Source: Minisyncoccota bacterium (GTDB lineage: Bacteria; Patescibacteriota; Minisyncoccia; Phycocordibacterales; UBA5272). Taken from it: a stretch of DNA of 64,000 nucleotides. This document shows positions 1-64,000 of this stretch, piece by piece. Every line of letters begins with the position of its first letter. Position 1 is the first letter of the stretch. The stretch is taken from assembly GCA_046350775.1 (NCBI GenBank), contig JAXLZS010000001.1:90441-154440 (forward strand). The letters run 5' to 3'. The translations under genes were made by a program, and so were the position numbers. Under the pieces are notes generated by a model that was not told the origin of the DNA, made no database searches, and saw nothing but the letters and a program-made list of their open reading frames with translations.

Positions 1-1458
1 GGAGGATTTTCTGGAACCAATCAGACTTCCAGAACAATCAAGGATTCTTATGCAACAGGAAATTTAACTTTGTCTGGTGGAGCAGGAGGTAATGGTGGCT
101 CTGGTGGAAGTGGTGGAAATGGTGGAAATGGTGTATCTGCCGGTACCGGAGGTAATGGTGGTAATTCAGGAACTGTTGGCGCTGGAACAGTAGGAGGAGT
201 TAAATATGGTGGTGGATTTACTGGCTATAATTTAGGTACAATTAGCAATGTTTATTCTTTAGGTAATGTGTCAGTTATAGGATCAGATGGTGGTGCGGCT
301 GGTAATGGAGGCACAGCTGGTAATGGTGCAAGTGGAGGAATAAGCGGTGCTGGGGGAGTAGGTGGTAATGAAGGAGCTACAGCAGCAGCTGGAGCTGGCG
401 GAGCTTTACATGCTGGAGGATTGATCGGATACAATTTTACAGGAGGTATAGTCCAGTATTCTTGGACTGCTGGCAATACTGTTTTGGCTACAGGTGGATC
501 AGGCGGATCTCCTGGCACAAGAGGTAATGGTGGTAATGGTGGAGCCGGAGGAACTCTTGCTGGTGGAAATGGTGGAACTGGTGTTGCTGGTAGTGCTGGA
601 GGAGCTGGAGGAACAAGTAATGTGGGAGGTTTGATTGGTTCTAATATTACTACAGGTTCTTTAAATACTAGTTACGCATCTACGACTGTTATAGTTATAG
701 GAGGAAATGGCTCGGTTGGTGGTGTTGGAGGAAATGGAGGCTCTGGTGGTGCTGGAGGATCAAGCGGATCAGGAAATGGCGGTACCGGACAAAATGGTTT
801 GATAGGTGGTGCGGGAGGAGCTGGAGGTTTGGTTGTTGCAGGTGGTTTAGTAGGAGATAATACTGGAATAATAACAAACGCTTATTCTAGTGGGAATGTC
901 ACAGCTACAGCCGGAAGTCCTGCTGTTGGTGGTACCGGTGGAAATGGAGGAAACGGAGGAGCTGCTGGAGGTGGAACAGTTGGAGCAAATGGTAGCGGTG
1001 GTAATGGTGGAGCCGGAGGTGCTGGTGCTAGTGCTTATGTCGGTGGACTTTTAGGTAGTCATGCAACTTCTCTCGTTACAAATACCTATTCTACTGGGGT
1101 ACCTTTAGCAAGTAAGACTTCAGGTGCTAATGGTGGTAGTGGAGGATTAAAAGGTGTTGGTGGATCTGGTGGAACTAATGGTAGTACTGGAACCACAGGA
1201 GCTTCCACAGCATTACAATATGCTGGAGGTATAGTGGGTAATCCGGTCAGTGGTACATGGTCTTCTAGTTATTGGAATACCAACACTTCAGGAAAAACTG
1301 ATGGAGCTGGAAATGCTACAACTCCAAGCAACACTTCAGGAAAAACTACTAATCAGATGAAGCAACAATCAACTTTTTCTGGTTGGGATTTTACTAGTTT
1401 TCCAACTTGGAAGATTATGGAGAATACCACATATCCATATTTTAATTATCAGACAGCT

Positions 1459-4400
1459 CCTGATGCTCCAATTATCGGTACAGCTACCGCTGGAAATGGA
1501 CAAGCAACAATTACATTTACACAGCCTGCAAATATTGGCGGAGCACCTATCACAAGTTATACAGTCACTTCGAATCCTGGCGGATTTACTGCATCAGCAG
1601 GCACTTCTCCAATTACGATTACTGGACTTACAAACGGTACTACATACACATTCACTGTTACTGCAACTAACGCATACGGCACAAGTATTTCTTCTGCTAC
1701 TACAAATTCCGTAACTCCTGCCACTGTTCCTGATGCCCCAACTATTGGTTCAGTAACTGCTGGAAATGGACAAGCAACAGTCATTCACTCCTCCAGTATC
1801 AAATGGAGGATCATCAATCACATATTACACTGTCACTTCAAGTGGAGGACAAACTGCTACAGGTGGATCATCACCAATTACAGTTCTAGGATTAAACAAC
1901 GGTACCACTTACACCTTCACAGTGACAGCTACAAACGTCACAGTTGGTACCAGTACTCCATCTTCTACAAGTAATTCCGTCACTCCTGCCACTGTTCCTG
2001 ATGCTCCAACAGGAGTCACAGCTGTTCGTGGAAATGGAGAGGCTTATATATCATTTACTCCAGGTAACAACGGAGGTTCAACTATTTTGTATTACACTGT
2101 CACTTCAAGTGGAGGACAAACTGCTACAGGTGGATCATCACCAATTACAGTGACAGGTCTTTCAAATGGTTCCTCATACACATTCACTGTTACTGCAACT
2201 AATATTGTAGGTACAAGTTCTTCTTCTACAATTAGTGCCCCAATAACTCCTGCTGTTCCTGATGCTCCAACTATTGGTTCAGTAACTGCTGGAAATGGAC
2301 AAGCAACAGTCACATTCACTCCTCCAGTATCAAATGGTGGATCATCAATCACATATTACACTGTCACTTCAAGTGGAGGACAAACTGCTACAGGTGGATC
2401 ATCACCAATTACAGTTCTAGGATTAAACAACGGTACCACTTACACCTTCACAGTGACAGCTACAAATGCAGTTGGTACCAGTACTCCATCTTCTACAAGT
2501 AATTCCGTCACTCCTGCCACTGTTCCTGATGCTCCAACAGGAGTCACAGCTGTTCGTGGAAATGGAGAAGCTTATATATCATTTACTCCAGGTAACAACG
2601 GAGGTTCAACTATTTTGTATTACACTGTCACTTCAGAGTGGAGGACAAACTGCTACAGGTGGATCATCACCAATTACAGTGACAGGTCTTTCAAATGGTT
2701 CCTCATACACATTCATGACACTGCAACTAATATTGTAGGTACAAGTTCTTCTTCTACAATTAGTGCCCCAATAACTCCTGCCACTGTTCCTGATGCTCCA
2801 ACTATTGGTTCAGTAACTGCTGGAAATGGACAAGCAACAGTCACATTCACTCCTCCAGTATCAAATGGTGGATCATCAATCACATATTACACTGTCACTT
2901 TAGTGGAGGACAAACTGCTACAGGTGGATCATCACCAATTGCAGTTCTAGAGTTAAACAACGGTACCACTTGCACACTTCACAGTGACAGCTACAAATGC
3001 AGTTGGTACTTGTTACTCATCTTCTACAAGTAATTCCGTAACTCCTGCCACTGTTCCTGATGCCCCAACAGGAGTCACAGCTGTTCGTGGAAATGGAAGC
3101 TTATATATCATTTTACTCCTGGAAACAATGGAGGCTCAACTGTTTTGTATTACACTGTCACTTCAAGTGGAGGACAAACTGCTACAGGTGGATCATCACC
3201 AATTACAGTTCTAGGATTAAACAACGGTACCACTTACACCTTCACAGTGACAGCTACAAGGCCCAAGTCGGCACCAGTACTCCATCTTCTACAAGTAATT
3301 CCGTCACTCCTGCCACTGTTCCTGATGCTCCAACTATTGGTTCAGTAACTGCTGGAAATGGACAAGCAACAGTCACATTCACTCCTCCAGTATCAAATGG
3401 AGGATCATCAATCACATATTACACTGTCACTTCAAGTGGAGGACAAACTGCTACAGGTGGATCATCACCAATTACAGTTCTAGGATTAAACAACGGTACC
3501 ACTTACACCTTTACAGTGACAGCTACAAATGCAGTTGGTACCAGTACTCCATCTTCTACAAGTAATTCCATCCTCCTGCCACTGTTCCTGATGCTCCAAC
3601 TATTGGTTCAGTAACTGCTGGAAATGGACAAGCAACAGTCACATTCACTCCTCCAGTATCAAATGGTGGATCATCAATCACATATTACACTGTCACTTCA
3701 AGTGGAGGACAAACTGCTACAGGTGGATCATCACCAATTACAGTTCTAGGATTAAACAACGGTACCACTTACACCTTCACAGTGACAGCTACAAATGCAG
3801 TTGGTACCAGTACTCCATCTTCTACAAGTAATTCCGTCACTCCTGCCACTGTTCCTGATGCTCCAACAGGAGTCACAGCTGTTCGTGGAAATGGAGAAGC
3901 ATATATCATTTACTCCAGGTAACAACGGAGGTTCAACTATTTTGTATTACACTGTCACTTCAAGTGGAGGACAAACTGCTACAGGTGGATCATCACCAAT
4001 TACAGTGACAGGTCTTTCAAATGGTTCTCATACACATTCTGTTACTGCAACTAATATTGTGGGTACAAGTTCTTCTTCTACAATTAGTGCCCCAATAACT
4101 CCTGCCACTGTTCCTGATGCTCCAACTATTGGTTCAGTAACTGCTGGAAATGGACAAGCAACAGTCACATTCACTCCTCCAGTATCAAATGGTGGATCAT
4201 CAATCACATATTACACTGTCACTTCAAGTGGAGGACAAACTGCTACAGGTGGATCATCACCAATTACAGTTCTAGGATTAAACAACAGTACCACTTACAC
4301 CTTTACAGTGACAGCTACAAATGCAGTCGGCACCAGTACTCCATCTTCTACAAGTAATTCCGTCACTCCTGCCACTGTTCCTGATGCTCCAACTATTGGT

Positions 4401-7050
4401 TCAGTAACTGCTGGAAATGGACAAGCAACAGTCACATTCATACTCAGTATCAAATGGTGGATCATCAATCACATATTACACTGTCACTTCAAGTGGAGGA
4501 CAAACTGCTACAGGTGGATCATCACCAATTACAGTTCTAGGATTAAACAACGGTACCACTTACACCTTCACAGTGACAGCTACAAATGCAGTTGGTACCA
4601 GTACTCCATCTTCTACAAGTAATTCCGTCACTCCTGCCACTGTTCCTGATGCTCCAACAGGAGTCACAGCTGTTCGTGGAAATGGAGAAGCTTATATATG
4701 TTTACTCCAGGTAACAACGGAGGTTCAACTATTTTGTATTACACTGTCACTTCAAGTGGAGGACAAACTGCTGAGTGGATCATCACCAATTACAGTGACA
4801 GGTCTTTCAAATGGTTCCTCATACACATTCACTGTTACTGCAACTAATATTGTAGGTACAAGTTCTTCTTCTACAATTAGTGCCCCAATAACTCCTGCCA
4901 CTGTTCCTGATGCTCCAACTATTGGTTCAGTAACTGCTGGAAATGGACAAGCAACAGTCACATTCACTCCTCCAGTATCAAATGGTGGATCATCAATCAC
5001 ATATTACACTGTCACTTCAAGTGGAGGACAAACTGCTACAGGTGGATCATCACCAATTACAGTTCTAGGATTAAACAACGGTACCACTTACACCTTTACA
5101 GTGACAGCTACAAATGCAGTTGGTACCAGTACTCCATCTTCTACAAAGTAATTCCGTAACTCCTGCCACTGTTCCTGATGCCCCAACAGGAGTCACAGCT
5201 GTTCGTGGAAATGGAGAAGCTTATATATCATTTACTCCTGGAAACAATGGAGGCTCAACTGTTTTGTATTACACTGTCACTTCAAGTGGAGGACAAACTG
5301 CTACAGGTGGATCATCACCAATTACAGTTCTAGGATTAAACAACGGTACCACTTACACCTTCACAGTGACAGCTACAAATGCAGTCGGCACCAGTACTCC
5401 ATCTTCTACAAGTAATTCCGTCACTCCTGCCACTGTTCCTGATGCTCCAACTATTGGTTCAGTAACTGCTGGAAATGGACAAGCAACAGTCACATTCACT
5501 CCTCCAGTATCAAATGGTGGATCATCAATCACATATTACACTGTCACTTCAAGTGGAGGACAAACTGCTACAGGTGGATCATCACCAATTACAGTTCTAG
5601 GATTAAACAACGGTACCACTTACACCTTCACAGTGACAGCTACAAATGCAGTCGGCACCAGTACTCCATCTTCTACAAGTAATTCCGTAACTCCTGCCAC
5701 TGTTCCTGATGCCCCAACTATTGGTTCAGTAACTGCTGGAAATGGACAAGCAACAGTCACATTCACTCCTCCAGTATCAAATGGAGGATCATCAATCACA
5801 TATTACACTGTCACTTCAAGTGGAGGACAAACTGCTACAGGTGGATCATCACCAATTACAGTTCTAGGATTAAACAACGGTACCACTTACACCTTTACAG
5901 TGACAGCTACAAATGCAGTTGGTACCAGTACTCCATCTTCTACAAGTAATTCCGTCACTCCTGCCACTGTTCCTGATGCTCCAACAGGAGTCACAGCTGT
6001 TCGTGGAAATGGAGAAGCTTATATATCATTTACTCCAGGTAACAACGGAGGTTCAACTATTTTGTATTACACTGTCACTTCAAGTGGAGGACAAACTGCT
6101 ACAGGTGGATCATCACCAATTACAGTGACAGGTCTTTCAAATGGTTCCTCATACACATTCACTGTTACTGCAACTAATATTGTAGGTACAAGTTCTTCTT
6201 CTACAATTAGTGCCCCAATAACTCCTGCCACTGTTCCTGATGCTCCAACTATTGGTTCAGTAACTGCTGGAAATGGACAAGCAACAGTCACATTCACTCC
6301 TCCAGTATCAAATGGTGGATCATCAATCACATATTACACTGTCACTTCAAGTGGAGGACAAACTGCTACAGGTGGATCATCACCAATTACAGTTCTAGGA
6401 TTAAACAACGGTACCACTTACACCTTTACAGTGACAGCTACAAATGCAGTTGGTACCAGTACTCCATCTTCTACAAGTAATTCCGTCACTCCTGCCACTG
6501 TTCCTGATGCTCCAACTAATGTTGCTGGAACTATTGGAAATGGAAGTGTTAGTGTTTCTTGGTCAGCTCCAGCTTCAAATGGAGGATCTCCTATAATTTT
6601 GTACACTGTCACAGCTAGTCCTGGAGGACAAACTGCTACTTCAACTGCTACAAATTTGACGATGACAGGATTAAACAATGGTACCACTTACACCTTTACA
6701 GTGACAGCTACAAATATTTACGGTACCAGTGTTTCTTCTGGTTCGAGTGCGGGTCTGACTCCAGCCGATGTTCCTGGTACTCCTACAAACTTGGCTGCGG
6801 TCGTAAGAGACTCTAGTATAGATCTTTCTTGGACAGCTCCAGCTTCAAATGGAGGTTCACCTTTAATTGATTATGTTATTCAATATAAACTTACAACAGG
6901 TGGGACTTGGACAACATTTGCTGACGGTATAAGTACTGTACCTGCTGTGACGATCACAAGTTTATCAAACAACAATTCTTATGACTTTCGTGTTTATGCA
7001 AAAAATATTGTAGGAACAAGTTCTCCTTCTACTCAAGTCAGTGCCGCTCC
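1459..7050 (+). repeat. Coding tandem array with a period of ~261-270 nt. About 18 copies are near-identical and alternate between subtype A (PDAPTIGSVTAGNGQATVTFTPPVSNGG...) and subtype B (PDAPTGVTAVRGNGEAYISFTPGNNGG...). Three more divergent FN3-like copies lie at the ends.
   Basis: Identical ~50-nt strings recur at ~1738, 2267, 2798, 3331, 3598, 4117, 4387, 4909, 5449, 5707 and 6247 for type A, and at ~2006, 2541, 3071, 3859, 4660, 5185 and 5980 for type B. Each unit carries the FN3-like consensus TYTFTVTATN. Confidence 0.9.
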
Positions 7051-7489
7051 TGGTGCTCCAGCACAAGTTTTGATTCAGAGTTTCAGTAATTTGACTACAC
7101 CAAACATAGCTACTTTGGTACGTATTACAAATGAAGGTTCTGTCGCTTATGAGTACACATATACATGGTGTGTTACGAATTCTTCTACGAATACTTGTGG
7201 AGGAGGAGACGACATCTTCAGTTCTACTGCTGCAAAATTGATTCAGCCTGGAGCGAATTTTGACACAACATTGACTTCAACAGTGCCGACAGCTGGTAAT
7301 TATTTCTTCCATATAAATGTTCAATTTGGATCTGATTCTTCAACAGCTAAACAATCATTTACAGCTACAACAGTTACCACTCCAGTGACTCCACCAAGTG
7401 GGGGTGGAGGAGGTGGTGGCGGTGGAGGGGGAGGTTCTCCTTTACCGGTAGTTGATGTGCCTGCCACAAACACTTCTTGTATCGGAGCA

Positions 7490-7650
7490 GATTTCAATCA
7501 TGATGGAAAAGTAAACTCTGTAGACTTTTCAATTATGTTAGCATTTTGGAAGACAGCTTATCCATTCAAAAATGCTTGTGTGGATATAAACAAGGATAAA
7601 CAAGTAAACTCTGTAGACTTTTCAATTCTACTTTATCAATGGGGAAAAGA
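7490..7650 (+). other. Type-I dockerin module made of two 22-aa Ca-binding repeats, DFNHDGKVNSVDFSIMLAFW and DINKDKQVNSVDFSILLYQW.
   Basis: It has the canonical dockerin loop D-x-N/D-x-D-G/K-x-V-N-x-x-D followed by a helix, present twice. A 24-nt string, gtaaactctgtagacttttcaatt, is duplicated at 7511 and 7604. Confidence 0.8.
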
Positions 7651-7687
7651 TCCTGTATTATTTAAAAAAGATTAATAAACAATAATT

Positions 7688-8308
7688 ATGAATAAAAAAT
7701 ATTTATTATATATAATGTTTACATTTATTGGATTAAAATTATTTTTCTTACCACAAAATATTTTTGCGGCAGAATTAAATTTTAAAATCCTATCAGACAA
7801 AAGTTCAGATCCAGCTTCTAAAGTAGTCGAAGTACGCATAGATCCAAAAGGAAAAATGTTAAATGTTATAGATGGTGTTATATCTTTTGACGGATCAGGT
7901 TCAGACAATCTTTATGTGCAAGTTGAAAATGGAAATTCTATTCTATCTCTTTGGCCTACGCCACCAATTTACGATAAAGATAGTAAATCTATCCATTTTA
8001 TAGGTGGAATTCCAAATGGATTTGATAAAGAAGGCTTACTTTTTGTCTTAAAGATAGATCAAAAGTCCGCAGGCGATTTATCAGTTTTATTTTCAAACGG
8101 TTTTGCTTATTTAAATGACGGTAAAGGCACTCAAGAAAATATTTCTTCTAGTCCTCTTGCTATTAGTGGGAATCTTGTTAAGACTGGAAAAGTTTTTGAG
8201 ATCAATAAAAAAATTATTAACATAAAAGATGTTATAATAATTTTATCTGTTATAGTCATAGCTATTTTTACAATTTTTTATGTATATAAAAAAAATATTA
8301 AAAAATAA
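7688..8308 (+). CDS. Secreted, C-terminally TM-anchored protein carrying one cohesin-like beta-sandwich domain.
   Basis: There is an N-terminal signal peptide (MNKKYLLYIMFTFIGLKLFFLPQNIFA) and a C-terminal hydrophobic anchor (IIILSVIVIAIFTIFYVYKK). The central ~140 aa are homologous to the N-terminal domain of the next gene, e.g. SLWPTPP...IHFIGGIPNGF matches SLWVEDPA...ITFNGGLPTPG. Confidence 0.6.
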   Translation: MNKKYLLYIMFTFIGLKLFFLPQNIFAAELNFKILSDKSSDPASKVVEVRIDPKGKMLNVIDGVISFDGSGSDNLYVQVENGNSILSLWPTPPIYDKDSKSIHFIGGIPNGFDKEGLLFVLKIDQKSAGDLSVLFSNGFAYLNDGKGTQENISSSPLAISGNLVKTGKVFEINKKIINIKDVIIILSVIVIAIFTIFYVYKKNIKK

Positions 8309-9995
8309 AATATTCTTCATTAGGACAATATTATTTTTTATTTTTGTTTTTTCTTCATGTCTTTATACTGAGGCCGCGATTCTAAAAATAAATTCAAATG
8401 TTTCCACTCTTTCAGTTGGTGACACTGCTACTATAAGTGTATTTTTAAATTCTGAAGGTTTTGCTGTCAATAATGTAGAAGCAGTTTTGCAATATCCTAC
8501 CGATATGCTTGATGTCTTATCTGTCAGCAAGAGTAGTTCTATATTTTCTCTCTGGGTAGAAGACCCTGCTTTTTCAAACAATTCAGGTACTATAACATTC
8601 AATGGAGGATTACCTACTCCAGGATATAGTGGATCACAAGGATTAGTTGTGACTTTTGTTGTCAAAGCCAAAAAAGCCGGATCTGCTAATATTTCTTTTT
8701 CTAGTGCTGCCGCCAGAGCAAATGATGGTCTTGGTACAGATGTTTTAAATAGTAAAACAGGTAAAACTCTCACAATAAATGAATCCTTAAAACCAGTCGT
8801 AGAAGAGACGAAGCCTACTACTCCTACCACGACTCAGACTTCTACTTCTATACAGATAACTTCAACTTCTCATCCAGATCAAGATAGTTGGTATAAAGAT
8901 AATACGCCTACATTTAAGTGGAATATACCTTCAGGAGCTAATGCAGTTCAGACAACTATAGACAACAATACTTCTGGAGTACCACATGTCACTTATAGTC
9001 CAGCAATAGATAGTAAAACTGTAGACAAAGTAAAAGATGGAGTTTGGTATTTTAAGGTGCGTGCTCGCAAAGATGGTGTTTGGGGATCGACAAGTAAATA
9101 TATAGTCAGAGTTGATACCGTCGCTCCACAATTAAAATCTACTTCTTTTGATTACGATGATAAATCAAAAATTTTAAGTATAAATGTAGACGCTCAAGAT
9201 TCTACTTCTGGTATAGATCATTATGATGTCATAATTAATAATGTTTTAATAAAGAGTATTTCAGCAAAAGATTTTGTAAATGGAAAGTATTCTCTACCTT
9301 TCAGTAACTCAGGAAGTAATAAAGTAAAATTGGTCGTATATGATAAAGCTGGCAACAGTGTAGAATCCGATACTTCTTCATTTGAATCTACAAGTTCTAT
9401 AGCTCCAAAACTTAATGATATTCCAAGTCTAGTATCTGCTAATGAAAATCTGATAGTCAGCGGCTCTATACAAAGTGCAAATACTAATCTTTTAGTCAAA
9501 TTTAGAAAAGATGAAGGACAAGAAATAATTCTAGAAGTAAAATCAAATGCAAATGGAGATTTCTTAGTCTTATTACCTAAATTGGAGTCTGGTAATTATG
9601 AAATCTGGGCAGAATCTATTAACGGAGCTCAGTCTGAACATATAAATACAAAAGCTATATCACAAACTATAGTCACTATAGGTAGCTACAGCTTTACTTT
9701 GCTTTACTTGATTATTGTGGTTTTAGTTTTGATGATATTATCTTTCTACTTTGGACACTATCTGACCATAAAATTGAGACCTAGACGCAGACAGAGATCC
9801 AGACCTCTATCAGCAAGAAGAGATCATTCTAGGACTCTAAGTCTATTAAAGAAAAATCTTGAGAGACATTTAGAGATATTGCAAAATATTAGACATGATC
9901 GTCTTTTGACTAAAGAAGAAAGAGAGATGAAAGAAAATATAGAAGGCGGTCTCGATGAGATAGATCAAGTATTATTAAAAGGGGATAATAAATAA
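8280..9995 (+). CDS. Type-I membrane protein. It has a signal peptide, a cohesin-like domain, a Thr-rich linker, Ig-like/beta domains, a single TM helix, and an Arg-rich, acidic coiled-coil cytoplasmic tail.
   Basis: The N-terminal domain LKINSNVSTLSVGDTATISVFLNSEGFAVNNVEAVLQYPTDMLDVLSV fits the cohesin pattern V.I....GDTV.IPV.....N....L.YD...L. This is followed by TKPTTPTTTQTST, the TM segment FTLLYLIIVVLVLMILSFYF, and RPRRRQRSRPLSARRDH. Confidence 0.6.
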   Translation: MYIKKILKNKIFFIRTILFFIFVFSSCLYTEAAILKINSNVSTLSVGDTATISVFLNSEGFAVNNVEAVLQYPTDMLDVLSVSKSSSIFSLWVEDPAFSNNSGTITFNGGLPTPGYSGSQGLVVTFVVKAKKAGSANISFSSAAARANDGLGTDVLNSKTGKTLTINESLKPVVEETKPTTPTTTQTSTSIQITSTSHPDQDSWYKDNTPTFKWNIPSGANAVQTTIDNNTSGVPHVTYSPAIDSKTVDKVKDGVWYFKVRARKDGVWGSTSKYIVRVDTVAPQLKSTSFDYDDKSKILSINVDAQDSTSGIDHYDVIINNVLIKSISAKDFVNGKYSLPFSNSGSNKVKLVVYDKAGNSVESDTSSFESTSSIAPKLNDIPSLVSANENLIVSGSIQSANTNLLVKFRKDEGQEIILEVKSNANGDFLVLLPKLESGNYEIWAESINGAQSEHINTKAISQTIVTIGSYSFTLLYLIIVVLVLMILSFYFGHYLTIKLRPRRRQRSRPLSARRDHSRTLSLLKKNLERHLEILQNIRHDRLLTKEEREMKENIEGGLDEIDQVLLKGDNK

Positions 9996-10148
9996 AAATA
10001 TTTTCAAAGAAAAATAGATATCCTACGATATCTATTTTTCTTTTGCCTGTCAACAATGTCTTTTTATTTTTTGGTGTATAATATATTTATATAAAAATTT
10101 ATTTTTTAATTGATAATTTAAATCTAAATTTATTAGATATTTTATTTT

Positions 10149-10781
10149 ATGGACTTTATAGGTCATTCAATGTTGGTTTCAAGTGGATTAGGATCTTTTT
10201 GGAGCTATTTGATAATACTTTTTTTAGCTTTCTTGGATACAGTATTTGTGATCGGTACTATTTTCCCTGGTAGCCTCATGGTCATGGGTATTGGATTTTT
10301 AGCGGCCTTTTCGGTTTTAAATGTTTGGGTTTGTCTTTTCTTTGTGGTGCTTGGCGGACTATGCGGTGACGCATTGACTTATTTTTTTGGAACTCATGGC
10401 ACAAATTGGTTTAAAAATGAAAGTAAATTATTAAAGTTTACTTATCTTAAAAAAGGTCAAGATTTTTTTGAAAAGCATGGAGACAAAAGTATTGTCCTTG
10501 GCAGATTTATGGGAGTTATAAAAGCCGTCGTACCTTTTGTGGCAGGACTTGTGCGTATGGATTTTAAGAAGTTTATTTATTTAAATCTTATTTCAGGGTT
10601 TATCTGGGCTGTACTTTATTTGGGTCTCGGATTCTTTTTGGGAGTGTCTATGGATAGATTTGTCGTGCCAAAAGATTTAAAAATCTTGATAGTTGCTTTA
10701 CCTTTTGTCATCTTTTTTGTTTGGATTATATTTGAATCTAGGACAAAATTATTTAAAGCAGTCAAAAGATTTTTCCGTTAA
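10149..10781 (+). CDS. DedA / SNARE-associated (VTT-domain) membrane protein.
   Basis: Multi-TM protein with the motif IVLGRFMGVIKAVVPFVAGLVRMDFKKF. Confidence 0.7.
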   Translation: MDFIGHSMLVSSGLGSFWSYLIILFLAFLDTVFVIGTIFPGSLMVMGIGFLAAFSVLNVWVCLFFVVLGGLCGDALTYFFGTHGTNWFKNESKLLKFTYLKKGQDFFEKHGDKSIVLGRFMGVIKAVVPFVAGLVRMDFKKFIYLNLISGFIWAVLYLGLGFFLGVSMDRFVVPKDLKILIVALPFVIFFVWIIFESRTKLFKAVKRFFR

Positions 10782-10789
10782 TTTTATAA

Positions 10790-11716
10790 TTAATCTTTTA
10801 CTATCACTGTCGTACCAATATCTGCCCAATTGTATATTATTTCGGCTTCTTGTGGATTTAAATTTACACAGCCATGAGACCATTGTGTCCCAAAGCTATT
10901 GTGCCAATAGGCTCCATGTATAGCTGCTCCTTGATCTGTAAAATACATAGTCCAAGGTACTCCTGGCAGATCATAGTATTGATCAGATATACCAGGTAGA
11001 GGCCCTTGCATATATCTGCTCGGTGTCTTTTCAAATATATGAAAAGTTCCTCTTGGAGTTGGTAGATCGCTCAGTCCAGATGAGATATATGTCTCCATAA
11101 AGATATTGTCTCCATCATAAGCGTAGAGTTTTTGTTCACTTAGTTTTACTATTATTTTTTTATTAGTTGAGATTTTTGAGGCTTTGCCACTTGTTATTTT
11201 TTCTTTATAGCTTTGTATTGGTTCTAGATATTCTGATGAAATATACCAATCTTTGGCTGTTCTCTCTGGATATCTGACCCACTCTGAAAATATTATATGA
11301 TACCAATCTATCCCGTCAGAATGTATCACTTCTCCATTTGTTTCCAGTATCATGTTGTCTCTCAGATTGGCTATGGTAGGACATGAGAGACCAGGGCAAG
11401 ATCGAGCTCGCACACAAGATCCACCAAAATGTACATCGCAACTATTTATTATTTTTACGTATTCATGATTTGTAGTTTCTATTTTTACTCCATTATTTTT
11501 TGTTGTGATATCAGGGGTGGAAGATGAGACAGGATTATATGTAGTTGTAGGATTATCTATATTTAAATATTTAAAATCAGAATAGACTTCTTGATTTTTT
11601 ATTTCTTCTTTTAGTATTTTTTCTTTACTGATAGATTGAAAATATCCTGCTAAGATTAAAAGTAAAACTAGCAAAAGTGTTATGTTTATAAAAGTATAGC
11701 TGGATATTTTTCTCAT
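10790..11716 (-). CDS. L,D-transpeptidase (YkuD domain) with an N-terminal membrane anchor.
   Basis: Catalytic motif HGAYWHNSFGTQWSHGCVNL with conserved His and Cys. Confidence 0.85.
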   Translation of the reverse strand: MRKISSYTFINITLLLVLLLILAGYFQSISKEKILKEEIKNQEVYSDFKYLNIDNPTTTYNPVSSSTPDITTKNNGVKIETTNHEYVKIINSCDVHFGGSCVRARSCPGLSCPTIANLRDNMILETNGEVIHSDGIDWYHIIFSEWVRYPERTAKDWYISSEYLEPIQSYKEKITSGKASKISTNKKIIVKLSEQKLYAYDGDNIFMETYISSGLSDLPTPRGTFHIFEKTPSRYMQGPLPGISDQYYDLPGVPWTMYFTDQGAAIHGAYWHNSFGTQWSHGCVNLNPQEAEIIYNWADIGTTVIVKD

Positions 11717-11763
11717 GCTATTATTTTAGCATTTTTATTTAGCAAAAAAATATTTGTTAAATA

Positions 11764-12423
11764 TTAGTTAAATTCTAGATATTCTCCTTCTGATATCACT
11801 TCTACTTTATCGTCAACTATCTTTAGTGAAGAATTGTCATCGAGTGCATAGACTTTCTTTTGAAGAAAATCAGCTATCTTTTTTATATTTTCTTCTCTTG
11901 TTTTTAAAAAGTGAGGAGAATTAAGATGTGGTATAGAATATAGATCTACTAGATTTAATGCTTCCATATTACTAAATTCATTTTTTGAATCTAGATCATT
12001 AACAATTTTAGATATACTTTGTCCGATTTTTGGATTAGTTATTAGACTTCCAGCAGAGACGCCGACATAGACTTTGGTTTTTAGAAATTCTGGTAGAAGG
12101 GAGGCGAGGCCGGATTTATTTACCCACTCCATCAGATGATAAGTATTTCCTCCTTCAAAAAATATCACATCAGCCTCCTCGATTTGTGGTCGCCAAATAT
12201 TTTCTGGTACAGCAGAGATATCAGCGATACTGATTGATTTTAGTCCGAGCTTGTATAAATTATTCAGATCTTCAATTAACCAATCTTTGTCTCCCATTTC
12301 TACATTGCTAGCAGTTGGGATGAAGACGAGGGAAGTATCTTCTGGATTTTTTCCGACTAATTCAAAAAGAGCTTTTGCGATTGATGGGTTTGATATTCCG
12401 CTTGATGTTAAAAGTAATTTCAT
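11764..12423 (-). CDS. Peptidase S51 family (dipeptidase E-like).
   Basis: MKLLLTSSG...FFEGGNTYHLM...VYVGVSAGSLI resembles PepE/cyanophycinase. Confidence 0.6.
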   Translation of the reverse strand: MKLLLTSSGISNPSIAKALFELVGKNPEDTSLVFIPTASNVEMGDKDWLIEDLNNLYKLGLKSISIADISAVPENIWRPQIEEADVIFFEGGNTYHLMEWVNKSGLASLLPEFLKTKVYVGVSAGSLITNPKIGQSISKIVNDLDSKNEFSNMEALNLVDLYSIPHLNSPHFLKTREENIKKIADFLQKKVYALDDNSSLKIVDDKVEVISEGEYLEFN

Positions 12424-12428
12424 AATTT

Positions 12429-13019
12429 TTATAAAAATTTATTTGGAAAATTTCCAGCCTGCTCATTTACAAACCTATTTCTATCCTCAAAAGCTTTTTT
12501 GATTTCTGGCAATACTATCTTTCTTTCCCAATCTTTTTTTAATTTATTTCTATTGTCCTGCATTAGCTCCTCAATACTTTTATTATTAAATTCTTTATAA
12601 TAAATATTCCAAAAAGGACCAACCAGATGTGCTGCAGCATCAGCAGAAGAGACTATTTTGACTTCGATAGGAGCTTGATTTAGATCTATTTCCATTTTCT
12701 TTTCAAAAATGTCTAAATATTCTAAAATAGTATTAATAAAATCAATTTCAAACCCTAATTCTAAAAGTTTTTCTTTTGTTTTTTCAAACATAGAGACATC
12801 GTGTTCCTTTTCTCTGCTTATGATTTTTGCATAATCGTGTGACCAGACTAATGTAAGAACAATGTTCTTATCAGCGTCTTTATAGATTTCGCACAATTCT
12901 AAAGATATCCTTTCTACAAGATCGAGATGATATTTTACATACCATTCATGATGTAAAAAATCTGGATTTTTGCAAGATTCTATAATCTGATTTTTAAATT
13001 CTTGTATAAGTTTTTCCAT
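12429..13019 (-). CDS. HD-domain phosphohydrolase-like protein.
   Basis: H..H...HLD and SHDY motifs; assignment is weak. Confidence 0.4.
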   Translation of the reverse strand: MEKLIQEFKNQIIESCKNPDFLHHEWYVKYHLDLVERISLELCEIYKDADKNIVLTLVWSHDYAKIISREKEHDVSMFEKTKEKLLELGFEIDFINTILEYLDIFEKKMEIDLNQAPIEVKIVSSADAAAHLVGPFWNIYYKEFNNKSIEELMQDNRNKLKKDWERKIVLPEIKKAFEDRNRFVNEQAGNFPNKFL

Positions 13020-13028
13020 ATTTTTAGA

Positions 13029-13535
13029 TTATATCATTTTTAAGATTTTCTTATTTATTAAAGGCAAAAAATGATCTTTATATTTTTCTTGTAATTCTTT
13101 TAGTTGCCAATCTTTACCGGTCACAATATGTCGACAATTAGGGGATCCGCATTTACATTCCCATTTTGAAATTTTATTTTCATCATTTTCCCACATTGCA
13201 TAATCCGCTGTGATTTCTTCTCCTTTTTCAATATCTATCATCGCTTCGAGTGTGAAAGCATTTCTCATCCAAACATTTGGCTCGCAAGAATGGTTTATAA
13301 AATAGGTATTACTCTCGCCACGATCTTCAATAGAAAATAAATTCTCATCAAATTGCATTACGAGTTTTCCTTCGCTCTTTGCTTTCTCAGCTTCTTCTTT
13401 TCCAAAATAATTTCCTCCCCAGATTATTACAGTTTCTCCTTTTGGTATTTGCTCAGTTGCAAACATACCTTTTCCACGATCAAGAGTTTCTTTTATTTCA
13501 ATTTTTGGATTTATATAATCTTCTTTTGGCGGCAT
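13029..13535 (-). CDS. SET-domain protein lysine methyltransferase.
   Basis: NHSCEPN motif, Y in DY, and a post-SET CKCGSPNCRH cluster. Confidence 0.8.
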   Translation of the reverse strand: MPPKEDYINPKIEIKETLDRGKGMFATEQIPKGETVIIWGGNYFGKEEAEKAKSEGKLVMQFDENLFSIEDRGESNTYFINHSCEPNVWMRNAFTLEAMIDIEKGEEITADYAMWENDENKISKWECKCGSPNCRHIVTGKDWQLKELQEKYKDHFLPLINKKILKMI

Positions 13536-13558
13536 AATTATTTAATTATATAGATTAA

Positions 13559-14149
13559 TTATTTTATATCATTAATCAATTCTGGGAATTTTTCTTGTGT
13601 AAAATGTCCTCTGTCTTCAAAAATTCTCAATGTCGCATTAGGTAAATCTCGTTTATATTTTTCTACATCAAAAAAAGCTACAGCAGTATCGTCTTTGCTT
13701 TGATATAAGAATATCTTATCAGTATAATCACTTAATTTTTCAACAGTATTTTCTAAAGCGAAATCAGCAAGTGATTCTTTTATTACTTCAGTATCATATG
13801 GCGCAGCAACCAAATGTAAGGATTTTATTTTTTTAGGAAAAGTATTTTCTGATAAATATTTAGCTAAAAATATTCCACCAAGAGAATGTCCTACTAAAAC
13901 CACTTCTTCTGTTAATAGGGGAAATAGTTTTTCAAACCATAATTTCCATTCCGAGTAGCGTGCATTTTTAGCGTTTGGCATTTTAGGATAAATCACTTCG
14001 TATTCTGGTAATTCTGAAGCTAAAAAATCTTTCCAATCTTTTCTGTTTATTTTTTCAAGTGATAATTCACAAGATTCTAAATAAGACCAGTATTCTTCAT
14101 AATTATCAAAAGTTGATCCTCCGTGAATTAATATTAATGATGTTTTCAT
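13559..14149 (-). CDS. Alpha/beta-hydrolase, serine hydrolase (RBBP9/YdeN-like).
   Basis: ILIHGG...VLVGHSLGG nucleophile elbow. Confidence 0.6.
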   Translation of the reverse strand: MKTSLILIHGGSTFDNYEEYWSYLESCELSLEKINRKDWKDFLASELPEYEVIYPKMPNAKNARYSEWKLWFEKLFPLLTEEVVLVGHSLGGIFLAKYLSENTFPKKIKSLHLVAAPYDTEVIKESLADFALENTVEKLSDYTDKIFLYQSKDDTAVAFFDVEKYKRDLPNATLRIFEDRGHFTQEKFPELINDIK

Positions 14150-14162
14150 ATTTTAGATTATA

Positions 14163-14666
14163 TCATTTTTGTAAAAACCTAATATTGCCATTTTCTCCCA
14201 AAAAATCACTTTTGTCTTTACTGTATTCAGAATAAGGTTTACCTTGGTATTTCATTTTTAATTTATTATATTCTTCCAAAAGATTTTTATTTGATCTTAA
14301 TTCGTCTCTCACTTTATAACAATCATCGTATATGGAATCTTTAGTGGTGACTACGAGATCTATTGGTATATTATTTTTTGTGGTTTTAAAAATAGCAAAT
14401 CCTTCTTTCCAGAATTCTTTTCTTTTTTCTTTGAAATGAGATTTTAATATTTTAATTGCTTCCTCAAAATCTTTTTCTTCGACCCTTATTTGAAAATCCA
14501 AATCTAATTTTCCAACGGCTCCAGGTACAGAAGAACTACCAACATGTTCCACGTCAGAAAAAGGAAGTAATTCTTTAAATAAATTATCCAACTTGGTAGA
14601 AGTCTCTTTTGTAGATTTGATTAGTTCTTCAAAAGATAAAAAATAAACTGGTTGATCGTCCTTCAT
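14163..14666 (-). CDS. GrpB-family minimal nucleotidyltransferase.
   Basis: VEHVGSSSVPGAVGKLDLD resembles the GrpB/UPF0157 motif hIGSTsVPG...D.D. Confidence 0.5.
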   Translation of the reverse strand: MKDDQPVYFLSFEELIKSTKETSTKLDNLFKELLPFSDVEHVGSSSVPGAVGKLDLDFQIRVEEKDFEEAIKILKSHFKEKRKEFWKEGFAIFKTTKNNIPIDLVVTTKDSIYDDCYKVRDELRSNKNLLEEYNKLKMKYQGKPYSEYSKDKSDFLGENGNIRFLQK

Positions 14667-14768
14667 ATTTTTGCTGTGATCTTCGAGACCGAACAGTAAT
14701 CGTTCAAGCTCTGTAAGGCTATTTTATTTATTTCATTTTACCATAAATGAAGCACTTTGAGCATTTAA

Positions 14769-15488
14769 TTATTTTATATATTTTTTTAATTCTACAGGCA
14801 AGGACTTTTTGGTCTCATTTTTTATCCAGGCACTTACTGCTTTCTTTACTTTGTTCTCTTTTACCAATTTTAAATATTTTTTCGCTGGTAATTTCCCAAC
14901 ATATTTTTTTCCAACGAATTCATATTCTTGAATTTTATCCCATTCAAATGGTTTTTTTATTTTTATTCTCTCTATAGGTCTTACAGGAAAGAAAGAAATC
15001 CATTCTTTGTATTTATTCCACTTACCCAGTTGGAGTATTTCATATGTCATCTCAAAAAAATCAAATCCTTCAAGCACATAAATATATCCATAATGCTTAC
15101 TGCCCAGATGCAATGTCCTGCCTTTATAAATCAGATTGTGATATATACGGCCTGATATATTTTTACGGACTTTTAAATAATCTTTGGAGTAAACTTTGCA
15201 AAAATCATCTGTTGGCTTTGCTCTAGCAAAAACAACAGGACTTCCAAATTCATACCCTCCTTCACCATAAGTATTTTTATTTTTTTGAGGATCAAGAATA
15301 GAAAATCTTTTTGGAGATGCATGAAATAAATATTTCTGCTTTGCTGGTTTTAAAGACAAAATACGAATATCTGTGTCAATTGGAACTATATTTTTCTCGG
15401 TAGTGTCTTTATTTTTACCCCAAATAACTTTATACCCATCTTTTGTTTTTAAAACAAATTCTAGTGATTTATATTTTCCCATACTCAT
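14769..15488 (-). CDS. Hypothetical protein.
   Basis: Long ORF, co-directional with the upstream run; no recognisable domain. Confidence 0.4.
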   Translation of the reverse strand: MSMGKYKSLEFVLKTKDGYKVIWGKNKDTTEKNIVPIDTDIRILSLKPAKQKYLFHASPKRFSILDPQKNKNTYGEGGYEFGSPVVFARAKPTDDFCKVYSKDYLKVRKNISGRIYHNLIYKGRTLHLGSKHYGYIYVLEGFDFFEMTYEILQLGKWNKYKEWISFFPVRPIERIKIKKPFEWDKIQEYEFVGKKYVGKLPAKKYLKLVKENKVKKAVSAWIKNETKKSLPVELKKYIK

Positions 15489-15576
15489 ATAATTATATCA
15501 CACGTTCAGTGCATTTCGCTCTATGCAGAACTCACGAAATATAGCCCTGACGCATCTTGAGCGACGCTCTTGTTTG

Positions 15577-15647
15577 CTGCCAGAACTGGAATCGAACCAA
15601 TATTCACAGCTTCAAAGGCTGCTGTCCTACCATTAGACGATCTGGCA
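15577..15647 (-). tRNA. tRNA-Gln (TTG).
   Basis: Cloverleaf with a 7-bp acceptor stem TGCCAGA/TCTGGCA, anticodon loop CTTTGAA and T-loop TTCGATT. Confidence 0.85.
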
Positions 15648-15714
15648 ATATTTTTGTCTAAATAGTATATCAGAAAAACCTTAAAAAATAAAGAGACATT
15701 TTATCTTATTTTGA

Positions 15715-16455
15715 TTAGATATTTCCTTTAATCCAATTTTTTCTTTCCGCTTCCTCCATTTTTTCTATCGCATATCTCAGTGTGGTTCTTGGGATTTTAT
15801 GATAATTCTTTTTTAAAAATTTTCTGATTATTTCTTGATCGACTCTTTTGTAGACTTCTCTCAGCATCCAGCCATTGGCTTTATGTATGAGATCATGCTC
15901 GTGATGCAATAGTTTGTCTACCATTTCTAGTGTATCTTTAAAATTCTTTTCTTTCATTATAAAGTAGAGCGTCGCTATGATGGAGACTCTATTTTCCCAG
16001 AGATTTTTACTATCTGATAATTTTTGCAGTATTTCTTTTCTTTCTTTTTTATTTTTTGTATCCGAGAGATAGGCGCCGACTATCTTTGGAGCAGATGTGT
16101 CCACCAGATCCCAATTGTTGATATATTTTTTGATATTTTTTAGATAAATCTCAAAAATCTCTCTTCTTATTTTTTCATCTTTGGCTTTTTCAAATTTGTT
16201 GACCATTATGAGTAGGGCGAGGAGTCTCTCATCATGAAATTCTGATTTTAAAAGTTTTTCCGTATCTTTTAAATTTATATCTCCATATACTCTGACCAAT
16301 TTTCTAGTTTGGGGGACGGTGAGACCGAGAAATTTATCTCCTTCCCCATATTCTCCTTTTCCAGTTTTAAAAAATCTGAGTGCTAACTCAGCTCGCTGCA
16401 TACTGGCAATCTTTAAAATATGACCGTGTATTTCTTTTAATTTGTCTTGATTCAT
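15715..16455 (-). CDS. DNA alkylation repair protein (AlkD/AlkC HEAT-like repeat family).
   Basis: Similarity to the AlkD family, e.g. RAELALRFFKTGKGEYGEGDKFLG...W.L.D. Confidence 0.65.
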   Translation of the reverse strand: MNQDKLKEIHGHILKIASMQRAELALRFFKTGKGEYGEGDKFLGLTVPQTRKLVRVYGDINLKDTEKLLKSEFHDERLLALLIMVNKFEKAKDEKIRREIFEIYLKNIKKYINNWDLVDTSAPKIVGAYLSDTKNKKERKEILQKLSDSKNLWENRVSIIATLYFIMKEKNFKDTLEMVDKLLHHEHDLIHKANGWMLREVYKRVDQEIIRKFLKKNYHKIPRTTLRYAIEKMEEAERKNWIKGNI

Positions 16456-16543
16456 AAAATTTAATATTTAAAAGCAAAATTTTGCATAGATATTTTGTAG
16501 TGTTATAATTATAACATTATAAACATTTTCTAAATATATAAAT

Positions 16544-17356
16544 ATGCTAAACACAGTAAAAAATTATTTTAAAAACGATCTTAAAAGTGTGATTTCTCGT
16601 CCAGCTTTTGTTCTCGGTGTCCTATTTTTATTAGGATTTGTAGTACTAGGAGCATATTTCAAATCTGGACTAAACAATATCTCAGTCCTCACCAATGCCC
16701 AAGGCATCACAGTCTCTGGTACAGCTGAAAAATTTGTGACTAGTGACAGAGGTACTATCTATCTAAATATCAAGACTGATTCACTAGATTCTTCTCCTGC
16801 AGTAGCTGTCAAAAAATTATCTGATGCAAGAGATTCTTTAATCAAATATTTAGTCAATTATGGTATTGAAGCAAAAGACATAGATGTGCTTTCTTTCAAC
16901 ACACTAGATCAATGTACACTTCGTGATAAAAATAGCTGGGATACTTGTCTTGGTAAAAAATATTTAGAATTCAATCAGACTATCAATATATCCTCAAATG
17001 ATGTAAATAAGATCAAAGATCTCTCTTTGAATATTAATAGCTATATCAACAACAATATCGCAAATTATTTTGCAGATATGTCTGTGACTGTCCAGAGTAC
17101 ACAATATTTTTATACAAAATTAGCTGATGTAAAGACAGAAATGCTCAATGAGGCTACTAAGAATGCTTTTGAGAGAGCAGAGGCGATAGCCAATTCTACC
17201 AGCAATCATGCTGGAGCTGTCATCACAGCTTCACAGGGAGTATTTCAGATTACAAGTCGTGATAGCATAGACACTAGTGATTATGGTTCATATGATACCA
17301 GTACTATAGATAAAAAGATCACAGCAGTAGTCAGAGTCAGTTTTAAAGTAAAATAA
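16544..17356 (+). CDS. SIMPL/DUF541-like periplasmic protein with an N-terminal TM segment.
   Basis: Architecture and C-terminal AVVRVSFKV resemble YggE/SIMPL. Confidence 0.45.
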   Translation: MLNTVKNYFKNDLKSVISRPAFVLGVLFLLGFVVLGAYFKSGLNNISVLTNAQGITVSGTAEKFVTSDRGTIYLNIKTDSLDSSPAVAVKKLSDARDSLIKYLVNYGIEAKDIDVLSFNTLDQCTLRDKNSWDTCLGKKYLEFNQTINISSNDVNKIKDLSLNINSYINNNIANYFADMSVTVQSTQYFYTKLADVKTEMLNEATKNAFERAEAIANSTSNHAGAVITASQGVFQITSRDSIDTSDYGSYDTSTIDKKITAVVRVSFKVK

Positions 17357-17374
17357 AATAATAAAAATTAAAAT

Positions 17375-19432
17375 ATGAAGCATACAGAAAATACTCAGCT
17401 TTTTCCTGATTGGAAAGCTATCTCAAAATTACAAAAATGGAAAAAGGCAGATTTCGATAATCTTTTAGAAAGATATGTAAATCATAAAAAAGAGGTTTAT
17501 CAAAAAATAAAATCTATCAAAAAAGAAGATAGAAATTTTGAAAATACAATTTTAGCGATCGAAAAAAGTAGTGATGCGTTTGTCAGTCTTTTATATCAGA
17601 TAGGAACATTTTCCAAGACACACAAAGATAAGAATTTTATAGATTTAGCTAACAGCTTTCAAAAGACGTTGTCAGAAAATATGATAAATATCGAGTACGA
17701 TAAAGATATTTATTTATATATAAAAGATTATATAGAAGGCAATTATAAAAAAGAAAAAAAGTATTTAGATAATAAATATGGTACAGGCAGTGTAAAGTTG
17801 GTGGAAGATTCTTTCAAAGAATACAAAAGGATGGGATTTGATTTGATAAAAGTAAAGCAAGATAAATTTAAGAATAATCTTAAGAAACTCTCAAAAATCT
17901 CTATAGATTTCTCACAAAACATTACTGAACATAAAGATTTCATTTTGTGTAATGAAGAAGAAATAAAAGGTCTTCCAGAAAACTTTGTAAACACTTTAGA
18001 AAAAGTAAATGGAAAATATAAAATAACTTTGGATTATCCAAGTATTGGTCCATTTTTACAATATGCATATAGTAGAGAAAAAAGAAAAGAGATTTCTGAT
18101 AAAAACTATAGAAAGGGAGGAGAAAAAAATTTAAAAATACTTACTGAGATGGTAAAAATTCGTGATGAGAACGCAAAACTTTTGGGTTATAAAAATCATG
18201 CAGATTTTAAAACAGAAAATAGAATGGCAAAATCAGAAAAAAATGTGAGAGATTTTGTGGAATCAATGATAAAAAAATTATTACCAAAATATAAAAAAGA
18301 ATTAGATGAATTAAATATTTTTGCAAAGAATAATTTATCGCAATATAAAAACGTAAAAAGTATTGAATATTACGATTTGTCTTATGTAGGCAACAAGTTA
18401 AAGGAATCAAAATACTCATATGACAGCTCTAAATTAAAAGAATATTTTGAACTAGATCACGTATTGAAACAGATGTTTAATATTTTTGGAAATTTGTTTA
18501 ATTTTTCTGTAAGAGAGATAGAAGAAAAAGAAAAAAAGGAAAAAAGTATTGTTTTATCAGATAAAGAAGTTAAACTTTTTGAATTGAAAGATAAAAATAC
18601 AAAACAAATAATGTCATATTTAATTCTGGATCTATTTCCTAGAGATGGTAAATACGGACACGCTTGCTCTTCGGAATTTATAAATAGTGAATACAGAGAT
18701 TCCAAGAGAGTTGTGCCTATAAACGAAATAATTTGTAATTTTCAACAACCAATAAAAAGTACACCTTCATTGTTAAATCTTGGAGAAGTTGAAACATTAT
18801 TTCATGAATTTGGCCACGCACTACATTACATGTTGACTGATTGTGTTTATGGTTCTCAGGCTGGATATAATACTGCTTGGGATTTCGTAGAGACTCCTAG
18901 TCAATTTTTGGAAGAGTTTTTATTCGAAGAAAATAATTTTAAAAAGTTAGCGGTTCACTATAAAACTAAAAAACCTTTAGATGTTTCTACTATTAAAAAA
19001 ATAATTGCTGGAAAAAACTTTTTAATTGGTTATTCATTTTTGAGACAAAACATACAATCTTTATTTGATTTAGATCTACACTCAAATAAAATAAAAAGTA
19101 ATAACTCTTCAAAATATTTTAATGATTTAATTAAAAAATACATTAATTTTAATTTACAAAAAGACTCTATTTTTCCCGCTGGCTTTGGCCATCTAAATGG
19201 ATATGATGCTGGCTACTATTCTTATATGTGGGCGTTGGTCTATGCCCAAGATTTTTATTCTGAATTCAAAAAGGTGATGAATGATAAAAATAAATTGAAA
19301 GAGATAGGCGAAAGATATAGAAAAGAAATACTTGAAGTTGGTGGAAGTAGGGACGAGATGGAATCTGCTAAAAAATTCTTAAAGAGAAATCCAAACAACA
19401 AAGCCTTTTTGCAAGAGCTCGGTATAAAATAA
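17375..19432 (+). CDS. M3-family zinc metallopeptidase (oligopeptidase / dipeptidyl carboxypeptidase-like).
   Basis: TLFHEFGHALHYML is the HExxH motif in M3 context; ~680 aa. Confidence 0.8.
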   Translation: MKHTENTQLFPDWKAISKLQKWKKADFDNLLERYVNHKKEVYQKIKSIKKEDRNFENTILAIEKSSDAFVSLLYQIGTFSKTHKDKNFIDLANSFQKTLSENMINIEYDKDIYLYIKDYIEGNYKKEKKYLDNKYGTGSVKLVEDSFKEYKRMGFDLIKVKQDKFKNNLKKLSKISIDFSQNITEHKDFILCNEEEIKGLPENFVNTLEKVNGKYKITLDYPSIGPFLQYAYSREKRKEISDKNYRKGGEKNLKILTEMVKIRDENAKLLGYKNHADFKTENRMAKSEKNVRDFVESMIKKLLPKYKKELDELNIFAKNNLSQYKNVKSIEYYDLSYVGNKLKESKYSYDSSKLKEYFELDHVLKQMFNIFGNLFNFSVREIEEKEKKEKSIVLSDKEVKLFELKDKNTKQIMSYLILDLFPRDGKYGHACSSEFINSEYRDSKRVVPINEIICNFQQPIKSTPSLLNLGEVETLFHEFGHALHYMLTDCVYGSQAGYNTAWDFVETPSQFLEEFLFEENNFKKLAVHYKTKKPLDVSTIKKIIAGKNFLIGYSFLRQNIQSLFDLDLHSNKIKSNNSSKYFNDLIKKYINFNLQKDSIFPAGFGHLNGYDAGYYSYMWALVYAQDFYSEFKKVMNDKNKLKEIGERYRKEILEVGGSRDEMESAKKFLKRNPNNKAFLQELGIK

Positions 19433-19436
19433 AATT

Positions 19437-19478
19437 TTAAAACTCCTTTTAATTAAAAGTTAAAAGGAGTTTTAATTT
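19437..19478 (+). terminator. Intrinsic terminator.
   Basis: Stem aaaactcctttt/aaaaggagtttt followed by a T-run. Confidence 0.7.
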
Positions 19479-19643
19479 TGCTTTAATTTAGATTTTGTGG
19501 TATTATTTTAATATCTTAAAAGCAGGCGATGCTTTTATTTTTATCACCAAATAATCCAAAAAATTAAAAATTATTTTTTCAAATTGAGCCCCGCTTCGCG
19601 AAAAATTTTCAAAAATAATTTTTAATTAAATATTAATAAAATT

Positions 19644-21443
19644 ATGAATCAAGAATACACAGAAATTAGAAATATTGCGATCATTGCACACGTGGACCAT
19701 GGAAAGACTACTTTGACTGACGCCCTCATGAAAGAGTGTGGAGTGCTAGAAGAAGGCTTTTCAATGGATACAAATGATCTAGAAAAAGAGCGTGGTATTA
19801 CAATCTATGCCAAAAATACTTCTGTGATATACAAAGGTACAAAAATAAATATTCTCGATACTCCTGGACATGCCGATTTCGGATCAGAGGTAGAGCGTGT
19901 ACTTCGCTCTATTGACTCAGTTTTGCTTCTGGTTGATGCGCAAGAAGGACCTATGCCACAGACAAGGTTTGTGCTAAAAAAGTCTCTAGAGCTCGGTTTA
20001 AAGCCTATAGTGGTCATTAATAAGATAGACAAGCCAGCTTCAGATTGTCAGAGAGTACATGATGAGGTTTTTGAGCTATTTTTAGAATTAGGTGCCAATG
20101 ATGATCAGCTCGATTTTACTACTGTCTACGCTATCGGTCGTGAGGGTGTGGCTATGAAAAATTTAAATGATGAAAGAAAAAATCTCGAGCCATTACTTAA
20201 TACAATACTTGAAAAAGTGCCAAAAGCGACAGGTGACAAAGCAAATTCTTTTGTAGCGCAAGTATTCAATCTTGCTTATGACAATTTTCTCGGACGTATG
20301 GCGGTAGCTCGTGTTTATGACGGTGAAGCAAAAGTCGGAGAGACTATTTTTGTGAGAGATCAATTTTCTGGAAAGGTGACCAGCGGAAAGATCACAAAGA
20401 TTTATACTTTTGTCGGTGTAAAAAAGATTGAATCAGATACAGCTGTCGCAGGAGATATCGTCATGATCGCTGGATTTCCAGATATTTTCATAGGAGAAAG
20501 TTTCTTGAAAGATCCAGAAGGACAAGGCAAGCCTGCTATTCATGTCGATGAACCAACGATCTCTCTAAATTTTTTAGTGAATGACAGTCCGTTTGCTGGT
20601 CGTGAAGGAAAATTTGTCACAAGTAGACAAATCAGAGATAGGTTAGAAAAAGAGCTAGAAGTAAATGTAGGATTAAAAGTAGATTTTGATACTGATAAAT
20701 ATTTAGTTTACGGAAGAGGAGAAATGCATATCGCTGTGCTTCTTGAAAATATGAGAAGAGAGGGATATGAATTACAAGTTTCTCAACCACAAGTTATTTT
20801 CCATGAAAAAGAAAATGGAGACAAAGAAGAGCCTTTTGAGGAAGTGGTGGTAGATGTGCCTACAGAGTTTTCTGGTGTAGTCATGGAAAAGCTTGGCAGA
20901 AGAAAAGGTATTGTACTTGATATGAGTGAAAGAGAGGGTATCACACGTATCAAGGCCGAAGTACCAACTAGAGGACTACTTGGATACAGAGGTGAATTTA
21001 TCATTGATACAAAGGGTCTTGGTATTTTGTCTTCAAGATTTAGAAAATTCGGGGACTTTGTTGGTCCAATTCAAAGAAAGCTCGCAGGATCTATGACAAG
21101 TATGGAAAATGGTAAGGCTCTCGGATTTTCACTTTGGAATCTTCAAGAAAGAGGTGTGCTTTATATCGGTCCAGGAACTGAAGTGTACGATGGTATGATA
21201 ATTGGTAATACAAGTAAGGGTGAAGAGATGGTAGTCAATCCGACCAAAGGTAAACAGCTCACAAATATGCGTGCCTCAGGAGCTGATGAAGCTATCAATC
21301 TTGTCCCAGCGTGGGAGCTTTCAATAGAAAGAGGACTTGAAATAATGAATGAAGATGAATATTTGGAAGTCACTCCAAAATCTGTCAGACTAAGAAAGCA
21401 AATCTTAAATGAATCAATGCGCGCAAAAGCAAATAGAAAGTAA
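19644..21443 (+). CDS. typA: Translational GTPase TypA/BipA.
   Basis: IRNIAIIAHVDHGKTTL G1 motif; 599 aa with BipA-like domains. Confidence 0.9.
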   Translation: MNQEYTEIRNIAIIAHVDHGKTTLTDALMKECGVLEEGFSMDTNDLEKERGITIYAKNTSVIYKGTKINILDTPGHADFGSEVERVLRSIDSVLLLVDAQEGPMPQTRFVLKKSLELGLKPIVVINKIDKPASDCQRVHDEVFELFLELGANDDQLDFTTVYAIGREGVAMKNLNDERKNLEPLLNTILEKVPKATGDKANSFVAQVFNLAYDNFLGRMAVARVYDGEAKVGETIFVRDQFSGKVTSGKITKIYTFVGVKKIESDTAVAGDIVMIAGFPDIFIGESFLKDPEGQGKPAIHVDEPTISLNFLVNDSPFAGREGKFVTSRQIRDRLEKELEVNVGLKVDFDTDKYLVYGRGEMHIAVLLENMRREGYELQVSQPQVIFHEKENGDKEEPFEEVVVDVPTEFSGVVMEKLGRRKGIVLDMSEREGITRIKAEVPTRGLLGYRGEFIIDTKGLGILSSRFRKFGDFVGPIQRKLAGSMTSMENGKALGFSLWNLQERGVLYIGPGTEVYDGMIIGNTSKGEEMVVNPTKGKQLTNMRASGADEAINLVPAWELSIERGLEIMNEDEYLEVTPKSVRLRKQILNESMRAKANRK

Positions 21444-21456
21444 TTTTAAATAAAAA

Positions 21457-21490
21457 TAAAACCACTCAAATAATGAGTGGTTTTATTTAG
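21457..21490. terminator. Bidirectional intrinsic terminator between convergent genes.
   Basis: aaaaccactcaaataatgagtggtttt flanked by A and T runs. Confidence 0.7.
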
Positions 21491-21496
21491 TATTAA

Positions 21497-22003
21497 TTAG
21501 TCTTTTTTAACAAGTGAATTTAAATGATTTATTACATTTGTTTGCATTTTATTTTTTTCTACATCACTATATCCGGATCTATTTATTAAGTCCGTCATTA
21601 TTGTAGTTATGGTTTGCATTGATTCTTCATCGGTTTTATACATATTATCAAAAACTCGGTCATTTATTTTTCCATTTTTATCTGTATAAAAATATTTATC
21701 ACCTTTATCAAAATTTACCCCAATATCTTCACCGTCTCCAGAAATAGATGTAGATAACTTATATATATCTTTTATCTCTCTAGCCTCACCTAAAGACGGG
21801 ATAATTTTTATAGGATTTTCTGTAAGTTTTTCTTTGTATTTAGATTCCAATCCTTCTATTATATGTCTATTATTTTTTGATTCCAAATCTTGTTTTTGTT
21901 TTTCAAACTCAGGATCACTTTCTTTTACTTTTTGTTTTATCTTAAAAAATTCAAGCATATTTTTATTAATTATTTTTATATTTTTATTATATAATATTAT
22001 CAT
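21497..22003 (-). CDS. Hypothetical protein.
   Basis: ORF only. Confidence 0.4.
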   Translation of the reverse strand: MIILYNKNIKIINKNMLEFFKIKQKVKESDPEFEKQKQDLESKNNRHIIEGLESKYKEKLTENPIKIIPSLGEAREIKDIYKLSTSISGDGEDIGVNFDKGDKYFYTDKNGKINDRVFDNMYKTDEESMQTITTIMTDLINRSGYSDVEKNKMQTNVINHLNSLVKKD

Positions 22004-22117
22004 TTCAAATGTTTATTGACAAATATTTTTAATATTTTATATAAATTATTATTTTGAGATGGAATATTCTTAAAAATAAATTGTATTTTTTCATGCTAAA
22101 ATGTAAAATAAAAATAT

Positions 22118-22735
22118 ATGCACCAAAGATCCAAAATACAAACAAAATCAGATTATAATTCCAAAAAAATTATAAGATTAATTTTTGCTATAGCTTTTGT
22201 ATTTGTGATACTAGGCTTTATATATTCTCTTAGTAATTTTTCCAAAAGTTATAAATTTAAATTCAATTTTTTAAATAAAAAAGTCGTCGTAGACGACAAT
22301 CTTGGTCCTGCTTGGATTTTGGATTCTAAAAATCTATTGACTACAAAAGATGGTCATGAGATATTTGTGCAAATAGCTTCATCATCTAAAGATCTTGCAG
22401 ACGGTCTTTCTTTTAAAGATAAGTTAAAATTTTATGAGAGAAAAGGAAAAATTACAACTGAAGGTATGTTGTTTGTTTTTGAAGAAGAGATGGTTCAAAG
22501 TTTTTGGATGAAAGATATGAATTTTGATCTTGATATGATTTGGCTTGATTCAAATTATAAGATAGTCCATATAGAAAAAAATACTCTAGCAAGCTCTTAT
22601 AATCCTACAGATACATCTTCATCCAGATTTTTTACCAACGGACCAGATCATTTAGCAAAATATGTTCTTGAAATAAACTCTGGATTGTCAGATGAAATGG
22701 GTCTAAAAGATGGAGACGTTTTGGTTTTTAATTAA
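22118..22735 (+). CDS. DUF192 (COG1430) protein with an N-terminal TM segment.
   Basis: MLFVFEEE...FWMKDMNFDLDMIWLD matches the DUF192 core. Confidence 0.6.
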   Translation: MHQRSKIQTKSDYNSKKIIRLIFAIAFVFVILGFIYSLSNFSKSYKFKFNFLNKKVVVDDNLGPAWILDSKNLLTTKDGHEIFVQIASSSKDLADGLSFKDKLKFYERKGKITTEGMLFVFEEEMVQSFWMKDMNFDLDMIWLDSNYKIVHIEKNTLASSYNPTDTSSSRFFTNGPDHLAKYVLEINSGLSDEMGLKDGDVLVFN

Positions 22736-22806
22736 TAAAGTCAAATTTTTCAAATAATTTATCTTTCTTTTTTAGTCTATTTTATGCTATATTTTAATAA
22801 ATATAT

Positions 22807-24594
22807 ATGCAAAATATAAGGAATTTTTCTATTATTGCCCATATTGATCACGGAAAGTCTACTTTGGCTGACCGTCTTTTAGAGTTTACCCATACAGTAG
22901 AAAATAGAAAGATGAAAAATCAGGTACTAGATTCTATGGATCTCGAAAGAGAAAGAGGTATCACTATCAAGATGACACCTGTCAGAATGGAATACAAAAA
23001 TCACATTCTAAATCTGATTGATACCCCGGGACATATCGATTTTTCTTATGAAGTTTCTCGTAGTTTGAGAGCTGTAGAAGGGGCTTTGCTTTTAGTTGAT
23101 GCTACTCAAGGAGTACAAGCTCAGACTCTCACCACTCTTGAAATGGCCAAAAATGCCGAATTGAAAATCATTCCAGTTATCAATAAAATTGATTCACCGA
23201 TAGCTGATTTAGATGGAGTAAAAGAGCAAATTATAAAATTACTGAGTGTAGAAGAAAAAGATATAATTTTAGTATCAGGAAAGACTGGTGAAGGAGTGGA
23301 GATTTTATTAAACAACATCATAGAAAAAATACCTTCACCCAAAATAGAGCCTATAGAAAAAAAAGAAAATAGTAAATCTTTTCGTGCTCTTATTTTTGAT
23401 TTTGAATACTCAAATCATGAAGGTGTGATTCTTTATGTCAGAATTTTAAATGGCACAGTAAAAAGAAATGATGAGCTAGTTTTTCTAAAATCTAAATATA
23501 GATTCTTGGTAAGAAGTGTAGGAATATTTAAGCCTGAAAAAGTTGAAAGTAAAGAATTGGAAGAAGGGCAAATCGGATATATTGTGACAGGTATAAAAGA
23601 GCCTGGAGTAGCGAGAGTTGGGGATACTGTCACTACATTCGCTCATCCATTATCAGCTTTTGCTGGGTATGAAGAGCCTACACCACTTGTTTTTGCTTCT
23701 GTTTATCCGGAGACACAAGACGAATTTGATGATCTTCGTAGTAGTTTGGGAAAATTAAGATTGTCAGATTCTTCTCTGACTTTTGAAGAAGAGGCTAGTG
23801 GCGCGCTTGGTAGAGGCTTTCGTTGTGGATTTTTAGGAATGCTTCATCTTGAGATAGTCACAGAGAGACTCCGAAGAGAATTTGACCAGGAGCTCATAGT
23901 TACTCAACCTTCTATCACATATGAAGTAGAAATGCGTGATCACTCTATAGAAAAGGTTTATACGCCTATACATTTTCCAGATCATGGACAATATTTATCA
24001 GTCAGAGAGCCTTGGATTTTGTTGACCATCATAGTACCAAATGATTATCTCTCCAATATGATGCAGCTCTTTCAAAAGCACGAAGGTGATATTGTTGATA
24101 TGACTGATTGGGGAGAGGGAAGGGTGAATATTCATTTATCTATGCCACTTCGTGAGCTCATGAGAAATTTTTTTGATGAATTGAAGTCTGCTTCTAGTGG
24201 ATATGCGTCTATCTCTTACAAGATTGGAGAGATGAGAGATGCTAGTGTTACAAGGCTCGATATATTGGTAGCAGAAGAAAGGGTGCCAGCATTTTCTAGG
24301 GTTGTGGCTGAATGGAGAGCTAATGAAGAAGCGGAAGAGGTAGTAGAAAAGCTTTACAAGATTCTGCCTAGAGAATTGTTTAGAGTAAAAATCCAAGCTG
24401 TGATAAAAGGAAGAATCATAGCCTCAAGAAGTATTGCTCCTATGAAAAAAGATGTGACAGGATATCTTTATGGAGGAGATATCACAAGAAAGATGAAGCT
24501 GCGAGAAAAGCAAAAGAGAGGTAAAAAGAGAATGCAAGAATCTGGAAAAGTACGCATTGAGCATGACACTTTCTTAGAATTGATGAAGAAATAA
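22807..24594 (+). CDS. lepA: Elongation factor 4 (LepA).
   Basis: IRNFSIIAHIDHGKSTLADRLL and the LepA C-terminal domain. Confidence 0.95.
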   Translation: MQNIRNFSIIAHIDHGKSTLADRLLEFTHTVENRKMKNQVLDSMDLERERGITIKMTPVRMEYKNHILNLIDTPGHIDFSYEVSRSLRAVEGALLLVDATQGVQAQTLTTLEMAKNAELKIIPVINKIDSPIADLDGVKEQIIKLLSVEEKDIILVSGKTGEGVEILLNNIIEKIPSPKIEPIEKKENSKSFRALIFDFEYSNHEGVILYVRILNGTVKRNDELVFLKSKYRFLVRSVGIFKPEKVESKELEEGQIGYIVTGIKEPGVARVGDTVTTFAHPLSAFAGYEEPTPLVFASVYPETQDEFDDLRSSLGKLRLSDSSLTFEEEASGALGRGFRCGFLGMLHLEIVTERLRREFDQELIVTQPSITYEVEMRDHSIEKVYTPIHFPDHGQYLSVREPWILLTIIVPNDYLSNMMQLFQKHEGDIVDMTDWGEGRVNIHLSMPLRELMRNFFDELKSASSGYASISYKIGEMRDASVTRLDILVAEERVPAFSRVVAEWRANEEAEEVVEKLYKILPRELFRVKIQAVIKGRIIASRSIAPMKKDVTGYLYGGDITRKMKLREKQKRGKKRMQESGKVRIEHDTFLELMKK

Positions 24595-24613
24595 AATATA
24601 ATATAAATAAATT

Positions 24614-24646
24614 AAAAACTGTAGATTTTAAATCTACAGTTTTTAA
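24614..24646 (+). terminator. Intrinsic terminator.
   Basis: aaaactgtagattt/aaatctacagtttt. Confidence 0.7.
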
Positions 24647-24869
24647 TCTCGGTTTATTAAGCTCTTAAAAGAGGGATAAGTAAGAATCCTATCATAGCTA
24701 TAGCCATCAATATGGCCAAGACTCTGTATATTTTATTCACGGTTTTTTTATGGTGACTTTTAAACATAAATTTATTTTATTTTACTTAGTATATCATTTT
24801 CATCATCTTTTTAAAAGCCAAAATGACATTATTTTTTTATGCTAAAATATCTAAATACAGAGCATAAAT

Positions 24870-25250
24870 ATGAAAAAATATAAACAAAGATTTTTATGGA
24901 GGAATTTGTTTTATTCTAACTTTACTATTGTTTTTATTTTATTTCTACTTTTCTTTTTGATAAATGGACTATATAAGCTGTATATAAAGTATGAATTTAC
25001 TAAAAATGATTTAGCTTCTGTCTCTAAAGATATGCAAGAAGAGAAAGATAAGTTGATTTTGACTCAAAATAAATTTAATAATATAAATACAGAGGCTGGA
25101 CGAGAAAAATATATACGTGAGACTTATTCTGTAAAAAAAGCTGGAGAAGAAGTAGTTGTGGTTTACAATAATCCCTCATCTACTTATCCGATACCAAGAA
25201 GTGAGACTTTTTGGGAAACTGTTAAAAAATTTTTCAAAAATTTGTGGTAA
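24870..25250 (+). CDS. FtsB/DivIC-like septum formation initiator (TM segment plus coiled coil).
   Basis: N-terminal TM segment followed by a coiled coil. Confidence 0.45.
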   Translation: MKKYKQRFLWRNLFYSNFTIVFILFLLFFLINGLYKLYIKYEFTKNDLASVSKDMQEEKDKLILTQNKFNNINTEAGREKYIRETYSVKKAGEEVVVVYNNPSSTYPIPRSETFWETVKKFFKNLW

Positions 25251-25315
25251 AAAATATTCATGCTATACTATTTTTATAAATAGGATATTATAAAAAATTA
25301 AAAATAAGCAAAAAT

Positions 25316-25564
25316 ATGAGCGATACAAAAAAAATAGAGATTTTTAGTACACCAACTTGCCATTTTTGCCATTTAGCTAAGGAGTGGTTTGCTGAAAAAA
25401 AGCTTGAATATGTAGAGTATAACGTAGCATCTGATCTTGATAAAAGAAAAGAAATGGTAGAAATGACAGGTCAATTAGGTGTGCCAGTTATAAAGATAGG
25501 AGAAGATGTTTTAATTGGTTTTAATCCAAACAAGATGGCGGAAATCTTAGCTGTAACAGTCTAA
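25316..25564 (+). CDS. Glutaredoxin-like protein (NrdH/YruB-like).
   Basis: IEIFSTPTCHFCHLAKEW has the CxxC motif; ...GVPVI. Confidence 0.8.
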   Translation: MSDTKKIEIFSTPTCHFCHLAKEWFAEKKLEYVEYNVASDLDKRKEMVEMTGQLGVPVIKIGEDVLIGFNPNKMAEILAVTV

Positions 25565-25584
25565 AATTTATAAGATTTATAAAA

Positions 25585-25616
25585 TAAAAACCTATTGAAA
25601 ATAGGTTTTTATTTTT
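25585..25616 (+). terminator. Intrinsic terminator.
   Basis: aaaaacctattgaaaataggttttt followed by attttt. Confidence 0.7.
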
Positions 25617-25656
25617 GGAAAAATTTGGGTTTTATGATATTATGTATTTATCCCTT

Positions 25657-25729
25657 GCCGAGATAGCTCAGTTGGTAGAGCATTTCCCTGAAGAGGAAGG
25701 GGTCGCCAGTTCGAGCCTGGCTCTCGGCA
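25657..25729 (+). tRNA. tRNA-Phe (GAA).
   Basis: GCCGAGATAGCTCAGTTGGTAGAGC...CTGAAGA anticodon loop...GTTCGAGCC. Confidence 0.9.
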
Positions 25730-25740
25730 CAAAATAAATA

Positions 25741-26034
25741 TTATTTCTTTACATTATTTATAAAGCTTTTAATATTTGCTACATCGGTCAAGTTATCTAT
25801 TTTACTAGATATGCTAATAATTGTAGTCTTTAGACCATTAAATTCATTTATTATAGATATAAAAGGATATTTAAATATGTATAAAATACCCCAGGCCGCA
25901 GCTATTATAAATGTCCAATAAGCTATCCTGAAACCCATAGTTAATTTTTGATTTTTTCTTATTTTTTTTAGTAATTCATTATTTTCTTTTGCCACTTTTA
26001 GAATTTCTTCTAGTTCACTTTTTTCTGGGTTCAT
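25741..26034 (-). CDS. Hypothetical small membrane protein.
   Basis: ORF with one TM segment. Confidence 0.4.
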   Translation of the reverse strand: MNPEKSELEEILKVAKENNELLKKIRKNQKLTMGFRIAYWTFIIAAAWGILYIFKYPFISIINEFNGLKTTIISISSKIDNLTDVANIKSFINNVKK

Positions 26035-26063
26035 ATATTTTAATTTAAGTATATTATAACATG

Positions 26064-26135
26064 TGCTCTCGGCAGGAATCGAACCTACAAACCTTCCTTA
26101 GGACGGAAGAGTTATGTCCATTTAACTACGAGAGC
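26064..26135 (-). tRNA. tRNA-Arg (CCT).
   Basis: Reverse complement gives GCTCTCGTAGTTAAATGGA...CTTCC GTCCTAA GGAAG...GGTTCGATTCC. Confidence 0.75.
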
Positions 26136-26176
26136 TAATTTGAGATAAATATATCACAAATTTGTATTTATTAAAA

Positions 26177-26220
26177 AATAAAACCTATCAAAATTTGACA
26201 GGTTTTATTTTTATTTTTTT
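26177..26220. terminator. Intrinsic terminator downstream of the Hsp20 gene.
   Basis: aaaacctatcaaaatttgacaggtttt followed by a T-run. Confidence 0.55.
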
Positions 26221-26223
26221 AGA

Positions 26224-26727
26224 TTAGATACTTTTTACTTTTATTTTTGCTTGTCTTGCTTTATCTATTTTTGGTAGTCTGATTATTAAGAGTCCATGTT
26301 TTTCTACCGCTTCCACATTTTCAATTTCTATTTCGTGTGGAAGTAAAATACTTCTTGAAAATGATCCCCAGTACAATTCTCTATAAAAATAATCATCTTC
26401 TGATATCTGAGTATTTCCATCTCTTCTACCTTTGATGGTCACCATATCACGAGTGATTGATATTTGAAGATCTTCTGGCTTTACACCAGCGAGCATAGCT
26501 TCTATTATTATTTCATTTGGAGTTTGGTAGACATCGACTGAAAGTTCTCCATCTCCTTCTTCATATTCTTCTTCTGGTTGAATATTTGAAATAGTTCTTT
26601 CTGCTTCGTTAAATTTTTTATTACTTCTTCCTATTTCGACTTCCAGTTCTTCCTCTTCTGGATCATTATCTTCTACCATGACAGATCCAGCAAGTCTTTC
26701 AAAAAATGATTTTTTTTCTTTTGACAT
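26224..26727 (-). CDS. Hsp20/alpha-crystallin small heat-shock protein.
   Basis: ACD core VDVYQT...ISITRDMVTIKGRR. Confidence 0.8.
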   Translation of the reverse strand: MSKEKKSFFERLAGSVMVEDNDPEEEELEVEIGRSNKKFNEAERTISNIQPEEEYEEGDGELSVDVYQTPNEIIIEAMLAGVKPEDLQISITRDMVTIKGRRDGNTQISEDDYFYRELYWGSFSRSILLPHEIEIENVEAVEKHGLLIIRLPKIDKARQAKIKVKSI

Positions 26728-26860
26728 AATTTTAATAGTATCTAATTAATTTCTAAGATTGATTTAATTATAACTATTATTTTGATTTCTATCAATAAAA
26801 AAGAGGGGAGTTATCCACAGAATGGATATTCCGCCTCTTTTTTTAAAAATAAAAATTATA

Positions 26861-29056
26861 TTAGCTTTGCCATTTTGTTATCAACAATAAATCGTCATTT
26901 TCATTTTTTATATATTTCCAAATTTCTTCTGTCACAAAAGGCATAAATGGATGAAGAGAGATAATTTGTTCCCTTAAAAGTATCAATAATAGATTTTGAG
27001 CTGATTTTTTATTTTCTGTATTATCCATTATTTCTTTTTTGCATTCTTCTATCACTATATCTGCAAATGTATGCCAGAAATAGTCATATATCTTTTCTCC
27101 TGCAAGATGCAGTCTATAATTTTCTAAATCTAAAGTTATATCTCTGATTTTTTCTTTCCAGTTATTATAAATAGCAAGATGATTTTCATTTAAATTTGAT
27201 ATATTTATTTCATCTTCTAAATCATTTGTTTTTTCTAATACAAATCTAGTAGCATTCCATATTTTATTTGCAAAATTTTTATAAGCTTTTATTTTATCTT
27301 CTCCTAATTTTAGATCGTTTCCTGGGCCGTTGCCTACTATCTGTGACATACGTAGAGCGTCAGATCCGTATTTGGATATCAAATCTCTAGGATCTAATGC
27401 ATTATTTAGTGATTTGCTCATTTTTCTTCCTTGAGCATCACGGACCAATCCGTGCAAATATGTAGTCTTGAATGGTATCTCATCAAGTGCGTATGTACTC
27501 ATCATGATCATTCTGGCTACCCAAAAGAATATAATGTCGTGCCCAGTCTCCAATAGATCTGTAGGGTGATACATTTCTAAATCTTTTGTTTTTTCTGGCC
27601 AACCAAGAGTAGAAAATGTCCACATGCCAGATGAGAACCAAGTATCTAGTGTATCTTCATCTTGTCTTATATTTGTATTGTTTTTATATTTATCTTCTAG
27701 AATTCCTACGCTTACTATATTATTCTCATTGTCGTACCACACAGGCACTCTGTGACCATACCAGATTTGTCTACTTATACACCAGTCACGGAGATTGTTT
27801 ATCCAGTGAAAATATACTTTTTCGAATCTGTCAGGTATTATTTTGAGACCTTTTTCTTCTACAGCTTCTAGCATTAGATTTTTAAGTGTAGTTTTTTTAT
27901 TAAAATGATCAAATTCTTTATTAACTGCTATGAACCATTGCAATTTTGGAAGAGGCTCTATGATTCCTCCGGTTCTCTCAGCAGTACTTACATTTTGTGA
28001 TATTTCTTCTTCTTTTTCTAGCAGATTGTTTTCTTTGAGCCAAGAGACAACTATTTCTCTAGCTTCCAAAGTTTTTTTGCCGTCAAGTTCTTCGTTACAA
28101 TTTATCATTTTTGCATATTCGTTGATGACTTGTTTTTTATCTAGACCATGTCTCTCTGCCATATCCCAATCTATTTGAGAGTGAGCAGGTGTCACACCTA
28201 GAGCTCCAGTACCAAATTCTGGATCAACTTCTTTATCGGCGATAATTTTTATTTTTATTGGAACATTACAAAAATTTGTCTCAAAAGTTTTTCCTACATA
28301 ATCTTTGTATCTAATATCGTCTGGATGCACAGCTACAGCAGTGTCTCCGACTTTTGTCTCTGGTCTGGTAGTGGATATAGTTATAGGAAAATCGTGATTG
28401 TATTTAAAAGTGTAAAGGGTCGCTTTTCTTTCTTCATATATTACTTCATCATCACTGATGACCGTCTGTCCTTTTGGATCCCAGTTTACTATTCTATTTC
28501 CTTGATATATTAGTCCATCATCATACATTTTTTTAAACATTGTATTTACTGCTATGTTTCTTTTTTCATCAAGTGTAAAAGCTATACGAGACCAATCTAG
28601 AGATGCTCCCATAGATTTGAATTGAGACAATATGGTATTTTGTGACTCTAAAGCAAAATCGTTTACTCTTTTTAATAAATCTTCTCTTCCTAAATCATGT
28701 CTATTTTTGCCTTCTTCTTTTTGTATTTTTTTTTCTACTACAGATTGAGTAGCTATGGCGGCGTGATCTGTACCAGGAAGCCAAAGAGCTCTTTTTCCAT
28801 TCATTCTATGGAATCTTATTACCGTGTCTTGTATTGACAGCATTAGAGAGTGACCAGTGTGTAATGTGCCAGTCACATTTGGAGGTGGAAGAACAATAGA
28901 AAATACTTTTTCTTTCCCATTTTCGTCTTTTACTATATTTTCTGATTTTAAATTATCAGGATTGAAATATCCCGAATCTATCCAATTTTGATATATATTA
29001 CCTTCCACTTCTTGAGGATTGTATGGTTTTAGAAAATTTTCTGGTACATTTTTCAT
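26861..29056 (-). CDS. valS: Valyl-tRNA synthetase (short form lacking the C-terminal coiled coil).
   Basis: PPPNVTGTLHTGH HIGH motif, TDHAGIATQ, QDEDTLDTWFSS, KMSKS. Confidence 0.85.
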   Translation of the reverse strand: MKNVPENFLKPYNPQEVEGNIYQNWIDSGYFNPDNLKSENIVKDENGKEKVFSIVLPPPNVTGTLHTGHSLMLSIQDTVIRFHRMNGKRALWLPGTDHAAIATQSVVEKKIQKEEGKNRHDLGREDLLKRVNDFALESQNTILSQFKSMGASLDWSRIAFTLDEKRNIAVNTMFKKMYDDGLIYQGNRIVNWDPKGQTVISDDEVIYEERKATLYTFKYNHDFPITISTTRPETKVGDTAVAVHPDDIRYKDYVGKTFETNFCNVPIKIKIIADKEVDPEFGTGALGVTPAHSQIDWDMAERHGLDKKQVINEYAKMINCNEELDGKKTLEAREIVVSWLKENNLLEKEEEISQNVSTAERTGGIIEPLPKLQWFIAVNKEFDHFNKKTTLKNLMLEAVEEKGLKIIPDRFEKVYFHWINNLRDWCISRQIWYGHRVPVWYDNENNIVSVGILEDKYKNNTNIRQDEDTLDTWFSSGMWTFSTLGWPEKTKDLEMYHPTDLLETGHDIIFFWVARMIMMSTYALDEIPFKTTYLHGLVRDAQGRKMSKSLNNALDPRDLISKYGSDALRMSQIVGNGPGNDLKLGEDKIKAYKNFANKIWNATRFVLEKTNDLEDEINISNLNENHLAIYNNWKEKIRDITLDLENYRLHLAGEKIYDYFWHTFADIVIEECKKEIMDNTENKKSAQNLLLILLREQIISLHPFMPFVTEEIWKYIKNENDDLLLITKWQS

Positions 29057-29158
29057 AATTTTAAATAATAGCTAGATTTTTCTTAGCTTGTATATCTATA
29101 GTATCATATTTTCTTTTTATGATAAAATGTTAAATATTTTAAAAACACATTATTTTTT

Positions 29159-29746
29159 ATGGAAATTAAGACAATTATAAGTATAGTAGCAGGGATTTTG
29201 GTTTTAGTTAGTTATTTTTTTTATATTAAAAGTATTTTAAAAGGCAAGTCTAGGCCTCATGTTTTTACTTGGGGATTGTGGGCCGTCATAGTATTTATAC
29301 TATTCTTATTACAAAGATCCTCTGGAGCAGGATTTGGAGCTTTGCCGACGCTTGTAGTCGCCATATTGTGTTTAGTAATTTTAATTTTAAGTTTAATAAA
29401 AGAAAGTAATAAAAATATCCGTACTGTAGATATAGTATTTTTAATTATTACAATTTTAGCTATACCTATCTGGGTCCTAGCCAAAGCGCCGATGATTTCT
29501 ACTATACTATTAATAGTGGTTTATTCATTAGCTGGTGAAGCTACTATCAGAAAGTCTTGGATAGATCCATATTCTGAGATCATCACTCTTTGGGCTATAA
29601 ATTCTCTCAGAGCTTTACTATCAATTTTTGCTTTATCTAAATTTAATTTTATTACTTTAGCTTTTCCAGTTTTAGTATTTTTATCAGCTACAGCTTTTGC
29701 TTTGATGTTGATCTTTAGAAGAAATTATCTTAAGTTTAAGAAATAA
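29159..29746 (+). CDS. Hypothetical polytopic membrane protein.
   Basis: About 6 TM segments. Confidence 0.4.
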   Translation: MEIKTIISIVAGILVLVSYFFYIKSILKGKSRPHVFTWGLWAVIVFILFLLQRSSGAGFGALPTLVVAILCLVILILSLIKESNKNIRTVDIVFLIITILAIPIWVLAKAPMISTILLIVVYSLAGEATIRKSWIDPYSEIITLWAINSLRALLSIFALSKFNFITLAFPVLVFLSATAFALMLIFRRNYLKFKK

Positions 29747-29780
29747 TTGTGATAGAATAGTTTTCGATTAATAAAAATTT

Positions 29781-30317
29781 ATGAATACAAAATTAAAAAA
29801 GCAAGACAAGGTTTTAAAAAAAGTTTCTCCTTTAGCAAAAAATATTTCTAAAACTTTAAATAAAAATAATTCTAAAAAAATAAATGCCGCTGAAAAGCAT
29901 CATCTTCCAGATCATCATTTTAAAAAAGTCTCAGTAAAGAAAAGTAAATTTGGTCTTGGCCTTTTTGCTGGTGAACCTATTAAAAAAGGCGAGGTGATAA
30001 TAGAGTATATTGGAAATATTTTGACAGATAAAGAGACAGATAAGATAGCTGATAGTAGATATATTTTTTCAGTAAAAAAAGATTACAATATCGACGGATC
30101 ACCTAGATGGAATATAGCTAGATATTGCAATCATTCTTGTGACGGGAACGCTGAAAGTGAAGTGAAAAAAAATAGAGTTTTTGTAAGAGCAATAAAAAAT
30201 ATAAAAGAAGGTGAAGAGATAGTTTATGATTACGGTGAAGAATATGTGAAAGAAATTTTAATAGAGAGAGATGGTGGATGTGGGTGCGATGCAAAAAAAC
30301 ATTTGTATCATGATTAG
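29781..30317 (+). CDS. SET-domain lysine methyltransferase with a Lys-rich N-terminal tail.
   Basis: GLGLFA...RYCNHSCDGN...IVYDYG...CGCDAKKH post-SET cluster. Confidence 0.8.
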   Translation: MNTKLKKQDKVLKKVSPLAKNISKTLNKNNSKKINAAEKHHLPDHHFKKVSVKKSKFGLGLFAGEPIKKGEVIIEYIGNILTDKETDKIADSRYIFSVKKDYNIDGSPRWNIARYCNHSCDGNAESEVKKNRVFVRAIKNIKEGEEIVYDYGEEYVKEILIERDGGCGCDAKKHLYHD

Positions 30318-30512
30318 AAAATAAAAAATAAAATTTAAAAAAATTTTCAAAAATATTTTTTATAAATAAAAAAGTTATCCACAAAAATTTTTTAAAAAAG
30401 TATTGTATAAATTTTTTTTGAATGAGATAATTATATTAAGAGAGGCAGACCGAAGGTCCAAGGTCAAAAAATTAAAAGCGCACTCTCTAGTATTAAATAC
30501 TAAATAAAAAAT

Positions 30513-30602
30513 ATGGCAGCAAAGAAAAAAGCAGCAAAGAAAGTTGCAAAGAAAGCAGCTAAGAAAACTGCAAAGAAAAAAGCAGCTAAGAAAAAAAAGT
30601 AA
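30513..30602 (+). CDS. 29-aa histone-H1-like / KAAKK-repeat basic protein (MAAKKKAAKKVAKKAAKKTAKKKAAKKKK).
   Basis: ATG at 30513 and TAA at 30600. A stem-loop lies immediately downstream. Too short for the ORF track. Confidence 0.55.
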   Translation: MAAKKKAAKKVAKKAAKKTAKKKAAKKKK

Positions 30603-30623
30603 TTAACTTTTTATCTTAAACTA

Positions 30624-30660
30624 GAATCCTCTGCGTCTCCCACGACAGAGGATTTTAGTT
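30624..30660 (+). terminator. Stem-loop terminator after the KAAKK gene.
   Basis: aatcctctg...cagaggatt followed by ttt. Confidence 0.5.
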
Positions 30661-30740
30661 TGTCTAATTTTTGCTATAATATAGGTATTATTAGTTAATT
30701 TATAGGATTTATAAATAAAGCATTAAAATATAAACAATTT

Positions 30741-31097
30741 ATGAATATAAAAGTAAAAGGTGGTGAAATTGAAATAACAGAAGCTATTCGTGATTATGCG
30801 GAAAAGAAAATTGGTGAAGCTTTAGAAAAATTTAATAGTCAAAATTTGTCAGCAGAAGTTGAGCTCGGCAAGACTACTAGCCATCATCAACACGGTGATA
30901 TTTATAAGACTTCTGTCATCGTACATGGATCTCATAAAAATATCTTTGTTGATGTCATAAAAGATGATCTTTATGCATCTATCGATGAAGCTAAAGAAAA
31001 ATTAGAAAATAAATTGGCTGATGCGAAAGATAAAAAGAAAACAGTTTCTCATAAACTTGCTTTAAAATTTAAAAATCTATTTAAAAGAGATAATTAG
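30741..31097 (+). CDS. hpf: Ribosome hibernation promoting factor (HPF/RaiA).
   Basis: MNIKVKGGEIEITEAIRDYAEKKI resembles HPF. Confidence 0.8.
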   Translation: MNIKVKGGEIEITEAIRDYAEKKIGEALEKFNSQNLSAEVELGKTTSHHQHGDIYKTSVIVHGSHKNIFVDVIKDDLYASIDEAKEKLENKLADAKDKKKTVSHKLALKFKNLFKRDN

Positions 31098-31112
31098 AAT
31101 ATTTTTATTTAT

Positions 31113-31781
31113 ATGAAATTAAATTGGAAAAGTATTTTACTTATAATTTTAGTATTAATATTAATTGGTATAGGGATAATTTTTAGAAATAAAGGTGAAT
31201 ATGTACCGGATACGAGTGATAAAGGTATAGCAACTACTACAAATCAAGATATAAATTTAAAAAAAAATAATCAAAAAACTATGGACAATACAAACGAACA
31301 AAAAACTTACACAGAAGCTATACTTCACACAAGTATGGGAGACATATCTTTTGAATTTTCAAAAGACAAACCTCTTACAACTGCTAATTTTCAAAAACTT
31401 GCAGAAAGTGGATTTTATGATGGTGTAAAATTTCACAGAGTTATAAAAGATTTTATGATTCAGACAGGGGATCCACTGTCAAAGGATGATACAAAAAAAG
31501 CATATTGGGGTACTGGTGGACCAGGATATAAATTCCAAGATGAATTAACAGGGGCTGAAAAATATACTATAGGTACAGTAGCTATGGCAAATAGTGGGCC
31601 AAATACAAACGGATCACAATTTTTTATCATGACCAGCAATATGGGATTGCCTCCTTCTTATACAGTATTTGGTAAGGTTGTAGCAGGTATTGATGTGGCT
31701 ATGAAAATCCAAGAAGTAGCGACAGATGCTAGTGATAAACCACTTTCTCCTGTCACTATAAATTCAGTAGATTTGAAATAA
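31113..31781 (+). CDS. Cyclophilin-type peptidyl-prolyl isomerase with an N-terminal TM anchor.
   Basis: HTSMGDISFEF...FHRVIKDFMIQTGDP...GSQFFI. Confidence 0.9.
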   Translation: MKLNWKSILLIILVLILIGIGIIFRNKGEYVPDTSDKGIATTTNQDINLKKNNQKTMDNTNEQKTYTEAILHTSMGDISFEFSKDKPLTTANFQKLAESGFYDGVKFHRVIKDFMIQTGDPLSKDDTKKAYWGTGGPGYKFQDELTGAEKYTIGTVAMANSGPNTNGSQFFIMTSNMGLPPSYTVFGKVVAGIDVAMKIQEVATDASDKPLSPVTINSVDLK

Positions 31782-31801
31782 AAAAGTAAAAAACTCAAAA
31801 T

Positions 31802-31840
31802 AAAAACTCTTGAGAATTTTCAAGAGTTTTTATTTTTATT
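31802..31840. terminator. Bidirectional intrinsic terminator.
   Basis: aaaactcttgagaattttcaagagttttt. Confidence 0.7.
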
Positions 31841-32723
31841 ATTTTGAGTATCCTTTTTCAAAATCTTGAAAAGACATCTCAGATTTTCCTTCTGGGATGA
31901 CTTTTTCTATTATATCTTTCGCCAATTTATTTTTTGCAAAATCTTTTGAGAGATTTATTTCTGTGACTTTCACTCTTATTTCTCTGTCTTTATGATTTAT
32001 AAAAAAGAAAAGTGGAATATGAGGTAGAAAAGCCTTAAATTTATTTTGTATCTCTTCTGCGTTGTCTTCTAATTTTATTTCTCCTTCCTTCTTTTCAAAT
32101 TTACGAGTAAAAGTAGCCAGATCGTGATCTTGCTCTATCAGCTTTATATTTCCTTCTAGATAATGTTCTAAGATCTGGATTAGCATTTCCACTCCTTCCG
32201 ACCCACATTTTCTTTCTAGTTTTTCATTGATATCTTCATCTAATATATTTATTTCTTTTTGTATTAATATTGGTCCGTGGTCGACTTCTTTGTCTAGCTT
32301 TATAATCGTGATACCTGTAGTATTGTCTCCATTTAGTAAAGCCGTCTGAATAGGCGATGGGCCTCGATATTTTGGCAGAAGTGATGGATGAATATTTAAT
32401 GATCCATGTGCTGGAATATTTAAAATGTTTTCTGAAAGTATTTTTGGATAGCTAGCTACTATAAATACATCAAACTTTTCAGAAAGTGGTGAATTTTCTA
32501 TTTCTAGATTTTTTAGAGTTTCCGGCTGCCAGATTTTTATATTTTTACTCTCACACCAAGTCTTTATTATAGAAGGGTGAATTTCCATGTGGCGACCTGA
32601 TTTTTTGTCTGGAGAAGTTATAACTAAAGACGGAATAAATCCATTTTGATACAAATTATAAAGCGAACTTTCAGCCAGCGGACCACTACCAAAAAAAGCG
32701 AATTTAATATTTTTATTTTGCAT
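31839..32723 (-). CDS. fmt: Methionyl-tRNA formyltransferase.
   Basis: FFGSG...HPSLLPKYRGPSPIQ. Confidence 0.9.
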   Translation of the reverse strand: MQNKNIKFAFFGSGPLAESSLYNLYQNGFIPSLVITSPDKKSGRHMEIHPSIIKTWCESKNIKIWQPETLKNLEIENSPLSEKFDVFIVASYPKILSENILNIPAHGSLNIHPSLLPKYRGPSPIQTALLNGDNTTGITIIKLDKEVDHGPILIQKEINILDEDINEKLERKCGSEGVEMLIQILEHYLEGNIKLIEQDHDLATFTRKFEKKEGEIKLEDNAEEIQNKFKAFLPHIPLFFFINHKDREIRVKVTEINLSKDFAKNKLAKDIIEKVIPEGKSEMSFQDFEKGYSK

Positions 32724-33261
32724 GTTTTTCTATTTCTATTTCTTGAATATTTTCTGCGTGATCTATAAAAAGTATTCCCTCAAGATGATCACATTCATGT
32801 TGAAAGATTTGAGATATGAGTCCTGATGCTCCGAAAGAAAATTTATTTCCTACAAAGTCTTGCGCCTCGATAGTCACGCTAGCATGACGCTCAGTAGTCC
32901 CGTAGAGAGGTCTGACAGATAGACACCCTTCGTCTGCGAGCATTGTTTTTTTGCTGGCTTTTGTGATTTTTGGATTAATAAATATTAAGGGTTTCCATTT
33001 TGCATCTTTATTTGCTACAGAATAAGCGGATTCTTTTACTAGAAATATTTTTTTAGAAATGCCAATTTGTGGAGCGGCGATAGCTACACCATCATCTTCT
33101 TTATTCATAGCTTCACGCATATCGTCTATGATTTTTTTTAGTTCCGGTGTGCCAAATTCTCTTTTCAAGACTTCTTTAGCTTCCATTCTCAAAACACTCT
33201 TTTCGTCGAGTTTTTGCTCTTTTTCTTCCTTTTTCCAATCAATTTGGACTATTTTGACCAT
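32713..33261 (-). CDS. def: Peptide deformylase.
   Basis: GVAIAAPQIG, EGCLS and HECDHLEG motifs. Confidence 0.9.
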   Translation of the reverse strand: MVKIVQIDWKKEEKEQKLDEKSVLRMEAKEVLKREFGTPELKKIIDDMREAMNKEDDGVAIAAPQIGISKKIFLVKESAYSVANKDAKWKPLIFINPKITKASKKTMLADEGCLSVRPLYGTTERHASVTIEAQDFVGNKFSFGASGLISQIFQHECDHLEGILFIDHAENIQEIEIEKHAK

Positions 33262-33317
33262 ATATTTAAATGCTCATTTATGAATTGATTTTAACATATT
33301 AGTTTTTCTAAACATAC

Positions 33318-33346
33318 TTGACAATACGCCTTAAATAAATTATCAT
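33318..33346 (+). promoter_or_regulatory. Sigma70-like promoter, TTGACA-17 nt-TATCAT.
   Basis: Exact -35 hexamer at 33318, 17-nt spacer, and 5/6 -10 hexamer at 33341. Confidence 0.5.
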
Positions 33347-33371
33347 ATTTTCAGTATTAAAAAATAGTATA

Positions 33372-33617
33372 TTGTTTAATCTCAAAAAGGGTGACAGAGT
33401 AACAAGAAGTGAAAATCACCCACACTACAAAAGATATAAAGGATTGGTTGGAACCGTTGTCGAAATTATTAAAATTAAAGGTTCTAGGACTCGTTATAAG
33501 ATTAAATGGGATAAAAAATCTGGGAAATGGATACCCAATCTTTTTGGAACATTTTATCCTGATAAGGGTCAACAACATTCGACTCTTTTACCAAAATATC
33601 TTTTGAGAGTGAACTGA
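33372..33617 (+). CDS. Small Lys-rich hypothetical protein (81 aa) with a TTG start.
   Basis: Protein-like ORF that begins 25 nt downstream of the promoter; no in-frame ATG. Confidence 0.35.
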   Translation: MFNLKKGDRVTRSENHPHYKRYKGLVGTVVEIIKIKGSRTRYKIKWDKKSGKWIPNLFGTFYPDKGQQHSTLLPKYLLRVN

Positions 33618-33620
33618 TTC

Positions 33621-35681
33621 TTAATAAACACTTTGCGGATTGATTTCCAGACGGAAGTCAGACAGTAAGGTGTTTATTTTTTTTGCTAAATTTGTCGGAT
33701 ATATAATATTTTCTTTTTCAAATTCCCAATATTCTTTTTTTAGCATAAACATACCAACATAGCTTTTAGAAATATTTTCTTTCCACCAGACTATTTTATT
33801 TTTTTCTACTTTTTCTTCCTTGAATATTCTATCGAGCAGATTTTCTATATCATTTTTAAGTTTCAATTCTTTTTCCGATAATTTAAACTTTATAATATTT
33901 ACAAACGGTGGAAGTGATAATTCTTCTCGAGTTTTTATTTCATCTTCTAAAAATTTCTTATAATCATTTTCTTTTATATATTTCCAAATATTATTTTCTG
34001 GCAGCCTGGTTTCTATCAAAATTTTTTCTTTAGTTTTACATTTTTCTTTTATCTCTAAAATCAGATTTATTATTTTTTCATCAATGTTTATTTCTGGAAT
34101 TGAAAATAGTGTGTCTATAGAAATAATGGCAGCAAAATCTATTTTTAAATTTTGATCAAAAGAGGCGAGGGCCAGGTCTGTACCTATTAAGATAGAAAGT
34201 TTTTCTTCTTGCCAAGCTTTTATAGTATCATTTATTTTTTTCTTAGTGTTTGCATTTTTAGAGTCGAGTAAAAAAGTTTTCCATTCTATTTCTTTTAGAT
34301 TATTTTCTATACCTTCTACTCCGATACCAATAGTCTCCATTCTCCAGCTAGCACAATTTTTACAAATTAGATTTTCATCTTTTTTTAATTCTTTTTTTGT
34401 TTTGCAGTTAGTACACACATATTCTCTGTGATTGTCATTTTTTTTAAATAAAATGAGAGGTTTATCACAAGTCTCGCATTTCAATATTGTATTACAATCT
34501 TGGCAGATAGTCTCTGTGTAAAGTCCTTTTCTTTTTGTGTATAAAAAGATTTTTCCTTCTTTTTTATTTTTAAACTCTTCGAGTTTTTCAATTAATTCTT
34601 CCGCAAAATATACTTTGCTGTATTTAGGGTTTTTGCTTTCTGATATTCTTTTTATCCTATTTTCTAGATCTTCTTTTTTTTGCTTATTTTTACTTATATC
34701 TATTATCTTAAAATTTTCAGTTTTTTTATTATCTCTTTCCAAGAGATTTTTCTTTTGGATATTTTTAAAAGTTTCTAAAGAAATTATCTCTCCAGCAGAT
34801 ATTGTCTCCAGCTCTAAATCTTTTGATGTATTTTGTATTATTTTTCTACTATCTATTTGTCTTTTAGCGCTATGTGAAAAATAATTGTATGAATTTTCTT
34901 TTTCAATTATCACGGTTTTTAAATTTATCTTATCTTTTAAAATGAAAGGCAAAAGTGATGGAGTCGATAAAATCAAGACAGTATTCTCCTTTTTTAATTT
35001 ATTGATATTTTTTTCTTGATCTTTTTTTGTCTGTCCAGAATGAAAATATGTTAAAGATTCAGAAAAATCTTTTTCTAAAATTTTTCTCATATTTTCTAAA
35101 TCATTAATAGTTGGCAAAAATATTACGAGTGATCTTTTTTCTTTTAATAATTTTCCTATTTTTTCTTTATAAAAATCTATGCGCAAATCAATTGGTAATA
35201 TTATCCCTTGATTTTTGTGGATATTTTTTTTAATTTCAGAGTCTGAATTATTTATCAATAATAAATCTGATGAATCTATTAAAAATTTAGGTATAAAACC
35301 ATCTAAAATATCACTTTCTTTGACTCCGAGCAGTATTGAAATGTTCTTTATACTTGTCTCCAATTTTTCAGGAAGAAAATTATCCATGATTTTTCTTTCA
35401 ATTTTTTTCAAAATAAAATTCTGGGATTTTAAATCTATTTTTTTGTTTTTTGCTGGTATGACTTCAGAAATAATTCCAAAAATTTTTCTATTTCGGATTT
35501 TTATTTCTACGAGAGATCCTAACAGAATCTTGTCTTTTGAAAAATAGGAAAAATAATTTTCTGGCAATCCTGTAGCTATAGGTGTGACCTGTAATATATA
35601 CATATTTATATTAAAATTATATAACAAAAGAGTTAAATTAAAAATTTTAAGAACATTAGGATTTTTAATTGATTCTGTCAA
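33621..35681 (-). CDS. priA: Primosomal protein N' (PriA) homolog with degenerate ATPase motifs.
   Basis: N-terminal 3'BD-like segment, the CxxC...CxxC...CxxC...CxxC zinc-ribbon cluster (CQDCNT..CETCDK..CTNCKT..CKNCAS) and C-terminal LSLPPF. The Walker A GxGKT motif is not found. Sits in conserved priA-def-fmt order. Confidence 0.6.
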   Translation of the reverse strand: MTESIKNPNVLKIFNLTLLLYNFNINMYILQVTPIATGLPENYFSYFSKDKILLGSLVEIKIRNRKIFGIISEVIPAKNKKIDLKSQNFILKKIERKIMDNFLPEKLETSIKNISILLGVKESDILDGFIPKFLIDSSDLLLINNSDSEIKKNIHKNQGIILPIDLRIDFYKEKIGKLLKEKRSLVIFLPTINDLENMRKILEKDFSESLTYFHSGQTKKDQEKNINKLKKENTVLILSTPSLLPFILKDKINLKTVIIEKENSYNYFSHSAKRQIDSRKIIQNTSKDLELETISAGEIISLETFKNIQKKNLLERDNKKTENFKIIDISKNKQKKEDLENRIKRISESKNPKYSKVYFAEELIEKLEEFKNKKEGKIFLYTKRKGLYTETICQDCNTILKCETCDKPLILFKKNDNHREYVCTNCKTKKELKKDENLICKNCASWRMETIGIGVEGIENNLKEIEWKTFLLDSKNANTKKKINDTIKAWQEEKLSILIGTDLALASFDQNLKIDFAAIISIDTLFSIPEINIDEKIINLILEIKEKCKTKEKILIETRLPENNIWKYIKENDYKKFLEDEIKTREELSLPPFVNIIKFKLSEKELKLKNDIENLLDRIFKEEKVEKNKIVWWKENISKSYVGMFMLKKEYWEFEKENIIYPTNLAKKINTLLSDFRLEINPQSVY

Positions 35682-36156
35682 TAGAAAAAACTCTTATTTT
35701 TACTCGAAAATTTATTTTGACATAAAAAATATTTTCCGCTAGATTGCATTCGTATTTTGCTTTGGAGTATAATTTATACATAAAAATTTGTGAGTGAATG
35801 TGAATTTATTTTTATTTAAAAAAATATAATATTTAAAATATATGACACCTGACAAAGATATTAATAATGATCAAAATGTCGATTTACATTTTGTTACTGG
35901 TATAGAAAAAGAAAAGTTTCAAGATCCAAAAATTAGTCAATTTTTAAATATTTACAACATTATCACAAGTGCCGCTTTTAAATCTTCTGTGCAAAATAAA
36001 ATCAGCCAATCAGTCTAATTCTTAACATAAAATTTGCTGTGGATAAAATTTAGTTTTATATTTTTTGATATGCTAAACTAAACTAGTAATAAAAGCTCTT
36101 ACTTTAAGTATTTTAAGCATTATTAACAGATTAAAAATTAAATTTTATTTAAAAAT

Positions 36157-36471
36157 ATGGACTACGAAGACCAAGAAGATCAAGATTTAAATGTAAATAT
36201 AAAAAATATTTTACATAAATCTAAGTTGTCTTTTGATGAGACAAGAGCTTTTTTTGATGGATTGCAGTATTTACCGGTAGAAGATAAGAGGCAATTTATC
36301 GCTATGATAGAGCAAGATCCAGAATTAATTTATCCTCTCTATATAAATTTCAAAGCAAAGCTTACAGCTCTAGAAGAGGATACATCAGGTAGATCTTGGG
36401 ATCAGATTGTAGAGGACGAAATAAATCAGCTCGAGCAACATTTGAAAAATAAAGGAATGATAAACGATTAA
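36157..36471 (+). CDS. Hypothetical acidic protein.
   Basis: ORF only. Confidence 0.4.
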   Translation: MDYEDQEDQDLNVNIKNILHKSKLSFDETRAFFDGLQYLPVEDKRQFIAMIEQDPELIYPLYINFKAKLTALEEDTSGRSWDQIVEDEINQLEQHLKNKGMIND

Positions 36472-36475
36472 AAAT

Positions 36476-36670
36476 ATGGCACATTTGGCAAAAATTTTAC
36501 TTATAATTGGAGGACTAGAATTAGGTATACTTGGAGTAGGAAAATTGATTAATTCCGAAAAAGACTTAAACATTATAGAGCTGTTTCGCAATTTTCATCC
36601 TTTACTTCCTACAATTTTGTATTTATTGATAGGAGTTTCAGCTTTTGTTTTAATCTTTAAAAAAGATTAA
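36476..36670 (+). CDS. DUF378-like small membrane protein.
   Basis: AKILLIIGGLELGILGV. Confidence 0.5.
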   Translation: MAHLAKILLIIGGLELGILGVGKLINSEKDLNIIELFRNFHPLLPTILYLLIGVSAFVLIFKKD

Positions 36671-36674
36671 TTTT

Positions 36675-37391
36675 ATGATATTACCAGATATTTCAAAACT
36701 TGGTCAGCCAGCCAAGACCTTTGGTAGATTGATAATTCTTGCTATCTTGATAGCTATTTTTTATTTTTTTACTAATCAATTTAATTTGTATTTTGGATCT
36801 GATAATAATGAGATAATATCCAATTCCTCAAATCAAGATTTTTTAAAAAACTTAACTTTTGATTACAAAATAACAAAAGTAGTTGATGGGGATACTATCG
36901 ATATTGAAAGGGTCGATGGTGGTAAAGTCTTAGATGAGAAAGAGGTGATGAAAGTGAGGCTTTTAGGTATAAATTCTCCAGAAACTGTAGACCCTAGAAG
37001 ACCTGTAGAATGTTATGGTAAAGAGGCTAGCGGCTATTTAAAAAGTATTGCTGACGGTAAATTGGCAGCTATAGAGCTCGACAATACACAAACTGTACAT
37101 GATAAATATGGTAGGATTTTGGCTTATGTTTATATTAAAAGAGCTGGAATAAAGGATCAGAATATATTTATGCTAAATAGTGACATGATTAAAAATGGGT
37201 ATGCTTATGAATACACATACGATTTACCTTATAAATATCAAGATGAATTTAAATCTTTAGAATTAATTGCTAAAAATAATTATACAGGTCTCTGGGGGCT
37301 TAATACTTGCAACGGATTAAAGACCCCTGTAGCTCCTCCTGTAGATACTAGAGATGGAAATGTTTCGTATTATAATAATACTAACTCATAA
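36675..37391 (+). CDS. Staphylococcal/thermonuclease-like (SNase) nuclease with an N-terminal TM anchor.
   Basis: VVDGDTIDIER...VRLLGINSPE...ILAYVYI match SNase catalytic residues. Confidence 0.8.
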   Translation: MILPDISKLGQPAKTFGRLIILAILIAIFYFFTNQFNLYFGSDNNEIISNSSNQDFLKNLTFDYKITKVVDGDTIDIERVDGGKVLDEKEVMKVRLLGINSPETVDPRRPVECYGKEASGYLKSIADGKLAAIELDNTQTVHDKYGRILAYVYIKRAGIKDQNIFMLNSDMIKNGYAYEYTYDLPYKYQDEFKSLELIAKNNYTGLWGLNTCNGLKTPVAPPVDTRDGNVSYYNNTNS

Positions 37392-38148
37392 ATTTATGCA
37401 AGAATTTTTTAAGAAAATGTTTTTTACAGGATTAAAGATATTATTATTTATCTTTATTATATTAATAATATATTTTTTGATTAATTATTTTTTCCCTCAT
37501 ACTTTTGATAGATTTAGAACTCAAAATGTAGGAAGCGCATCTTCGACTGTAGTAGAAAATCAATCTTTTGGATACAGAATGTATAATCTATTTTTTAATA
37601 GTAAAAAATCCAATATTACTCAAAATCCTAGTAGTGGAGAAATCGTTAAAAGGAAATCTTTTTGGAGTGGCGACGGAGAAAATACTGTCTGGGGCGACAG
37701 TTCTTCTACTACTTGGGGAAGTAGTGTGAGCGATAATACTTGGGGAGGTGGCAGATCATATGATAAATTGTCTATCAGATCGGGAGTATTTATTTCTGCC
37801 AATACCGCCAAATCTCCAATACAAAAGATGTCTATCAATAACCTTTTAATAAATACTTACAATAAAAATATTTTAGTTGATGGAAGTATTATCACTGGCA
37901 ATATTTTTACAGGCTTTCAAAGTCAATATTATTTCAATCTAAATATCTATGATATAGATGGTAATTTTTTATTCTTTATACCTGTCAGCTCAGCAAAAGA
38001 TTTAAAAAATATAGACAACTCTACTTTTTATGGAGTCTACAATAAAAATTTTAATTATAAAAATTATCAAGGAGATGGGTATATGGCTATATATTCTGAC
38101 GATCCTAATGTTGAAGGTATAGTTTTAATAAAGATACTTATAAAGTAG
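37354..38148 (+). CDS. Hypothetical membrane-anchored protein with short Trp-Gly repeats (TVWGD, TTWGS, NTWGG).
   Basis: ORF with an N-terminal TM segment; overlaps the upstream gene by 38 nt. Confidence 0.4.
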   Translation: MEMFRIIIILTHKFMQEFFKKMFFTGLKILLFIFIILIIYFLINYFFPHTFDRFRTQNVGSASSTVVENQSFGYRMYNLFFNSKKSNITQNPSSGEIVKRKSFWSGDGENTVWGDSSSTTWGSSVSDNTWGGGRSYDKLSIRSGVFISANTAKSPIQKMSINNLLINTYNKNILVDGSIITGNIFTGFQSQYYFNLNIYDIDGNFLFFIPVSSAKDLKNIDNSTFYGVYNKNFNYKNYQGDGYMAIYSDDPNVEGIVLIKILIK

Positions 38149-38150
38149 AT

Positions 38151-38588
38151 TTATAATTCTTTTTTCATTAATTCTAATACTGATTCTAATTTTTCTTTAA
38201 GATCTTTTATTTGTTCTTCAATAAATATCATCTCTTTTGCTACATCTTCAGCGTGAGCCCCTCCTCCTGCGCGATCTCTTCTTTCGTGCTCATTCTCTAA
38301 TGTTTGATATTCTGATTCTAATGTTGCAATATTTTGCTCTAGCTTTATTTTTTCTTTAGATAATGTTTCAAATTTTTCATTTATATCATCAAAAATTTTA
38401 CATTCTTTTTCTAGACTTTCTATTGTCGTGTTTAAGTATTGATCAGAGTTATGCATCATTTTTTTTGCAGCTAAACTCAAGTCTTTAAATTCTATTTTTT
38501 TATCCCTATAGGTTTTTAATTCATTTAAGATATTTCTAACTTGTTCTTCCGTCAAAACTTCAGGCTTATGAGGTAATTTTTCTAACAT
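38151..38588 (-). CDS. Hypothetical coiled-coil protein.
   Basis: ORF only. Confidence 0.4.
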   Translation of the reverse strand: MLEKLPHKPEVLTEEQVRNILNELKTYRDKKIEFKDLSLAAKKMMHNSDQYLNTTIESLEKECKIFDDINEKFETLSKEKIKLEQNIATLESEYQTLENEHERRDRAGGGAHAEDVAKEMIFIEEQIKDLKEKLESVLELMKKEL

Positions 38589-38596
38589 AATCTGTT

Positions 38597-39043
38597 TTAC
38601 TTTACTAGTTCATCAATGACTTCTTTTACGAGATTTCCATCTACATTTGTGCCAAGTTCTTTCATCATCATACCCATAAATTGTCCTTTTTTAGTAGGAT
38701 CGATAGGCGATTCTGCTAATTTAGCTGAGACTTTAGCCACAACTTCTTCACGAGTCATCTGGGCTGGTAAAAATTCTTCTAAGATTTTCATCTCAGCCGT
38801 CTCATCTTCTGCGAGCTCTGGTCTGCCAGCATTAGTAAATTGATCAATAGAATCTTTTCTCTTTTTTACTTCTCTTTTAATAACTTTTAAAGCTTCTTCA
38901 TCGGTCAGAGTTTCGGTAGGCATTTTACTCATAGATACGAGCTCATTTGTAAAAGCTGCAGAGAGCATACGGAGTACTCCGAGTCTTTCCATATTTTTTT
39001 CCATCATGGCTTTTTTAATTTCTGCTTTTATTGTTTCTTGCAT
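38597..39043 (-). CDS. GatB/YqeY-domain protein.
   Basis: Resembles the YqeY family, e.g. GQFMGMMMKELG. Confidence 0.75.
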   Translation of the reverse strand: MQETIKAEIKKAMMEKNMERLGVLRMLSAAFTNELVSMSKMPTETLTDEEALKVIKREVKKRKDSIDQFTNAGRPELAEDETAEMKILEEFLPAQMTREEVVAKVSAKLAESPIDPTKKGQFMGMMMKELGTNVDGNLVKEVIDELVK

Positions 39044-39154
39044 AGATTTATATATTTTATTACTTTTTGATTATATCACAAATACTTTTCTTTATAAATT
39101 TCATATCTTATTTGACTAGATTTTAATTATATTTTGTGATATAATATTAATATT

Positions 39155-40177
39155 ATGTTAATCGATCATGTAAACTTAAAAGTAAAAGCTGGAGATGGAG
39201 GCACTGGAGTAGTCAGATGGAGAAGAGAAAAGCATATTGCTTTTGGAGGGCCAGCTGGGGGAGATGGAGGAAAAGGTGGAGACGTGTATTTTCGTGTTGT
39301 ACATGATATACACGCTTTAAATGATTATAAAAATAAAAAAGAGTGGGCGGCTGACAATGGAGAAGCTGGGAAAAAGAAAAGTATGTTTGGCGCTAATGCT
39401 GAAGATCTATATCTTAGAATACCTGTCGGATCTGTAGTTTATAATAAAACCTATAATATTAAGTATGAATGTGATAAAGAAGGTGAAGAAATTTTAGTAC
39501 TTCACGGTGGCAAAGGGGGTCTTGGAAATGAAAATTTTAAAACTAGTACCAATCGTGCTCCAGAAGAATTTACTAAAGGTGACAGAGGAGAAGATGCGGA
39601 ATTTGAAATAGAATTAAAACTGATAGCAGATGCTGGCTTTATAGGCCTCCCAAACGCCGGAAAAAGCTCTCTACTCAACGCTATCACCAATAGTACTGCA
39701 AAGATAGGTAATTATCCTTTTACTACTCTAGATCCAAATTTAGGAGCTTTCAGAAAATTTATTTTAGCTGATATTCCAGGGATAATTGAAGGCGCAAGTG
39801 AGGGGAAAGGTCTTGGTTTTAGATTTTTAAAACATATTTCTCGCACTAAAATATTATTTCATTTAGTGGCAGCTAGTGATAAAGATGTGAAAGAATCTTA
39901 TAAGACAATCAGAAACGAATTGAAATCGTATGACAAGAAGAATAAAGACAATGATCTTTTGATAGACAAAGATAATTTACTTGAAAATAAAAAAGAGATA
40001 TTGGTTTTATCTAAAGTAGACGAGGTGACAGATAAAAAAGAGCTTGATAAAAAGATTTCTGATCTTGTAAAAGTTTCAAAGCAGAAAAAAGAAGATATTA
40101 TTTTACTTTCTCTTTACGATGATAAATCTGTAAAAGAATTTGAAAAACATTTGGAAAAAGTTTTAAAAAATAGATAA
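39155..40177 (+). CDS. obg: GTPase Obg.
   Basis: Obg fold with GDGG repeats plus the G domain FIGLPNAGKSSLL. Confidence 0.9.
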   Translation: MLIDHVNLKVKAGDGGTGVVRWRREKHIAFGGPAGGDGGKGGDVYFRVVHDIHALNDYKNKKEWAADNGEAGKKKSMFGANAEDLYLRIPVGSVVYNKTYNIKYECDKEGEEILVLHGGKGGLGNENFKTSTNRAPEEFTKGDRGEDAEFEIELKLIADAGFIGLPNAGKSSLLNAITNSTAKIGNYPFTTLDPNLGAFRKFILADIPGIIEGASEGKGLGFRFLKHISRTKILFHLVAASDKDVKESYKTIRNELKSYDKKNKDNDLLIDKDNLLENKKEILVLSKVDEVTDKKELDKKISDLVKVSKQKKEDIILLSLYDDKSVKEFEKHLEKVLKNR

Positions 40178-40179
40178 AA

Positions 40180-41673
40180 TTATTTTGCTTTCTCTTTTAT
40201 TATTTCTGTAAATAATTGAGGATTACCAGAGCCTTTTGCTTCTTTCATAGCCTGTCCGACGAAAAACATCATCAACTTATCATTTCCAGATTTTAAGTCT
40301 TCCCACTGTTTTTGATTATTTTCTATTACTGTATCTATGATTTTTTCTAGAGACTCTTTATCATTTTTTTGAATCAGTCCTTTTATTTCTGCGATCTGTC
40401 TTGCATCCATATCATTTTCACTCATCTCAAGCATTGAGTCATAAGGCAATTCTGTCATCATGAATAAAATTAAATCTTTTGCTCCGCGACTTGATAATTC
40501 ATTAGCATCTATCATTTTCATGATCTGCACAAAATCTTCTCTGTCTATATAGTGTATTAATTTTTCTGTACTTGATTTTTGCAATATACTAGACACATCT
40601 ACTATTATATAATTTACAGACAGATTTATCAGTTTATTGATCTTTACTTTTTCAAAGTCATGAGATTCTATTTCGTTTTTTATTTCATTGAAATATTTAA
40701 ACAGACTAGAGTTGTTTAGTAATAATTCCACATATTCTTCTTTTACGCCCATATCACTCATTTCTTTTCTTATGTTTGACAGAGATTCTGGTAGACTGGC
40801 TTTTATTTTATCTAGATCAAACATTGAATGTAGATATAATTTTGGTAAATCTGGATCTGGGAAATATTTATAATCAGCAGAAGTCTCTTTTTTTCTTTGT
40901 GATACAGTCACTCTTTTATTTTCTTCAAAACCTCTTGTCTCTTGGATTATTTCATTTTCTTTTCCGGTCTCGATTAATTCTGTATGTCTAGCAGCTTCGT
41001 ATCTCACAGAGTCTTCTACAGATTTGAATGAATTAATATTTTTTACTTCGACTTTGGTACCATATTTATTTTTGTCTTTTGATACAGAAAGATTAACTTC
41101 TATTCTCATCTGACCTTTACTCATTTCAGCTTCTCCTACATCTAGTGTGCGCAATATCAGTGAATATTCTTTTGCAAAATCACTACAAGCTTTTGCAGCC
41201 TCTTCTATATTCTCAAAAGTCATAGGCTCTGTCACAAGCTCTGACAAAGGTACTCCAGATCTATTAAAGTCTATCAAAGTGTGATCTCCTTGATCATGGG
41301 TCGATTTAGCAGTATCTTCTTCAAGATGAATACGGGTGAGTGGCCAATTATTTATTTTTCCTCCACTTATTATTGGATATTTGTATTGAGTGAGCTGATA
41401 AGCTTTTGGCATATCAGGGTAAAAATAATGCTTTCTATCCCACTCTGTGAAGTCAGCGATATCTGATCCTATATAAGTCCCTAGCTTTATCATCTTTTCT
41501 ATAGCTTCTTTATTTAGAGTCGGCAGAGTTCCTGGATGAGCCATACAAATAGGGCAGACATTTTTATTTGGAGAGTCTTCGAGCGGTACATTAGCACAAG
41601 AGCAGAACATTTTTGAATTAGTTTTTAATTCTGCGTGGATTTCTAGGCCGATTGTTATAAAATATTTTTCCAT
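40180..41673 (-). CDS. gatB: Asp/Glu-tRNA amidotransferase subunit B.
   Basis: IGLEIHAELKT...CSCAN...CPIC. Confidence 0.9.
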   Translation of the reverse strand: MEKYFITIGLEIHAELKTNSKMFCSCANVPLEDSPNKNVCPICMAHPGTLPTLNKEAIEKMIKLGTYIGSDIADFTEWDRKHYFYPDMPKAYQLTQYKYPIISGGKINNWPLTRIHLEEDTAKSTHDQGDHTLIDFNRSGVPLSELVTEPMTFENIEEAAKACSDFAKEYSLILRTLDVGEAEMSKGQMRIEVNLSVSKDKNKYGTKVEVKNINSFKSVEDSVRYEAARHTELIETGKENEIIQETRGFEENKRVTVSQRKKETSADYKYFPDPDLPKLYLHSMFDLDKIKASLPESLSNIRKEMSDMGVKEEYVELLLNNSSLFKYFNEIKNEIESHDFEKVKINKLINLSVNYIIVDVSSILQKSSTEKLIHYIDREDFVQIMKMIDANELSSRGAKDLILFMMTELPYDSMLEMSENDMDARQIAEIKGLIQKNDKESLEKIIDTVIENNQKQWEDLKSGNDKLMMFFVGQAMKEAKGSGNPQLFTEIIKEKAK

Positions 41674-41677
41674 AAAA

Positions 41678-42586
41678 TTATTTCGCTATTATAGCATTTT
41701 TATACCTTTTATTCCAAAGGATTTGTCTTTTCGCATATTGCCAAGATTTATTTAAAATCTCTTCTTTCATTTTTTCTAAAGTTATCTCATTTCTCAGATA
41801 CATAGTCACATATTTATATTCAAGACCAAGTGAAAGTAGCCACTCATCTTTTATTTTTAAATTATCTCTCAAAAATTTTATCTCATTTATGAGATTATTT
41901 TTTTCTTTTGCTTCCAATCTTTTTTCTAATCTTATTTTTATCTTTTCCAATAGTTCTTCTTTGTTTAAGTTAGTAAAAATAAACTCTACATCGTATTTTG
42001 GATTTTTATTTATCTGAGAAATTTTTGGTATTTCATTTTCTGCTTTTTTAGTTTCTAATATTTCTACTATTCTTATTAGTCTTCTTTTATTGTTTCTCTC
42101 GCTAGGATTTTCATTTTTAGTGAGCTCTCCCCATTTTTCTTTATTGAGTTTTTTAATTCTTAAAAGTAATTTTTCTAAATCTTCATTTTCTAATTCTTTT
42201 CTTAATAGGGGATTTGGTTTAGCATTTTTTGGAAGACCATAAATTATTGCATCAATATAAAATCCTGTACCACCACAAATGATTGGAGTTTTCTTTTTCT
42301 TTAAAATTTCTTTGATCGCTTCATTGGCGAATTTTAGATAATCAGTCACACTTTTTGTTTTTTTAATTTCTGTTGGATCAAAAATATCAAGACAATAATG
42401 CCTCACATTTTTCATTTCTTTTTTAGTTATTTTTCCAGAGCCAATATCTAGGTATCTATAGATCTGTCTCGAGTCAGCAGAAATAATTTCTCCATTTTTT
42501 TCTTTAGCTATTTTTACAGCCAGATCACTTTTTCCACTAGCTGTCGGCCCAGCCACAACGATAATTTTAGGCAAAACTTTTTTCAT
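41678..42586 (-). CDS. miaA: tRNA dimethylallyltransferase.
   Basis: IVVAGPTASGKS...SADSRQIYR. Confidence 0.9.
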   Translation of the reverse strand: MKKVLPKIIVVAGPTASGKSDLAVKIAKEKNGEIISADSRQIYRYLDIGSGKITKKEMKNVRHYCLDIFDPTEIKKTKSVTDYLKFANEAIKEILKKKKTPIICGGTGFYIDAIIYGLPKNAKPNPLLRKELENEDLEKLLLRIKKLNKEKWGELTKNENPSERNNKRRLIRIVEILETKKAENEIPKISQINKNPKYDVEFIFTNLNKEELLEKIKIRLEKRLEAKEKNNLINEIKFLRDNLKIKDEWLLSLGLEYKYVTMYLRNEITLEKMKEEILNKSWQYAKRQILWNKRYKNAIIAK

Positions 42587-42624
42587 AATTTAGATAATAT
42601 CACAAAACAAAATAAAGTATATTT

Positions 42625-43383
42625 TTATTTCTCTAATATTAAACTTTTGATTTCTAAAATATTATAATTTTTTACTTCGATACTATCTCCCAATATTTCC
42701 GGCTGTTTACCAATTAAAAAATCATAGACAGCGATATCGCGAGCGAGTATTTCTCTACCAAAAGTTTTTATATTTATAAAAATATTTTGAAAGTTATTTG
42801 GGTATGGATACTCTGCATTAAATCCTATTGCGACTATTCCATTTTTACGAGCAATAAAGACAGCTCTTTCATTGTGAAATTTTTGAGAGATGATGGTGAT
42901 ATTATTTTGATTAAAAATTTCATAGCTTCGCAGTACTGAGTCTAGAGTTCGTCTTCCAGCAAAATCAGATATTATGTATCCAGAGTCGACGCCCAGCTTT
43001 AACAGATAATTTCTCATATATTTTGGCTCATTATAAGAGACTGTGCGATTATCGCCAGAGACTAGGACATATTCTATTTTCTTATTTTTAATTAGATCGT
43101 CAGCTGCTTTCATTCTGGTCACAAAAAATTTGCTAACTTCTCCGCTGGATGTGACAGGCGAGGTACCAAGCGATAGGCCTACTTTGTTTTCTGGTAATTT
43201 TTCCAGATCGGAATAAATAAAATTTTTAGAATAATGAGATATATAAAAGTAAATGAAAAGAGAAATTAGGATGAAAATTGTGAGCAAGACTAAGAAAAAG
43301 ATGAATATTTTTTTAAATATTTTTCGGAAAGATATATTATTGAAAATAGATATCTTTTTCATATTATGGCTAGATAATAGCAA
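42625..43383 (-). CDS. SanA/YdcF (DUF218) family membrane protein.
   Basis: N-terminal TM segment plus a DUF218-like core, VLVSGDN... Confidence 0.6.
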   Translation of the reverse strand: MLLSSHNMKKISIFNNISFRKIFKKIFIFFLVLLTIFILISLFIYFYISHYSKNFIYSDLEKLPENKVGLSLGTSPVTSSGEVSKFFVTRMKAADDLIKNKKIEYVLVSGDNRTVSYNEPKYMRNYLLKLGVDSGYIISDFAGRRTLDSVLRSYEIFNQNNITIISQKFHNERAVFIARKNGIVAIGFNAEYPYPNNFQNIFINIKTFGREILARDIAVYDFLIGKQPEILGDSIEVKNYNILEIKSLILEK

Positions 43384-43501
43384 TTTTTAATAAAAAAGTC
43401 ATTATTTTTAAATTATTGACAAAATATGTATCTTATGCTAAGATATATATAGGTTGAGATTATAATTATTTCAACAAAAAATCATTAAAATTCTAAATAA
43501 G

Positions 43502-43945
43502 ATGAAAGATTGTCAAACACAAAGCACGACGCAAAAAATGACAAAGGAACATTGGTTCTTATTTTTTCAGATCGTGTTGGCGGCAGTATTTTCTATATTG
43601 CTTACGACAACTCGATTTATGAATGGATTCAATGGTCATCTTGATCACAAGCCAGATCCTTACATATTTATCCAGAATCATGGCATTTTCAGGTATCTCG
43701 CATTTTCATTCTGGACATGGAGTGATGTTGGCTTGAGTAATTATACAAGAGCTGACAATTATTCTTTTGTCTGTTTTGCGATTTTATTTGGAGTTTGGAT
43801 TTATATTTTTGTTAAATCTTTCCAGGGTGTGGTCAAAAATAAAAATATCAATGATTATATGCTCGCTATGATTTTATATCAAACAGCATTCATTGTTTTT
43901 TCTTTTTTAGCACTTCCACAAATTCTGGAATATTCGAGTCGATAA
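43502..43945 (+). CDS. Hypothetical membrane protein.
   Basis: ORF with TM segments. Confidence 0.4.
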   Translation: MKDCQTQSTTQKMTKEHWFLFFQIVLAAVFSILLTTTRFMNGFNGHLDHKPDPYIFIQNHGIFRYLAFSFWTWSDVGLSNYTRADNYSFVCFAILFGVWIYIFVKSFQGVVKNKNINDYMLAMILYQTAFIVFSFLALPQILEYSSR

Positions 43946-44017
43946 AAACATTTCCAAACAGCTAAAACCTTTTTAATTTTAAAAATTAAAAGGGTTTTTA
44001 TTTTTATAAAATTTAGT

Positions 44018-44101
44018 CTGGTGCCGAAGGTGGGACTTGAACCCACAAGCCGTAAGGCATGCGATTTTGAGTCGCACGTGTATACCATTCCACCACTTCG
44101 G
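44018..44101 (-). tRNA. tRNA-Leu (CAA) with a long variable arm and encoded CCA.
   Basis: Reverse complement gives GCCGAAGTGGTGGAATGGTA...CTCAAAA loop...GGTTCAAGTCC...CACCA. Confidence 0.85.
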
Positions 44102-44170
44102 CAAGTGATTTTAATATATTAGCATATTTTTTAATTTTGGTATATATTTGTTTTTAGTAAAATTTCTCAA

Positions 44171-44557
44171 ATGAGAGCAGCTTATGTATCTGACGATTTT
44201 TTGATCTGCCTTTCTTCAAAAGACTTGGAAATATTAAAACAACAAAAACAGATCAGCGGTTTTATATTAGTTTATGATAATATCTGGAAATTTTTATTAA
44301 AAACTCCAAAAAAGAAAATTGATGTTTCTGGGCTTTTGTTTAGTAAAAAGTTTAAAAAAATTGAACTAAATTTAAGCAGAGAAGATATTCAGCACCTTCT
44401 AAAAAGAGGTTTACTTCAGGATAGAATTGGATCAACTAATGTCTATTTTTATTCAGAAAACCACGACCCTGAGAGATTTAATGAAAAATGTTCCTGTATA
44501 AACATCTTATTTTTTCAATCAGAAGAGAAAGGTAGATTTCCACAGTCGCTTCTTTAA
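44171..44557 (+). CDS. Hypothetical protein.
   Basis: ORF only. Confidence 0.35.
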   Translation: MRAAYVSDDFLICLSSKDLEILKQQKQISGFILVYDNIWKFLLKTPKKKIDVSGLLFSKKFKKIELNLSREDIQHLLKRGLLQDRIGSTNVYFYSENHDPERFNEKCSCINILFFQSEEKGRFPQSLL

Positions 44558-44611
44558 TGGGGCGACTTTTTTAATGCTATACTGGATAAATAAAAATATT
44601 ATTTTAATTTT

Positions 44612-45772
44612 ATGGCAGAGTTACAAAATGCAGTCTTTTGGATAGAGACAAGTAAAATATTACCAAATCCTTATCAGCCAAGAAGAGAATTTGATGAGAA
44701 AAATTTAAAGGATTTAGCTGAAAGTATTCGTCAATATGGAGTGCTTCAACCTCTAGTAGTCACAAGAAGAGAGGATCCACATGACGATGGGTCTATCTCT
44801 GTTGCTTACGAATTGATTGCTGGAGAAAGAAGATTGCGAGCATCAAAATTGGCCGGAGTAAAAGAAGTGCCTTGTGTGGTACGTGTCGGTGATGATAATA
44901 GATCAAAACTCGAACTGGCTATCATTGAAAATATTCAGAGAGAAGATCTCAATTCTGTTGATCGTGCAAAATCATTTCAGCAGCTTGCCGACGAATTTAA
45001 ACTTTCTTGGAGTGATATTGGCAAAAAAGTCGGTAAAAGTCGTGAATATGTTTCTAATACAGTTCGTATTTTGATGCTTCCACAAGAAATACTAGACGCA
45101 TTGGTCGCTGGAAAGATATCAGAAGGACACACAAGACCTCTACTCATGCTCATAGATAAGCCTGCTGAGCAGATCACTCTTTTTAAAGAGATGCTCATGC
45201 GAAAAATGACTGTACGCGAAGCAGAGAGTCTTGCTCGCAGAGTAGCCTATGAAAAGATACGCAAAAAATCTCTCATGAGCAATCCTGAAGTGATAGATCT
45301 CGAAGAAAGACTTGCTACCAGCCTTGGTACTCGTGTACATATAGAGCCAAAAGAAAAAGGTGGAAAGATAACTATTGATTATTTTTCTCATGATGAATTG
45401 CTTGCTCTCACTACACTCTTAAAAAGAGCTGGTACAGAAAAGACTCATGAAGGTATGTTTGATAAAATCAGAAAAGAGATGGATATAGATTCAGCTTCAC
45501 CACTCGCAAATGCCGTCATGATGGAAATGGCTAATCAAAATTTAGAAAATAACAAAGAAGAAATTTTGCCTACAAAAAATATAGAGAATATTTTGCCTGA
45601 TACTATTAATCCAGAAAATCATATCAATGAAATAATTTCTCCAAATCAAGCAATAGAAGAAAATCAAAATGATATAGATACTTTTACTCTGGACGACAGA
45701 AGTAAAGAAGAGATAAAAGCTGACGAAGAAAGGGAAGACGATCTATACGATATCACAAATTTTAGTATTTAA
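44612..45772 (+). CDS. parB: ParB/Spo0J chromosome partitioning protein with a long low-complexity C-terminal extension.
   Basis: LPNPYQPRREFDE...ELIAGERRLRAS. Confidence 0.9.
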   Translation: MAELQNAVFWIETSKILPNPYQPRREFDEKNLKDLAESIRQYGVLQPLVVTRREDPHDDGSISVAYELIAGERRLRASKLAGVKEVPCVVRVGDDNRSKLELAIIENIQREDLNSVDRAKSFQQLADEFKLSWSDIGKKVGKSREYVSNTVRILMLPQEILDALVAGKISEGHTRPLLMLIDKPAEQITLFKEMLMRKMTVREAESLARRVAYEKIRKKSLMSNPEVIDLEERLATSLGTRVHIEPKEKGGKITIDYFSHDELLALTTLLKRAGTEKTHEGMFDKIRKEMDIDSASPLANAVMMEMANQNLENNKEEILPTKNIENILPDTINPENHINEIISPNQAIEENQNDIDTFTLDDRSKEEIKADEEREDDLYDITNFSI

Positions 45773-47316
45773 TTTACAAAAAATTTATCGATAGTACCTC
45801 CGTGCTCTTTTATGTAGTTGCGGATATGTCTTTTAGCGTTTGGAGTAAAAGCGTAATCTATCCATTTGCGAGAAGGTTTGGCGTCTTCTTTGGTTATTAT
45901 TTCAACAATGTCTCTGTCTTTTAATTTTGTATTTAAAGATACCATCTTTCCATTCACAATGACTCCTGAGACATGTGTTCCTATATCAGAGTGAACAGCA
46001 AAGGCAAAATCTATCACTCCAGCACCTTGTGGTAATTCTATAATGTCTCCTTTTGGTGTATGGATAAACATCTTTTTATCTAAAAATTGCTCTTTTAGAT
46101 TTTTTATAAAATCTTTGTTTTCTGGTATATTTTCTTGAATTTTTAGCAATTCTTTTGTCCAGGAAATCTTTTCATTTAGATTTTTTATATTGTTTTCCTG
46201 ATGTTTATTTTTGATTTTTGCTTGGTCTCCTGCTTCTTTGTAGAAAAGGTGAGAGGCAATACCGTATTCTGCTTCTTCATGCATTTTTTGTGTTCTTATT
46301 TGTACTTCAAATGTTCCTCCTTCTCCATCAAACACTGTGGTGTGTAGAGATTGATATCCATTTGGTTTTGGGATCGCGATATAATCTTTAAATCTTCCGG
46401 GTACAGGCTTGTAAAGTCCGTGAATCACTCCTAATACTTGATAGCAGGTTCCTACATCATCTACTATGATACGCATAGCAGCAATGTCATAGATTTTTTG
46501 TATATCCCAATTATATTTTTTTAATTTTTCGTAAAGAGAAAATAAATGTTTTAATCTATGATCTATTTTTATAAAATGGATATTGAAAATCTTCAATTCT
46601 TCTTTTACTCTTTCCAATATATCTAAAAGATAATTTTCAGAAGAAGATTTTGTCGCATCAAACATAGATTTCACTTTCTGAAAATCCTCTGAATAAGCAT
46701 AAGGAAAAGCTTTATCTTCTAATTCGCTTTTTAATTTACCCATACCGATACGATCCGCCAGGCGAGCATGTATTTCGAGAGTCTCTATAGCTATTCTTTT
46801 TTGTTTTTCTTTTGGTAAATATTCTAGAGTTGAGATATTGTGTAGTCTATCGCAAAGCTTTATCACGACTACGCGCACATCGTCTGCCATGGCAATGAAA
46901 AATTTACGCATACTTTCTACATGTCTTTCTACTCCTTTGTATTTTATAGTTCCCAATTTTGTCACGCCTTCTATTAAAAATAATACATCATGTCCAAATT
47001 CTTTTTGTATTTCTTCTTTTGTGATTTTGGTATCCTCAAGCGTATCATGTAGAAGTCCGGCTACTATTGTATCGACGTCCATGTTTTGTTTGGCGATATT
47101 TATGGCTGTAGCCACACAATGATTAAAATAAGGTTCACCAGAGTTTCTTTTTTGTCCCTCATGAGCTAATTTGGCAAAATTATAAGCTTTTTCTATTATT
47201 TCTTTATCGTTTTCTTCTAAAATATGATCTTTTGGCACAGCTTGAAATATCTCTTCTACATCAGCAGTTAAAAAAGTAGTGTTTACATTATTTTTATCAA
47301 TAGGGGTCTCGGTCAT
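45769..47316 (-). CDS. rel: (p)ppGpp synthetase/hydrolase Rel, short form (HD + synthetase + TGS, no ACT domain).
   Basis: HD motif LLHDTLEDT and the RelA/SpoT synthetase core; 515 aa. Confidence 0.85.
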   Translation of the reverse strand: MTETPIDKNNVNTTFLTADVEEIFQAVPKDHILEENDKEIIEKAYNFAKLAHEGQKRNSGEPYFNHCVATAINIAKQNMDVDTIVAGLLHDTLEDTKITKEEIQKEFGHDVLFLIEGVTKLGTIKYKGVERHVESMRKFFIAMADDVRVVVIKLCDRLHNISTLEYLPKEKQKRIAIETLEIHARLADRIGMGKLKSELEDKAFPYAYSEDFQKVKSMFDATKSSSENYLLDILERVKEELKIFNIHFIKIDHRLKHLFSLYEKLKKYNWDIQKIYDIAAMRIIVDDVGTCYQVLGVIHGLYKPVPGRFKDYIAIPKPNGYQSLHTTVFDGEGGTFEVQIRTQKMHEEAEYGIASHLFYKEAGDQAKIKNKHQENNIKNLNEKISWTKELLKIQENIPENKDFIKNLKEQFLDKKMFIHTPKGDIIELPQGAGVIDFAFAVHSDIGTHVSGVIVNGKMVSLNTKLKDRDIVEIITKEDAKPSRKWIDYAFTPNAKRHIRNYIKEHGGTIDKFFVN

Positions 47317-47451
47317 AATTATTGTTTTATTTTAACATTTAAATAGATTTTGGCAAGTCTTTTAGTATCTTATTTGACAAAACTATATATTTGTGTATAA
47401 TAATATTATTGTTCTTTTAATTTTTATTTTTCAAATCAAAAAATTTTTATT

Positions 47452-47817
47452 ATGCCTACTGATCTCTCTGTTTCCACTACAACCAGAAAAGACATTTACA
47501 AAGTATCATTAACAAGTGAATTAAAGGAAAAAATTATCGAATTAAAAATCATGGCTGATCGTAAAATTTCGTTTGATGATTATATACTTGATGAAGTAGG
47601 TCATTTTCATCCAAAGCAACTGGAAAGGATTTGTAAAACAAATTATAAATATATTTGTGTTTCTCGAATTGGCAATCAGCTCACTTATTATGTAGCTATA
47701 ACTCGAAAAAACTTTAAATGGTACTCAACCTTCTCTGATATCAGAGAAGCTATAAAGGCTATTAAAGTAAAATTTCGTGAGCATAAGATGCCCTGTAAAA
47801 GCATAAAAATTTATTAA
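47452..47817 (+). CDS. Hypothetical protein.
   Basis: ORF only. Confidence 0.35.
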   Translation: MPTDLSVSTTTRKDIYKVSLTSELKEKIIELKIMADRKISFDDYILDEVGHFHPKQLERICKTNYKYICVSRIGNQLTYYVAITRKNFKWYSTFSDIREAIKAIKVKFREHKMPCKSIKIY

Positions 47818-47828
47818 TACCAAAACTA

Positions 47829-47867
47829 AAAAACCACTGCAGTGCAGTGGTTTCTTTTTTATTTTTT
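47829..47867. terminator. Bidirectional palindromic terminator.
   Basis: aaaccactgcagtgcagtggttt followed by cttttttatttttt. Confidence 0.75.
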
Positions 47868-50075
47868 ATCTAATTTGTGAGGATTGTGATTTGGACAAGA
47901 TTTATTTGAGCATCTTTCTGGGATAGTCTTGGTACCTTCCATCATGAGTTCGTGGCAAAGATTACAATAGTTTCCAGTTGGCTTGGCTTTGATAGCCAAT
48001 TTACAATCAGGATAATTTGAACAAGAATAAAATATTCCAAATCTTCCACGTCTTTCTTCGAGATATCCAGTCTCGCATTTGTTGCATTTTACTCCGGTAT
48101 TCTTTTTTTGTTTTTCTTCTTCACTTTGCTCTATATATTTACATTTCGGATAATTTGAGCAGGCGATAAATTTACCAAATCTACCAGTTCTTTCTATCAA
48201 CTTACCTTTTTCACATTTTGGACAAATTTTTCCAGTATCTTTTGGACCTTCCATTATTTCACCATCTATTGTTCTTGCTCCAGAGCAATCAGGGAATCTT
48301 GAGCAAGACAAGAATTTTCCAGATTTTGATAATTTTACTATCATTTTTGATCCACAGACTGGGCATTTAATATTTTCATCTGCTTCACCGAAATTGTTTT
48401 GTTTTTCTATTTTGTCTTTGGCTTTGATTTCTTTTTGAAATGGTCCATAAAAATCAGTTAATAATTTTTTATAAGTTAATTTTCCTTCAGCTACTTCATC
48501 TAGCTCATTTTCCATCTCTTTTGTAAAATCATCAGAAATATATTTGGCAAAATTATTTTCTAGAAAATCAGAGACTACTTCTCCTGTATCAGTTGGAAAA
48601 AGTGCTTTGTTTATTTTTTCAACATAGCCACGATCTTCTATAGTAGAAATAATAGAAGCATAAGTCGATGGGCGACCAATATCTCTTTTTTCGAGTTCTT
48701 TAATCAGACTAGCTTCACTATATCTTCCTGGAGGAGTTGTCTCTTTTTCAGTACTTGCTATAGCTTTTAAATTCAAATCATCATGGACAAAGATCTTTGG
48801 CAAAGTTACATCATCACTTTTTCCATCTGGATCAACTTTTAGCCAACCATCAAATAATACGACAGACCCATTTACAGAAAAATTTGGAAAATCTTTTTTA
48901 TTTTTTAAATTGGCAGTGATTTTAGTTCTTAAAAGTTTTGCATCACTCATCTGAGAGGCGACAGTCCTATTCCAGATCAAAGAATAAAGTCTCTGTTCGT
49001 CTGAATTTGATCCAGCGTATTGTGTACTGGCATGAGTAGGGCGAATAGCTTCATGAGCTTCTTGTGCATTTTTAGATTTAGCTTTGTAAATTCTTTTTTC
49101 TAGATATTCTGATCCATATTGTTTTAAGACAAATTTTTCTATTTCAGAAATCGCAGAAGCGGCTAAATTTGTAGAATCTGTACGCATGTATGTGATCAGA
49201 CCTTTTTCATACAATTTTTGAGCTATCATCATAGTCTTTTTTGGAGCAAAGCCAAGCCGAGACGATGCGGTCTGCTGAAGAGTTGAAGTGGTAAATGGAG
49301 CTTTTGGACTAGATTTTACATTTGTTTCTTTTACATCTTTGACTGTCCACTCATTTTCTTTTCCTTCTTTCAAAATTTTATCTGTCAGCTTTTTAGCTTC
49401 TTCTTCACTCAATTCTGGATTTATACCAGGCTCTAATTCACAATCAAATACTAATTTGTATTTCTTAGATTCTTTTAATTTTCCTACAGTTTCAAGCTCT
49501 GCCGCAATATTAAAATATTTTACAGGTACAAAAGCGCGTATCTCTCTTTCTCTTTCCATTATTATACGAAGTGCAGGTGATTGAACTCTTCCAGCAGAGA
49601 GGCCATATCTGACTTTTTTCCAAATTATTCCAGAAAGATCATATCCTACTAGTCTATCAAGTACACGACGAGCTTCTTGAGCTTCTTTCAGATTCATATC
49701 TATATCACGAGTATGCTTTAGAGCTTCTATTACAGCATCTTTGGTAATCTCATAAAACACAGCTCTCTCAGATTTTTTGAGATCACAAGCTTCTTTGACA
49801 TGCCAAGCGATAGCCTCTCCTTCACGGTCGGGGTCTGTCGCTAAGATGACTTTATCAGCTTTTTTAGCTAGAGATTTTATTTCAGAAATTACTTTTTCTT
49901 TTCCTTTTGATATTTCGTATGTCGGAATAAATCCGCCTTCAATGTCGATGGCTTTTTTGTTTGATTTTGGCAAATCGCGAATATGTCCAATACTGGCTCT
50001 CACTGTATATTCACCACCAAGATATTTTTCTATTGTTTTAGCTTTGCTAGGGGATTCTACGATTAATAATTTCAT
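47859..50075 (-). CDS. topA: DNA topoisomerase I with C-terminal zinc ribbons.
   Basis: MKLLIVESPSKAKTIEKYLG Toprim motif, followed by C4 ribbons. Confidence 0.95.
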   Translation of the reverse strand: MKLLIVESPSKAKTIEKYLGGEYTVRASIGHIRDLPKSNKKAIDIEGGFIPTYEISKGKEKVISEIKSLAKKADKVILATDPDREGEAIAWHVKEACDLKKSERAVFYEITKDAVIEALKHTRDIDMNLKEAQEARRVLDRLVGYDLSGIIWKKVRYGLSAGRVQSPALRIIMEREREIRAFVPVKYFNIAAELETVGKLKESKKYKLVFDCELEPGINPELSEEEAKKLTDKILKEGKENEWTVKDVKETNVKSSPKAPFTTSTLQQTASSRLGFAPKKTMMIAQKLYEKGLITYMRTDSTNLAASAISEIEKFVLKQYGSEYLEKRIYKAKSKNAQEAHEAIRPTHASTQYAGSNSDEQRLYSLIWNRTVASQMSDAKLLRTKITANLKNKKDFPNFSVNGSVVLFDGWLKVDPDGKSDDVTLPKIFVHDDLNLKAIASTEKETTPPGRYSEASLIKELEKRDIGRPSTYASIISTIEDRGYVEKINKALFPTDTGEVVSDFLENNFAKYISDDFTKEMENELDEVAEGKLTYKKLLTDFYGPFQKEIKAKDKIEKQNNFGEADENIKCPVCGSKMIVKLSKSGKFLSCSRFPDCSGARTIDGEIMEGPKDTGKICPKCEKGKLIERTGRFGKFIACSNYPKCKYIEQSEEEKQKKNTGVKCNKCETGYLEERRGRFGIFYSCSNYPDCKLAIKAKPTGNYCNLCHELMMEGTKTIPERCSNKSCPNHNPHKLDKK

Positions 50076-50182
50076 AAAATGATTTTTTAAAATAAAAAGA
50101 CAATTAAGATTTTAATTATGTAAATAAATATTAATTGTCATTATAGCACACGAGTATACACGAGAAATTTATTTTTGCAAAA

Positions 50183-50998
50183 TTAATTTGTAGTACTCGT
50201 AACAATTTTATTTATATTATTATTTATAAGAGAATCATCCATATATATATCAGCTTTTATTCTGGTGAGTTCAGTATCTAATCCTAGATATCCAGAATCA
50301 TTGATTGTACGGTGTGTCGTAACATATTTTTCAAACTCATATTCTGAATCCGGTAATTTAATCATTACCGATTTACCAATATATTCTTTTTGTATCTTAT
50401 TTTCTATCTTTTGTATAGTCTCAGTTGAACAATTAGATGCAATCCATATATTGTTTCTTACTTTTACATCAGTATTTGAAAATGAAAATTCAAACCATAA
50501 TAAAAAGCCATTATAAGCATCTTCTTGATATAAAGATAAACTGGATATATTTTTTGGGCTAGAAAATAATGTTATATATTTTTCATAATATTGCTTTATA
50601 ATTTGCGAATCTTTTTCTGCTTTTAATTGAAACCTTTGATCATCTTCTCTAATTCTTTTTTCTCCTGCATAATTCATAAGATAAAAAATAAGACCTATTA
50701 GTGTAGTTAATATGATAAATATACCTAAGATTTTTGTAGTGATATCAGTATTGTGAATTTCTTTATTTTCTTGATTTTCTATCAGATTAGGTTCTAATCT
50801 ATTTTTTTTCTTGTTAATTATTTTTATAGTTACATAATAAATTATAGATAAAGGTAAAAAACCAATACAAAATATAGTAATATATATAATTGAGTATGGA
50901 TATCCTGTAAATAAAAATATAAATAAAATTATAAATATTATTATAAATAATGATGAGATAGATTTACTTAGTATATTTTTATTTTTTTGATTATTCAT
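50183..50998 (-). CDS. Hypothetical membrane protein.
   Basis: ORF with TM segments. Confidence 0.4.
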   Translation of the reverse strand: MNNQKNKNILSKSISSLFIIIFIILFIFLFTGYPYSIIYITIFCIGFLPLSIIYYVTIKIINKKKNRLEPNLIENQENKEIHNTDITTKILGIFIILTTLIGLIFYLMNYAGEKRIREDDQRFQLKAEKDSQIIKQYYEKYITLFSSPKNISSLSLYQEDAYNGFLLWFEFSFSNTDVKVRNNIWIASNCSTETIQKIENKIQKEYIGKSVMIKLPDSEYEFEKYVTTHRTINDSGYLGLDTELTRIKADIYMDDSLINNNINKIVTSTTN

Positions 50999-51022
50999 AT
51001 TTTTGTTTTTTGATATTTTACT

Positions 51023-51460
51023 TTAAAAATTTGTAAAAAACTTTTTATAACACAACTCTCCATGTCCGCACATGGTAGACGGCTTTATTACTCCTTGTTT
51101 TATTTTCTCTTCCAATTGTTTTTTATCTATGTCGTCGGTAGGATTATAATTATAATTTGAAATGGTGCATTCCGAGCCAGATTCTGCATATATCCAGCTT
51201 TTATTTTTGTAAATACATTTTATAGTTTTTTCACAATTTGAAGTACAGCCAGCGCCTTCACCGACAGTGTAAAACTCGTGTCCGCTAATTAATGAATTTC
51301 CAAAAAATATTAAGACAGCTTGATATTTTCTATCTGCGCCAGAGCTCGCAAAATCGCCAGATATTTTATAGTATTTTATTTTAAATAAAATTAAAGCGAG
51401 TATTGATAATGGTATCAATATTACGATAATTTTAATAGTAATTTTTTTATTCCTTCTCAT
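51023..51460 (-). CDS. Hypothetical secreted Cys-containing protein.
   Basis: Signal/TM segment plus Cys residues. Confidence 0.4.
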   Translation of the reverse strand: MRRNKKITIKIIVILIPLSILALILFKIKYYKISGDFASSGADRKYQAVLIFFGNSLISGHEFYTVGEGAGCTSNCEKTIKCIYKNKSWIYAESGSECTISNYNYNPTDDIDKKQLEEKIKQGVIKPSTMCGHGELCYKKFFTNF

Positions 51461-51478
51461 ATCTTAAATTATATCACT

Positions 51479-53860
51479 TTACTTCGCATATTCTGTCGCG
51501 TCTTCGAATTTGATTGAAAGTAATTTTGAGCAACCTTCAGCTCCTACAGTCACACCATAAAGTACATCACACTGATTCATAGTCTCTCTATTGTGTGTGA
51601 TGACAAGCAATTTTGACTTCTCTGATAGCTTTTGAATCATTTTGCCATATTTGCGAGCATTAGCTTCATCAAGTGCTGCATCAGTCTCATCGAGCACCAT
51701 AAAAGGTGGATGATTGATAGAAGACATAGCAAATATGAGAGCGATAGAAGAGAGAGCTCTCTCTCCACCAGAGAGCATTTGTAGATCCTTCACTTTCTTT
51801 TCTGGAAGATTGACTGAGATTTCAATACCAGGCTCACGAGATTTTTCTTCTTCCAAATCTTCTCCTTCTACTATTTCTGGACGCGTTATCTTTTCTAAAG
51901 ACAAAGAAGCTTTTCCTCCTGGAAAGATTTCATTAAAATAATTATTAAAATTGTGATTGATTTTTTGTAATCCAAGACTAAAGTCAGAAAGTAGAGTCTC
52001 TTTCAGGTCTTTTATTAGATTTTCTAGATTGATTCTAGAATTTTGTAAATCTTCTATTTCATTTGCTAAAAATGTATCTCGCTCAGAAAGTGACTGATAT
52101 TCATCTATTATTTCACTAGCATTTATAATACCACTTTCTTCTATTTTTATTTTACTTCTTTCTATTTTACGAAGTAGATCGTGTTGGCTAATATTTAGTA
52201 TACTTTTTTCATCTTCTTTTGCTTGATTTTCATTCCAATTTTTATACTGAAAGGCAGCACTACCAAGCAAGGCACTCATTTCTTGCAGAAGATTATCAAA
52301 TTCATTTTCTTTATTTTTTATAATTTCAGATTTTACTCTTAAAGAATCTTTTTGGGAATGAAGTTTTTCAAGCTCTAATCTTAGAGACAAAATCTGATTG
52401 TCGAGTTTATAAGATTTTTCTTTGTCTTCATTTTCTATCTGAACTTTCTCTTCTTTTTTAGAATTTAAAAGACTTAATATTTTTTCTTTTTCAGTATCTA
52501 GCTTGTCTAGCAACTCTTTTGCATCTTGTAATCTTACTTCGAGATTATCTATTTCACTAGAAAAATTATCAGTAATGTTTTCTTTTTTTACTTCTTTGTC
52601 CTGATCTTTTTCATTTTTTAAAATCTTTATGAAATTTTTTTCTTCATTATGCGCTAACTCAAGATTTTCTTTCAAATCAGAATATTTTTGATCTTCGTAT
52701 AAAGAAAAGATATTATTCCAAAGATTTTCTCTAGAACCCTCAAAAGAGACAAGACTATTTTTATCTATAAAATATTTTTCTACTTCTTTTTTAACTTCAT
52801 GAATATTAATATTTTTGTTTTTTAAGATCTCTTCTTGTTTATTTTTTAAGAATTTTATTTCTAGATCAAGATTTACAAAAGATCTGTACACTTCGTCGCG
52901 ATCCTTATTTATTTTCTGCAATTTTTCAGTCTCTTCATTTATTATTCTATTTAAATCATGAGATAATTCTTTTTTATTATCATCAATAATTTCATTTTGT
53001 TTTGATTTTTCTTTAGACAGATTTTCTAATTCTTTTTCTAAAGATAGAATTTTTTGCTCAAAATCATGATGGTCTGCCAACTCATTTTTTTTATTTAAAA
53101 TATCTACGTGCTCACGAGAGAGATAGATCTTTAAAAGATTGCTAGCCAAGTCTATTTCCTCTTCTCTTTTTTCGAGTTCTTTGACTTGCTTTTTAAGAAA
53201 ATTTAAATGAGGAATATTTTCTCTTCTTAGCAGATCTATTTCCTGAAGATGATTTTTGACTTTTTCTAGTTTTTTCTCTCCTTCTTTGATACGCATGTGA
53301 TAGATACGTAGACCAAGGGCATCTTCTATCATTTCTCTTCTGTCATTATTATTAGAAAGAAGTATTCTATCAGCTTCACCTTGATTGACTATTGTATGCC
53401 CTGAAGCTGAGATATTTGCCATCGCAAGAAGCTCTTGCACATCTTTTAGTCTTACTTTTGTACCATTAATAAGATATTCACTTGATCCATCAGAATATAT
53501 TTCTCTTGTCAGCACTATCTCATCAAGATTTATGAAATTTAAAAGAGTGTCATTTGTCTCTCCATTTCGACTTAAAAGTTTTTCATTGATATTTTTATGA
53601 GTATTATCAAGATGAATTGAAACACTAGCACGAGAAAGGGGTGAAAGAAATGAGGATCCCTTAAAGATAAGATCACTTCCTGATTTTGAGCGTAGACCTT
53701 TCATTGACTGTTCTCCGAGTACAAAGCGAATAGCTTCTGCAACATTAGACTTTCCAGATCCATTTGGACCAACCACTCCAGTCACATTACTAGAGAGGTC
53801 GAGATTTATTTTTTTTGCAAAACTTTTAAAGCCTTGCATGCTGATAGATTTTAAATACAT
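51479..53860 (-). CDS. smc: SMC chromosome-condensation ATPase, short form (793 aa) with no recognisable hinge.
   Basis: N-terminal FKSF...VVGPNGSGKSN Walker A, and C-terminal LSGGERALSSIALIFAM...LDETDAALD...LLVITH. The middle region is all coiled coil. Confidence 0.8.
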   Translation of the reverse strand: MYLKSISMQGFKSFAKKINLDLSSNVTGVVGPNGSGKSNVAEAIRFVLGEQSMKGLRSKSGSDLIFKGSSFLSPLSRASVSIHLDNTHKNINEKLLSRNGETNDTLLNFINLDEIVLTREIYSDGSSEYLINGTKVRLKDVQELLAMANISASGHTIVNQGEADRILLSNNNDRREMIEDALGLRIYHMRIKEGEKKLEKVKNHLQEIDLLRRENIPHLNFLKKQVKELEKREEEIDLASNLLKIYLSREHVDILNKKNELADHHDFEQKILSLEKELENLSKEKSKQNEIIDDNKKELSHDLNRIINEETEKLQKINKDRDEVYRSFVNLDLEIKFLKNKQEEILKNKNINIHEVKKEVEKYFIDKNSLVSFEGSRENLWNNIFSLYEDQKYSDLKENLELAHNEEKNFIKILKNEKDQDKEVKKENITDNFSSEIDNLEVRLQDAKELLDKLDTEKEKILSLLNSKKEEKVQIENEDKEKSYKLDNQILSLRLELEKLHSQKDSLRVKSEIIKNKENEFDNLLQEMSALLGSAAFQYKNWNENQAKEDEKSILNISQHDLLRKIERSKIKIEESGIINASEIIDEYQSLSERDTFLANEIEDLQNSRINLENLIKDLKETLLSDFSLGLQKINHNFNNYFNEIFPGGKASLSLEKITRPEIVEGEDLEEEKSREPGIEISVNLPEKKVKDLQMLSGGERALSSIALIFAMSSINHPPFMVLDETDAALDEANARKYGKMIQKLSEKSKLLVITHNRETMNQCDVLYGVTVGAEGCSKLLSIKFEDATEYAK

Positions 53861-53955
53861 AAAAATAATTCACTCAAAATTTAAAGTTGATTAAATTATA
53901 TCACAAAAAATATCTAATATTTTTTATATTTTTTAAAAACTTGCAAAATTTTTTT

Positions 53956-54122
53956 GGCTGTGATAGATTGTAAGTCCAATATGGAACTGCGACAACATTC
54001 GTACGTTGCACAGCTGAGGCCATAAAGGACAATTGTACCTTGAACTAGCTACTTGTAAGGAATGAAAAACATTTTTCTAAACCGCTTGTAGCAAGCAGCC
54101 AAGATCCGTTAGAGGGACGAGG
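53956..54122 (+). ncRNA. Candidate structured non-coding RNA of unknown class; strand is uncertain.
   Basis: About 165-nt GC-enriched intergenic island between two minus-strand genes in an otherwise ~30% GC genome. It ends at a strong terminator hairpin. Confidence 0.3.
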
Positions 54123-54152
54123 CAAAAACCACGGCATTAACCGTGGTTTTTT
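54123..54152. terminator. Bidirectional intrinsic terminator, for uppP on the minus strand and for the candidate RNA on the plus strand.
   Basis: aaaaaccacggcattaaccgtggtttttt. Confidence 0.75.
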
Positions 54153-54155
54153 ATT

Positions 54156-54939
54156 TTACATAAAAAATACTAAAGCAAAAATTATTGAGATAATAATACG
54201 ATACCAGCCAAAAGCTATAAAATTGTGTCTTTGCACATAATTGATGAGCCACTTTATAAATATTAAAGCAAATATAAAAGAGGTAATAAATCCTATCGCA
54301 ATAGAATTTATTTCTGAAAAAGAAATATCTTTATAGCTTTTTAATAAATCATATCCAGTAGCTGCTAACATTGTTGGTACTGCTAATAAGAAAGAAAATT
54401 TTACAATAGTTTCTCTCTTGAGATCCATTAAAAGTCCACCAATAATTGTGGCGCCACTTCTTGATACTCCAGGAATCATTGCTATACTCTGCCACAGGCC
54501 AAGATAAAATGCTTTTTTGTAAGTTATTTCTTTAATATTAAATTTATTTTCAGCATTTTCTTTTACTATTTTCTTATTTTTTTCTATTAAGATCATCACA
54601 ACACCACCAACAAAAAGAGAAATAATCACTATCAAATAATTATCCAATAAATATTCTTTTAGAAATTTATAAATAGTGAGACCAATAATACCAGTTGGTA
54701 AAAAGGCGACTATTAATTTTTTAATGACTTCTAAATTAAATAATTCTTTAAAATAAAATACTATAACGGCCAAAATTGCTCCGAGCTGAATTATTATCTG
54801 GAAATCTTTTAAAAGATTTGTGTTTTCTATTTTTAATAAATGAGATGTGAGTATGAGGTGTCCAGTAGATGAAATAGGTAAAAATTCTGTTATGCCTTCA
54901 ACTATTCCTAAAATTATTGAATGGAAATGAGAGATCATA
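54156..54939 (-). CDS. uppP: Undecaprenyl-diphosphatase (UppP/BacA).
   Basis: GIVEGITEFLPISSTGHL. The start is taken at internal Met 54939 because the longer ORF, which reaches 54980, runs into tRNA-Leu. Confidence 0.85.
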
Positions 54940-54942
54940 TGT

Positions 54943-55023
54943 GCTCGGGGCGGGACTCGAACCCGCAAGCCGTGAAGCAAAAGATTTTAAGTCTTTCGTG
55001 TATACCATTCCACCACCCGAGCT
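54943..55023 (-). tRNA. tRNA-Leu (TAA).
   Basis: Reverse complement gives GCTCGGGTGGTGGAATGGTA...CTTAAAA loop...long variable arm...GGTTCGAGTCC. Confidence 0.85.
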
Positions 55024-55098
55024 TTTATAAAAAGTATTTTATCATAAAAAACACTTTTTAAAAAGCTTTTATTTATTTAAATAATGCTTTATTGTATC

Positions 55099-55290
55099 TT
55101 ATTTATTTTTTCCAAACAATTTATCCAATCCCTCCTTGGTTAATGGTTTTCCTCTCTTACTTTCTTTTTCTTTTCCAAAAATATTATCGATCGCTCTTTT
55201 AGCTGCCAACCTTCTTCTTTTTTCTGTTTCTGAAGGAGAGTTCTTTTTTAATCTTCTTATAAGGTTTTTATTTTTTTCAAATTTTTCCAT
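55099..55290 (-). CDS. Hypothetical small basic protein (63 aa).
   Basis: ORF only. Confidence 0.35.
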   Translation of the reverse strand: MEKFEKNKNLIRRLKKNSPSETEKRRRLAAKRAIDNIFGKEKESKRGKPLTKEGLDKLFGKNK

Positions 55291-55345
55291 ATATTTTTAT
55301 ACATTATTATCATTCTATCATAATTTATGTTAGAATACTCAAAAT

Positions 55346-55419
55346 GGTGCGATGGCGAAGTGGCCTAACGCTGCGGTTTGCAAAACCGCCATTCGCGGGT
55401 TCGACTCCCGCTCGCACCT
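55346..55419 (+). tRNA. tRNA-Cys (GCA).
   Basis: GGTGCGA acceptor, TTGCAAA anticodon loop, GGTTCGACTCC T-arm. Confidence 0.8.
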
Positions 55420-55451
55420 CATTTAAAGTTTTGTGATAATATATAAAGTAT

Positions 55452-55883
55452 ATGAAGAAAAATTTTTTACAAAGAATTTATAATTATTTTTCAAATTTTG
55501 AATTTAAAAATAGATCTTTTTTGTCTAGACACAGATTTTTATACGCTTTGATTGGTGGTGCTGGTGTGGTCTTATACTGGAGAGGTGTCTGGCATACTAG
55601 TGATCTTTTAGAAAGTAGTGGTGGTGTGTGGTCTTCTATTTTTTCTCCAGTAGGATCTATCTTAATTGGAGTGATAACTCTTTTATCTATAGGTCTACTC
55701 GTACAATCTTTTATTGGGCAAGATATTATTATTTCTGGATTAAAAAAAGAAGAAAAAGAGATTGATAAGACAGAAGAGCAGCTTTTAAATGAAGAAAATA
55801 AAGAATTGGCAACACAGAAATTAATAAAGGAAATAGATGATCATCTTCATGAAATAGAAGAAAAACTTAAAATCAGAGACTAA
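55452..55883 (+). CDS. Hypothetical membrane protein with a C-terminal coiled coil.
   Basis: ORF only. Confidence 0.4.
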   Translation: MKKNFLQRIYNYFSNFEFKNRSFLSRHRFLYALIGGAGVVLYWRGVWHTSDLLESSGGVWSSIFSPVGSILIGVITLLSIGLLVQSFIGQDIIISGLKKEEKEIDKTEEQLLNEENKELATQKLIKEIDDHLHEIEEKLKIRD

Positions 55884-55940
55884 GATTTTTTGTTTTTGAA
55901 AAAAAATAAATATATGCTATAATTTTCAAATAAAAATACT

Positions 55941-56013
55941 GGGCCCTTAGCTCATTTGGTAGAGCGCCGGTTTTGCACTCCGGAGGTGAGCGGTTCGAAT
56001 CCGCTAGGGTCCA
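55941..56013 (+). tRNA. tRNA-Ala (TGC).
   Basis: GGGCCCT acceptor with G3:U70, TTTGCAC anticodon loop, GGTTCGAATCC. Confidence 0.85.
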
Positions 56014-56153
56014 CAATTTGTTTGCTTACTTTTAATATTTGTGGTATTTTATTGCCAGTAAATTTTGCTATCCATTTTGCTATTTATAGCAAAATTTAAT
56101 ATATATTTTTAACTTATTTTAAACAATATTTGTTCATTTAAAATCTGTCAATT

Positions 56154-57560
56154 ATGCGTTCCTTAAAATGGTTTTTGATTTTTATTTCGGTTTGGTTTTT
56201 GCTTTATTGTTTTGAAGTATCTAAAGGTCGCTGGATCTTAGCTTCCATACCAACACAATTTATCTTGTGCTGGATTTCTTTAATATCTTCAATGGTAGAG
56301 GTTCCTTACGAAGAACACAGAAAACTACTTATTAGACTTTTTAAAGTAGAAATAAGCACTCTTGAAAGTGGTGTTTATTTTATTCCGTTTTTATGGATAT
56401 GGGGCGAAGTGTTCATTCCAAAAGAATTTCGAGAAGATAAAAAAGAATCTCATGTGCACGTTGATACAAGAGAAACTCGAAAACACAGAAAAATCGGACT
56501 TATAGAAGACATTTCTCGAGAACACTTTTTTCCTTTTATTTTTGGTAAAGGTATCTGGGCTTTTGTTTTGACTTGTATAATTTCTTATGGATTAAATATT
56601 AAATTTATTCCTTATTTGGAAAATCAAACTCCGATTGTAAATTATATTGCTGGAATTTTTGGTTATAAAAAGCAAATAGAAAATCAAAATAATATTTCTA
56701 CTGCCACAATACAAAACTCAACAAATCAGCCTCAGTATAATCAGGCCACAGCTCCATCAGGGCAGAAGACTAAAGATTACAATGGTATGGATACTGCTAC
56801 AAGACCTGTAGATTCTTCGGTAAAAGCAGATAATTCGACGACTGTTGTCAATCAAAATTCATATCAATCTACAGAAGCACCACCTGCTCCTATAGTCGAT
56901 TGGCTTCCTCCGGAAGATGCTTATAATCCTACAATCACTTGGGACAATTTAAAGACTCGTGATGTCTGGACAGCTCTAGCCAAAATGACAACAGAGATGG
57001 ATTATGTGAATGAGCGTGGATATTTTGTCTCTAGCTCAAATTCTTATAATTATTTTCCAAGCGTATTTGTTGATGGTTTTCGTGGAGACCAAAATTTCTT
57101 TTGTCATTTTTTCAAAGTTTATATTAGAAAATTAACTTTTAAAAACGGAGAAACTTGGCAAGATGGAAATATGGATTTTTGTGATTATGTAAACATTGTA
57201 AGCTCAACGAGCAGAGTTGATAATACCTGTTATCGTGATGTGAAAATTTATCTCAAAGATCAATTTAAAGGTAAATACTCTTGGCACATAATTGACGCCG
57301 GATATGGGGATGGTGATTTAAGTTTTGAGATTTTTCTTTATGACAGAGACCATGATTATCAATCTGTCATTTCTCAAAATGAAACGATAAGAACCGGCCA
57401 TCAATACCGCGAGCATAGGCCAATGACAAATGAAATGAATAGTAAATATTTGTCAGATTCAAAGTCAAATCCAGAACAGAAATCAGAAGAAGAGAGGAGG
57501 CTAAACGCAAAGACAAACAAAAAAAGAAAGAGAGGAGATCCGCCAGGATCAAATTATTAA
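56154..57560 (+). CDS. Hypothetical membrane protein with a Cys/Trp/Tyr-rich extracytoplasmic domain and a basic C-terminus.
   Basis: ORF only. Confidence 0.45.
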   Translation: MRSLKWFLIFISVWFLLYCFEVSKGRWILASIPTQFILCWISLISSMVEVPYEEHRKLLIRLFKVEISTLESGVYFIPFLWIWGEVFIPKEFREDKKESHVHVDTRETRKHRKIGLIEDISREHFFPFIFGKGIWAFVLTCIISYGLNIKFIPYLENQTPIVNYIAGIFGYKKQIENQNNISTATIQNSTNQPQYNQATAPSGQKTKDYNGMDTATRPVDSSVKADNSTTVVNQNSYQSTEAPPAPIVDWLPPEDAYNPTITWDNLKTRDVWTALAKMTTEMDYVNERGYFVSSSNSYNYFPSVFVDGFRGDQNFFCHFFKVYIRKLTFKNGETWQDGNMDFCDYVNIVSSTSRVDNTCYRDVKIYLKDQFKGKYSWHIIDAGYGDGDLSFEIFLYDRDHDYQSVISQNETIRTGHQYREHRPMTNEMNSKYLSDSKSNPEQKSEEERRLNAKTNKKRKRGDPPGSNY

Positions 57561-57648
57561 TTTTTTCTTTTCTTTTAAAAGAGTGATATTTTTTAATATC
57601 ACTCTTTTTTATTTTTATATTTTTTCTCGTGTTAAAATATAAAAAGAT

Positions 57649-58626
57649 ATGAACAAAGAAGAATCTATAAAAATTTTGAAAGAAGATTTTCATAAATACA
57701 AACTTCTTGTTCCTTTACTTGAGATACATGACACTCCAAAACAATTATTTTTTAAAGCGAAAAATGAAGATATATTAAATAATTTTTTAAATAAAACTTG
57801 GGAGAATAATGAATATAAAATACTGACAATTGTAGGATCAAGAAAAAATTCTGGATACAGTAAAGATGTATTAAAATTTCTTTTAAAAAATTTGATAGGA
57901 GAGAAAATAGTGATAGTATCAGGTCTGGCTCTCGGCATAGATTCTTTAGCACATAAAAACGCAATGGAAAATAATTTTCCTACTATTTCTATACCTGGAT
58001 CTGGTCTAAATAAAAATGTCTTGTACCCTTCAGCTAATATTTCTCTTAGTCAAGAAATACTTGATAGTGAAAATATTCTCATATCAGAATATGAAGATGA
58101 TAGAAAAAGTGAGCTTTATTTTTTTCCGGCCAGAAATAGAATCATGGCTGCCATCTCTGATGCTGTATTAATAGTTGAAGCAGGAGAAAAAAGTGGCACA
58201 TTGATTACAGCAAGACTAGCTATGGAATATGGTAAAAATGTAGGAGTCATACCAAATAATATTTTCGCAGAAGGAGCAAAAGGGTCCAATAAATTGATTC
58301 AAGATGGAGCGCAAATAATTTTAAATGAAAATGATATTTTAGAAATCTTAAAAATCAGTAAAGATGATCAAGGATTATTATCTTTAGATTTTAATAATAA
58401 AAAACATACTGATAAATTAAAAAATATTTTAGATGGCTTGAGTGATGTTGAGCAAGAAATTTTAGAAAAAATAATCCAGGCTGGAAGTGTTGAAAAAGAC
58501 AGACTTTTAGCGGAAATGGAAAATGATTTAGAAATCAATTATACCGACTCACTTGTGGCTCTCATGAGTCTTGAAATCAAAGGATTTATAAAAGAAGAAT
58601 TAGGGGAAATACGAATAGTGAAATAA
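57649..58626 (+). CDS. dprA: DNA processing protein DprA (Smf).
   Basis: Rossmann-like DprA core with VSGLALGIDSLAH...GTLITARLA, followed by a winged-helix C-terminus. Confidence 0.9.
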   Translation: MNKEESIKILKEDFHKYKLLVPLLEIHDTPKQLFFKAKNEDILNNFLNKTWENNEYKILTIVGSRKNSGYSKDVLKFLLKNLIGEKIVIVSGLALGIDSLAHKNAMENNFPTISIPGSGLNKNVLYPSANISLSQEILDSENILISEYEDDRKSELYFFPARNRIMAAISDAVLIVEAGEKSGTLITARLAMEYGKNVGVIPNNIFAEGAKGSNKLIQDGAQIILNENDILEILKISKDDQGLLSLDFNNKKHTDKLKNILDGLSDVEQEILEKIIQAGSVEKDRLLAEMENDLEINYTDSLVALMSLEIKGFIKEELGEIRIVK

Positions 58627-58712
58627 TATATTATATAAATTGACCAAATATAGTATTTCTGTTAGTATTTTATTACTAGAAATTTTTCTAGAGCTCTTTA
58701 AAAATTAGAATT

Positions 58713-59144
58713 ATGAAATATATTTTATTTTCGATCAGAGAAGCAAAGATCTGGCAAATATCTCTTTTATTTTTCATGATAATTCTTTTTACATTTTTGG
58801 CTTTACAAATAGATTCTCAAACGCTGGGTCATTTGTTAAGGCTAAATACTAATATGGAAGGATATGTGTCATCAAAAATATGGACTTATTTGTTCAGGTC
58901 TGGTATTATGCCAACTTTTTACGCTCTAAGTATTTTTTACATATTTTTTGGAAAAAAGTACTTTCTTTTAAGAAAGATCTCATATGCGATTCTTTCTTTA
59001 GCTTTTGTCGGTGTAATATTATTTTTATTGTGTCCAAATTTGCACAACGTCTTTTACGATGTGGCCGAAGGATTGGTAATATCTATTTTTTTATATTTTT
59101 CAATCTTTTTTTTTTATTTTTGTTTTCATGATATGATGTACTAA
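58713..59144 (+). CDS. Hypothetical membrane protein.
   Basis: ORF with TM segments. Confidence 0.4.
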   Translation: MKYILFSIREAKIWQISLLFFMIILFTFLALQIDSQTLGHLLRLNTNMEGYVSSKIWTYLFRSGIMPTFYALSIFYIFFGKKYFLLRKISYAILSLAFVGVILFLLCPNLHNVFYDVAEGLVISIFLYFSIFFFYFCFHDMMY

Positions 59145-59197
59145 GACAATTTCATCAAGCTCAAGCTTGGTCGAGATGGTTCAATCATTAGACCGTG

Positions 59198-59230
59198 CCT
59201 CCGGATTCAACTCCCGGAGGTTTTTTATTT
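59198..59230 (+). terminator. Intrinsic terminator.
   Basis: Perfect 7-bp stem cctccgg/ccggagg followed by tttttt. Confidence 0.7.
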
Positions 59231-59274
59231 TATGTTATACTGAGAAAAATAACAGCTTTTTATTGCAATTTAAT

Positions 59275-61269
59275 ATGAAAAAAAATATACACGGAAGAAT
59301 CACTTTGACCAGTAAAGGTGAAGGATATGTAAGATTGACTGAAGAACATGAAAAAATAGACCCATCTTTTAAAGATGGTGAATCTGTTTTTATTGATCAT
59401 GAGCATCTAAATTGTGCTCTGCATGGAGATCTCGTAGAAGTAGAAGTGCTCGGTAAAAACAAAAATCACAAGACAGGGGAAGATATATTTTTTGGTAAAG
59501 TCAATGAGATCCTGGAAAGATCAAAGTATGGTCATGCTGGAAAATTGGAAGAAGATCATGGTGTATTTTTTTTAATTCCTGACGATAAAAAGACTTACAC
59601 TGATTTTATTATTAAAAAAGAAGATGCTGACGGAGCGCAAGTCGGTGACAAAGTCATAGCAGAAATAATAAATTGGACAGATCATAAAAAATCTCCTTTT
59701 GCTAAAGTTGTGAAAGTTCTCGGAAAGCCAGGAGAAAATGATGCAGAAATGCTGGCTTTTGCTCTCGAGAGAGGATTTTCTGATGAGCATGGTAAAGAAG
59801 TACAAAAAGAAGCTGAAGATATTCATAAAAAAGGCATCACAGACGAAGATAAAAAAATAAATCCGAATGGAATTGATGGAAGAAGGGATTTTAGAAATGT
59901 TTTGACTTTCACTATTGATCCAGCTGACGCGAAAGATTTTGACGATGCTATCAGCTTTGAGAAATTATCAAATGGAAATTATGAAGTCGGCATACATATT
60001 GCTGACGTGTCTCACTATCTTCAAGATGAAATGAAGATGAATGAAGAGGCTGTGGCTCGTGAGACCAGTGTCTATCTTGTAGATAGGACAATACCAATGC
60101 TGCCAGAAGTATTATCCAACGATCTTTGCTCGCTTGTAGAAGCTCAAGATAGATTGGTCATGAGTGCAGTCTTTGAGCTTGATGAAAATGCTGAAGTAAA
60201 AAATGCTTGGTATGGTAGAGCCATTATAAATTCAAATAAAAGATTTACTTATGAAGATGCACAAAATAGTATTGAAAATGAAGACGGTCTTTATAGTGAA
60301 GAATTGAATATCATTAATAATCTAGCAAAAAAATTGGAGGCTAAAAAATTAAAAGATGGAGCACTTGTCATAGAATCAGAAGAGGTAAAGTTTAAACTAG
60401 ATGAAAAAGGTGTACCGGTAGATGTGTATGTAAAAGAAAGAAAAGATGCAAATAAATTAATTGAAGAATTGATGCTTCTTGCTAACAGAAAAGTGTCTCA
60501 ATTCATTTTTGATGAAGAACAAAAAAACGGAGGACCAGATATTTCTATTTATCGTGTCCACGAGACTCCAGATCCAGAAAAGATGCATGAGCTCGATCTG
60601 TTTATAAGATCTCTAGGAGAGAAAGTCAGATTTATTGACGGAAATATACCTTCAACAGAATTAAACAAATTGATGGAAAAATTAAAAAATGAAAATCGTG
60701 AAGCCGAAAAAGATCTGCTTTCTATGAATATTTCTAGATCTATGCAAAAAGCCATCTATTCTACAAAAAATATTGGCCATTATGGACTCGCTTTTCCATT
60801 TTACTCTCATTTTACCTCTCCTATCAGAAGATATCCGGATGTTATGCTTCACAGAATTCTCATGAGAGTACTCAAAAAAGATTTTCCAAAAGCTGATGAG
60901 AAGCCATACTTTGATCGTATGTGTGATCTAGCAAGTAAAAGAGAAAAAGAAGCAGCCGATGCTGAGAGGGGTAGTATAAAGTATAAACAAGTCGAATATA
61001 TGAGCTATAGAATTGGCCAGACATTTGAAGGTGTAGTCTCTGGTGTCTCACAATGGGGTATATATGTTGAGGATAAAAAAAGTAAATCTGAAGGTATGAT
61101 CAGACTAAAAGATCTTGGTGAAGATTTTTATGTTTATAATGAAAAAGAGGGTAGAGTTTTTGGAGAAAATAGTGGAGAAGAATGGAGAATAGGTGATAGA
61201 GTGCAAATCAAAGTTAAAAATACCAATCTAGAATTAAGACAAATTGACTACGAACTCATAAAAAATTAG
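59275..61269 (+). CDS. rnr: Ribonuclease R (RNB family, C-terminal S1 domain).
   Basis: RNB motif FTIDPADAKDFDDAIS. The start is taken at MKKNIHGR because the upstream part of the ORF overlaps the terminator. Confidence 0.85.
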   Translation: MKKNIHGRITLTSKGEGYVRLTEEHEKIDPSFKDGESVFIDHEHLNCALHGDLVEVEVLGKNKNHKTGEDIFFGKVNEILERSKYGHAGKLEEDHGVFFLIPDDKKTYTDFIIKKEDADGAQVGDKVIAEIINWTDHKKSPFAKVVKVLGKPGENDAEMLAFALERGFSDEHGKEVQKEAEDIHKKGITDEDKKINPNGIDGRRDFRNVLTFTIDPADAKDFDDAISFEKLSNGNYEVGIHIADVSHYLQDEMKMNEEAVARETSVYLVDRTIPMLPEVLSNDLCSLVEAQDRLVMSAVFELDENAEVKNAWYGRAIINSNKRFTYEDAQNSIENEDGLYSEELNIINNLAKKLEAKKLKDGALVIESEEVKFKLDEKGVPVDVYVKERKDANKLIEELMLLANRKVSQFIFDEEQKNGGPDISIYRVHETPDPEKMHELDLFIRSLGEKVRFIDGNIPSTELNKLMEKLKNENREAEKDLLSMNISRSMQKAIYSTKNIGHYGLAFPFYSHFTSPIRRYPDVMLHRILMRVLKKDFPKADEKPYFDRMCDLASKREKEAADAERGSIKYKQVEYMSYRIGQTFEGVVSGVSQWGIYVEDKKSKSEGMIRLKDLGEDFYVYNEKEGRVFGENSGEEWRIGDRVQIKVKNTNLELRQIDYELIKN

Positions 61270-61338
61270 TCTTTAAGGACTTTCCTTTTTTTTAAAAATG
61301 TGATATATTATCTCGATAAAAATTAATAACAAATAATT

Positions 61339-61644
61339 ATGCTAAAAATCAGATTACAAAGACTTGGAAGAAAGAATGACCCTCATTTTAAATTGATCGT
61401 CACTCCACACACATATAAATCAAAAACTCATAAATTTACTGAGGATCTTGGACATTATGATGTAAAAAGTGGAAAGTATGAATTTAAAGCTGATCGTGTA
61501 AAATACTGGATGAGTGTTGGAGCTACAGCTACTCCTACAGTACATAATCTTCTTGTGGCTAAAAATATCATTGAAGGAAAGAAAAAGAATGTCCTCCCTA
61601 AAAAAGCTGTCACAAAAGCTAAAAAAGAACTAAAGAAAAAGTAA
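61339..61644 (+). CDS. rpsP: 30S ribosomal protein S16 with a Lys-rich C-terminal tail.
   Basis: MLKIRLQRLGRKNDPHFKLIV. Confidence 0.9.
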   Translation: MLKIRLQRLGRKNDPHFKLIVTPHTYKSKTHKFTEDLGHYDVKSGKYEFKADRVKYWMSVGATATPTVHNLLVAKNIIEGKKKNVLPKKAVTKAKKELKKK

Positions 61645-61673
61645 TTTGTAAGTGATTTTTAAGGCTTATTAAA

Positions 61674-61708
61674 AAGAAAAGACTTATCTGATTTGTCTTT
61701 TCTTTTTA
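61674..61708 (+). terminator. Intrinsic terminator.
   Basis: gaaaagac...gtcttttc followed by ttttt. Confidence 0.65.
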
Positions 61709-61768
61709 TGATATAATTATTTTGTTATAAGTTTATTTAACAATCAAATATAAGATTCAAATAAAAAT

Positions 61769-62098
61769 ATGGTTAAAGATTCAGAATTCGTAGAATACAT
61801 TGTAAAGAATTTAGTAGACAATCCAAATGATGTGAAGATAGATAGAAAAGTAGATGAGATGGGAGTACTTATCACAGTTGATGTCGGAAAGGATGATATG
61901 GGTAAAATTATTGGTAGACAAGGTGCTACAGCTAAGGCTATTCGTACACTTTTAAGAGTGGTCGGTATGAAAAATAATGCTAGAGTAAATCTAAAGATTA
62001 ATGAGCCAGCCGAAATGCTTGGTTCTCAATCAGGAGAAGGATACAGATCTCATCTTGATGATGTCGACGCAGTAATGGATGGAATTAAAGGTATTTAA
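61769..62098 (+). CDS. KH-domain RNA-binding protein (YlqC/UPF0109-like).
   Basis: Conserved position after rpsP; IIGRQGATAKAIRTLL is the GxxG KH motif. Confidence 0.8.
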   Translation: MVKDSEFVEYIVKNLVDNPNDVKIDRKVDEMGVLITVDVGKDDMGKIIGRQGATAKAIRTLLRVVGMKNNARVNLKINEPAEMLGSQSGEGYRSHLDDVDAVMDGIKGI

Positions 62099-62111
62099 TA
62101 AATAAATAATA

Positions 62112-62147
62112 TAAAACCGCCTTATATTTTAAAGCGGTTTTATATTT
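62112..62147 (+). terminator. Intrinsic terminator.
   Basis: aaaaccgc...gcggtttt. Confidence 0.6.
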
Positions 62148-62162
62148 GGTATAATCATAGTT

Positions 62163-62906
62163 ATGAAATATTTCGTTATTACACTTTTTCCAAGTACTAT
62201 CGACTCTTATACTAATGAGTCAATTCTTGGTCGTGCTCAAAACAATAAATTAATCAAAACTGAAGCAATTCAATTGCGTGATTTTACTAAAGATAAACAC
62301 AGGAGAACGGATGGAAAAGTTTATGGTGGAGGTCCTGGAATGGTGCTTTGGGTTGATCCAATTGTAAATACTTTTGAAAAGATCTTAAAAGATATTTTAA
62401 AAAAGAAAGAAAATAAGAAAAATATTTTAGTCGTGAATTTTGTCCCATCTGCAAATATTTTTAATAATAAACTAGCACAAGAATATTCTAAGAAATATGA
62501 TTATATTATATTTGTTTGTGGAAGATATGAAGGTGTCGATGCCAGAGTTAATCTGGTCTTAAAAGATATTTTGAGTGCTAAAAAGAAAGAGTTAAAAGAA
62601 AAAAATATAACTTTGAATTTTAAGATAGAAAATACCTCTATTGGGGATTTTGTTTTGACTGGAGGAGAATTGCCAGCTCTAGTCATGATAGATGCTATTT
62701 CTAGACAGATCGAAGGGGTGCTACATGACAATGAGAGTCTTGAGGAAAATAGAATCGCTAGTAGCGATGTCTATGCTAGACCAGAAATATATGAAAGAAG
62801 AATTGGTGATAAAAAAAATGGAAAAATAAAAAAATACTCTGTACCAAAAGTCCTTCTTTCTGGAAATCATAAAGAGATAGAAAATTGGCGAGCAGAAAAT
62901 AAATAA
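62163..62906 (+). CDS. trmD: tRNA (guanine37-N1)-methyltransferase.
   Basis: SPOUT knot motifs, e.g. GDFVLTGGELPALVMIDA. Confidence 0.9.
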   Translation: MKYFVITLFPSTIDSYTNESILGRAQNNKLIKTEAIQLRDFTKDKHRRTDGKVYGGGPGMVLWVDPIVNTFEKILKDILKKKENKKNILVVNFVPSANIFNNKLAQEYSKKYDYIIFVCGRYEGVDARVNLVLKDILSAKKKELKEKNITLNFKIENTSIGDFVLTGGELPALVMIDAISRQIEGVLHDNESLEENRIASSDVYARPEIYERRIGDKKNGKIKKYSVPKVLLSGNHKEIENWRAENK

Positions 62907-63125
62907 ATGTATATCAAAGTCAAAGTAAAAACTGAAGCTAAAAAAGAGTCTTTTGAAAAGTCTAAAAAAGAAGATGAATATTTAATTTCTGTAAAAGAGG
63001 AAGCTAGAAATGGTTGGGCAAATGAAAGAGTTTTAGAAATTTTAAAGAAACAATTAAACACAAATAATATACGCCTAATCTCTGGACATACAAGTCCTAG
63101 TAAAATATTCTCAATTGAAGACTAG
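62907..63125 (+). CDS. DUF167/YggU family protein.
   Basis: VKV...AKK...NG.ANE.VLE.L...L......ISGHTS.SK resembles the YggU pattern. Confidence 0.65.
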   Translation: MYIKVKVKTEAKKESFEKSKKEDEYLISVKEEARNGWANERVLEILKKQLNTNNIRLISGHTSPSKIFSIED

Positions 63126-63194
63126 GATAAATTTTGTTATAATTCTCTTCTATATGAAGAGAGACACATTTTTAGGTTAATAATTTAAAAAAAT

Positions 63195-63270
63195 GCCAAT
63201 ATAGCTCAGTTGGTAGAGCACATCCATGGTAAGGATGAGGTCATCGGTTCGATCCCGATTATTGGCTCCA
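63195..63270 (+). tRNA. tRNA-Thr (GGT) with encoded CCA.
   Basis: GCCAATATAGCTCAGTTGGTAGAGC...CATCC ATGGTAA GGATG...GGTTCGATCCC...CCA. Confidence 0.85.
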
Positions 63271-63272
63271 AC

Positions 63273-63310
63273 AAAAAATATCCCACAAAAAGAGAGGATA
63301 TTTTTTGTTA
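63273..63310 (+). terminator. Intrinsic terminator after tRNA-Thr.
   Basis: aaaaatatcc...ggatatttttt. Confidence 0.65.
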
Positions 63311-63617
63311 TTATCTTATTTTATTAAGCTTTTTTCTTCAAAACAAAGTAAAGAGCTACAACTACTACAAGAATAATAATGATAGTTGTCCAAGACATAT
63401 TTTTTCATTATTAATTAATAATAAGAAAACTTTTAGAGATAAAATTATTATTTATCTCTATTTAAATTATATCACGCTCAAAATTTTAAATATGTGATAT
63501 GATTATATAAATTTAAAAAATATGAAAATCTCAATAAGATCAACACTTCCTTTTCTAATAATTTTGCACACCACTATATGATATTTAGCTTTTTATTTAT
63601 TATCAATAAACGATACT

Positions 63618-63956
63618 TTGGGACTTTATACAAGTTTTTGGGATTTTTTAATAAATAATCAAGGGGAATATTATGCTACTTTACTGATGATAATGATAGC
63701 CTTTAATATTATATTATCTTGCAGGTTATCTTTTTTTGAAAATATATTTTCTGGACTTGATAAGGTATATGTTGTGCACAAATATAATGCATATTTCATA
63801 GTTTTACTCTTGTTGCTTCACAACACTTTTATTCGAGGATCTCGCATACATCCAGATGGGTTTTTTATTTTTGCAAAAGATATAGCCAATCCACTTTTGT
63901 GGGCATTTTTCTTGGCTATATTTGTATCTGCTCTACCCCATATTCCTTTTTTTTAA
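63618..63956 (+). CDS. Hypothetical membrane protein.
   Basis: ORF with TM segments. Confidence 0.4.
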   Translation: MGLYTSFWDFLINNQGEYYATLLMIMIAFNIILSCRLSFFENIFSGLDKVYVVHKYNAYFIVLLLLLHNTFIRGSRIHPDGFFIFAKDIANPLLWAFFLAIFVSALPHIPFF

Positions 63957-64000
63957 AATATTTTAAAAATACCATATCATATCTGGAAATACGGGCACAG

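Follow-up and report, generated by a model that had tools for sequence, protein, structure and literature searches.

The closest known class to the array protein described here is that of the Periscope Proteins and fibrillar adhesins, and variable-length adhesins of this kind are already known. The Periscope Proteins include SasG, Rib/alpha C, Sgo_0707 SHIRT, and CdrA (Whelan et al. 2021, PMC8201768; review PMC9704523). In a cultivated patescibacterium, envelope proteins with dockerin and FN3 domains are essential (PMC10633639). The locus examined here lies at the left end of a 64,000-nucleotide stretch of DNA, the window, and all of its features are on the forward strand. Positions 1-7675 probably represent the C-terminal part (2,561 codons or more) of one giant surface-fibre gene of an ultrasmall bacterium of Candidatus Paceibacterota (CPR/Patescibacteria), whose inner repeats have been homogenised, whose frame breaks are assembly errors, and whose product is anchored by a dockerin. 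The N-terminus of the protein, and hence any signal peptide, is outside the window. The architecture runs from glycine-rich N-terminal repeats through a stalk of 21 FN3 domains to a small beta domain, a poly-Gly segment, and a type I dockerin.

The FN3 array and its units

The N-terminal part of the giant ORF (1-1458) extends beyond the left end of the window and contains Gly-rich repeats of about 70 amino acids, in which GGxGG runs are followed by the pattern GG[LI][IV]G.N.G.I.N.Y..G.V. Frame 1 is open over 1-1971. No Pfam or NCBIfam family matched the Gly-rich repeats at E<=10, the one exception in this region being the fn3 match at D1, the first array unit. GC3 in the N-terminal part is 0.16, which is typical of the genome, and the GC3 of the array also equals that of the genome.

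The array that follows consists of 21 FN3-sized units. TRF reports a period-267 tandem array at 1705-6544 (18.2 copies, score 6168), and units anchored on the PDAP motif span 1459-7048 in the order D1 A B A B A C A A B A A B A C A A B A D2 D3. The inner 18 units belong to three subtypes, A (11 units, 267 nt), B (five units, 264 nt), and C (two units). An earlier note on this DNA had described about 21 copies, 18 of them nearly identical as DNA and of two subtypes alternating A-B-A-B with occasional A-A. Its count stands and its unit coordinates are correct to within 2 nt, but there are three subtypes, and the actual order includes two C units, at 3056 and 5174. Near-identity holds within subtypes (94-100% in the raw sequence) and not between A and B, which are about 71% identical as DNA and 70% as protein.

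The lesion-free inner units are A2 (2258-2524), A5 (3587-3853), A9 (5438-5704), A10 (5705-5971), and A11 (6236-6502), each of 267 nt, together with C2 (5174-5437) and B5 (5972-6235), each of 264 nt. A11 is identical in the independent contigs L001 (whole unit), L004 (from 6372), and L005 (from 6464), and the tail of B5 from 6065 is identical in L001. Pfam fn3 matches are strong in the intact tail of the array (7 domains, E 2e-62). The best PDB matches of an AF2 model of A9-A10-B5 (pLDDT 96.7, pTM 0.78) are the tandem FnIII domains of titin, fibronectin, and contactins. Pro-rich linkers (TPATVPDAPT) connect the FN3 domains to one another.

All three edge units diverge from A, as the earlier note had reported. 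D1 (1459-1728, 270 nt; Pfam fn3 E 6.6e-8) is about 74% identical to A at the DNA level, and in most orthologues its best match is unit 1 or 2. At the 3' edge, D2 (6503-6772, 270 nt) is about 69% identical to A and D3 (6773-7048, 276 nt), the last and most divergent unit, about 50%. D2 is the positional orthologue of the penultimate unit in L009, L010, L018, L019, and L021, and D3 is that of the last array unit in the orthologues. These last two units correspond by position across species while the inner units do not, in line with the divergence expected at array edges.

Recombination and homogenisation of the inner units

Subtype C is a recombinant of A and B. Its two units are 99% identical to each other, 85% to A, and 82% to B, and they combine a B-like head with a 62-nt core and an A-identical tail, the core being identical in all subtypes. 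Within subtypes the real differences are a few shared SNPs, all of them synonymous, and the 11 A units all have identical translations once repaired; every SNP shared among A units is synonymous, suggesting that the array protein is under selection. Four gametes are present in seven pairs of SNP columns.

The comparison with orthologous loci that the earlier note had called for covers eight related CPR genomes with intact orthologues. Their arrays have 13, 14, 16, 17, or 27 FN3 units, compared with 21 here, and they are much less homogeneous (best-partner DNA identity mostly 70-90%), although most of these are short-read MAGs, which would collapse identical repeats, so that the contrast is possibly exaggerated. 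The synonymous-only shared SNPs, the four gametes, the recombinant origin of C, and the lower homogeneity of the orthologues support the claim of recent amplification or ongoing concerted evolution of the inner units. Unequal recombination and gene conversion between units probably keep the inner 18 alike at the DNA level, and have probably produced the three subtypes, one being the A/B recombinant. Unit number would be expected to change in steps of 264-267 nt, with the frame kept.

Frame breaks and copy number

The coding frame changes 16 times over 1781-5145, a feature that went unremarked in the earlier note. This lesion zone comprises 16 frameshifting indels, of which 11 are deletions (17 nt in total) and 5 are insertions (6 nt in total), along with 2 indels of 3 nt that keep the frame, 3 isolated private substitutions, and several garbled patches of more than one base. 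Every lesion is private to one unit. In A1 (1729-1996, 268 nt) 2 nt are missing at 1781 and 3 nt are added at 1938-1940. B1 (1997-2257, 261 nt) lacks 3 nt in frame at 2252 and has a synonymous substitution of its own at 2041, and B2 (2525-2788, 264 nt) has a 1-nt insertion at 2636 and a 1-nt deletion at 2715 with two adjacent substitutions. The most damaged unit is A3 (2789-3055, 267 nt), which is 94-95% identical to other A units; it has a 1-nt deletion at 2901, a 1-nt insertion at 2976, and garbled stretches at 2941-2972 and 3010-3017. The chimeric unit C1 (3056-3320, 265 nt) has a 2-nt deletion near 3096, a 1-nt insertion near 3113, and a 2-nt insertion with a garbled patch near 3260-3267. 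A4 (3321-3586, 266 nt) lacks 1 nt at 3572 and has a substitution at 3570, while B3 (3854-4112, 259 nt) lacks 2 nt at 3900, 1 nt at 4026, and 2 nt at 4039 and has a substitution at 4061. A6 (4113-4379, 267 nt) has a private G>A change at 4287, which replaces Gly with Ser, and A7 (4380-4644, 265 nt) has a 2-nt deletion with a garbled patch at 4441-4444. B4 (4645-4905, 261 nt) has deletions of 1 nt at 4699 and 2 nt at 4772, each with adjacent substitutions, and the last lesion is an additional A at 5145 in A8 (4906-5173, 268 nt).

Mechanically called ORFs run over 70-1974, 1766-2950, 3060-3614, 3795-4622, 4417-5151, and 5114-7675. Repair to the subtype consensus (+11 nt) gives one ORF of 2,561 codons, with its stop codon at 7673-7675. 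The lesion zone is asymmetric: its 5' boundary is 52 nt inside the repeats, but it ends 1.36 kb before their 3' edge. The 1,357 nt of array that follow it are equally repetitive and lesion-free (Poisson P ~4e-5). This asymmetry is not predicted by a simple failure of polishing inside repeats and requires a gap-fill or mixed-data explanation.

It is quite probable that the lesions are consensus errors of long reads or gap filling, not decay, because the orthologues are intact and elsewhere the window is clean, agreeing exactly with independent short-read contigs. The array ORF is uninterrupted in seven short-read orthologues (L009, L010, and L015-L019), where it exceeds 3,500 amino acids and continues beyond the flank that was fetched; in L021, a long-read MAG, it has 1,775 amino acids in a single frame. 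The other 56 kb of the window is 91% open frame with full-length Pfam matches; short-read contig L002 has 0 mismatches to the window over 6,387 nt, and L001 equals it over 6065-16989 with no indels. The errors would stem from a stretch of the assembly that could be spanned only by noisy long reads or gap filling, an origin read from the spectrum and distribution of the lesions, as 1781-5932 is present in one assembly. It is improbable that the frameshifts are real and that the gene was recently inactivated in this lineage, the array decaying rather than functioning. Such an explanation takes the 16 frame changes of the deposited sequence at face value, and since the rest of the assembly is accurate, general noise cannot simply be assumed. 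The NCBI collection has no protein matching any of the ORF fragments, which is consistent with a pseudogene call; because NCBI holds no protein for the array gene, we take it that the annotators treated it as a pseudogene. However, a spectrum in which 18 indel events and multi-base scrambles accompany 3 isolated substitutions does not fit natural decay, and no lesion is shared between units despite evident gene conversion, while all shared variants are synonymous. In addition, lesions are absent from the 1.7 kb of unique N-terminal sequence, from the final 1.36 kb of repeats, and from the C-terminal 1.2 kb. Eight genomes have intact orthologues, and the two partner cohesin genes are unbroken, with the same sequence in many samples.

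The copy number and unit order could themselves be artefacts of a collapsed, expanded, or mis-threaded repeat, but this seems unlikely. The SNP haplotypes of the units are varied and non-periodic, like distinct real copies and unlike a self-looped read, both subtype C copies carry the same private head variants, and 21 units is within the range of the orthologues. On the other side, every independent assembly fails at the array: the 11 or more short-read contigs, from 10 or more samples, all end at or inside it. L003 is misjoined to unrelated DNA, L001 has a unit with an A head and a B tail at the window's B position, the array of L020 contains an N-gap, and the lesion zone shows that low-quality data lie behind the stretch. 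An artefactual copy number would be compatible with a functional gene. The assembly artefact that the earlier note had envisaged applies in part, to the sequence quality and not necessarily to the copy number. That note had also likened the array to a contingency locus, with a unit number that differs among cells or strains and thereby adjusts the length of the fibre, which we consider a tentative possibility. Exact repeats of up to 372 nt, signs of inter-unit recombination, units that are multiples of 3 nt, and the range of 13-27 units in related species favour such variation, and Periscope Proteins pair high repeat identity with high repeat-number variation (PMC8201768). The hybrid unit of L001 at 5972-6064 is a weak hint at the strain level, from a strain that differs by 25 SNPs elsewhere, but it is within the final 130 nt of a short-read contig and may be a graph artefact formed via the 62-nt core. 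The array is crossed by this assembly alone, and the variation in copy number is seen between species only. Strictly, the label of contingency locus is wrong: the array has neither a simple-sequence tract nor an on/off switch, and since the length of the units is a multiple of 3, their gain or loss alters protein length, not frame.

Proposed anchoring and relation to known systems

Downstream of the array there is a conserved beta-rich domain (7049-7398), which is 44-81% identical in 20 CPR-type loci, has no Pfam match, and served as the handle for the orthologue search. A poly-Gly linker (about 7399-7434) lies 3' of it. The type I dockerin (7490-7630) matches Pfam Dockerin_1 over residues 793-839 of ORF 5114-7675 (E 2e-8; 34.8 bits, cutoff 22.9) and has two Ca-binding loops, DFNHDGKVNSVD and DINKDKQVNSVD. 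The next gene, U0469_00505 (7688-8308), encodes a 206-amino-acid protein with a signal peptide, a beta-sandwich (residues 28-161), a linker, and a C-terminal TM helix. Sequence HMMs gave no cohesin match for this protein; the top 49 Foldseek matches of its AF2 model (pLDDT 84) to the PDB are all cohesin modules (E down to 2.4e-6, target-normalised TM-score up to 0.73), and it is predicted to have a cohesin fold. The 571-amino-acid protein encoded at 8280-9995, named 'cohesin domain-containing protein' by NCBI, combines a signal peptide and Ig-like domains (Big_13 / DUF7743) with a TM helix near its C-terminus and a basic tail, and its N-terminal domain is paralogous to the 206-amino-acid cohesin. 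Both genes are conserved 3' of the array gene at every orthologous locus, forming a three-gene module.

The dockerin and the adjoining genes for membrane proteins with cohesin folds suggest a mode of anchoring for the fibre. The dockerin would plug into the membrane-anchored cohesin-fold proteins, and we infer that its partners are the products of the next two genes. At about 3.5 nm per FN3 domain the stalk would be roughly 70-75 nm long, and it would hold the N-terminal region away from the cell surface, with attachment to a host or substrate as a plausible role. We infer this function of the stalk, and likewise its variability in length.

The locus shares features with several known systems. 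Like contingency loci, it offers repeat-driven, potentially high-frequency heritable change of a surface structure. However, its units are 264-267 nt rather than 1-8 nt, homologous recombination is expected rather than slipped-strand mispairing, and the outcome is a change of length rather than an on/off frame switch. Cohesin-dockerin anchoring was compared using cellulosomal type I/II pairs and the non-cellulosomal cohesins of Archaeoglobus fulgidus (2xdh) and Clostridium perfringens (2jh2/2vo8). As in those systems, there is a C-terminal type I dockerin, the partner is a nine-to-ten-strand beta-sandwich, and the dockerin gene adjoins the cohesin genes. In contrast to them, the locus has no glycoside hydrolases or scaffoldin, and its cohesins are single, anchored by a TM helix, and missed by sequence HMMs, with binding that is predicted. 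Fibrillar adhesins (Monzon et al. 2021, PMC8286594) are similar in having a long multidomain chain, a repeated stalk, a distinct distal region, and a predicted cell-surface location. They differ in that no adhesive domain was recognised here by Pfam or NCBIfam, and adhesion is a suggestion.

Overall, Periscope Proteins, rather than contingency loci, are the fitting concept. The stalk described here differs from theirs in being built of FN3 domains in three interleaved subtypes, with A-B neighbours that are 70% identical and 100% identity between neighbours in three A-A pairs only. The host is an uncultivated CPR bacterium, the apparent anchor is a C-terminal dockerin with membrane cohesins instead of an LPXTG/sortase or outer-membrane system, and the repeat-number variation, which defines the class at the strain level, is known here between species only. 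In common with the Periscope Proteins, this surface protein is a single chain in which domains that fold independently, each of more than 50 residues, are repeated in a long tandem array. Their DNA identity is very high, the linkers between them are short and contain Pro, and the termini of the fold are at opposite ends. In both cases inter-repeat recombination is proposed to alter the length of the stalk and hence the projection of the distal region.

Units and subtypes of the FN3 array

The tandem FN3 array is real and well delimited, it has been homogenised by recombination, and it lies in a giant, probably surface-attached CPR protein. Tandem Repeats Finder (TRF) reports a single tandem array at 1705-6544 with a period of 267, 18.2 copies and a score of 6168. 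Unit borders were set by anchoring on the recurring CCTGATGC (P-D-A-P) motif. This gives 21 units, which start at 1459, 1729, 1997, 2258, 2525, 2789, 3056, 3321, 3587, 3854, 4113, 4380, 4645, 4906, 5174, 5438, 5705, 5972, 6236, 6503, and 6773; the last of them ends at 7048. The earlier note had described an array of about 21 copies at 1459-7050, and this is confirmed, with its coordinates right to within 2 nt.

The 18 inner units fall into three subtypes. Subtype A (267 nt) has eleven members, at 1729, 2258, 2789, 3321, 3587, 4113, 4380, 4906, 5438, 5705, and 6236; subtype B (264 nt) has five, at 1997, 2525, 3854, 4645, and 5972; and subtype C (264 nt) has two, at 3056 and 5174. With the edge units D1 (first) and D2 and D3 (last two), the array reads D1 A B A B A C A A B A A B A C A A B A D2 D3. 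The A units share 98-100% identity when lesions private to single units are set aside, and the B units are 98-100% identical to one another in DNA, whereas A and B share only about 71% in DNA and 70% in protein. The 18 inner units were previously described as near-identical copies of two alternating subtypes; near-identity holds within each subtype, but there are three subtypes, and A and B are clearly distinct. Protein identity between neighbouring domains is 70% for A-B, 83% for A-C, and 100% for the three A-A pairs. The edge units are divergent, as had been noted, with identities to A of about 74% (D1), 69% (D2), and 50% (D3).

The variation among inner units supports recent amplification or ongoing gene conversion, in line with the earlier proposal of recent amplification or concerted evolution. 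Subtype C is recombinant: a B-like head leads into a 62-nt core that is identical in A, B, and C, and an A-identical tail follows. Shared variants of the A units occupy six SNP columns, each variant being found in two to five units and synonymous in every case, and all four gametes are present for seven pairs of columns. The longest exact repeat in the array is 372 nt. A simple higher-order repeat made by recent block duplication, for instance of A C A A B, which occurs twice, is rejected because the SNP haplotypes of the matching A units differ. Intact units are all multiples of 3 nt, so that gain or loss of units keeps the frame.

The non-coding frames of the FN3 units (1729-6502) are open for about 236 nt, and on L001, a JGI short-read contig of the same organism, gene calling produced spurious genes on the minus strand of the array (contig positions 138-401 and 489-749). 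ORF lists and automated calls are therefore misleading in arrays of this kind.

Comparison with orthologous loci, which the earlier note had proposed as a check, suggests that the edges of the array are stable while its interior turns over. Eight orthologues have 13, 14, 14, 14, 16, 16, 17, and 27 units. The last two units of the arrays in other species are the positional orthologues of D2 and D3. In most orthologues the best match to D1 is unit 1 or 2, and no partner at a fixed position is found for A, B, or C. The orthologues have less homogenised interiors, their units mostly sharing 70-90% DNA identity with their best partner; the array described here has the most homogenised interior of them all, in a comparison in which short-read MAGs would collapse identical repeats. 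Local homogenisation occurs in relatives too, as shown by the related MAG L015 (CAZFAS010000001.1), in which the non-adjacent units 4 and 8 are 100% identical in DNA and the best-partner identities of the remaining units range over 56-91%. Within the population, copy-number polymorphism is plausible, the variation seen here being between species only (13-27 units).

Frame breaks and their origin

The reading frame of the giant gene is broken repeatedly in the deposited sequence. Mechanical ORFs split the gene into 70-1974, 1766-2950, 3060-3614, 3795-4622, 4417-5151, and 5114-7675. Alignment of units within subtypes was used to separate shared variants from private lesions, each of which is found in one unit only. 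Sixteen are frameshifting indels, at 1781 (-2), 2636 (+1), 2715 (-1), 2901 (-1), 2976 (+1), ~3096 (-2), ~3113 (+1), ~3267 (+2), 3572 (-1), 3900 (-2), 4026 (-1), 4039 (-2), 4443 (-2), 4699 (-1), 4772 (-2), and 5145 (+1). There are also two in-frame 3-nt indels (1938 and 2252), three isolated private substitutions (2041, 4061, and 4287), and multi-base scrambles at 2941-3017, ~3260, and 4441-4444. The lesion-specific k-mer CAACAGTCATTCACTCC and its consensus counterpart CAACAGTCACATTCACTCC are an example. All lesions lie within 1781-5145. The following 1,357 nt (5146-6502) are equally repetitive and have none, against about 10 expected at an equal rate (Poisson P of about 4e-5). Returning the private lesions to the subtype consensus adds a net 11 nt and joins the stretch between window position 1 and the stop at 7675 into one open frame of 2,561 codons, in which all eleven A units translate identically. 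Programmed frameshifting or phase variation as the source of the 16 frame changes is rejected, since the sites lie in neither slippery nor simple-sequence contexts and several of the lesions scramble more than one base.

Judging from the assembled sequences, the lesions are probably an artefact of assembly. Their spectrum consists of 18 indel events and the scrambles versus three isolated substitutions, and such an excess of indels is the opposite of natural bacterial decay. A consensus that noisy long reads or gap filling support only weakly typically has such an indel-dominated spectrum. No lesion is common to several units even though the units exchange sequence, as the four gametes and subtype C show, and this also points to an artefact. 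The rival explanation is that the lesions are real and the gene is a true, very recent pseudogene. The 16 frameshifts in the deposited sequence are what this would produce, and the asymmetric placement of the lesion zone within the array counts against an artefact. In addition, no protein from the giant gene was found in the public protein collection when the broken ORF fragments and ORF 5114-7675 were looked up by exact match, which suggests that the depositor's annotation treats the gene as a pseudogene. However, the natural spectrum expected under relaxed selection is not seen, the lesions are limited to one 3.4-kb zone, and the shared SNPs, which are the real variation, are purely synonymous, indicating purifying selection on the gene after the units spread. 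A pseudogene is therefore unlikely.

The state of the surrounding sequence and of the orthologues also counts for an assembly artefact. The rest of the window is free of such lesions: it has 8 tRNAs, 91% open-frame coverage, and full-length matches to TypA, LepA, LeuRS, TopA, SMC, RNase R, Def, Fmt, and others. It agrees exactly with independent short-read contigs of the same organism, L002 having no mismatches over 6,387 nt and L001 being the same as the window from 6065 to 16989 without indels, so the assembly is accurate wherever short reads could support it. The frame is intact in the orthologues; in the seven short-read loci, among them the closed Falkowbacteria chromosome CP066698, it is open for more than 3,500 aa and runs off the fetched flank, and its open length in the long-read MAG L021 is 1,775 aa. 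One possibility is that the garbled consensus at 1781-5145 is itself a mixture of cells with different numbers of units.

The number and order of units in 1781-5932 rest on one assembly, as no other assembly crosses the array. Look-ups of two downstream genes with 10-kb flanks found at least 11 JGI/Logan short-read contigs, from at least 10 samples, that carry the downstream genes. All of them end at window 5933-6686, and within the homogenised part 6065-6502 alone has independent confirmation. In the contig L003, unrelated higher-GC DNA (1-847) is joined directly to window 6572 inside unit D2, which is a misassembly at the repeat. The first 132 nt of L001 (window 5933-6064) have a unit with an A head and a B tail in place of the fifth B unit, the reciprocal of the B-head/A-tail subtype C; this hybrid is either a genuine variant of the strain or an artefact of the de Bruijn graph at the 62-nt core that the units share. 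A related locus (L020) has an N-gap inside its array. At its other end, beyond 16989, L001 and the window differ at 25 SNPs, without indels, in the 1.2 kb that follow (16990-18152, a peptidase M3 gene). So sharp a boundary after 10.9 kb of identity suggests a contig chimeric between strains, or a tract recombined between strains that co-occur.

Exact scans of metagenome contigs gave no matches to a 35-mer from D1, in the unique 5' flank and placed for crossing of the 1781 lesion, or to an invariant 42-mer of the A-unit head, and the scanned collection evidently lacks this organism's array. A protein search with the repaired 5' entry of the array (the unique N-terminal stretch, D1, A, and B) was swamped by generic FN3 proteins and found no independent copy, the best match being 75% identical.

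Architecture of the giant gene and its neighbours

The giant gene encodes an FN3 stalk between a glycine-rich region and a C-terminal dockerin. Pfam fn3 (PF00041) matches ORF 5114-7675 with seven domains (E 2.2e-62, 207.7 bits versus a cutoff of 25), and it matches unit D1 alone with E 6.6e-8. An AlphaFold (AF2) model of three clean units, A-A-B (5438-6235), has three sandwiches with pLDDT 96.7 and pTM 0.78, and its best Foldseek matches in the PDB are the tandem FnIII domains of titin, contactin(s), and fibronectin (E to 2.6e-16). The model resembles extended tandem FnIII structures, so the array is predicted to form an elongated rod of individually folding repeats. Proline-rich linkers of 10 residues, read as TPATVPDAPT, separate the units. 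FN3 domains add about 3.5 nm each to the length of a chain, and the 21 domains would give a stalk estimated at 70-75 nm.

On the N-terminal side, 1-1458 (+ strand) encodes about seven repeats of about 70 aa, each with a glycine-rich run (GGxGGxGG...) and, after it, a motif resembling 'GG[LI][IV]G.N.G.I.N.Y..G.V', and TRF finds 9- and 27-nt GGN repeats at 73-133. No Pfam or NCBIfam model matches this region at E<=10. The repeats look like the GLUG motif by eye, and they were not assigned to it as no family matched in either collection. The gene starts upstream of the window, so its N-terminus and any signal peptide lie outside. On the C-terminal side are a conserved beta-rich domain (7049-~7398, + strand), a poly-Gly linker, and a type I dockerin (7490-7630, + strand; Pfam Dockerin_1 PF00404, E 2e-8, 34.8 bits versus a cutoff of 22.9). 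The dockerin has two canonical D-x-N-x-D-x-x-V-N-x-x-D calcium-binding loops, DFNHDGKVNSVD and DINKDKQVNSVD.

The composition of the gene is unusual, yet its codon usage is native. GC is 43-46% in the giant gene and about 30% in the window. The high value comes from codon positions 1 and 2 and reflects the abundance of Gly, Thr, Ala, and Pro in the protein. Horizontal transfer as its source is rejected, since the GC3 of 0.16-0.20 matches that found elsewhere in the genome. GC within the window is lowest at 33621-36675 (24% at 34-36 kb). This stretch contains a 686-aa TTG-start ORF with only weak helicase-C/Cas3-like C-terminal matches, followed by a 450-nt stretch without an ORF (35694-36141).

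The two genes that follow on the + strand overlap by 29 nt, and both encode a signal peptide, a cohesin fold, and a C-terminal TM helix. The first (7688-8308) encodes a 206-aa beta-sandwich protein. Its AF2 model (pLDDT 84) has cohesin modules as all of its top 49 Foldseek PDB matches, with E to 2.4e-6 and target-normalised TM-scores of 0.6-0.73. The second (8280-9995) encodes a 571-aa protein that has an N-terminal domain paralogous to the 206-aa protein, followed by Ig-like domains, and NCBI names it 'cohesin domain-containing protein'. Neither the 206-aa protein (7688-8305) nor the N-terminus of the 571-aa protein (8280-9992) has a Pfam, NCBIfam, or PDB-sequence match at E<=10; the cohesin label of the 206-aa protein thus rests on its beta-sandwich jelly-roll fold and not on a sequence profile.

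The three-gene order is kept downstream of every orthologue retrieved, and the module recurs in many CPR genomes. The C-terminal dockerin adjoins genes for membrane-anchored cohesin-fold proteins, and this adjacency and the conserved module are circumstantial grounds for proposing that the dockerin docks onto the adjacent membrane cohesins. The FN3 stalk would then project the glycine-rich region away from the dockerin-cohesin anchor.

Comparison with known systems

The attachment of ultrasmall CPR bacteria to hosts is little understood, and this locus gives a concrete architecture: a dockerin-bearing giant FN3 fibre with two membrane cohesins encoded next to it. In Southlakia, a cultivated patescibacterium and the single tractable species, envelope proteins with dockerin and FN3 domains were essential for epibiotic growth and were left uncharacterised (PMC10633639). 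Beyond the earlier note, the analysis adds the third, recombinant subtype, the 16 frame breaks with their likely technical origin, and the conserved dockerin/membrane-cohesin module. According to a preprint on giant genes, repeats routinely break up such genes in metagenomes (10.1101/2023.11.21.568195). Arrays such as this one break short-read assemblies, and long-read MAGs may carry frameshifts, with the result that a probably functional gene is annotated as a pseudogene. Surveys of CPR surface proteomes therefore likely miss such genes.

The locus differs from two familiar systems. A contingency locus, to which the earlier note had likened the array, needs a slippage-prone tract of simple-sequence repeats of 1-8 nt each, and a change in these switches expression on or off through the frame or the promoter spacing. 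Here the units are 264-267 nt, no such tract is present, the lesions lie outside sequence of that kind, and no on/off frame switch is found, so the likeness does not hold in the strict sense. Cellulosomes also use dockerin-cohesin pairs, but this locus has no glycoside hydrolases and is non-cellulosomal.

The best fit for the giant gene is the class of Periscope Proteins, single-chain surface proteins with a rod built from tandem domains of high identity, the number of which is altered by homologous recombination (PMC8201768; PMC9704523). Like them, it encodes a single chain with repeats longer than 50 residues and of high DNA identity, and its domains are foldable and lie in extended tandem with short linkers, although its array consists of three interleaved subtypes with A and B only 71% identical. 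The encoded protein may also be attached to the cell surface, as the C-terminal dockerin beside membrane-anchored cohesin-fold proteins suggests. Their defining feature is strain-level variation in repeat number, whereas the variation seen here (13-27 units) is between species. Described periscope proteins have sortase or outer-membrane anchors, and the anchor predicted here is a dockerin-cohesin pair. It is conceivable, though on balance doubtful, that all of this describes a patescibacterial 'periscope' fibre held by a dockerin on dedicated membrane-anchored cohesins encoded next door rather than by a sortase or outer-membrane system, as a module conserved across Paceibacterota- and Falkowbacteria-type genomes. 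The length of its stalk would be reset by recombination among the three interleaved subtypes, tuning the reach of the glycine-rich tip in an epibiotic lifestyle. A stalk homogenised at the DNA level in this lineage would extend the Periscope Protein idea past cultured pathogens.

Follow-up and report, generated by a model that had tools for sequence, protein, structure and literature searches.

Three adjoining genes on the + strand

The window, meaning the whole 64,000-nucleotide stretch of DNA that we analyzed, contains three consecutive open reading frames (ORFs) on the + strand, located at 5114 to 7675 (853 aa), 7688 to 8308 (206 aa), and 8280 to 9995 (571 aa), as an earlier note on this DNA had listed them. 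We refer to the first as the cargo gene and to the others as the small and large anchor genes. The small anchor gene starts 12 nt past the cargo stop codon, and the large anchor gene overlaps the small one by 29 nt. In a promoter and terminator scan of positions 7300 to 10300, nothing exceeded the level expected from shuffling, and no terminator was seen to separate the genes.

The earlier note had described a giant FN3 adhesin beginning at 5114. We found that the gene does encode a protein with FN3 domains and a dockerin, but that 5114 is not its start, since the frame of the cargo gene is already open at base 1 of the window, its 5' end lies outside, and 5114 to 7675 is just the final in-frame piece of a much larger gene. 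Its first part in the window (1 to 1455, + strand, frame 1, open to the 5' window end) is a Gly-rich repeat region with GGxGGxGG and 'GGLIGYN'-type motifs. This region had no Pfam match and gave just five fragmentary matches in a homologue search; it may resemble GLUG-motif beta-helix adhesins, but a Pfam scan of the ORF at 70 to 1974 gave no GLUG match. It is followed by an FN3 array (1456 to 6500, + strand) in which unit alignment identified 19 near-identical units of 264 or 267 nt of two alternating types, while TRF reported a period of 267 with 18.2 copies. The last uninterrupted cargo ORF (5114 to 7675) encodes seven FN3 stretches (Pfam, E 2.2e-62), a conserved beta domain, a poly-Gly linker, and a dockerin.

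The beta domain (7049 to 7399, + strand) contains Cys and has a mean identity of 73% to its counterparts in 17 other genomes, above that of either cohesin; it could not be assigned to a family and may be an analogue of an X-module. It is joined to the dockerin by the anticipated poly-Gly linker, which consists of 12 consecutive Gly residues (7400 to 7435, + strand), and Gly-rich linkers of roughly 4 to 23 residues are found in the main group of related cargo proteins. The C-terminal duplicated type I dockerin claimed for this protein was also detected, with a match to Dockerin_1 (PF00404) at aa 793 to 839 that scores 34.8 bits against a gathering cutoff of 22.9. A type I dockerin is defined by two tandem segments of ~22 residues, each with an EF-hand-like calcium loop and then a helix. 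In the cargo, two 20-residue repeats (7490 to 7642, + strand), DFNHDGKVNSVDFSIMLAFW at nt 7490 to 7549 and DINKDKQVNSVDFSILLYQW at nt 7583 to 7642, each have an EF-hand-like loop of the form D-x-N-x-D-x3-N-x2-D followed by a DFSI(M/L)L helix, and the calcium loops DFNHDGKVNSVD and DINKDKQVNSVD fit the Asp/Asn pattern at positions 1, 3, 5, 9, and 12 of type I dockerin loops. In a consensus over 58 loci, D1, D5, D12, and FSI are kept at 90% or more, and PF00404 was found in all 10 complete cargo proteins from other genomes (23.0 to 37.0 bits). No other element of the three-gene set is as conserved as the dockerin, whose mean identity is 80%; the cohesins reach 52 to 59% and the stalk of the large anchor 44%.

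The two downstream proteins had been credited with signal peptides and C-terminal transmembrane (TM) anchors, and both do begin with a hydrophobic, signal-like segment that carries a conserved FAAE/EAA site and have, near the C terminus, a TM helix with basic residues after it. In the small anchor (7688 to 8308, + strand), a cohesin-fold domain (aa 28 to 161, nt 7769 to 8170) is followed by a linker of ~15 aa, the TM helix (aa 179 to 205, nt 8222 to 8302), and a KKNIKK tail. The large anchor (8280 to 9995, + strand) comprises a cohesin domain (aa 33 to 168, nt 8376 to 8783), a Thr/Pro linker (8787 to 8855), an Ig-like stalk (8859 to 9689) with Big_13 and DUF7743 matches below the Pfam cutoff, a TM helix (9690 to 9770), and a conserved, basic/coiled tail (9771 to 9992) that is predicted to be cytoplasmic. 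A Pfam scan of the anchors gave no SLH or LPXTG-type match. As read from their sequences, both anchors are type I membrane proteins, with the cohesin domain predicted to be extracellular.

Cohesin assignment of the anchor domains

The N-terminal domains of the two anchors are related to each other, as had been proposed, with 30% identity over 135 aa by BLASTP (E 5e-9) and a probability of 100% (E 4.8e-43) when the small- and large-anchor families were compared by hhalign. Their assignment to the cohesin family had been drawn from a short sequence pattern. When scanned with PF00963 (Cohesin), neither anchor gave a match even at an E value of ≤1, and direct Pfam and NCBIfam scans of both proteins gave no cohesin match. 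Searches of PDB sequences with both anchors (phmmer) and with both family profiles (A1 and A2) also found no cohesin, the sole matches being weak Ig-like ones to the stalk, and we therefore tested the fold by structure prediction. The cohesin domain of the large anchor was modeled by AF2 with a pLDDT of 91.4, and the best 50 Foldseek matches of this model in the PDB were all cohesins (best E 1.8e-8). Two independent structure-comparison methods recovered the cohesin fold for the predicted structures of both anchors, a nine-stranded flattened beta-sandwich (jelly-roll) superposable on solved cohesins.

Homologues of the large anchor connect the family to PF00963 by sequence. Eight of them, 35 to 48% identical in alignment A1, pass the PF00963 cutoff of 24.1 with 25.0 to 27.7 bits, and 11 of 32 match at an E value of ≤0.01. 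The NCBI (PGAP) name of the large anchor is 'cohesin domain-containing protein'. Thus, we assign both anchors to the cohesins because of these homologues and the predicted fold, and not because of the sequence pattern. The earlier note had named the absence of both a PF00963 match and a cohesin fold as grounds for abandoning this assignment; the predicted fold is cohesin-like, and the homologues exceed the cutoff. Type I cohesins bind dockerin through the sheet formed by strands 3, 5, 6, and 8. In the large-anchor family, these strands are the most conserved (0.72 to 0.86, compared to 0.48 to 0.64 for the others); in the small-anchor family, the pattern is weak, and the expected binding face does not stand out in conservation.

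Gene order in related genomes

The earlier note had suggested looking for the three-gene order in related genomes, and we found this order in dozens of Patescibacteria genomes whose flanking genes differ. In ~45 of 61 related Patescibacteria loci, the genes run from dockerin cargo to small cohesin to large cohesin, and no more than ~60 nt separate the stop of the dockerin-ending ORF from the small cohesin gene downstream; in ten further loci, that ORF lies 1.5 to 3 kb upstream. For example, two other genomes with unrelated flanks encode a cargo protein of 5194 or 6183 aa, then a protein of 292 or 221 aa, and then one of 570 or 552 aa. Cargo length varies from 300 to >6000 aa across loci, and there is usually one dockerin protein per locus within ±10 kb. 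Variant cassettes encode an additional protein of 250 to 260 aa that has a cohesin at its N terminus and a dockerin at its C terminus, while minimal ones consist of a cargo and one anchor. At an E value of ≤1e-30, the large-anchor profile matched 3256 cluster representatives (50% identity clusters), and its best 150 matches were mostly full-length proteins of 550 to 600 aa. Four loci carry non-Patescibacteria labels (Flavobacteriaceae, Gammaproteobacteria), and GC content did not set them apart.

Our searches of the literature on cohesins or dockerins in CPR, Patescibacteria, Parcubacteria, or epibionts turned up no account of this cassette. Southlakia epibionticum, which alone among the relatives is genetically tractable, has an essential Ig-rich dockerin protein, SEML1_0315, whose essentiality is unexplained (PMC10633639). 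This gene has no adjacent cohesin gene, its neighbors being a hydrolase gene and a tRNA gene, and the word 'cohesin' is absent from the supplements of that study (PMC10633639).

A candidate system for docking surface fibers

We consider it likely that these genes form a three-gene surface-display cassette, in which a non-enzymatic fiber is docked on membrane-anchored cohesins of a Paceibacterota (CPR/Patescibacteria) bacterium that is itself probably symbiotic. The exported fiber would consist of a Gly-rich head region, ~21 FN3 domains, the conserved beta domain, a poly-Gly hinge, and the C-terminal type I dockerin. Once loaded with calcium, the dockerin would plug noncovalently into a cohesin in the cell's own membrane, so that the fiber would be tethered by its C terminus and its variable body would point outward. 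The small anchor would hold its cohesin ~15 residues off the membrane; the large anchor would present its cohesin at the tip of the Thr/Pro linker and Ig-like stalk, reaching through the wall or S-layer, and would be linked to the cytoplasm through its conserved tail. Either cohesin may be the partner of the dockerin, and as the window cassette pairs a single dockerin with two cohesins, at least one of the two may bind something else or serve a different purpose. The cassette is a good candidate for a means of holding long fibers on the cell surface, and these fibers may function in host attachment.

A broader proposal, which we put forward only tentatively, is that the cassette represents a surface organelle found throughout the lineage of Paceibacteria-type Patescibacteria, an 'adhesosome' that follows the logic of a cellulosome but has no enzymes. 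Its dock would have two tiers, a short cohesin and a stalked one wired to the cytoplasm, and would accept interchangeable dockerin-tipped fibers, sometimes lengthened by cohesin-dockerin adaptors. If the fiber body is a fast-evolving host-recognition element, this apparatus could be the main grip of these episymbionts on their hosts.

The cargo gene in the window is split into at least six frames, with at least six net frame changes, by ~16 indels of 1 to 3 nt, all between 1726 and 5171 and inside the near-identical FN3 array. Should these frameshifts be genuine, the organism would lack a working system; the cassette would be decaying, with a true pseudogene for cargo and no functional fiber to dock, though it works in relatives. 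The exact 853-aa ORF is also absent from the protein collection in which both anchors are present. However, we regard such decay as unlikely and the indels as probably assembly errors. They are confined to the array interior, while none occur in the units from 5171 to 6500, in the unique 3' part, or in the Gly-rich 5' part; many lie beside local base scrambles typical of consensus errors; the remainder of the window contains long intact ORFs; and homologous cargo genes are uninterrupted over 3300 to 6183 codons. Short-read contigs obtained independently from the same organism match the window with 100% identity from 6686 or 6698 on and end exactly at the array edge, so the array interior could not be polished with short reads.

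Even with an intact fiber, the cohesin folds might not be dockerin receptors but structural or ligand-binding modules (export or assembly helpers or a separate adhesin), with the dockerin binding, for example, a cohesin encoded elsewhere in the genome or a host surface component. Cohesin-like folds also occur in proteins without a dockerin partner, and this explanation would fit the pairing of two cohesins with a single dockerin, the divergence of the cohesin sequences (no direct PF00963 match and no PDB match by profile), and the Southlakia dockerin protein that lacks an adjoining cohesin. We nevertheless think it quite improbable, given that dockerin and cohesin genes adjoin and are co-oriented in ~45 of 61 loci despite changing flanks, that the dockerin is the element under the strongest conservation, that variant cassettes combine cohesin and dockerin in single proteins, and that large-anchor conservation falls on the strands of the canonical binding sheet. 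Dockerins and cohesins are also the hallmark modules of cellulosomes, and the speculation in the Southlakia paper that such proteins target host glycans (PMC10633639) would suit a miniature cellulosome-like enzyme complex that degrades polysaccharide or host cell wall. In contrast, neither the window cargo nor 10 complete cargo proteins contain a catalytic or carbohydrate-binding family, their domains being only FN3, MG2, Big_6, DUF4215, and CarboxypepD_reg-like beta domains. Each anchor carries a single cohesin, with no multi-cohesin scaffoldin found, and a single dockerin protein within ±10 kb is usual for a locus. Because 0 of 11 cargo proteins have a catalytic domain, we reject an enzyme complex, which is largely refuted for the cassette itself and highly improbable. 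The features of a cellulosome, a multi-cohesin scaffoldin with dockerin-bearing enzymes and SLH or sortase/LPXTG attachment, were not found in the cassette.

To our knowledge, little is known about host attachment by ultra-small CPR/Patescibacteria beyond the type IV pili of Saccharibacteria. Docking of a fiber on membrane cohesins provides a concrete attachment candidate that is easily tested on three small modules. The combination of a variable cargo (300 to >6000 aa) and a constant plug is the pattern expected of a host-specificity determinant on a conserved anchor. If correct, this proposal would extend cohesin-dockerin biology to transmembrane-anchored, enzyme-free fiber display, offer a source of new orthogonal cohesin-dockerin pairs for protein engineering, and give context to the unexplained essentiality of SEML1_0315 in S. 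epibionticum (PMC10633639). There is also a practical warning, in that, of the three parts, database annotation identifies just the large anchor, the small one being called 'hypothetical' and the cargo gene being broken.

Among known systems, the cassette resembles ScaE-CttA of Ruminococcus flavefaciens, in which a sortase-anchored cohesin docks a non-catalytic adhesin via its dockerin; on our reading, both keep a dockerin-bearing adhesin on the producer's surface with a dedicated single-cohesin anchor. The ScaE structure 2zf9 was among the structure-comparison matches of the anchors. Sortase links ScaE covalently to the wall, and as a type III cohesin it binds an X-dockerin, whereas the cassette has two TM anchors of different height and three genes in a conserved arrangement. 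The surface anchoring scaffoldins of cellulosomes (Clostridium thermocellum OlpA/OlpC/SdbA type; PDB 4dh2, 3ul4, 2bm3) use SLH repeats where the cassette uses a C-terminal TM helix. The cassette further differs from them in the cytoplasmic tail of its large anchor, its non-enzymatic fiber as cargo, its poly-Gly rather than Pro/Thr-rich linker, and its wall-reduced, ultra-small host with no cellulolytic genes in view. The cohesin-dockerin protein of variant cassettes follows the logic of adaptor scaffoldins (such as ScaA/ScaB of A. cellulolyticus; PDB 3l8q, 3fnk) by adding one extra tier, but each such protein has a single cohesin, and arrays that integrate enzymes are absent; the window cassette is without an adaptor. 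Other non-cellulosomal modules include a cohesin of Archaeoglobus fulgidus (2xdh), the toxin-complex cohesins of Clostridium perfringens (2vo8, 2jh2, 2w1n), and those of ANME archaea (PMC9012536), which cites Peer et al. 2009 as a survey of such modules. These are scattered genes or enzyme-enzyme pairs, while the cassette has a fixed, operon-like, TM-anchored cargo-anchor-anchor arrangement, conserved across many Patescibacteria lineages with interchangeable cargo bodies. We rate the cassette as a probable non-cellulosomal cohesin-dockerin display system that is distinguished by anchoring through transmembrane helices.

Organization of the cassette and integrity of the cargo gene

The cassette comprises three plus-strand genes in an AT-rich window (GC content approximately 30% outside the repeat region): a giant FN3 fibre gene ending in a dockerin (the cargo gene), whose last uninterrupted open reading frame (ORF) spans 5114-7675 (853 amino acids [aa]), followed by genes for a 206-aa protein (small anchor, 7688-8308) and a 571-aa protein (large anchor, 8280-9995). 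The small anchor gene starts 12 nt past the cargo stop and shares its frame with the cargo ORF, the large anchor gene overlaps it by 29 nt, and a terminator scan found no terminator-like site between the three genes. The large anchor has the same sequence as NCBI MFO0743524.1, which is encoded on a 614-kb contig of a Candidatus Paceibacterota metagenome-assembled genome (MAG) and thereby places the lineage in the CPR/Patescibacteria. It is the only one of the two anchors that databases name as cohesin-containing, with the small anchor listed as "hypothetical." Eight tRNA genes are scattered over 15577-63267 of the window, with no other Rfam match at threshold, which is ordinary.

The duplicated type I dockerin that an earlier note had described behind a poly-Gly linker is present, as the 853-aa ORF matches Dockerin_1 (PF00404) at aa 793-839 with 34.8 bits, compared to a curated Pfam cutoff of 22.9 bits. 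The two repeats, DFNHDGKVNSVDFSIMLAFW and DINKDKQVNSVDFSILLYQW, each carry Asp or Asn at loop positions 1, 3, 5, 9, and 12, with a Ser-Val pair at loop positions 10 and 11, and are preceded by a run of 12 glycines. Most cargo proteins of the main group of loci also have a conserved cysteine pair around the first repeat (7478-7590; C-x-G-A-D-F-N ... K-N-x-C-x-D-x-N), which could form a disulfide clasp joining the two repeats. Directly before the linker lies a beta domain of approximately 115 aa with a Cys pair of its own (WCVTNSSTNTC; 7049-7399), which is not assigned to any family and might be an X-module-like dockerin partner.

The same ORF contains seven FN3 stretches (Pfam, E 2.2e-62), so the giant protein placed at 5114-7675 in the earlier note has the predicted domains, but the gene does not start at position 5114, as the plus strand is open from base 1 of the window. 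The gene begins here with a Gly-rich region (1-1455), in which GGxGGxGG blocks alternate with GGLIGYN...Y..G.V motifs and which ends in ...QMKQQSTFSGWDFTSFPTWKI...YPYF, and continues with an FN3 array of 19 near-identical units, each 264 or 267 nt long (1456-6500 by unit alignment; TRF period 267, 18.2 copies). The Gly-rich region had no Pfam match, and a homologue search returned only five fragmentary relatives; we take it to resemble the GLUG-motif beta-helix regions of adhesins.

Along the FN3 array, the cargo gene changes frame at least six times, and alignment of the units identified approximately 16 indels of 1 to 3 nt, many of them next to small base scrambles. These indels are confined to interior units between 1726 and 5171, while the units adjoining unique sequence and the unique flanks are clean. 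Gene decay could account for such frameshifts, but the remaining genes of the window are intact, and cargo homologues in other genomes are unbroken over 3300 to 6183 codons. In addition, independent short-read contigs from this organism match the window at 100% identity from 6686 or 6698 on and stop exactly at the array edge. Thus, we favor decay less and consider it quite likely that the frameshifts are consensus errors in a repeat that could not be polished.

Cohesin identity and topology of the two anchors

The N-terminal domains of the two anchors are homologous, as proposed, with 30% identity over 135 aa (BLASTP, E 5e-9) and a probability of 100% (E 4.8e-43) when the two family alignments are compared with hhalign. 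Their assignment to the cohesin family held by a less direct route: neither anchor has a direct match to Pfam Cohesin (PF00963), and sequence searches with either anchor or either family profile found no solved cohesin, but PF00963 matches 11 of 32 aligned members of the large-anchor family at E ≤ 0.01. Eight scanned members of this family, which share 35 to 48% identity with the window protein in the family alignment, score 25.0 to 27.7 bits, compared to a gathering cutoff of 24.1 bits. The AlphaFold2 model of the large anchor domain is confident (pLDDT 91.4), and its 50 best Foldseek matches in the PDB are all cohesins (top match 1g1k, E 1.8e-8), with TM-scores of up to 0.73 (4dh2). Given the domain homology, the family members that pass PF00963, and the confident AlphaFold2 models, we regard the predicted cohesin fold as established for both anchors, which form a divergent subfamily. 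Conservation in the large-anchor family is highest on strands 3, 5, 6, and 8, which by strand order form the dockerin-binding sheet of type I cohesins (Clostridium thermocellum complex, PDB 1ohz); the conservation signal on these strands is weak in the small-anchor family.

The small anchor begins with a hydrophobic helix and a conserved FAAE motif, followed by the cohesin domain (aa 28-161), a disordered stretch of approximately 15 residues, a transmembrane (TM) helix (aa 179-205), and a KKNIKK tail. From N to C terminus, the large anchor has a similar hydrophobic segment, the cohesin domain (aa 33-168), a Thr/Pro linker, an Ig-like part of approximately 280 residues with Big_13 and DUF7743 matches slightly under their Pfam cutoffs, a TM helix, and a tail. 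This order of parts, with an N-terminal hydrophobic segment and a C-terminal TM helix in each, agrees with the membrane anchoring claimed previously and predicts that both are type I membrane proteins displaying the cohesin outside the cell, near the membrane in the small anchor and on a stalk in the large one. The cytoplasmic tail of the large anchor (9771-9992; 74 residues) contains a basic stretch, RPRRRQRSRPLSARRD, followed by a helical region; R541 and E547 in this tail are invariant, and its conservation suggests a cytoplasmic partner or a signalling link. Among relatives in the large-anchor profile search, giant proteins of 1700 to 5271 aa (P0197, P0198, P0200, P0203, and P0302) have 13 to 37 stretches that match the Ig-stalk part of this profile, so the stalk domain is also found repeated in further proteins of very large size.

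The cassette in related genomes

Two other genomes contain a gene for a protein of 5194 or 6183 aa, then a gene for a 292- or 221-aa protein, and then a large-anchor homologue, and the genes that flank the cassette differ in these genomes. The 6183-aa protein closes with the pre-linker beta domain found in the window, followed by a stretch of poly-Gly and a dockerin that is likewise duplicated. A scan for the small-anchor family in one genome per GTDB species returned 59 loci, in MAGs labelled Wolfe-, Falkow-, Nomura-, Kaiser-, or Adlerbacteria, Paceibacteria, Parcubacteria, or Minisyncoccia, with many auto-labelled "Saccharibacteria." When all stop-to-stop segments of the loci were searched with the window dockerin and with HMMs for the anchor families, approximately 45 of 61 loci had a dockerin-ending ORF whose stop lies no more than approximately 60 nt before the small cohesin gene, and the large anchor directly followed in almost every locus that was long enough, showing that the three-gene order is conserved in relatives. 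Ten loci form a variant group, with a dockerin protein of approximately 370 aa encoded 1.5 to 3 kb upstream and one more cohesin gene, the third, downstream, and the leftover loci are mostly broken off by contig ends.

All 10 complete cargo proteins, each from a different genome, pass the Dockerin_1 cutoff. Their bodies vary (MG2, Big_6, DUF4215, and CarboxypepD_reg-like domains), no catalytic domain was found in them, and cargo length ranges from approximately 300 to more than 6000 aa. Across 17 main-group genomes, each compared to the window, mean identity was 80% for the dockerin, 73% for the pre-linker beta domain, 59% for the large cohesin, 52% for the small cohesin, and 44% for the stalk; by this measure, the dockerin plug is the most constrained part of the cassette. 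The large-anchor profile matched 3256 representatives (50%-identity clusters) at E ≤ 1e-30, the best 150 of which are mostly single, full-length matches of 550 to 600 aa.

The variant cassette (10 loci) encodes a protein of 250 to 260 aa that joins a cohesin at its N terminus to a dockerin at its C terminus (L045, 13338-14090; L057, 12380-13159; Dockerin_1 scores of 22.2 and 24.3 bits, respectively), which in cellulosome terms would be an adaptor. These cassettes also encode a dockerin cargo (approximately 375 aa), a secreted protein (383 aa), and a coiled-coil protein (223 aa). Minimal cassettes (L018, 9014-10885; L026, 8746-10966) have two genes, one for a short dockerin cargo of 326 or 411 aa and, after it, one for a single TM-anchored cohesin-plus-Ig protein; they lack the large anchor. 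Several loci have, just upstream of the cargo (L018, 8387-9007; L026, 7621-8682; L045, 6051-7016), a gene for a beta-rich secreted protein that carries a TM helix at its C terminus and has no Pfam match. This protein may be a further cassette component; the matching position falls beyond the 5' end of the window. Cassette loci L020, L031, L053, and L060 lie in bins labelled Flavobacteriaceae or Gammaproteobacteria. These contigs are probably mislabelled or mis-binned, and GC content does not separate them from the other loci.

Proposed role and comparison with known systems

With its coordinates corrected, the earlier observation of a non-cellulosomal cohesin-dockerin module (5114-9995) is confirmed, and domains, folds, topology, and synteny support its interpretation, with binding and biological role putative. 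The best-supported reading of the sequences is that the exported fibre would be tethered non-covalently, its C-terminal Ca-dependent dockerin sitting on a cohesin in the producer's own membrane, with the poly-Gly run acting as a free hinge and the variable cargo body directed outward. Why there should be two anchors is a matter of speculation; they might dock the fibre at different heights, pass it from the cohesin near the membrane to the one on the stalk, or serve separate partners. In an episymbiotic lineage, the cassette could plausibly grip host cells, and the pairing of a variable cargo with a constant plug is consistent with this role. The cassette makes surface attachment in CPR bacteria directly testable.

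Cohesins and dockerins outside cellulosomes are familiar from both bacteria and archaea, ANME archaea among them (PMC9012536), and the Saccharibacterium Southlakia has an essential dockerin protein that is rich in Ig domains (PMC10633639). No account of this cassette in Patescibacteria turned up in full-text literature searches. The single-cohesin anchoring scaffoldins (OlpA/OlpC/SdbA) are among the functionally closest systems. Closest of all in function is the Ruminococcus flavefaciens ScaE-CttA pair, in which the cell retains an adhesin through its dockerin. The cassette differs from these systems in its anchor, a transmembrane helix instead of SLH repeats or sortase, and also in its fixed cargo-anchor-anchor gene order, its lack of enzymes, and its poly-Gly linker.

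Follow-up and report, generated by a model that had tools for sequence, protein, structure and literature searches.

A SET-domain methyltransferase gene and an adjacent gene for a lysine/alanine-rich mini-protein are conserved together in Patescibacteria

In the window, by which is meant the whole 64-kb stretch of DNA that was analysed, a gene for a SET-domain protein lysine methyltransferase (29781-30317, + strand) is followed on the same strand by a very short gene for a lysine- and alanine-rich peptide. The first gene is a 178-aa ORF whose product matches the Pfam SET family (PF00856) over residues 58-152 (E=1.4e-25; score 90.2 bits, cut-off 22.4), and a homology search returned 2051 homologues, for the most part from Patescibacteria; in a literature search SET domains in CPR/Patescibacteria were not found mentioned. 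The protein consists of a Lys-rich disordered tail (residues 1-39) and a SET core (residues ~40-178). Lysine makes up 30% of the first 40 residues, for which disorder is predicted, and the AF2 model has a pLDDT of 81-97 over residues 41-178 and below 50 at the N-terminus. When the predicted SET fold was searched with Foldseek, the best PDB matches were MLL1, G9a/GLP, NSD and SETD2, with E-values of ~1e-9 to 1e-10 and a probability of 1.00.

The preliminary description of this locus had pointed to an NHSC motif, a post-SET Cys cluster and a Lys-rich N-terminal tail in the SET protein. The tail is borne out by the composition and predicted disorder just given, and the NHSC motif of the SAM-binding/catalytic pocket (N117-H118-S119-C120) can be read directly at 30129-30140 (+). 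The cluster exists in altered form, as C167-x-C169-x4-H174 (30279-30302, +): compared with the usual zinc cluster, CxCx4C together with the Cys of NHSC, it has His at the place of the third Cys, so that two Cys and an invariant His are found rather than three Cys. In an alignment of 36 SET homologues N117, H118, C120 and Y151 are invariant, as are C167, C169, H174 and Y176; the post-SET segment aligns with CNCGAKKC of MLL1, and the C/C/H arrangement plausibly still forms a zinc site. Other SET motifs are GLGLFA, corresponding to the GxG-type N-SET strand, and IVYDYGEE, in which Y149 and Y151 correspond to the ELxYDY-type catalytic Tyr. With NHSC, Y151 and the C/C/H ligands invariant and a predicted fold like that of MLL1 and G9a, the enzyme looks catalytically intact. 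A role of the conserved N-terminal motif KKQSKILKK as a pseudo-substrate in the SET active site was considered and found unsupported, residues 1-39 being disordered in the AF2 model.

The mini-gene occupies 30513-30602 (+) and starts 195 nt after the SET stop codon. It encodes the 29-aa peptide MAAKKKAAKKVAKKAAKKTAKKKAAKKKK, exactly the KAAKK-repeat product that had been described there, with 16 K, 10 A and a net charge of about +16; the peptide is highly basic and free of acidic residues, with four occurrences of AAKK and two of AKKA. The proposal made for this locus had been said to fall if the mini-ORF was not conserved, and conservation was found: orthologues are present at 68 loci and comprise 61 distinct peptides of 21-70 aa with 47.5% K and 28.6% A, none of which contains D, E, F, W or Y. 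The ATG-GCA start is invariant and the reading frame is kept in 68/68 copies across lengths of 21-70 codons, while the entropy summed by codon position is 2.6, 3.2 and 9.4 for positions 1, 2 and 3, the third position being the most variable. Codon choice is unusual (AAG/GCA), AAG accounting for 58% of the Lys codons in the mini-gene and for 16% in the long ORFs of the window. A six-frame composition scan of ~900 kb, covering the window and 80 loci, found one ORF of this kind per locus, always 3' of SET and on the SET strand, and none anywhere else. Judged by these patterns and by the terminator described below, the mini-ORF is a conserved, protein-coding and independently terminated gene and not a chance reading frame.

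Whether the mini-gene is unannotated, as had been stated, depends on the source: on near-identical contigs the JGI annotation includes a 29-aa product, while an exact look-up of 10 such peptides in a collection of 15 billion proteins gave no match. A homology search with a 40-aa peptide as query gave no match at E<=0.001, and the Pfam and NCBIfam libraries returned only sub-threshold compositional matches for the mini-gene peptides. The best of four longer orthologues scored 16.9 bits (E=0.007) against the Pfam HC2 model PF07382, whose cut-off is 40 and which the window peptide does not match; the Burkholderia H1-like NCBIfam model gave 12 bits where 80 are required, and a ValRS model with a K/A-rich C-terminal tail matched the peptide weakly, by composition and far below threshold. 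The label "histone-H1-like" given earlier thus stands for the composition and the AAKK/AKKA repeats but not for the linker-histone globular domain (winged-helix, Pfam Linker_histone), which is absent from the 29-aa peptide, a sequence with no Pfam match; the Hc2 matches are sub-threshold. As far as sequence comparison goes, the likeness of the peptide to H1, Hc2 and HbhA tails is compositional only. The family defined here is one of mini-proteins that Pfam and NCBIfam, the libraries tried, do not recognise.

Upstream of the mini-gene lies an invariant AGTTATCCACA (30373-30383, +) that contains a perfect DnaA-box 9-mer, TTATCCACA (30375-30383), at conserved spacing. An exact box stands -63 to -66 from the GAGAG of the leader in 63/63 loci, and in 68/68 when the divergent group L072-L078 is counted; the 64-kb window holds only three perfect DnaA boxes, none of them clustered. 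It is followed by a -35-like block, TTGTAT (30403-30408, +), which lies within a conserved tATTGTat, agrees weakly with the consensus (3/6) and belongs to a column block conserved in upstream alignments, and, 17 nt further on, by an extended -10-like block, TGaGATAAT (30423-30431, +), with nearly invariant columns and the form TGnCATACT in the main clade. The TTGTAT block probably acts as a promoter element, and transcription would start at or just 5' of AGAGAG, which places the centre of the DnaA box ~60 nt 5' of the presumed start; from its sequence, the site would be bound by DnaA and would place the mini-gene under DnaA control. A replication origin at this point was rejected, since there is a single box here and the GC skew tracks the orientation of the genes, without turning at 30.4 kb. 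The preliminary description had remarked on neither the DnaA box nor the structure of the leader RNA, nor on the conserved loop of the terminator.

Between the promoter-like blocks and the start codon, the transcript contains a conserved leader RNA motif (30439-30488, +), recognised from its fold, its covariation and a covariance model. A P1 clamp pairs GAGAG (30440-30444) with CUCUC (30483-30487) and encloses a P2 hairpin with arms at 30448-30451 and 30462-30465, an invariant GGUC within the loop (30455-30458) and then an A-rich strand. The architecture is common to 57 distinct sequences, and in the window its MFE fold has a z of -2.5. In trimmed cores aligned with the structure stated beforehand, compensatory changes occur in 5/7 pairs of P2, and the share of paired cells is 90%, falling to 32-52% when the pairing is slid, while the P1 pairs never vary; RNAalifold on the raw MAFFT alignment predicted no structure because that alignment is gappy. 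The covariance model (R1) finds the leader once per locus and nowhere else. Rfam gave only tRNAs at gathering score in the window, and in a permissive Rfam search of 30280-30760 the leader was overlapped by chance-level matches alone (E>=2.8); the weak matches to PyrR, SraG and sRNA41 were dismissed as terminator-shaped chance matches far below their gathering scores. The leader is a new conserved RNA motif that should be useful in annotating Patescibacteria genomes. Between it and the start codon lies the 15-nt palindrome tAGTATTaAATACTa (30488-30502, +). A palindrome just upstream of the mini-gene had been described, and it exists, but tagtattaaatacta is 15 nt long with a single central a and not a 16-mer. 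Its arms are conserved, with A, C or T at the centre, in the window's clade only (L003-L011, L056, L069); at this position the main clade has TTTGYATAAT.

On the 3' side, the terminator hairpin that had been attributed to the mini-gene itself is confirmed at 30617-30662 (+) as an intrinsic terminator (dG -25.4 kcal/mol, z = -7.8 against shuffles) with the loop CUCCCA at 30637-30642 and a U-rich tail, the sequence after the hairpin being UUUAGUUUG. A hairpin with a T-run follows the mini-gene in 68/68 loci, and a YCCCA loop is kept in 59/68 of them on at least 40 different stems; the mini-gene terminator is the only hairpin of this kind in the window. A kissing interaction of the 5' GGUC loop with the 3' YCCCA loop was rejected, the flanks being compatible in 9/57 loci only and showing no co-variation.

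Co-occurrence of the two genes in related genomes, which had been proposed as a check on their relationship, is extensive. In 69 of the 75 assessable Patescibacteria loci the mini-gene is found 3' of SET and in the same orientation, and a reverse search of metagenomes seeded on the leader and mini-gene alone found SET upstream in 18 of the 19 loci with enough flank; the adjacency spans deeply diverged Patescibacteria. In the six other Patescibacteria loci the mini-gene is missing within 1.5-6 kb of SET, and one locus (L099) has a mini-gene and no SET within 9.9 kb. The genes 3' of the mini-gene differ by clade, being HPF (ribosome hibernation factor), SecA or PilM, with HPF the next gene in the window's clade and in 12 loci only; rearrangements have altered this downstream region on three or more occasions, with SET and the mini-gene kept together. 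Among 80 loci, however, ValRS (70) and Hsp20 (65) neighbour SET as frequently as the mini-gene does, and since the gene order Hsp20-ValRS-SET is as strongly conserved as the SET-mini-gene pair, inherited synteny could account for the adjacency. An operon of the two genes is rejected for most genomes because a strong terminator separates them in 29/49 short-gap loci, and in 19 loci unrelated genes or a retroelement are inserted between them. Read-through from SET is possible in the window's own clade, whose 62-nt spacer has no terminator; by its flanking signals the mini-gene is a transcription unit of its own.

Bacterial SET-domain enzymes have mostly been discussed as effectors acting on host histones, and to our knowledge their endogenous substrates are known in few cases only. 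The two precedents that had been cited for the present locus, cpnSET with Hc1 and Go1-SET with MC1-alpha, are both found in the literature: Chlamydia pneumoniae cpnSET methylates Hc1, with Hc1 and Hc2 both interacting with the enzyme, and Methanosarcina mazei Go1-SET methylates MC1-alpha (PMC3980110). The chlamydial system resembles the present one in combining a bacterial SET enzyme with small Lys-rich nucleoid proteins in one cell. Hc2 consists of a variable number of Lys-rich pentamer repeats (PMC2848022), which recalls the variable length of the peptides described here. Unlike Hc1 and Hc2 (125-237 aa), however, these peptides have only 21-70 aa and stay below the Hc2-model cut-off (<=17 bits against 40), no conserved adjacency has been described for the chlamydial genes, and the DnaA box and leader hairpin have no described chlamydial counterpart. 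The Methanosarcina pair shares with the present locus a minimal prokaryotic SET protein, which there acts on an endogenous small DNA-binding protein, although MC1 is a folded archaeal protein of ~90 aa with one methylated lysine, whereas the peptide is of low complexity and probably disordered. The locus fits a known theme, a prokaryotic SET enzyme with a basic chromatin protein, and an enzyme-substrate relationship may hold here as well.

The AAKK/AKKA repeat chemistry of the peptide is that of the HupB, HbhA and Ku tails and of the H1 C-terminal domain, but the mycobacterial and H1 tracts are appendages of folded proteins, while the product of the mini-gene consists of nothing else. SET enzymes methylate K26 of H1; Pethe et al. 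are said to have found in 2002 that methyl-lysines in the HbhA and HupB tails protect against proteolysis, and we know of no mycobacterial tail methyltransferase identified as a SET enzyme. In HbhA and HupB, binding to DNA requires the AKKA-repeat tail, which also suffices for it; for the 39-aa HbhA tail this binding is sequence-independent (PMC10665949). How Ku binds DNA is modulated by PAKKA repeats (PMC3553676). Another K/A/P-rich bacterial repeat protein is the H1-like, polyphosphate-granule-associated AlgP of Pseudomonas, which shows that polyphosphate, besides DNA, may be a ligand of such tracts (PMC9239181); it differs in its length and its KPAA repeats, and it has no described SET partner.

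Paceibacteria-type Patescibacteria thus keep side by side two genes that are transcribed separately. Our preferred reading, which we hold tentatively and at somewhat less than an even chance, is that they encode a SET enzyme and a nucleoid polycation that would be its substrate or partner. The mini-gene product is a Lys/Ala(/Val) polycation of 21-70 aa that lacks acidic residues and amounts to an AAKK/AKKA-repeat tract standing alone; it would be produced in quantity, coat nucleic acid, most likely chromosomal DNA, and act as a charge-neutralising and compacting nucleoid protein. Its transcription would be coupled to the replication initiator through the invariant DnaA box ~60 nt 5' of the start, and the 5'-terminal clamp and hairpin and the 3' hairpin, with their fixed loops, would probably serve mRNA stability or feedback. 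The adjoining SET enzyme would methylate lysines of the peptide, or alternatively the peptide would recruit the enzyme to the polyanion that it binds itself; the effect of methylation would be to adjust binding of the peptide or to guard it against proteolysis. A stronger version, in which Paceibacteria possess a minimal chromatin system, native to the bacterium and not host-directed, with an H1-tail-like polycation made in step with replication via DnaA, as histones are made in S phase, with RNA control at both ends and a neighbouring SET "writer", is considered rather unlikely in this full form.

Several other explanations have to be weighed against an enzyme-partner pair. The genes may be neighbours by descent only, in a frozen ancestral order of small, slowly rearranging genomes, with the peptide binding the nucleoid or another polyanion and the SET substrate lying elsewhere (a ribosomal protein, HU, EF-Tu, the enzyme itself or a host protein). 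ValRS and Hsp20 beside SET as often as the mini-gene, the terminator that parts the two genes, the promoter-like blocks and DnaA box that the mini-gene has for itself, and the loci with one gene and not the other all agree with this view; it accounts less well for a pair that persisted through repeated downstream reshuffling, for SET enzymes fused to K/A-rich tails, which recur in a distant lineage and have a single Patescibacteria example, and for the small basic chromatin proteins on which known prokaryotic SET enzymes act, and it appears somewhat improbable. The peptide may instead serve RNA or the ribosome, whether as an extra small ribosomal protein, as an RNA chaperone or as a helper that binds tRNA in trans. 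SET modification would then be optional, and the leader would imitate the RNA site of the peptide for autoregulation, in the manner of ribosomal-protein leaders. Eukaryotic SET enzymes do modify ribosomal proteins, and the gene is very short, basic, apparently highly expressed and preceded by a 5' leader whose structure is conserved. The ribosomal protein RplV of M. tuberculosis has AKKA repeats too (PMC10665949), and the next gene in the window's clade encodes a ribosome hibernation factor. This explanation is weakened because HPF follows the mini-gene in one clade only, SecA or PilM taking its place otherwise; ribosomal genes are not linked, the DnaA box suggests replication rather than ribosome synthesis, and the compositional match to the K/A-rich tail of ValRS, which would also suit it, lies like the Hc2 matches far below threshold. 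We consider it quite improbable.

An outward-acting pair, in which the peptide is membrane-active or host-directed and the SET protein is an effector on host chromatin proteins as in Legionella and Chlamydia, would suit episymbiotic Patescibacteria; methylation of host histones by bacterial SET effectors is well documented (PMC3980110), the SET protein has one NCBIfam match only, to the model of the LegAS4 effector and far below threshold (43 bits against a cut-off of 550), and the peptides are cationic with some Val. Both products nevertheless lack a signal peptide and a hydrophobic face, the apolar residues of the peptides are limited to Val and Ala, secretion genes are not consistently linked, and DnaA-box control with near-universal conservation in free groundwater lineages better suits housekeeping, which makes such a role very unlikely. 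Least credible of all is that the mini-ORF is untranslated, a purine-rich non-coding RNA between two hairpins. The absence of a Shine-Dalgarno sequence and of the peptide from the protein collection would be consistent with it, as would other frames that are also open in 16-18/68 loci, although these are open because the sequence is T-poor and the neighbouring genes likewise lack a Shine-Dalgarno sequence. The concentration of variation in third positions, the invariant ATG-GCA with a frame kept in every copy despite the range of lengths, and a composition constrained to exclude D, E and aromatic residues in all 61 variants argue for translation.

If enzyme and substrate are indeed paired at this locus, lysine-methylation control of a histone-tail-like polycation would be widespread among bacteria with tiny genomes and would have implications for how chromatin modification originated. 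With an enzyme of 178 aa and a peptide that at 29 aa can be synthesised, the locus provides a very simple test system from a huge, largely uncultured bacterial radiation. Like the leader motif, the mini-protein family and the phylogenetically invariant DnaA-box promoter could be used in Patescibacteria genome annotation and in the study of the cell cycle. Enzyme and tract also occur as one polypeptide: the "Nuclear protein SET" homologues of Nitrobacteraceae (Rhodopseudomonas, Bradyrhizobium, Tardiphaga), whose SET core is 50-55% identical to the Patescibacteria enzyme, all carry K/A-rich C-terminal tails of 75-125 aa, which differ from the mini-gene product in being fused rather than separately encoded and in containing D, E, S and G. 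Such fused tails could be equivalent to the enzyme's own Lys-rich tail, with a DNA-targeting role, and not to the substrate. Among Patescibacteria, one SET protein whose locus has no mini-gene likewise has a Lys/Ala-rich C-terminal end, VTKKKASTTAKKTTKKTGK.

The SET-domain gene of the AT-rich window (GC ~30%) lies at 29781-30317 (+) and encodes a 178-aa protein that matches Pfam SET with E=1.4e-25 and carries the NHSC motif at 30129-30140 (+), as the preliminary description had proposed. Its nearest homologues are encoded by MAGs of Nomurabacteria, Paceibacteria and Parcubacteria, in line with a Patescibacteria genome as the source of the window; a literature search gave no paper on Patescibacteria SET domains. 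Residues 41-178 are predicted with high confidence to adopt a SET fold, the nearest being MLL1, G9a and NSD, and residues 1-40, predicted to be disordered, contain 30% Lys, in agreement with the Lys-rich N-terminal tail described earlier. The post-SET cluster, previously read as all Cys, is present as a Cys/Cys/His variant (C-x-C-x4-H) whose two Cys and His are invariant among 36 homologues; apart from this His-for-Cys variant, membership of the putative methyltransferase in the SET family is clear. At residues 5-16 (window 29781-29900) of the tail, variable elsewhere, KKQ(S/D)K(I/V)LKK is nearly invariant (K7, Q8, L12, K13) and may serve as an automethylation, targeting or partner-binding site.

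The mini-ORF at 30513-30602 (+) starts 195 nt past the SET stop and encodes the 29-aa peptide MAAKKKAAKKVAKKAAKKTAKKKAAKKKK, the sequence, strand and spacing being those first reported. Its designation as unannotated holds in part: the JGI pipeline has called the gene on contigs near-identical to the window, but none of ten mini-peptides looked up is present in a 15-billion-protein collection, and no profile library tried (Pfam, NCBIfam) matches them. Co-occurrence with SET in related genomes, which had been suggested as a check, was borne out. Eighty loci around SET homologues were taken from species-representative genomes and scanned in six frames for K/A-rich ORFs; each positive locus held one, invariably downstream of SET and on the same strand, and none was found at any other place in ~900 kb. 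The mini-gene is present in 69 of 75 assessable Patescibacteria loci, including two truncated at contig ends (L054, and L015, recognised via its leader), and absent from the other six and from two proteobacterial SET loci; three of the 80 lacked downstream sequence. The 68 complete copies encode 61 distinct peptides of 21-70 aa (median 35), composed of 47.5% K, 28.6% A and 11.4% V, in which D, E, F, W and Y never occur. Every copy keeps ATG-GCA and an in-frame stop, though lengths span threefold, and in the well-aligned first 14 codons the summed column entropy is 2.6, 3.2 and 9.4 at codon positions 1, 2 and 3, a concentration of variation at the third position that is a signature of selection on the peptide; the view of the region as a non-coding RNA is given little weight. 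The share of AAG among Lys codons is 58% over the mini-genes and 44% in that of the window, whereas the long ORFs of the window have 16%; this fits either avoidance of long A runs or selection for efficient translation. The mini-ORF has no Shine-Dalgarno sequence, and neither do the neighbouring SET, HPF and PPIase genes.

Alignments of mini-gene upstream regions gave the order of elements. The invariant DnaA-box-like element AGTTATCCACA (30373-30383, +) includes the canonical DnaA box TTATCCACA, which 63/63 loci show without a mismatch, at -63 to -66 relative to GAGAG, the 5' arm of a leader RNA clamp, and occurs also in five loci of a divergent sub-group. It is followed by a conserved tATTGTat block (30403-30408, +) and, 17 nt past this, by an extended -10-like block, TGnGATAAT or TGnCATACT (30423-30431, +). 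The sequence and fixed spacing of the box are directly apparent; from this arrangement we infer that DnaA would bind it and that transcription would start at AGAGAG. A replication origin at this site was rejected, given a single box here, only three perfect boxes in 64 kb and a GC skew without a turn. The other two, at 26811-26819 (+) and 36038-36046 (-), are possible DnaA-regulated sites, one lying within a hairpin between the ValRS 3' end and the Hsp20 gene start and the other on the strand of priA (primosome protein), ~350 nt ahead of that gene.

The leader RNA motif (30439-30488, +) begins ~7 nt past the -10-like block. Its invariant GAGAG pairs with an invariant CUCUC, enclosing a hairpin with a variable stem and GGUC in every loop, then an A-rich strand. 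In a 53-sequence alignment the hairpin shows compensatory changes in 5/7 pairs, 90% of cells are paired versus 32-52% with slid partners, and no shuffle equals the covariation score; the GAGAG/CUCUC helix never varies, so its evidence is conservation. A covariance model gave one match per locus, each time ahead of the mini-gene, and one in the window, and Rfam holds no matching family. The 5'-terminal clamp would stabilise the mini-gene mRNA or act as a feedback site. A short element precedes the ATG: in the window's clade it is the palindrome tagtattaaatacta (30488-30502, +), noted earlier with one surplus t (its true length is 15 nt), and in the main clade TTTGYATAAT, that is, TG and then a perfect TATAAT within the leader, 12-14 nt upstream of ATG (~4240-4250 in the SET-homologue locus L021), which could be a second promoter yielding a nearly leaderless mRNA. 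The terminator hairpin claimed for the mini-gene was confirmed at 30617-30662 (+; 46 nt, dG -25.4 kcal/mol, z -7.8, U-rich tail), and no shuffle folds equally well. Such a hairpin lies 3' of the ORF in 68/68 loci (orthologous terminators in L001-L070), with a YCCCA loop in 59/68 (30637-30642 in the window, which has no other YCCCA-loop hairpin). Its conservation across 40 or more distinct stems is unusual for a plain terminator, and the loop may thus be recognised by a protein or an RNase. A kissing pair of the GGUC and YCCCA loops was rejected, as they do not co-vary.

The mini-peptide is a free-standing AAKK/AKKA tract, of the kind that forms the tails with which H1 and Hc2 bind DNA. "H1-like" probably describes its mode of action and not family membership, since it lacks the globular domain of linker histones and scores below the Hc1/Hc2 family threshold. 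In M. tuberculosis HbhA and HupB such tracts are necessary and sufficient for sequence-independent DNA binding (PMC10665949), on which grounds the mini-peptide would be an abundant nucleoid polycation; polyphosphate or RNA may be alternative ligands, and a role at RNA or the ribosome is considered improbable. The DnaA box suggests that peptide supply could be coupled to replication initiation. Lysines of the peptide would most plausibly be methylated by SET: cpnSET-Hc1 and Go1-SET-MC1-alpha (PMC3980110) offer the analogy, and the linkage and the fusions described below speak for it as well. The full enzyme-substrate and nucleoid reading is held tentatively, at somewhat under an even chance; an outward-acting pair carries small weight.

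Only somewhat less probable is that the two genes are neighbours by descent and SET acts on another substrate. Hsp20 and ValRS, upstream of SET in 65 and 70 loci, are conserved equally well, so that ancestral gene order could carry the mini-gene along. The SET-to-mini-gene spacer (median 342 nt) contains a strong intrinsic terminator in 29/49 short-spacer loci, other genes intervene in 19 loci, and, beside the six SET loci without a mini-gene, the reverse-search locus L099 has the order mini-SecA with no SET within 9.9 kb. In the window, the 62-nt stretch from the SET stop to the DnaA box has no terminator, and read-through into the mini-gene is therefore possible. Against mere descent, the pair is retained even where identity between SET proteins is down to 50-60%, though the downstream genes change from HPF-PPIase-Fmt-Def-PriA (window's clade) to SecA-MurF (largest clade) or PilMNO (another clade). 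A reverse search of metagenome contigs, with a pattern of the DnaA box, GAGAG and the first mini-gene codons only, gave 22 true mini-genes, with SET upstream on the same strand in 18 of the 19 loci with sufficient upstream DNA. Fusions point the same way: the Rhodopseudomonas homologue of L076 (5989-6690) consists of a SET domain and a 97-aa K/A-rich tail, its best 120 relatives (P0121-P0240; Rhodopseudomonas, Bradyrhizobium, Tardiphaga) are all tailed (median 85 aa, ~25% K, 26% A), and the SET protein of L075, a Patescibacteria locus without a mini-gene, ends in VTKKKASTTAKKTTKKTGK. The fused tails could alternatively be a polycationic DNA anchor needed by SET domains; the Patescibacteria SET itself bears an N-terminal polycationic tail.

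Two observations concern these loci. In Nitrobacteraceae, SET proteins (some bear the annotation 'Nuclear protein SET') uniformly have a Lys/Ala-rich C-terminal tail of 75-125 aa; they are an uncharacterised SET family of free-living alphaproteobacteria in which the H1-like tail is part of the enzyme. In three unrelated loci (L004 6513-9423, L009 3817-7601, L037 6543-9706) the interval from SET to the DnaA box of the mini-gene contains an inserted reverse-transcriptase ORF together with a small 'intervening-sequence-like' ORF for a four-helix protein, which suggests a recurrent retroelement insertion site.

The association of a prokaryotic SET enzyme with a basic chromatin protein is a known theme. 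Several features are new: the adjacency is conserved at phylum scale; the basic partner is reduced to nothing more than a repeat peptide of 21-70 aa, which Pfam and NCBIfam do not recognise; the putative promoter has an invariant DnaA box; the covarying leader has no Rfam counterpart; and the terminator has a fixed loop. Testing the pair would cost little, as the enzyme is small and the peptide can be synthesised; if SET proved to methylate the peptide, the two would form a writer/substrate module for chromatin that is endogenous to bacteria, and to a major radiation of them.

Elsewhere, window 1-8000 has a GC of 0.41-0.44 versus ~0.30 in the remainder and contains a series of fibronectin-type-III repeat ORFs (70-1974, 1766-2950, 3795-4622, 4417-5151, 5114-7675), several overlapping in different frames and one with a dockerin domain; possible explanations are a giant surface-protein gene, broken up or frameshifted, and acquisition of the DNA. 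The cyclophilin ORF encodes 222 aa in the window (31113-31781) and 342 aa (DUF6804 + Pro_isomerase) in the near-identical JGI contig L104 (4322-5350), and the genes past it are shifted by ~350 nt between the two, indicating a strain-level indel.
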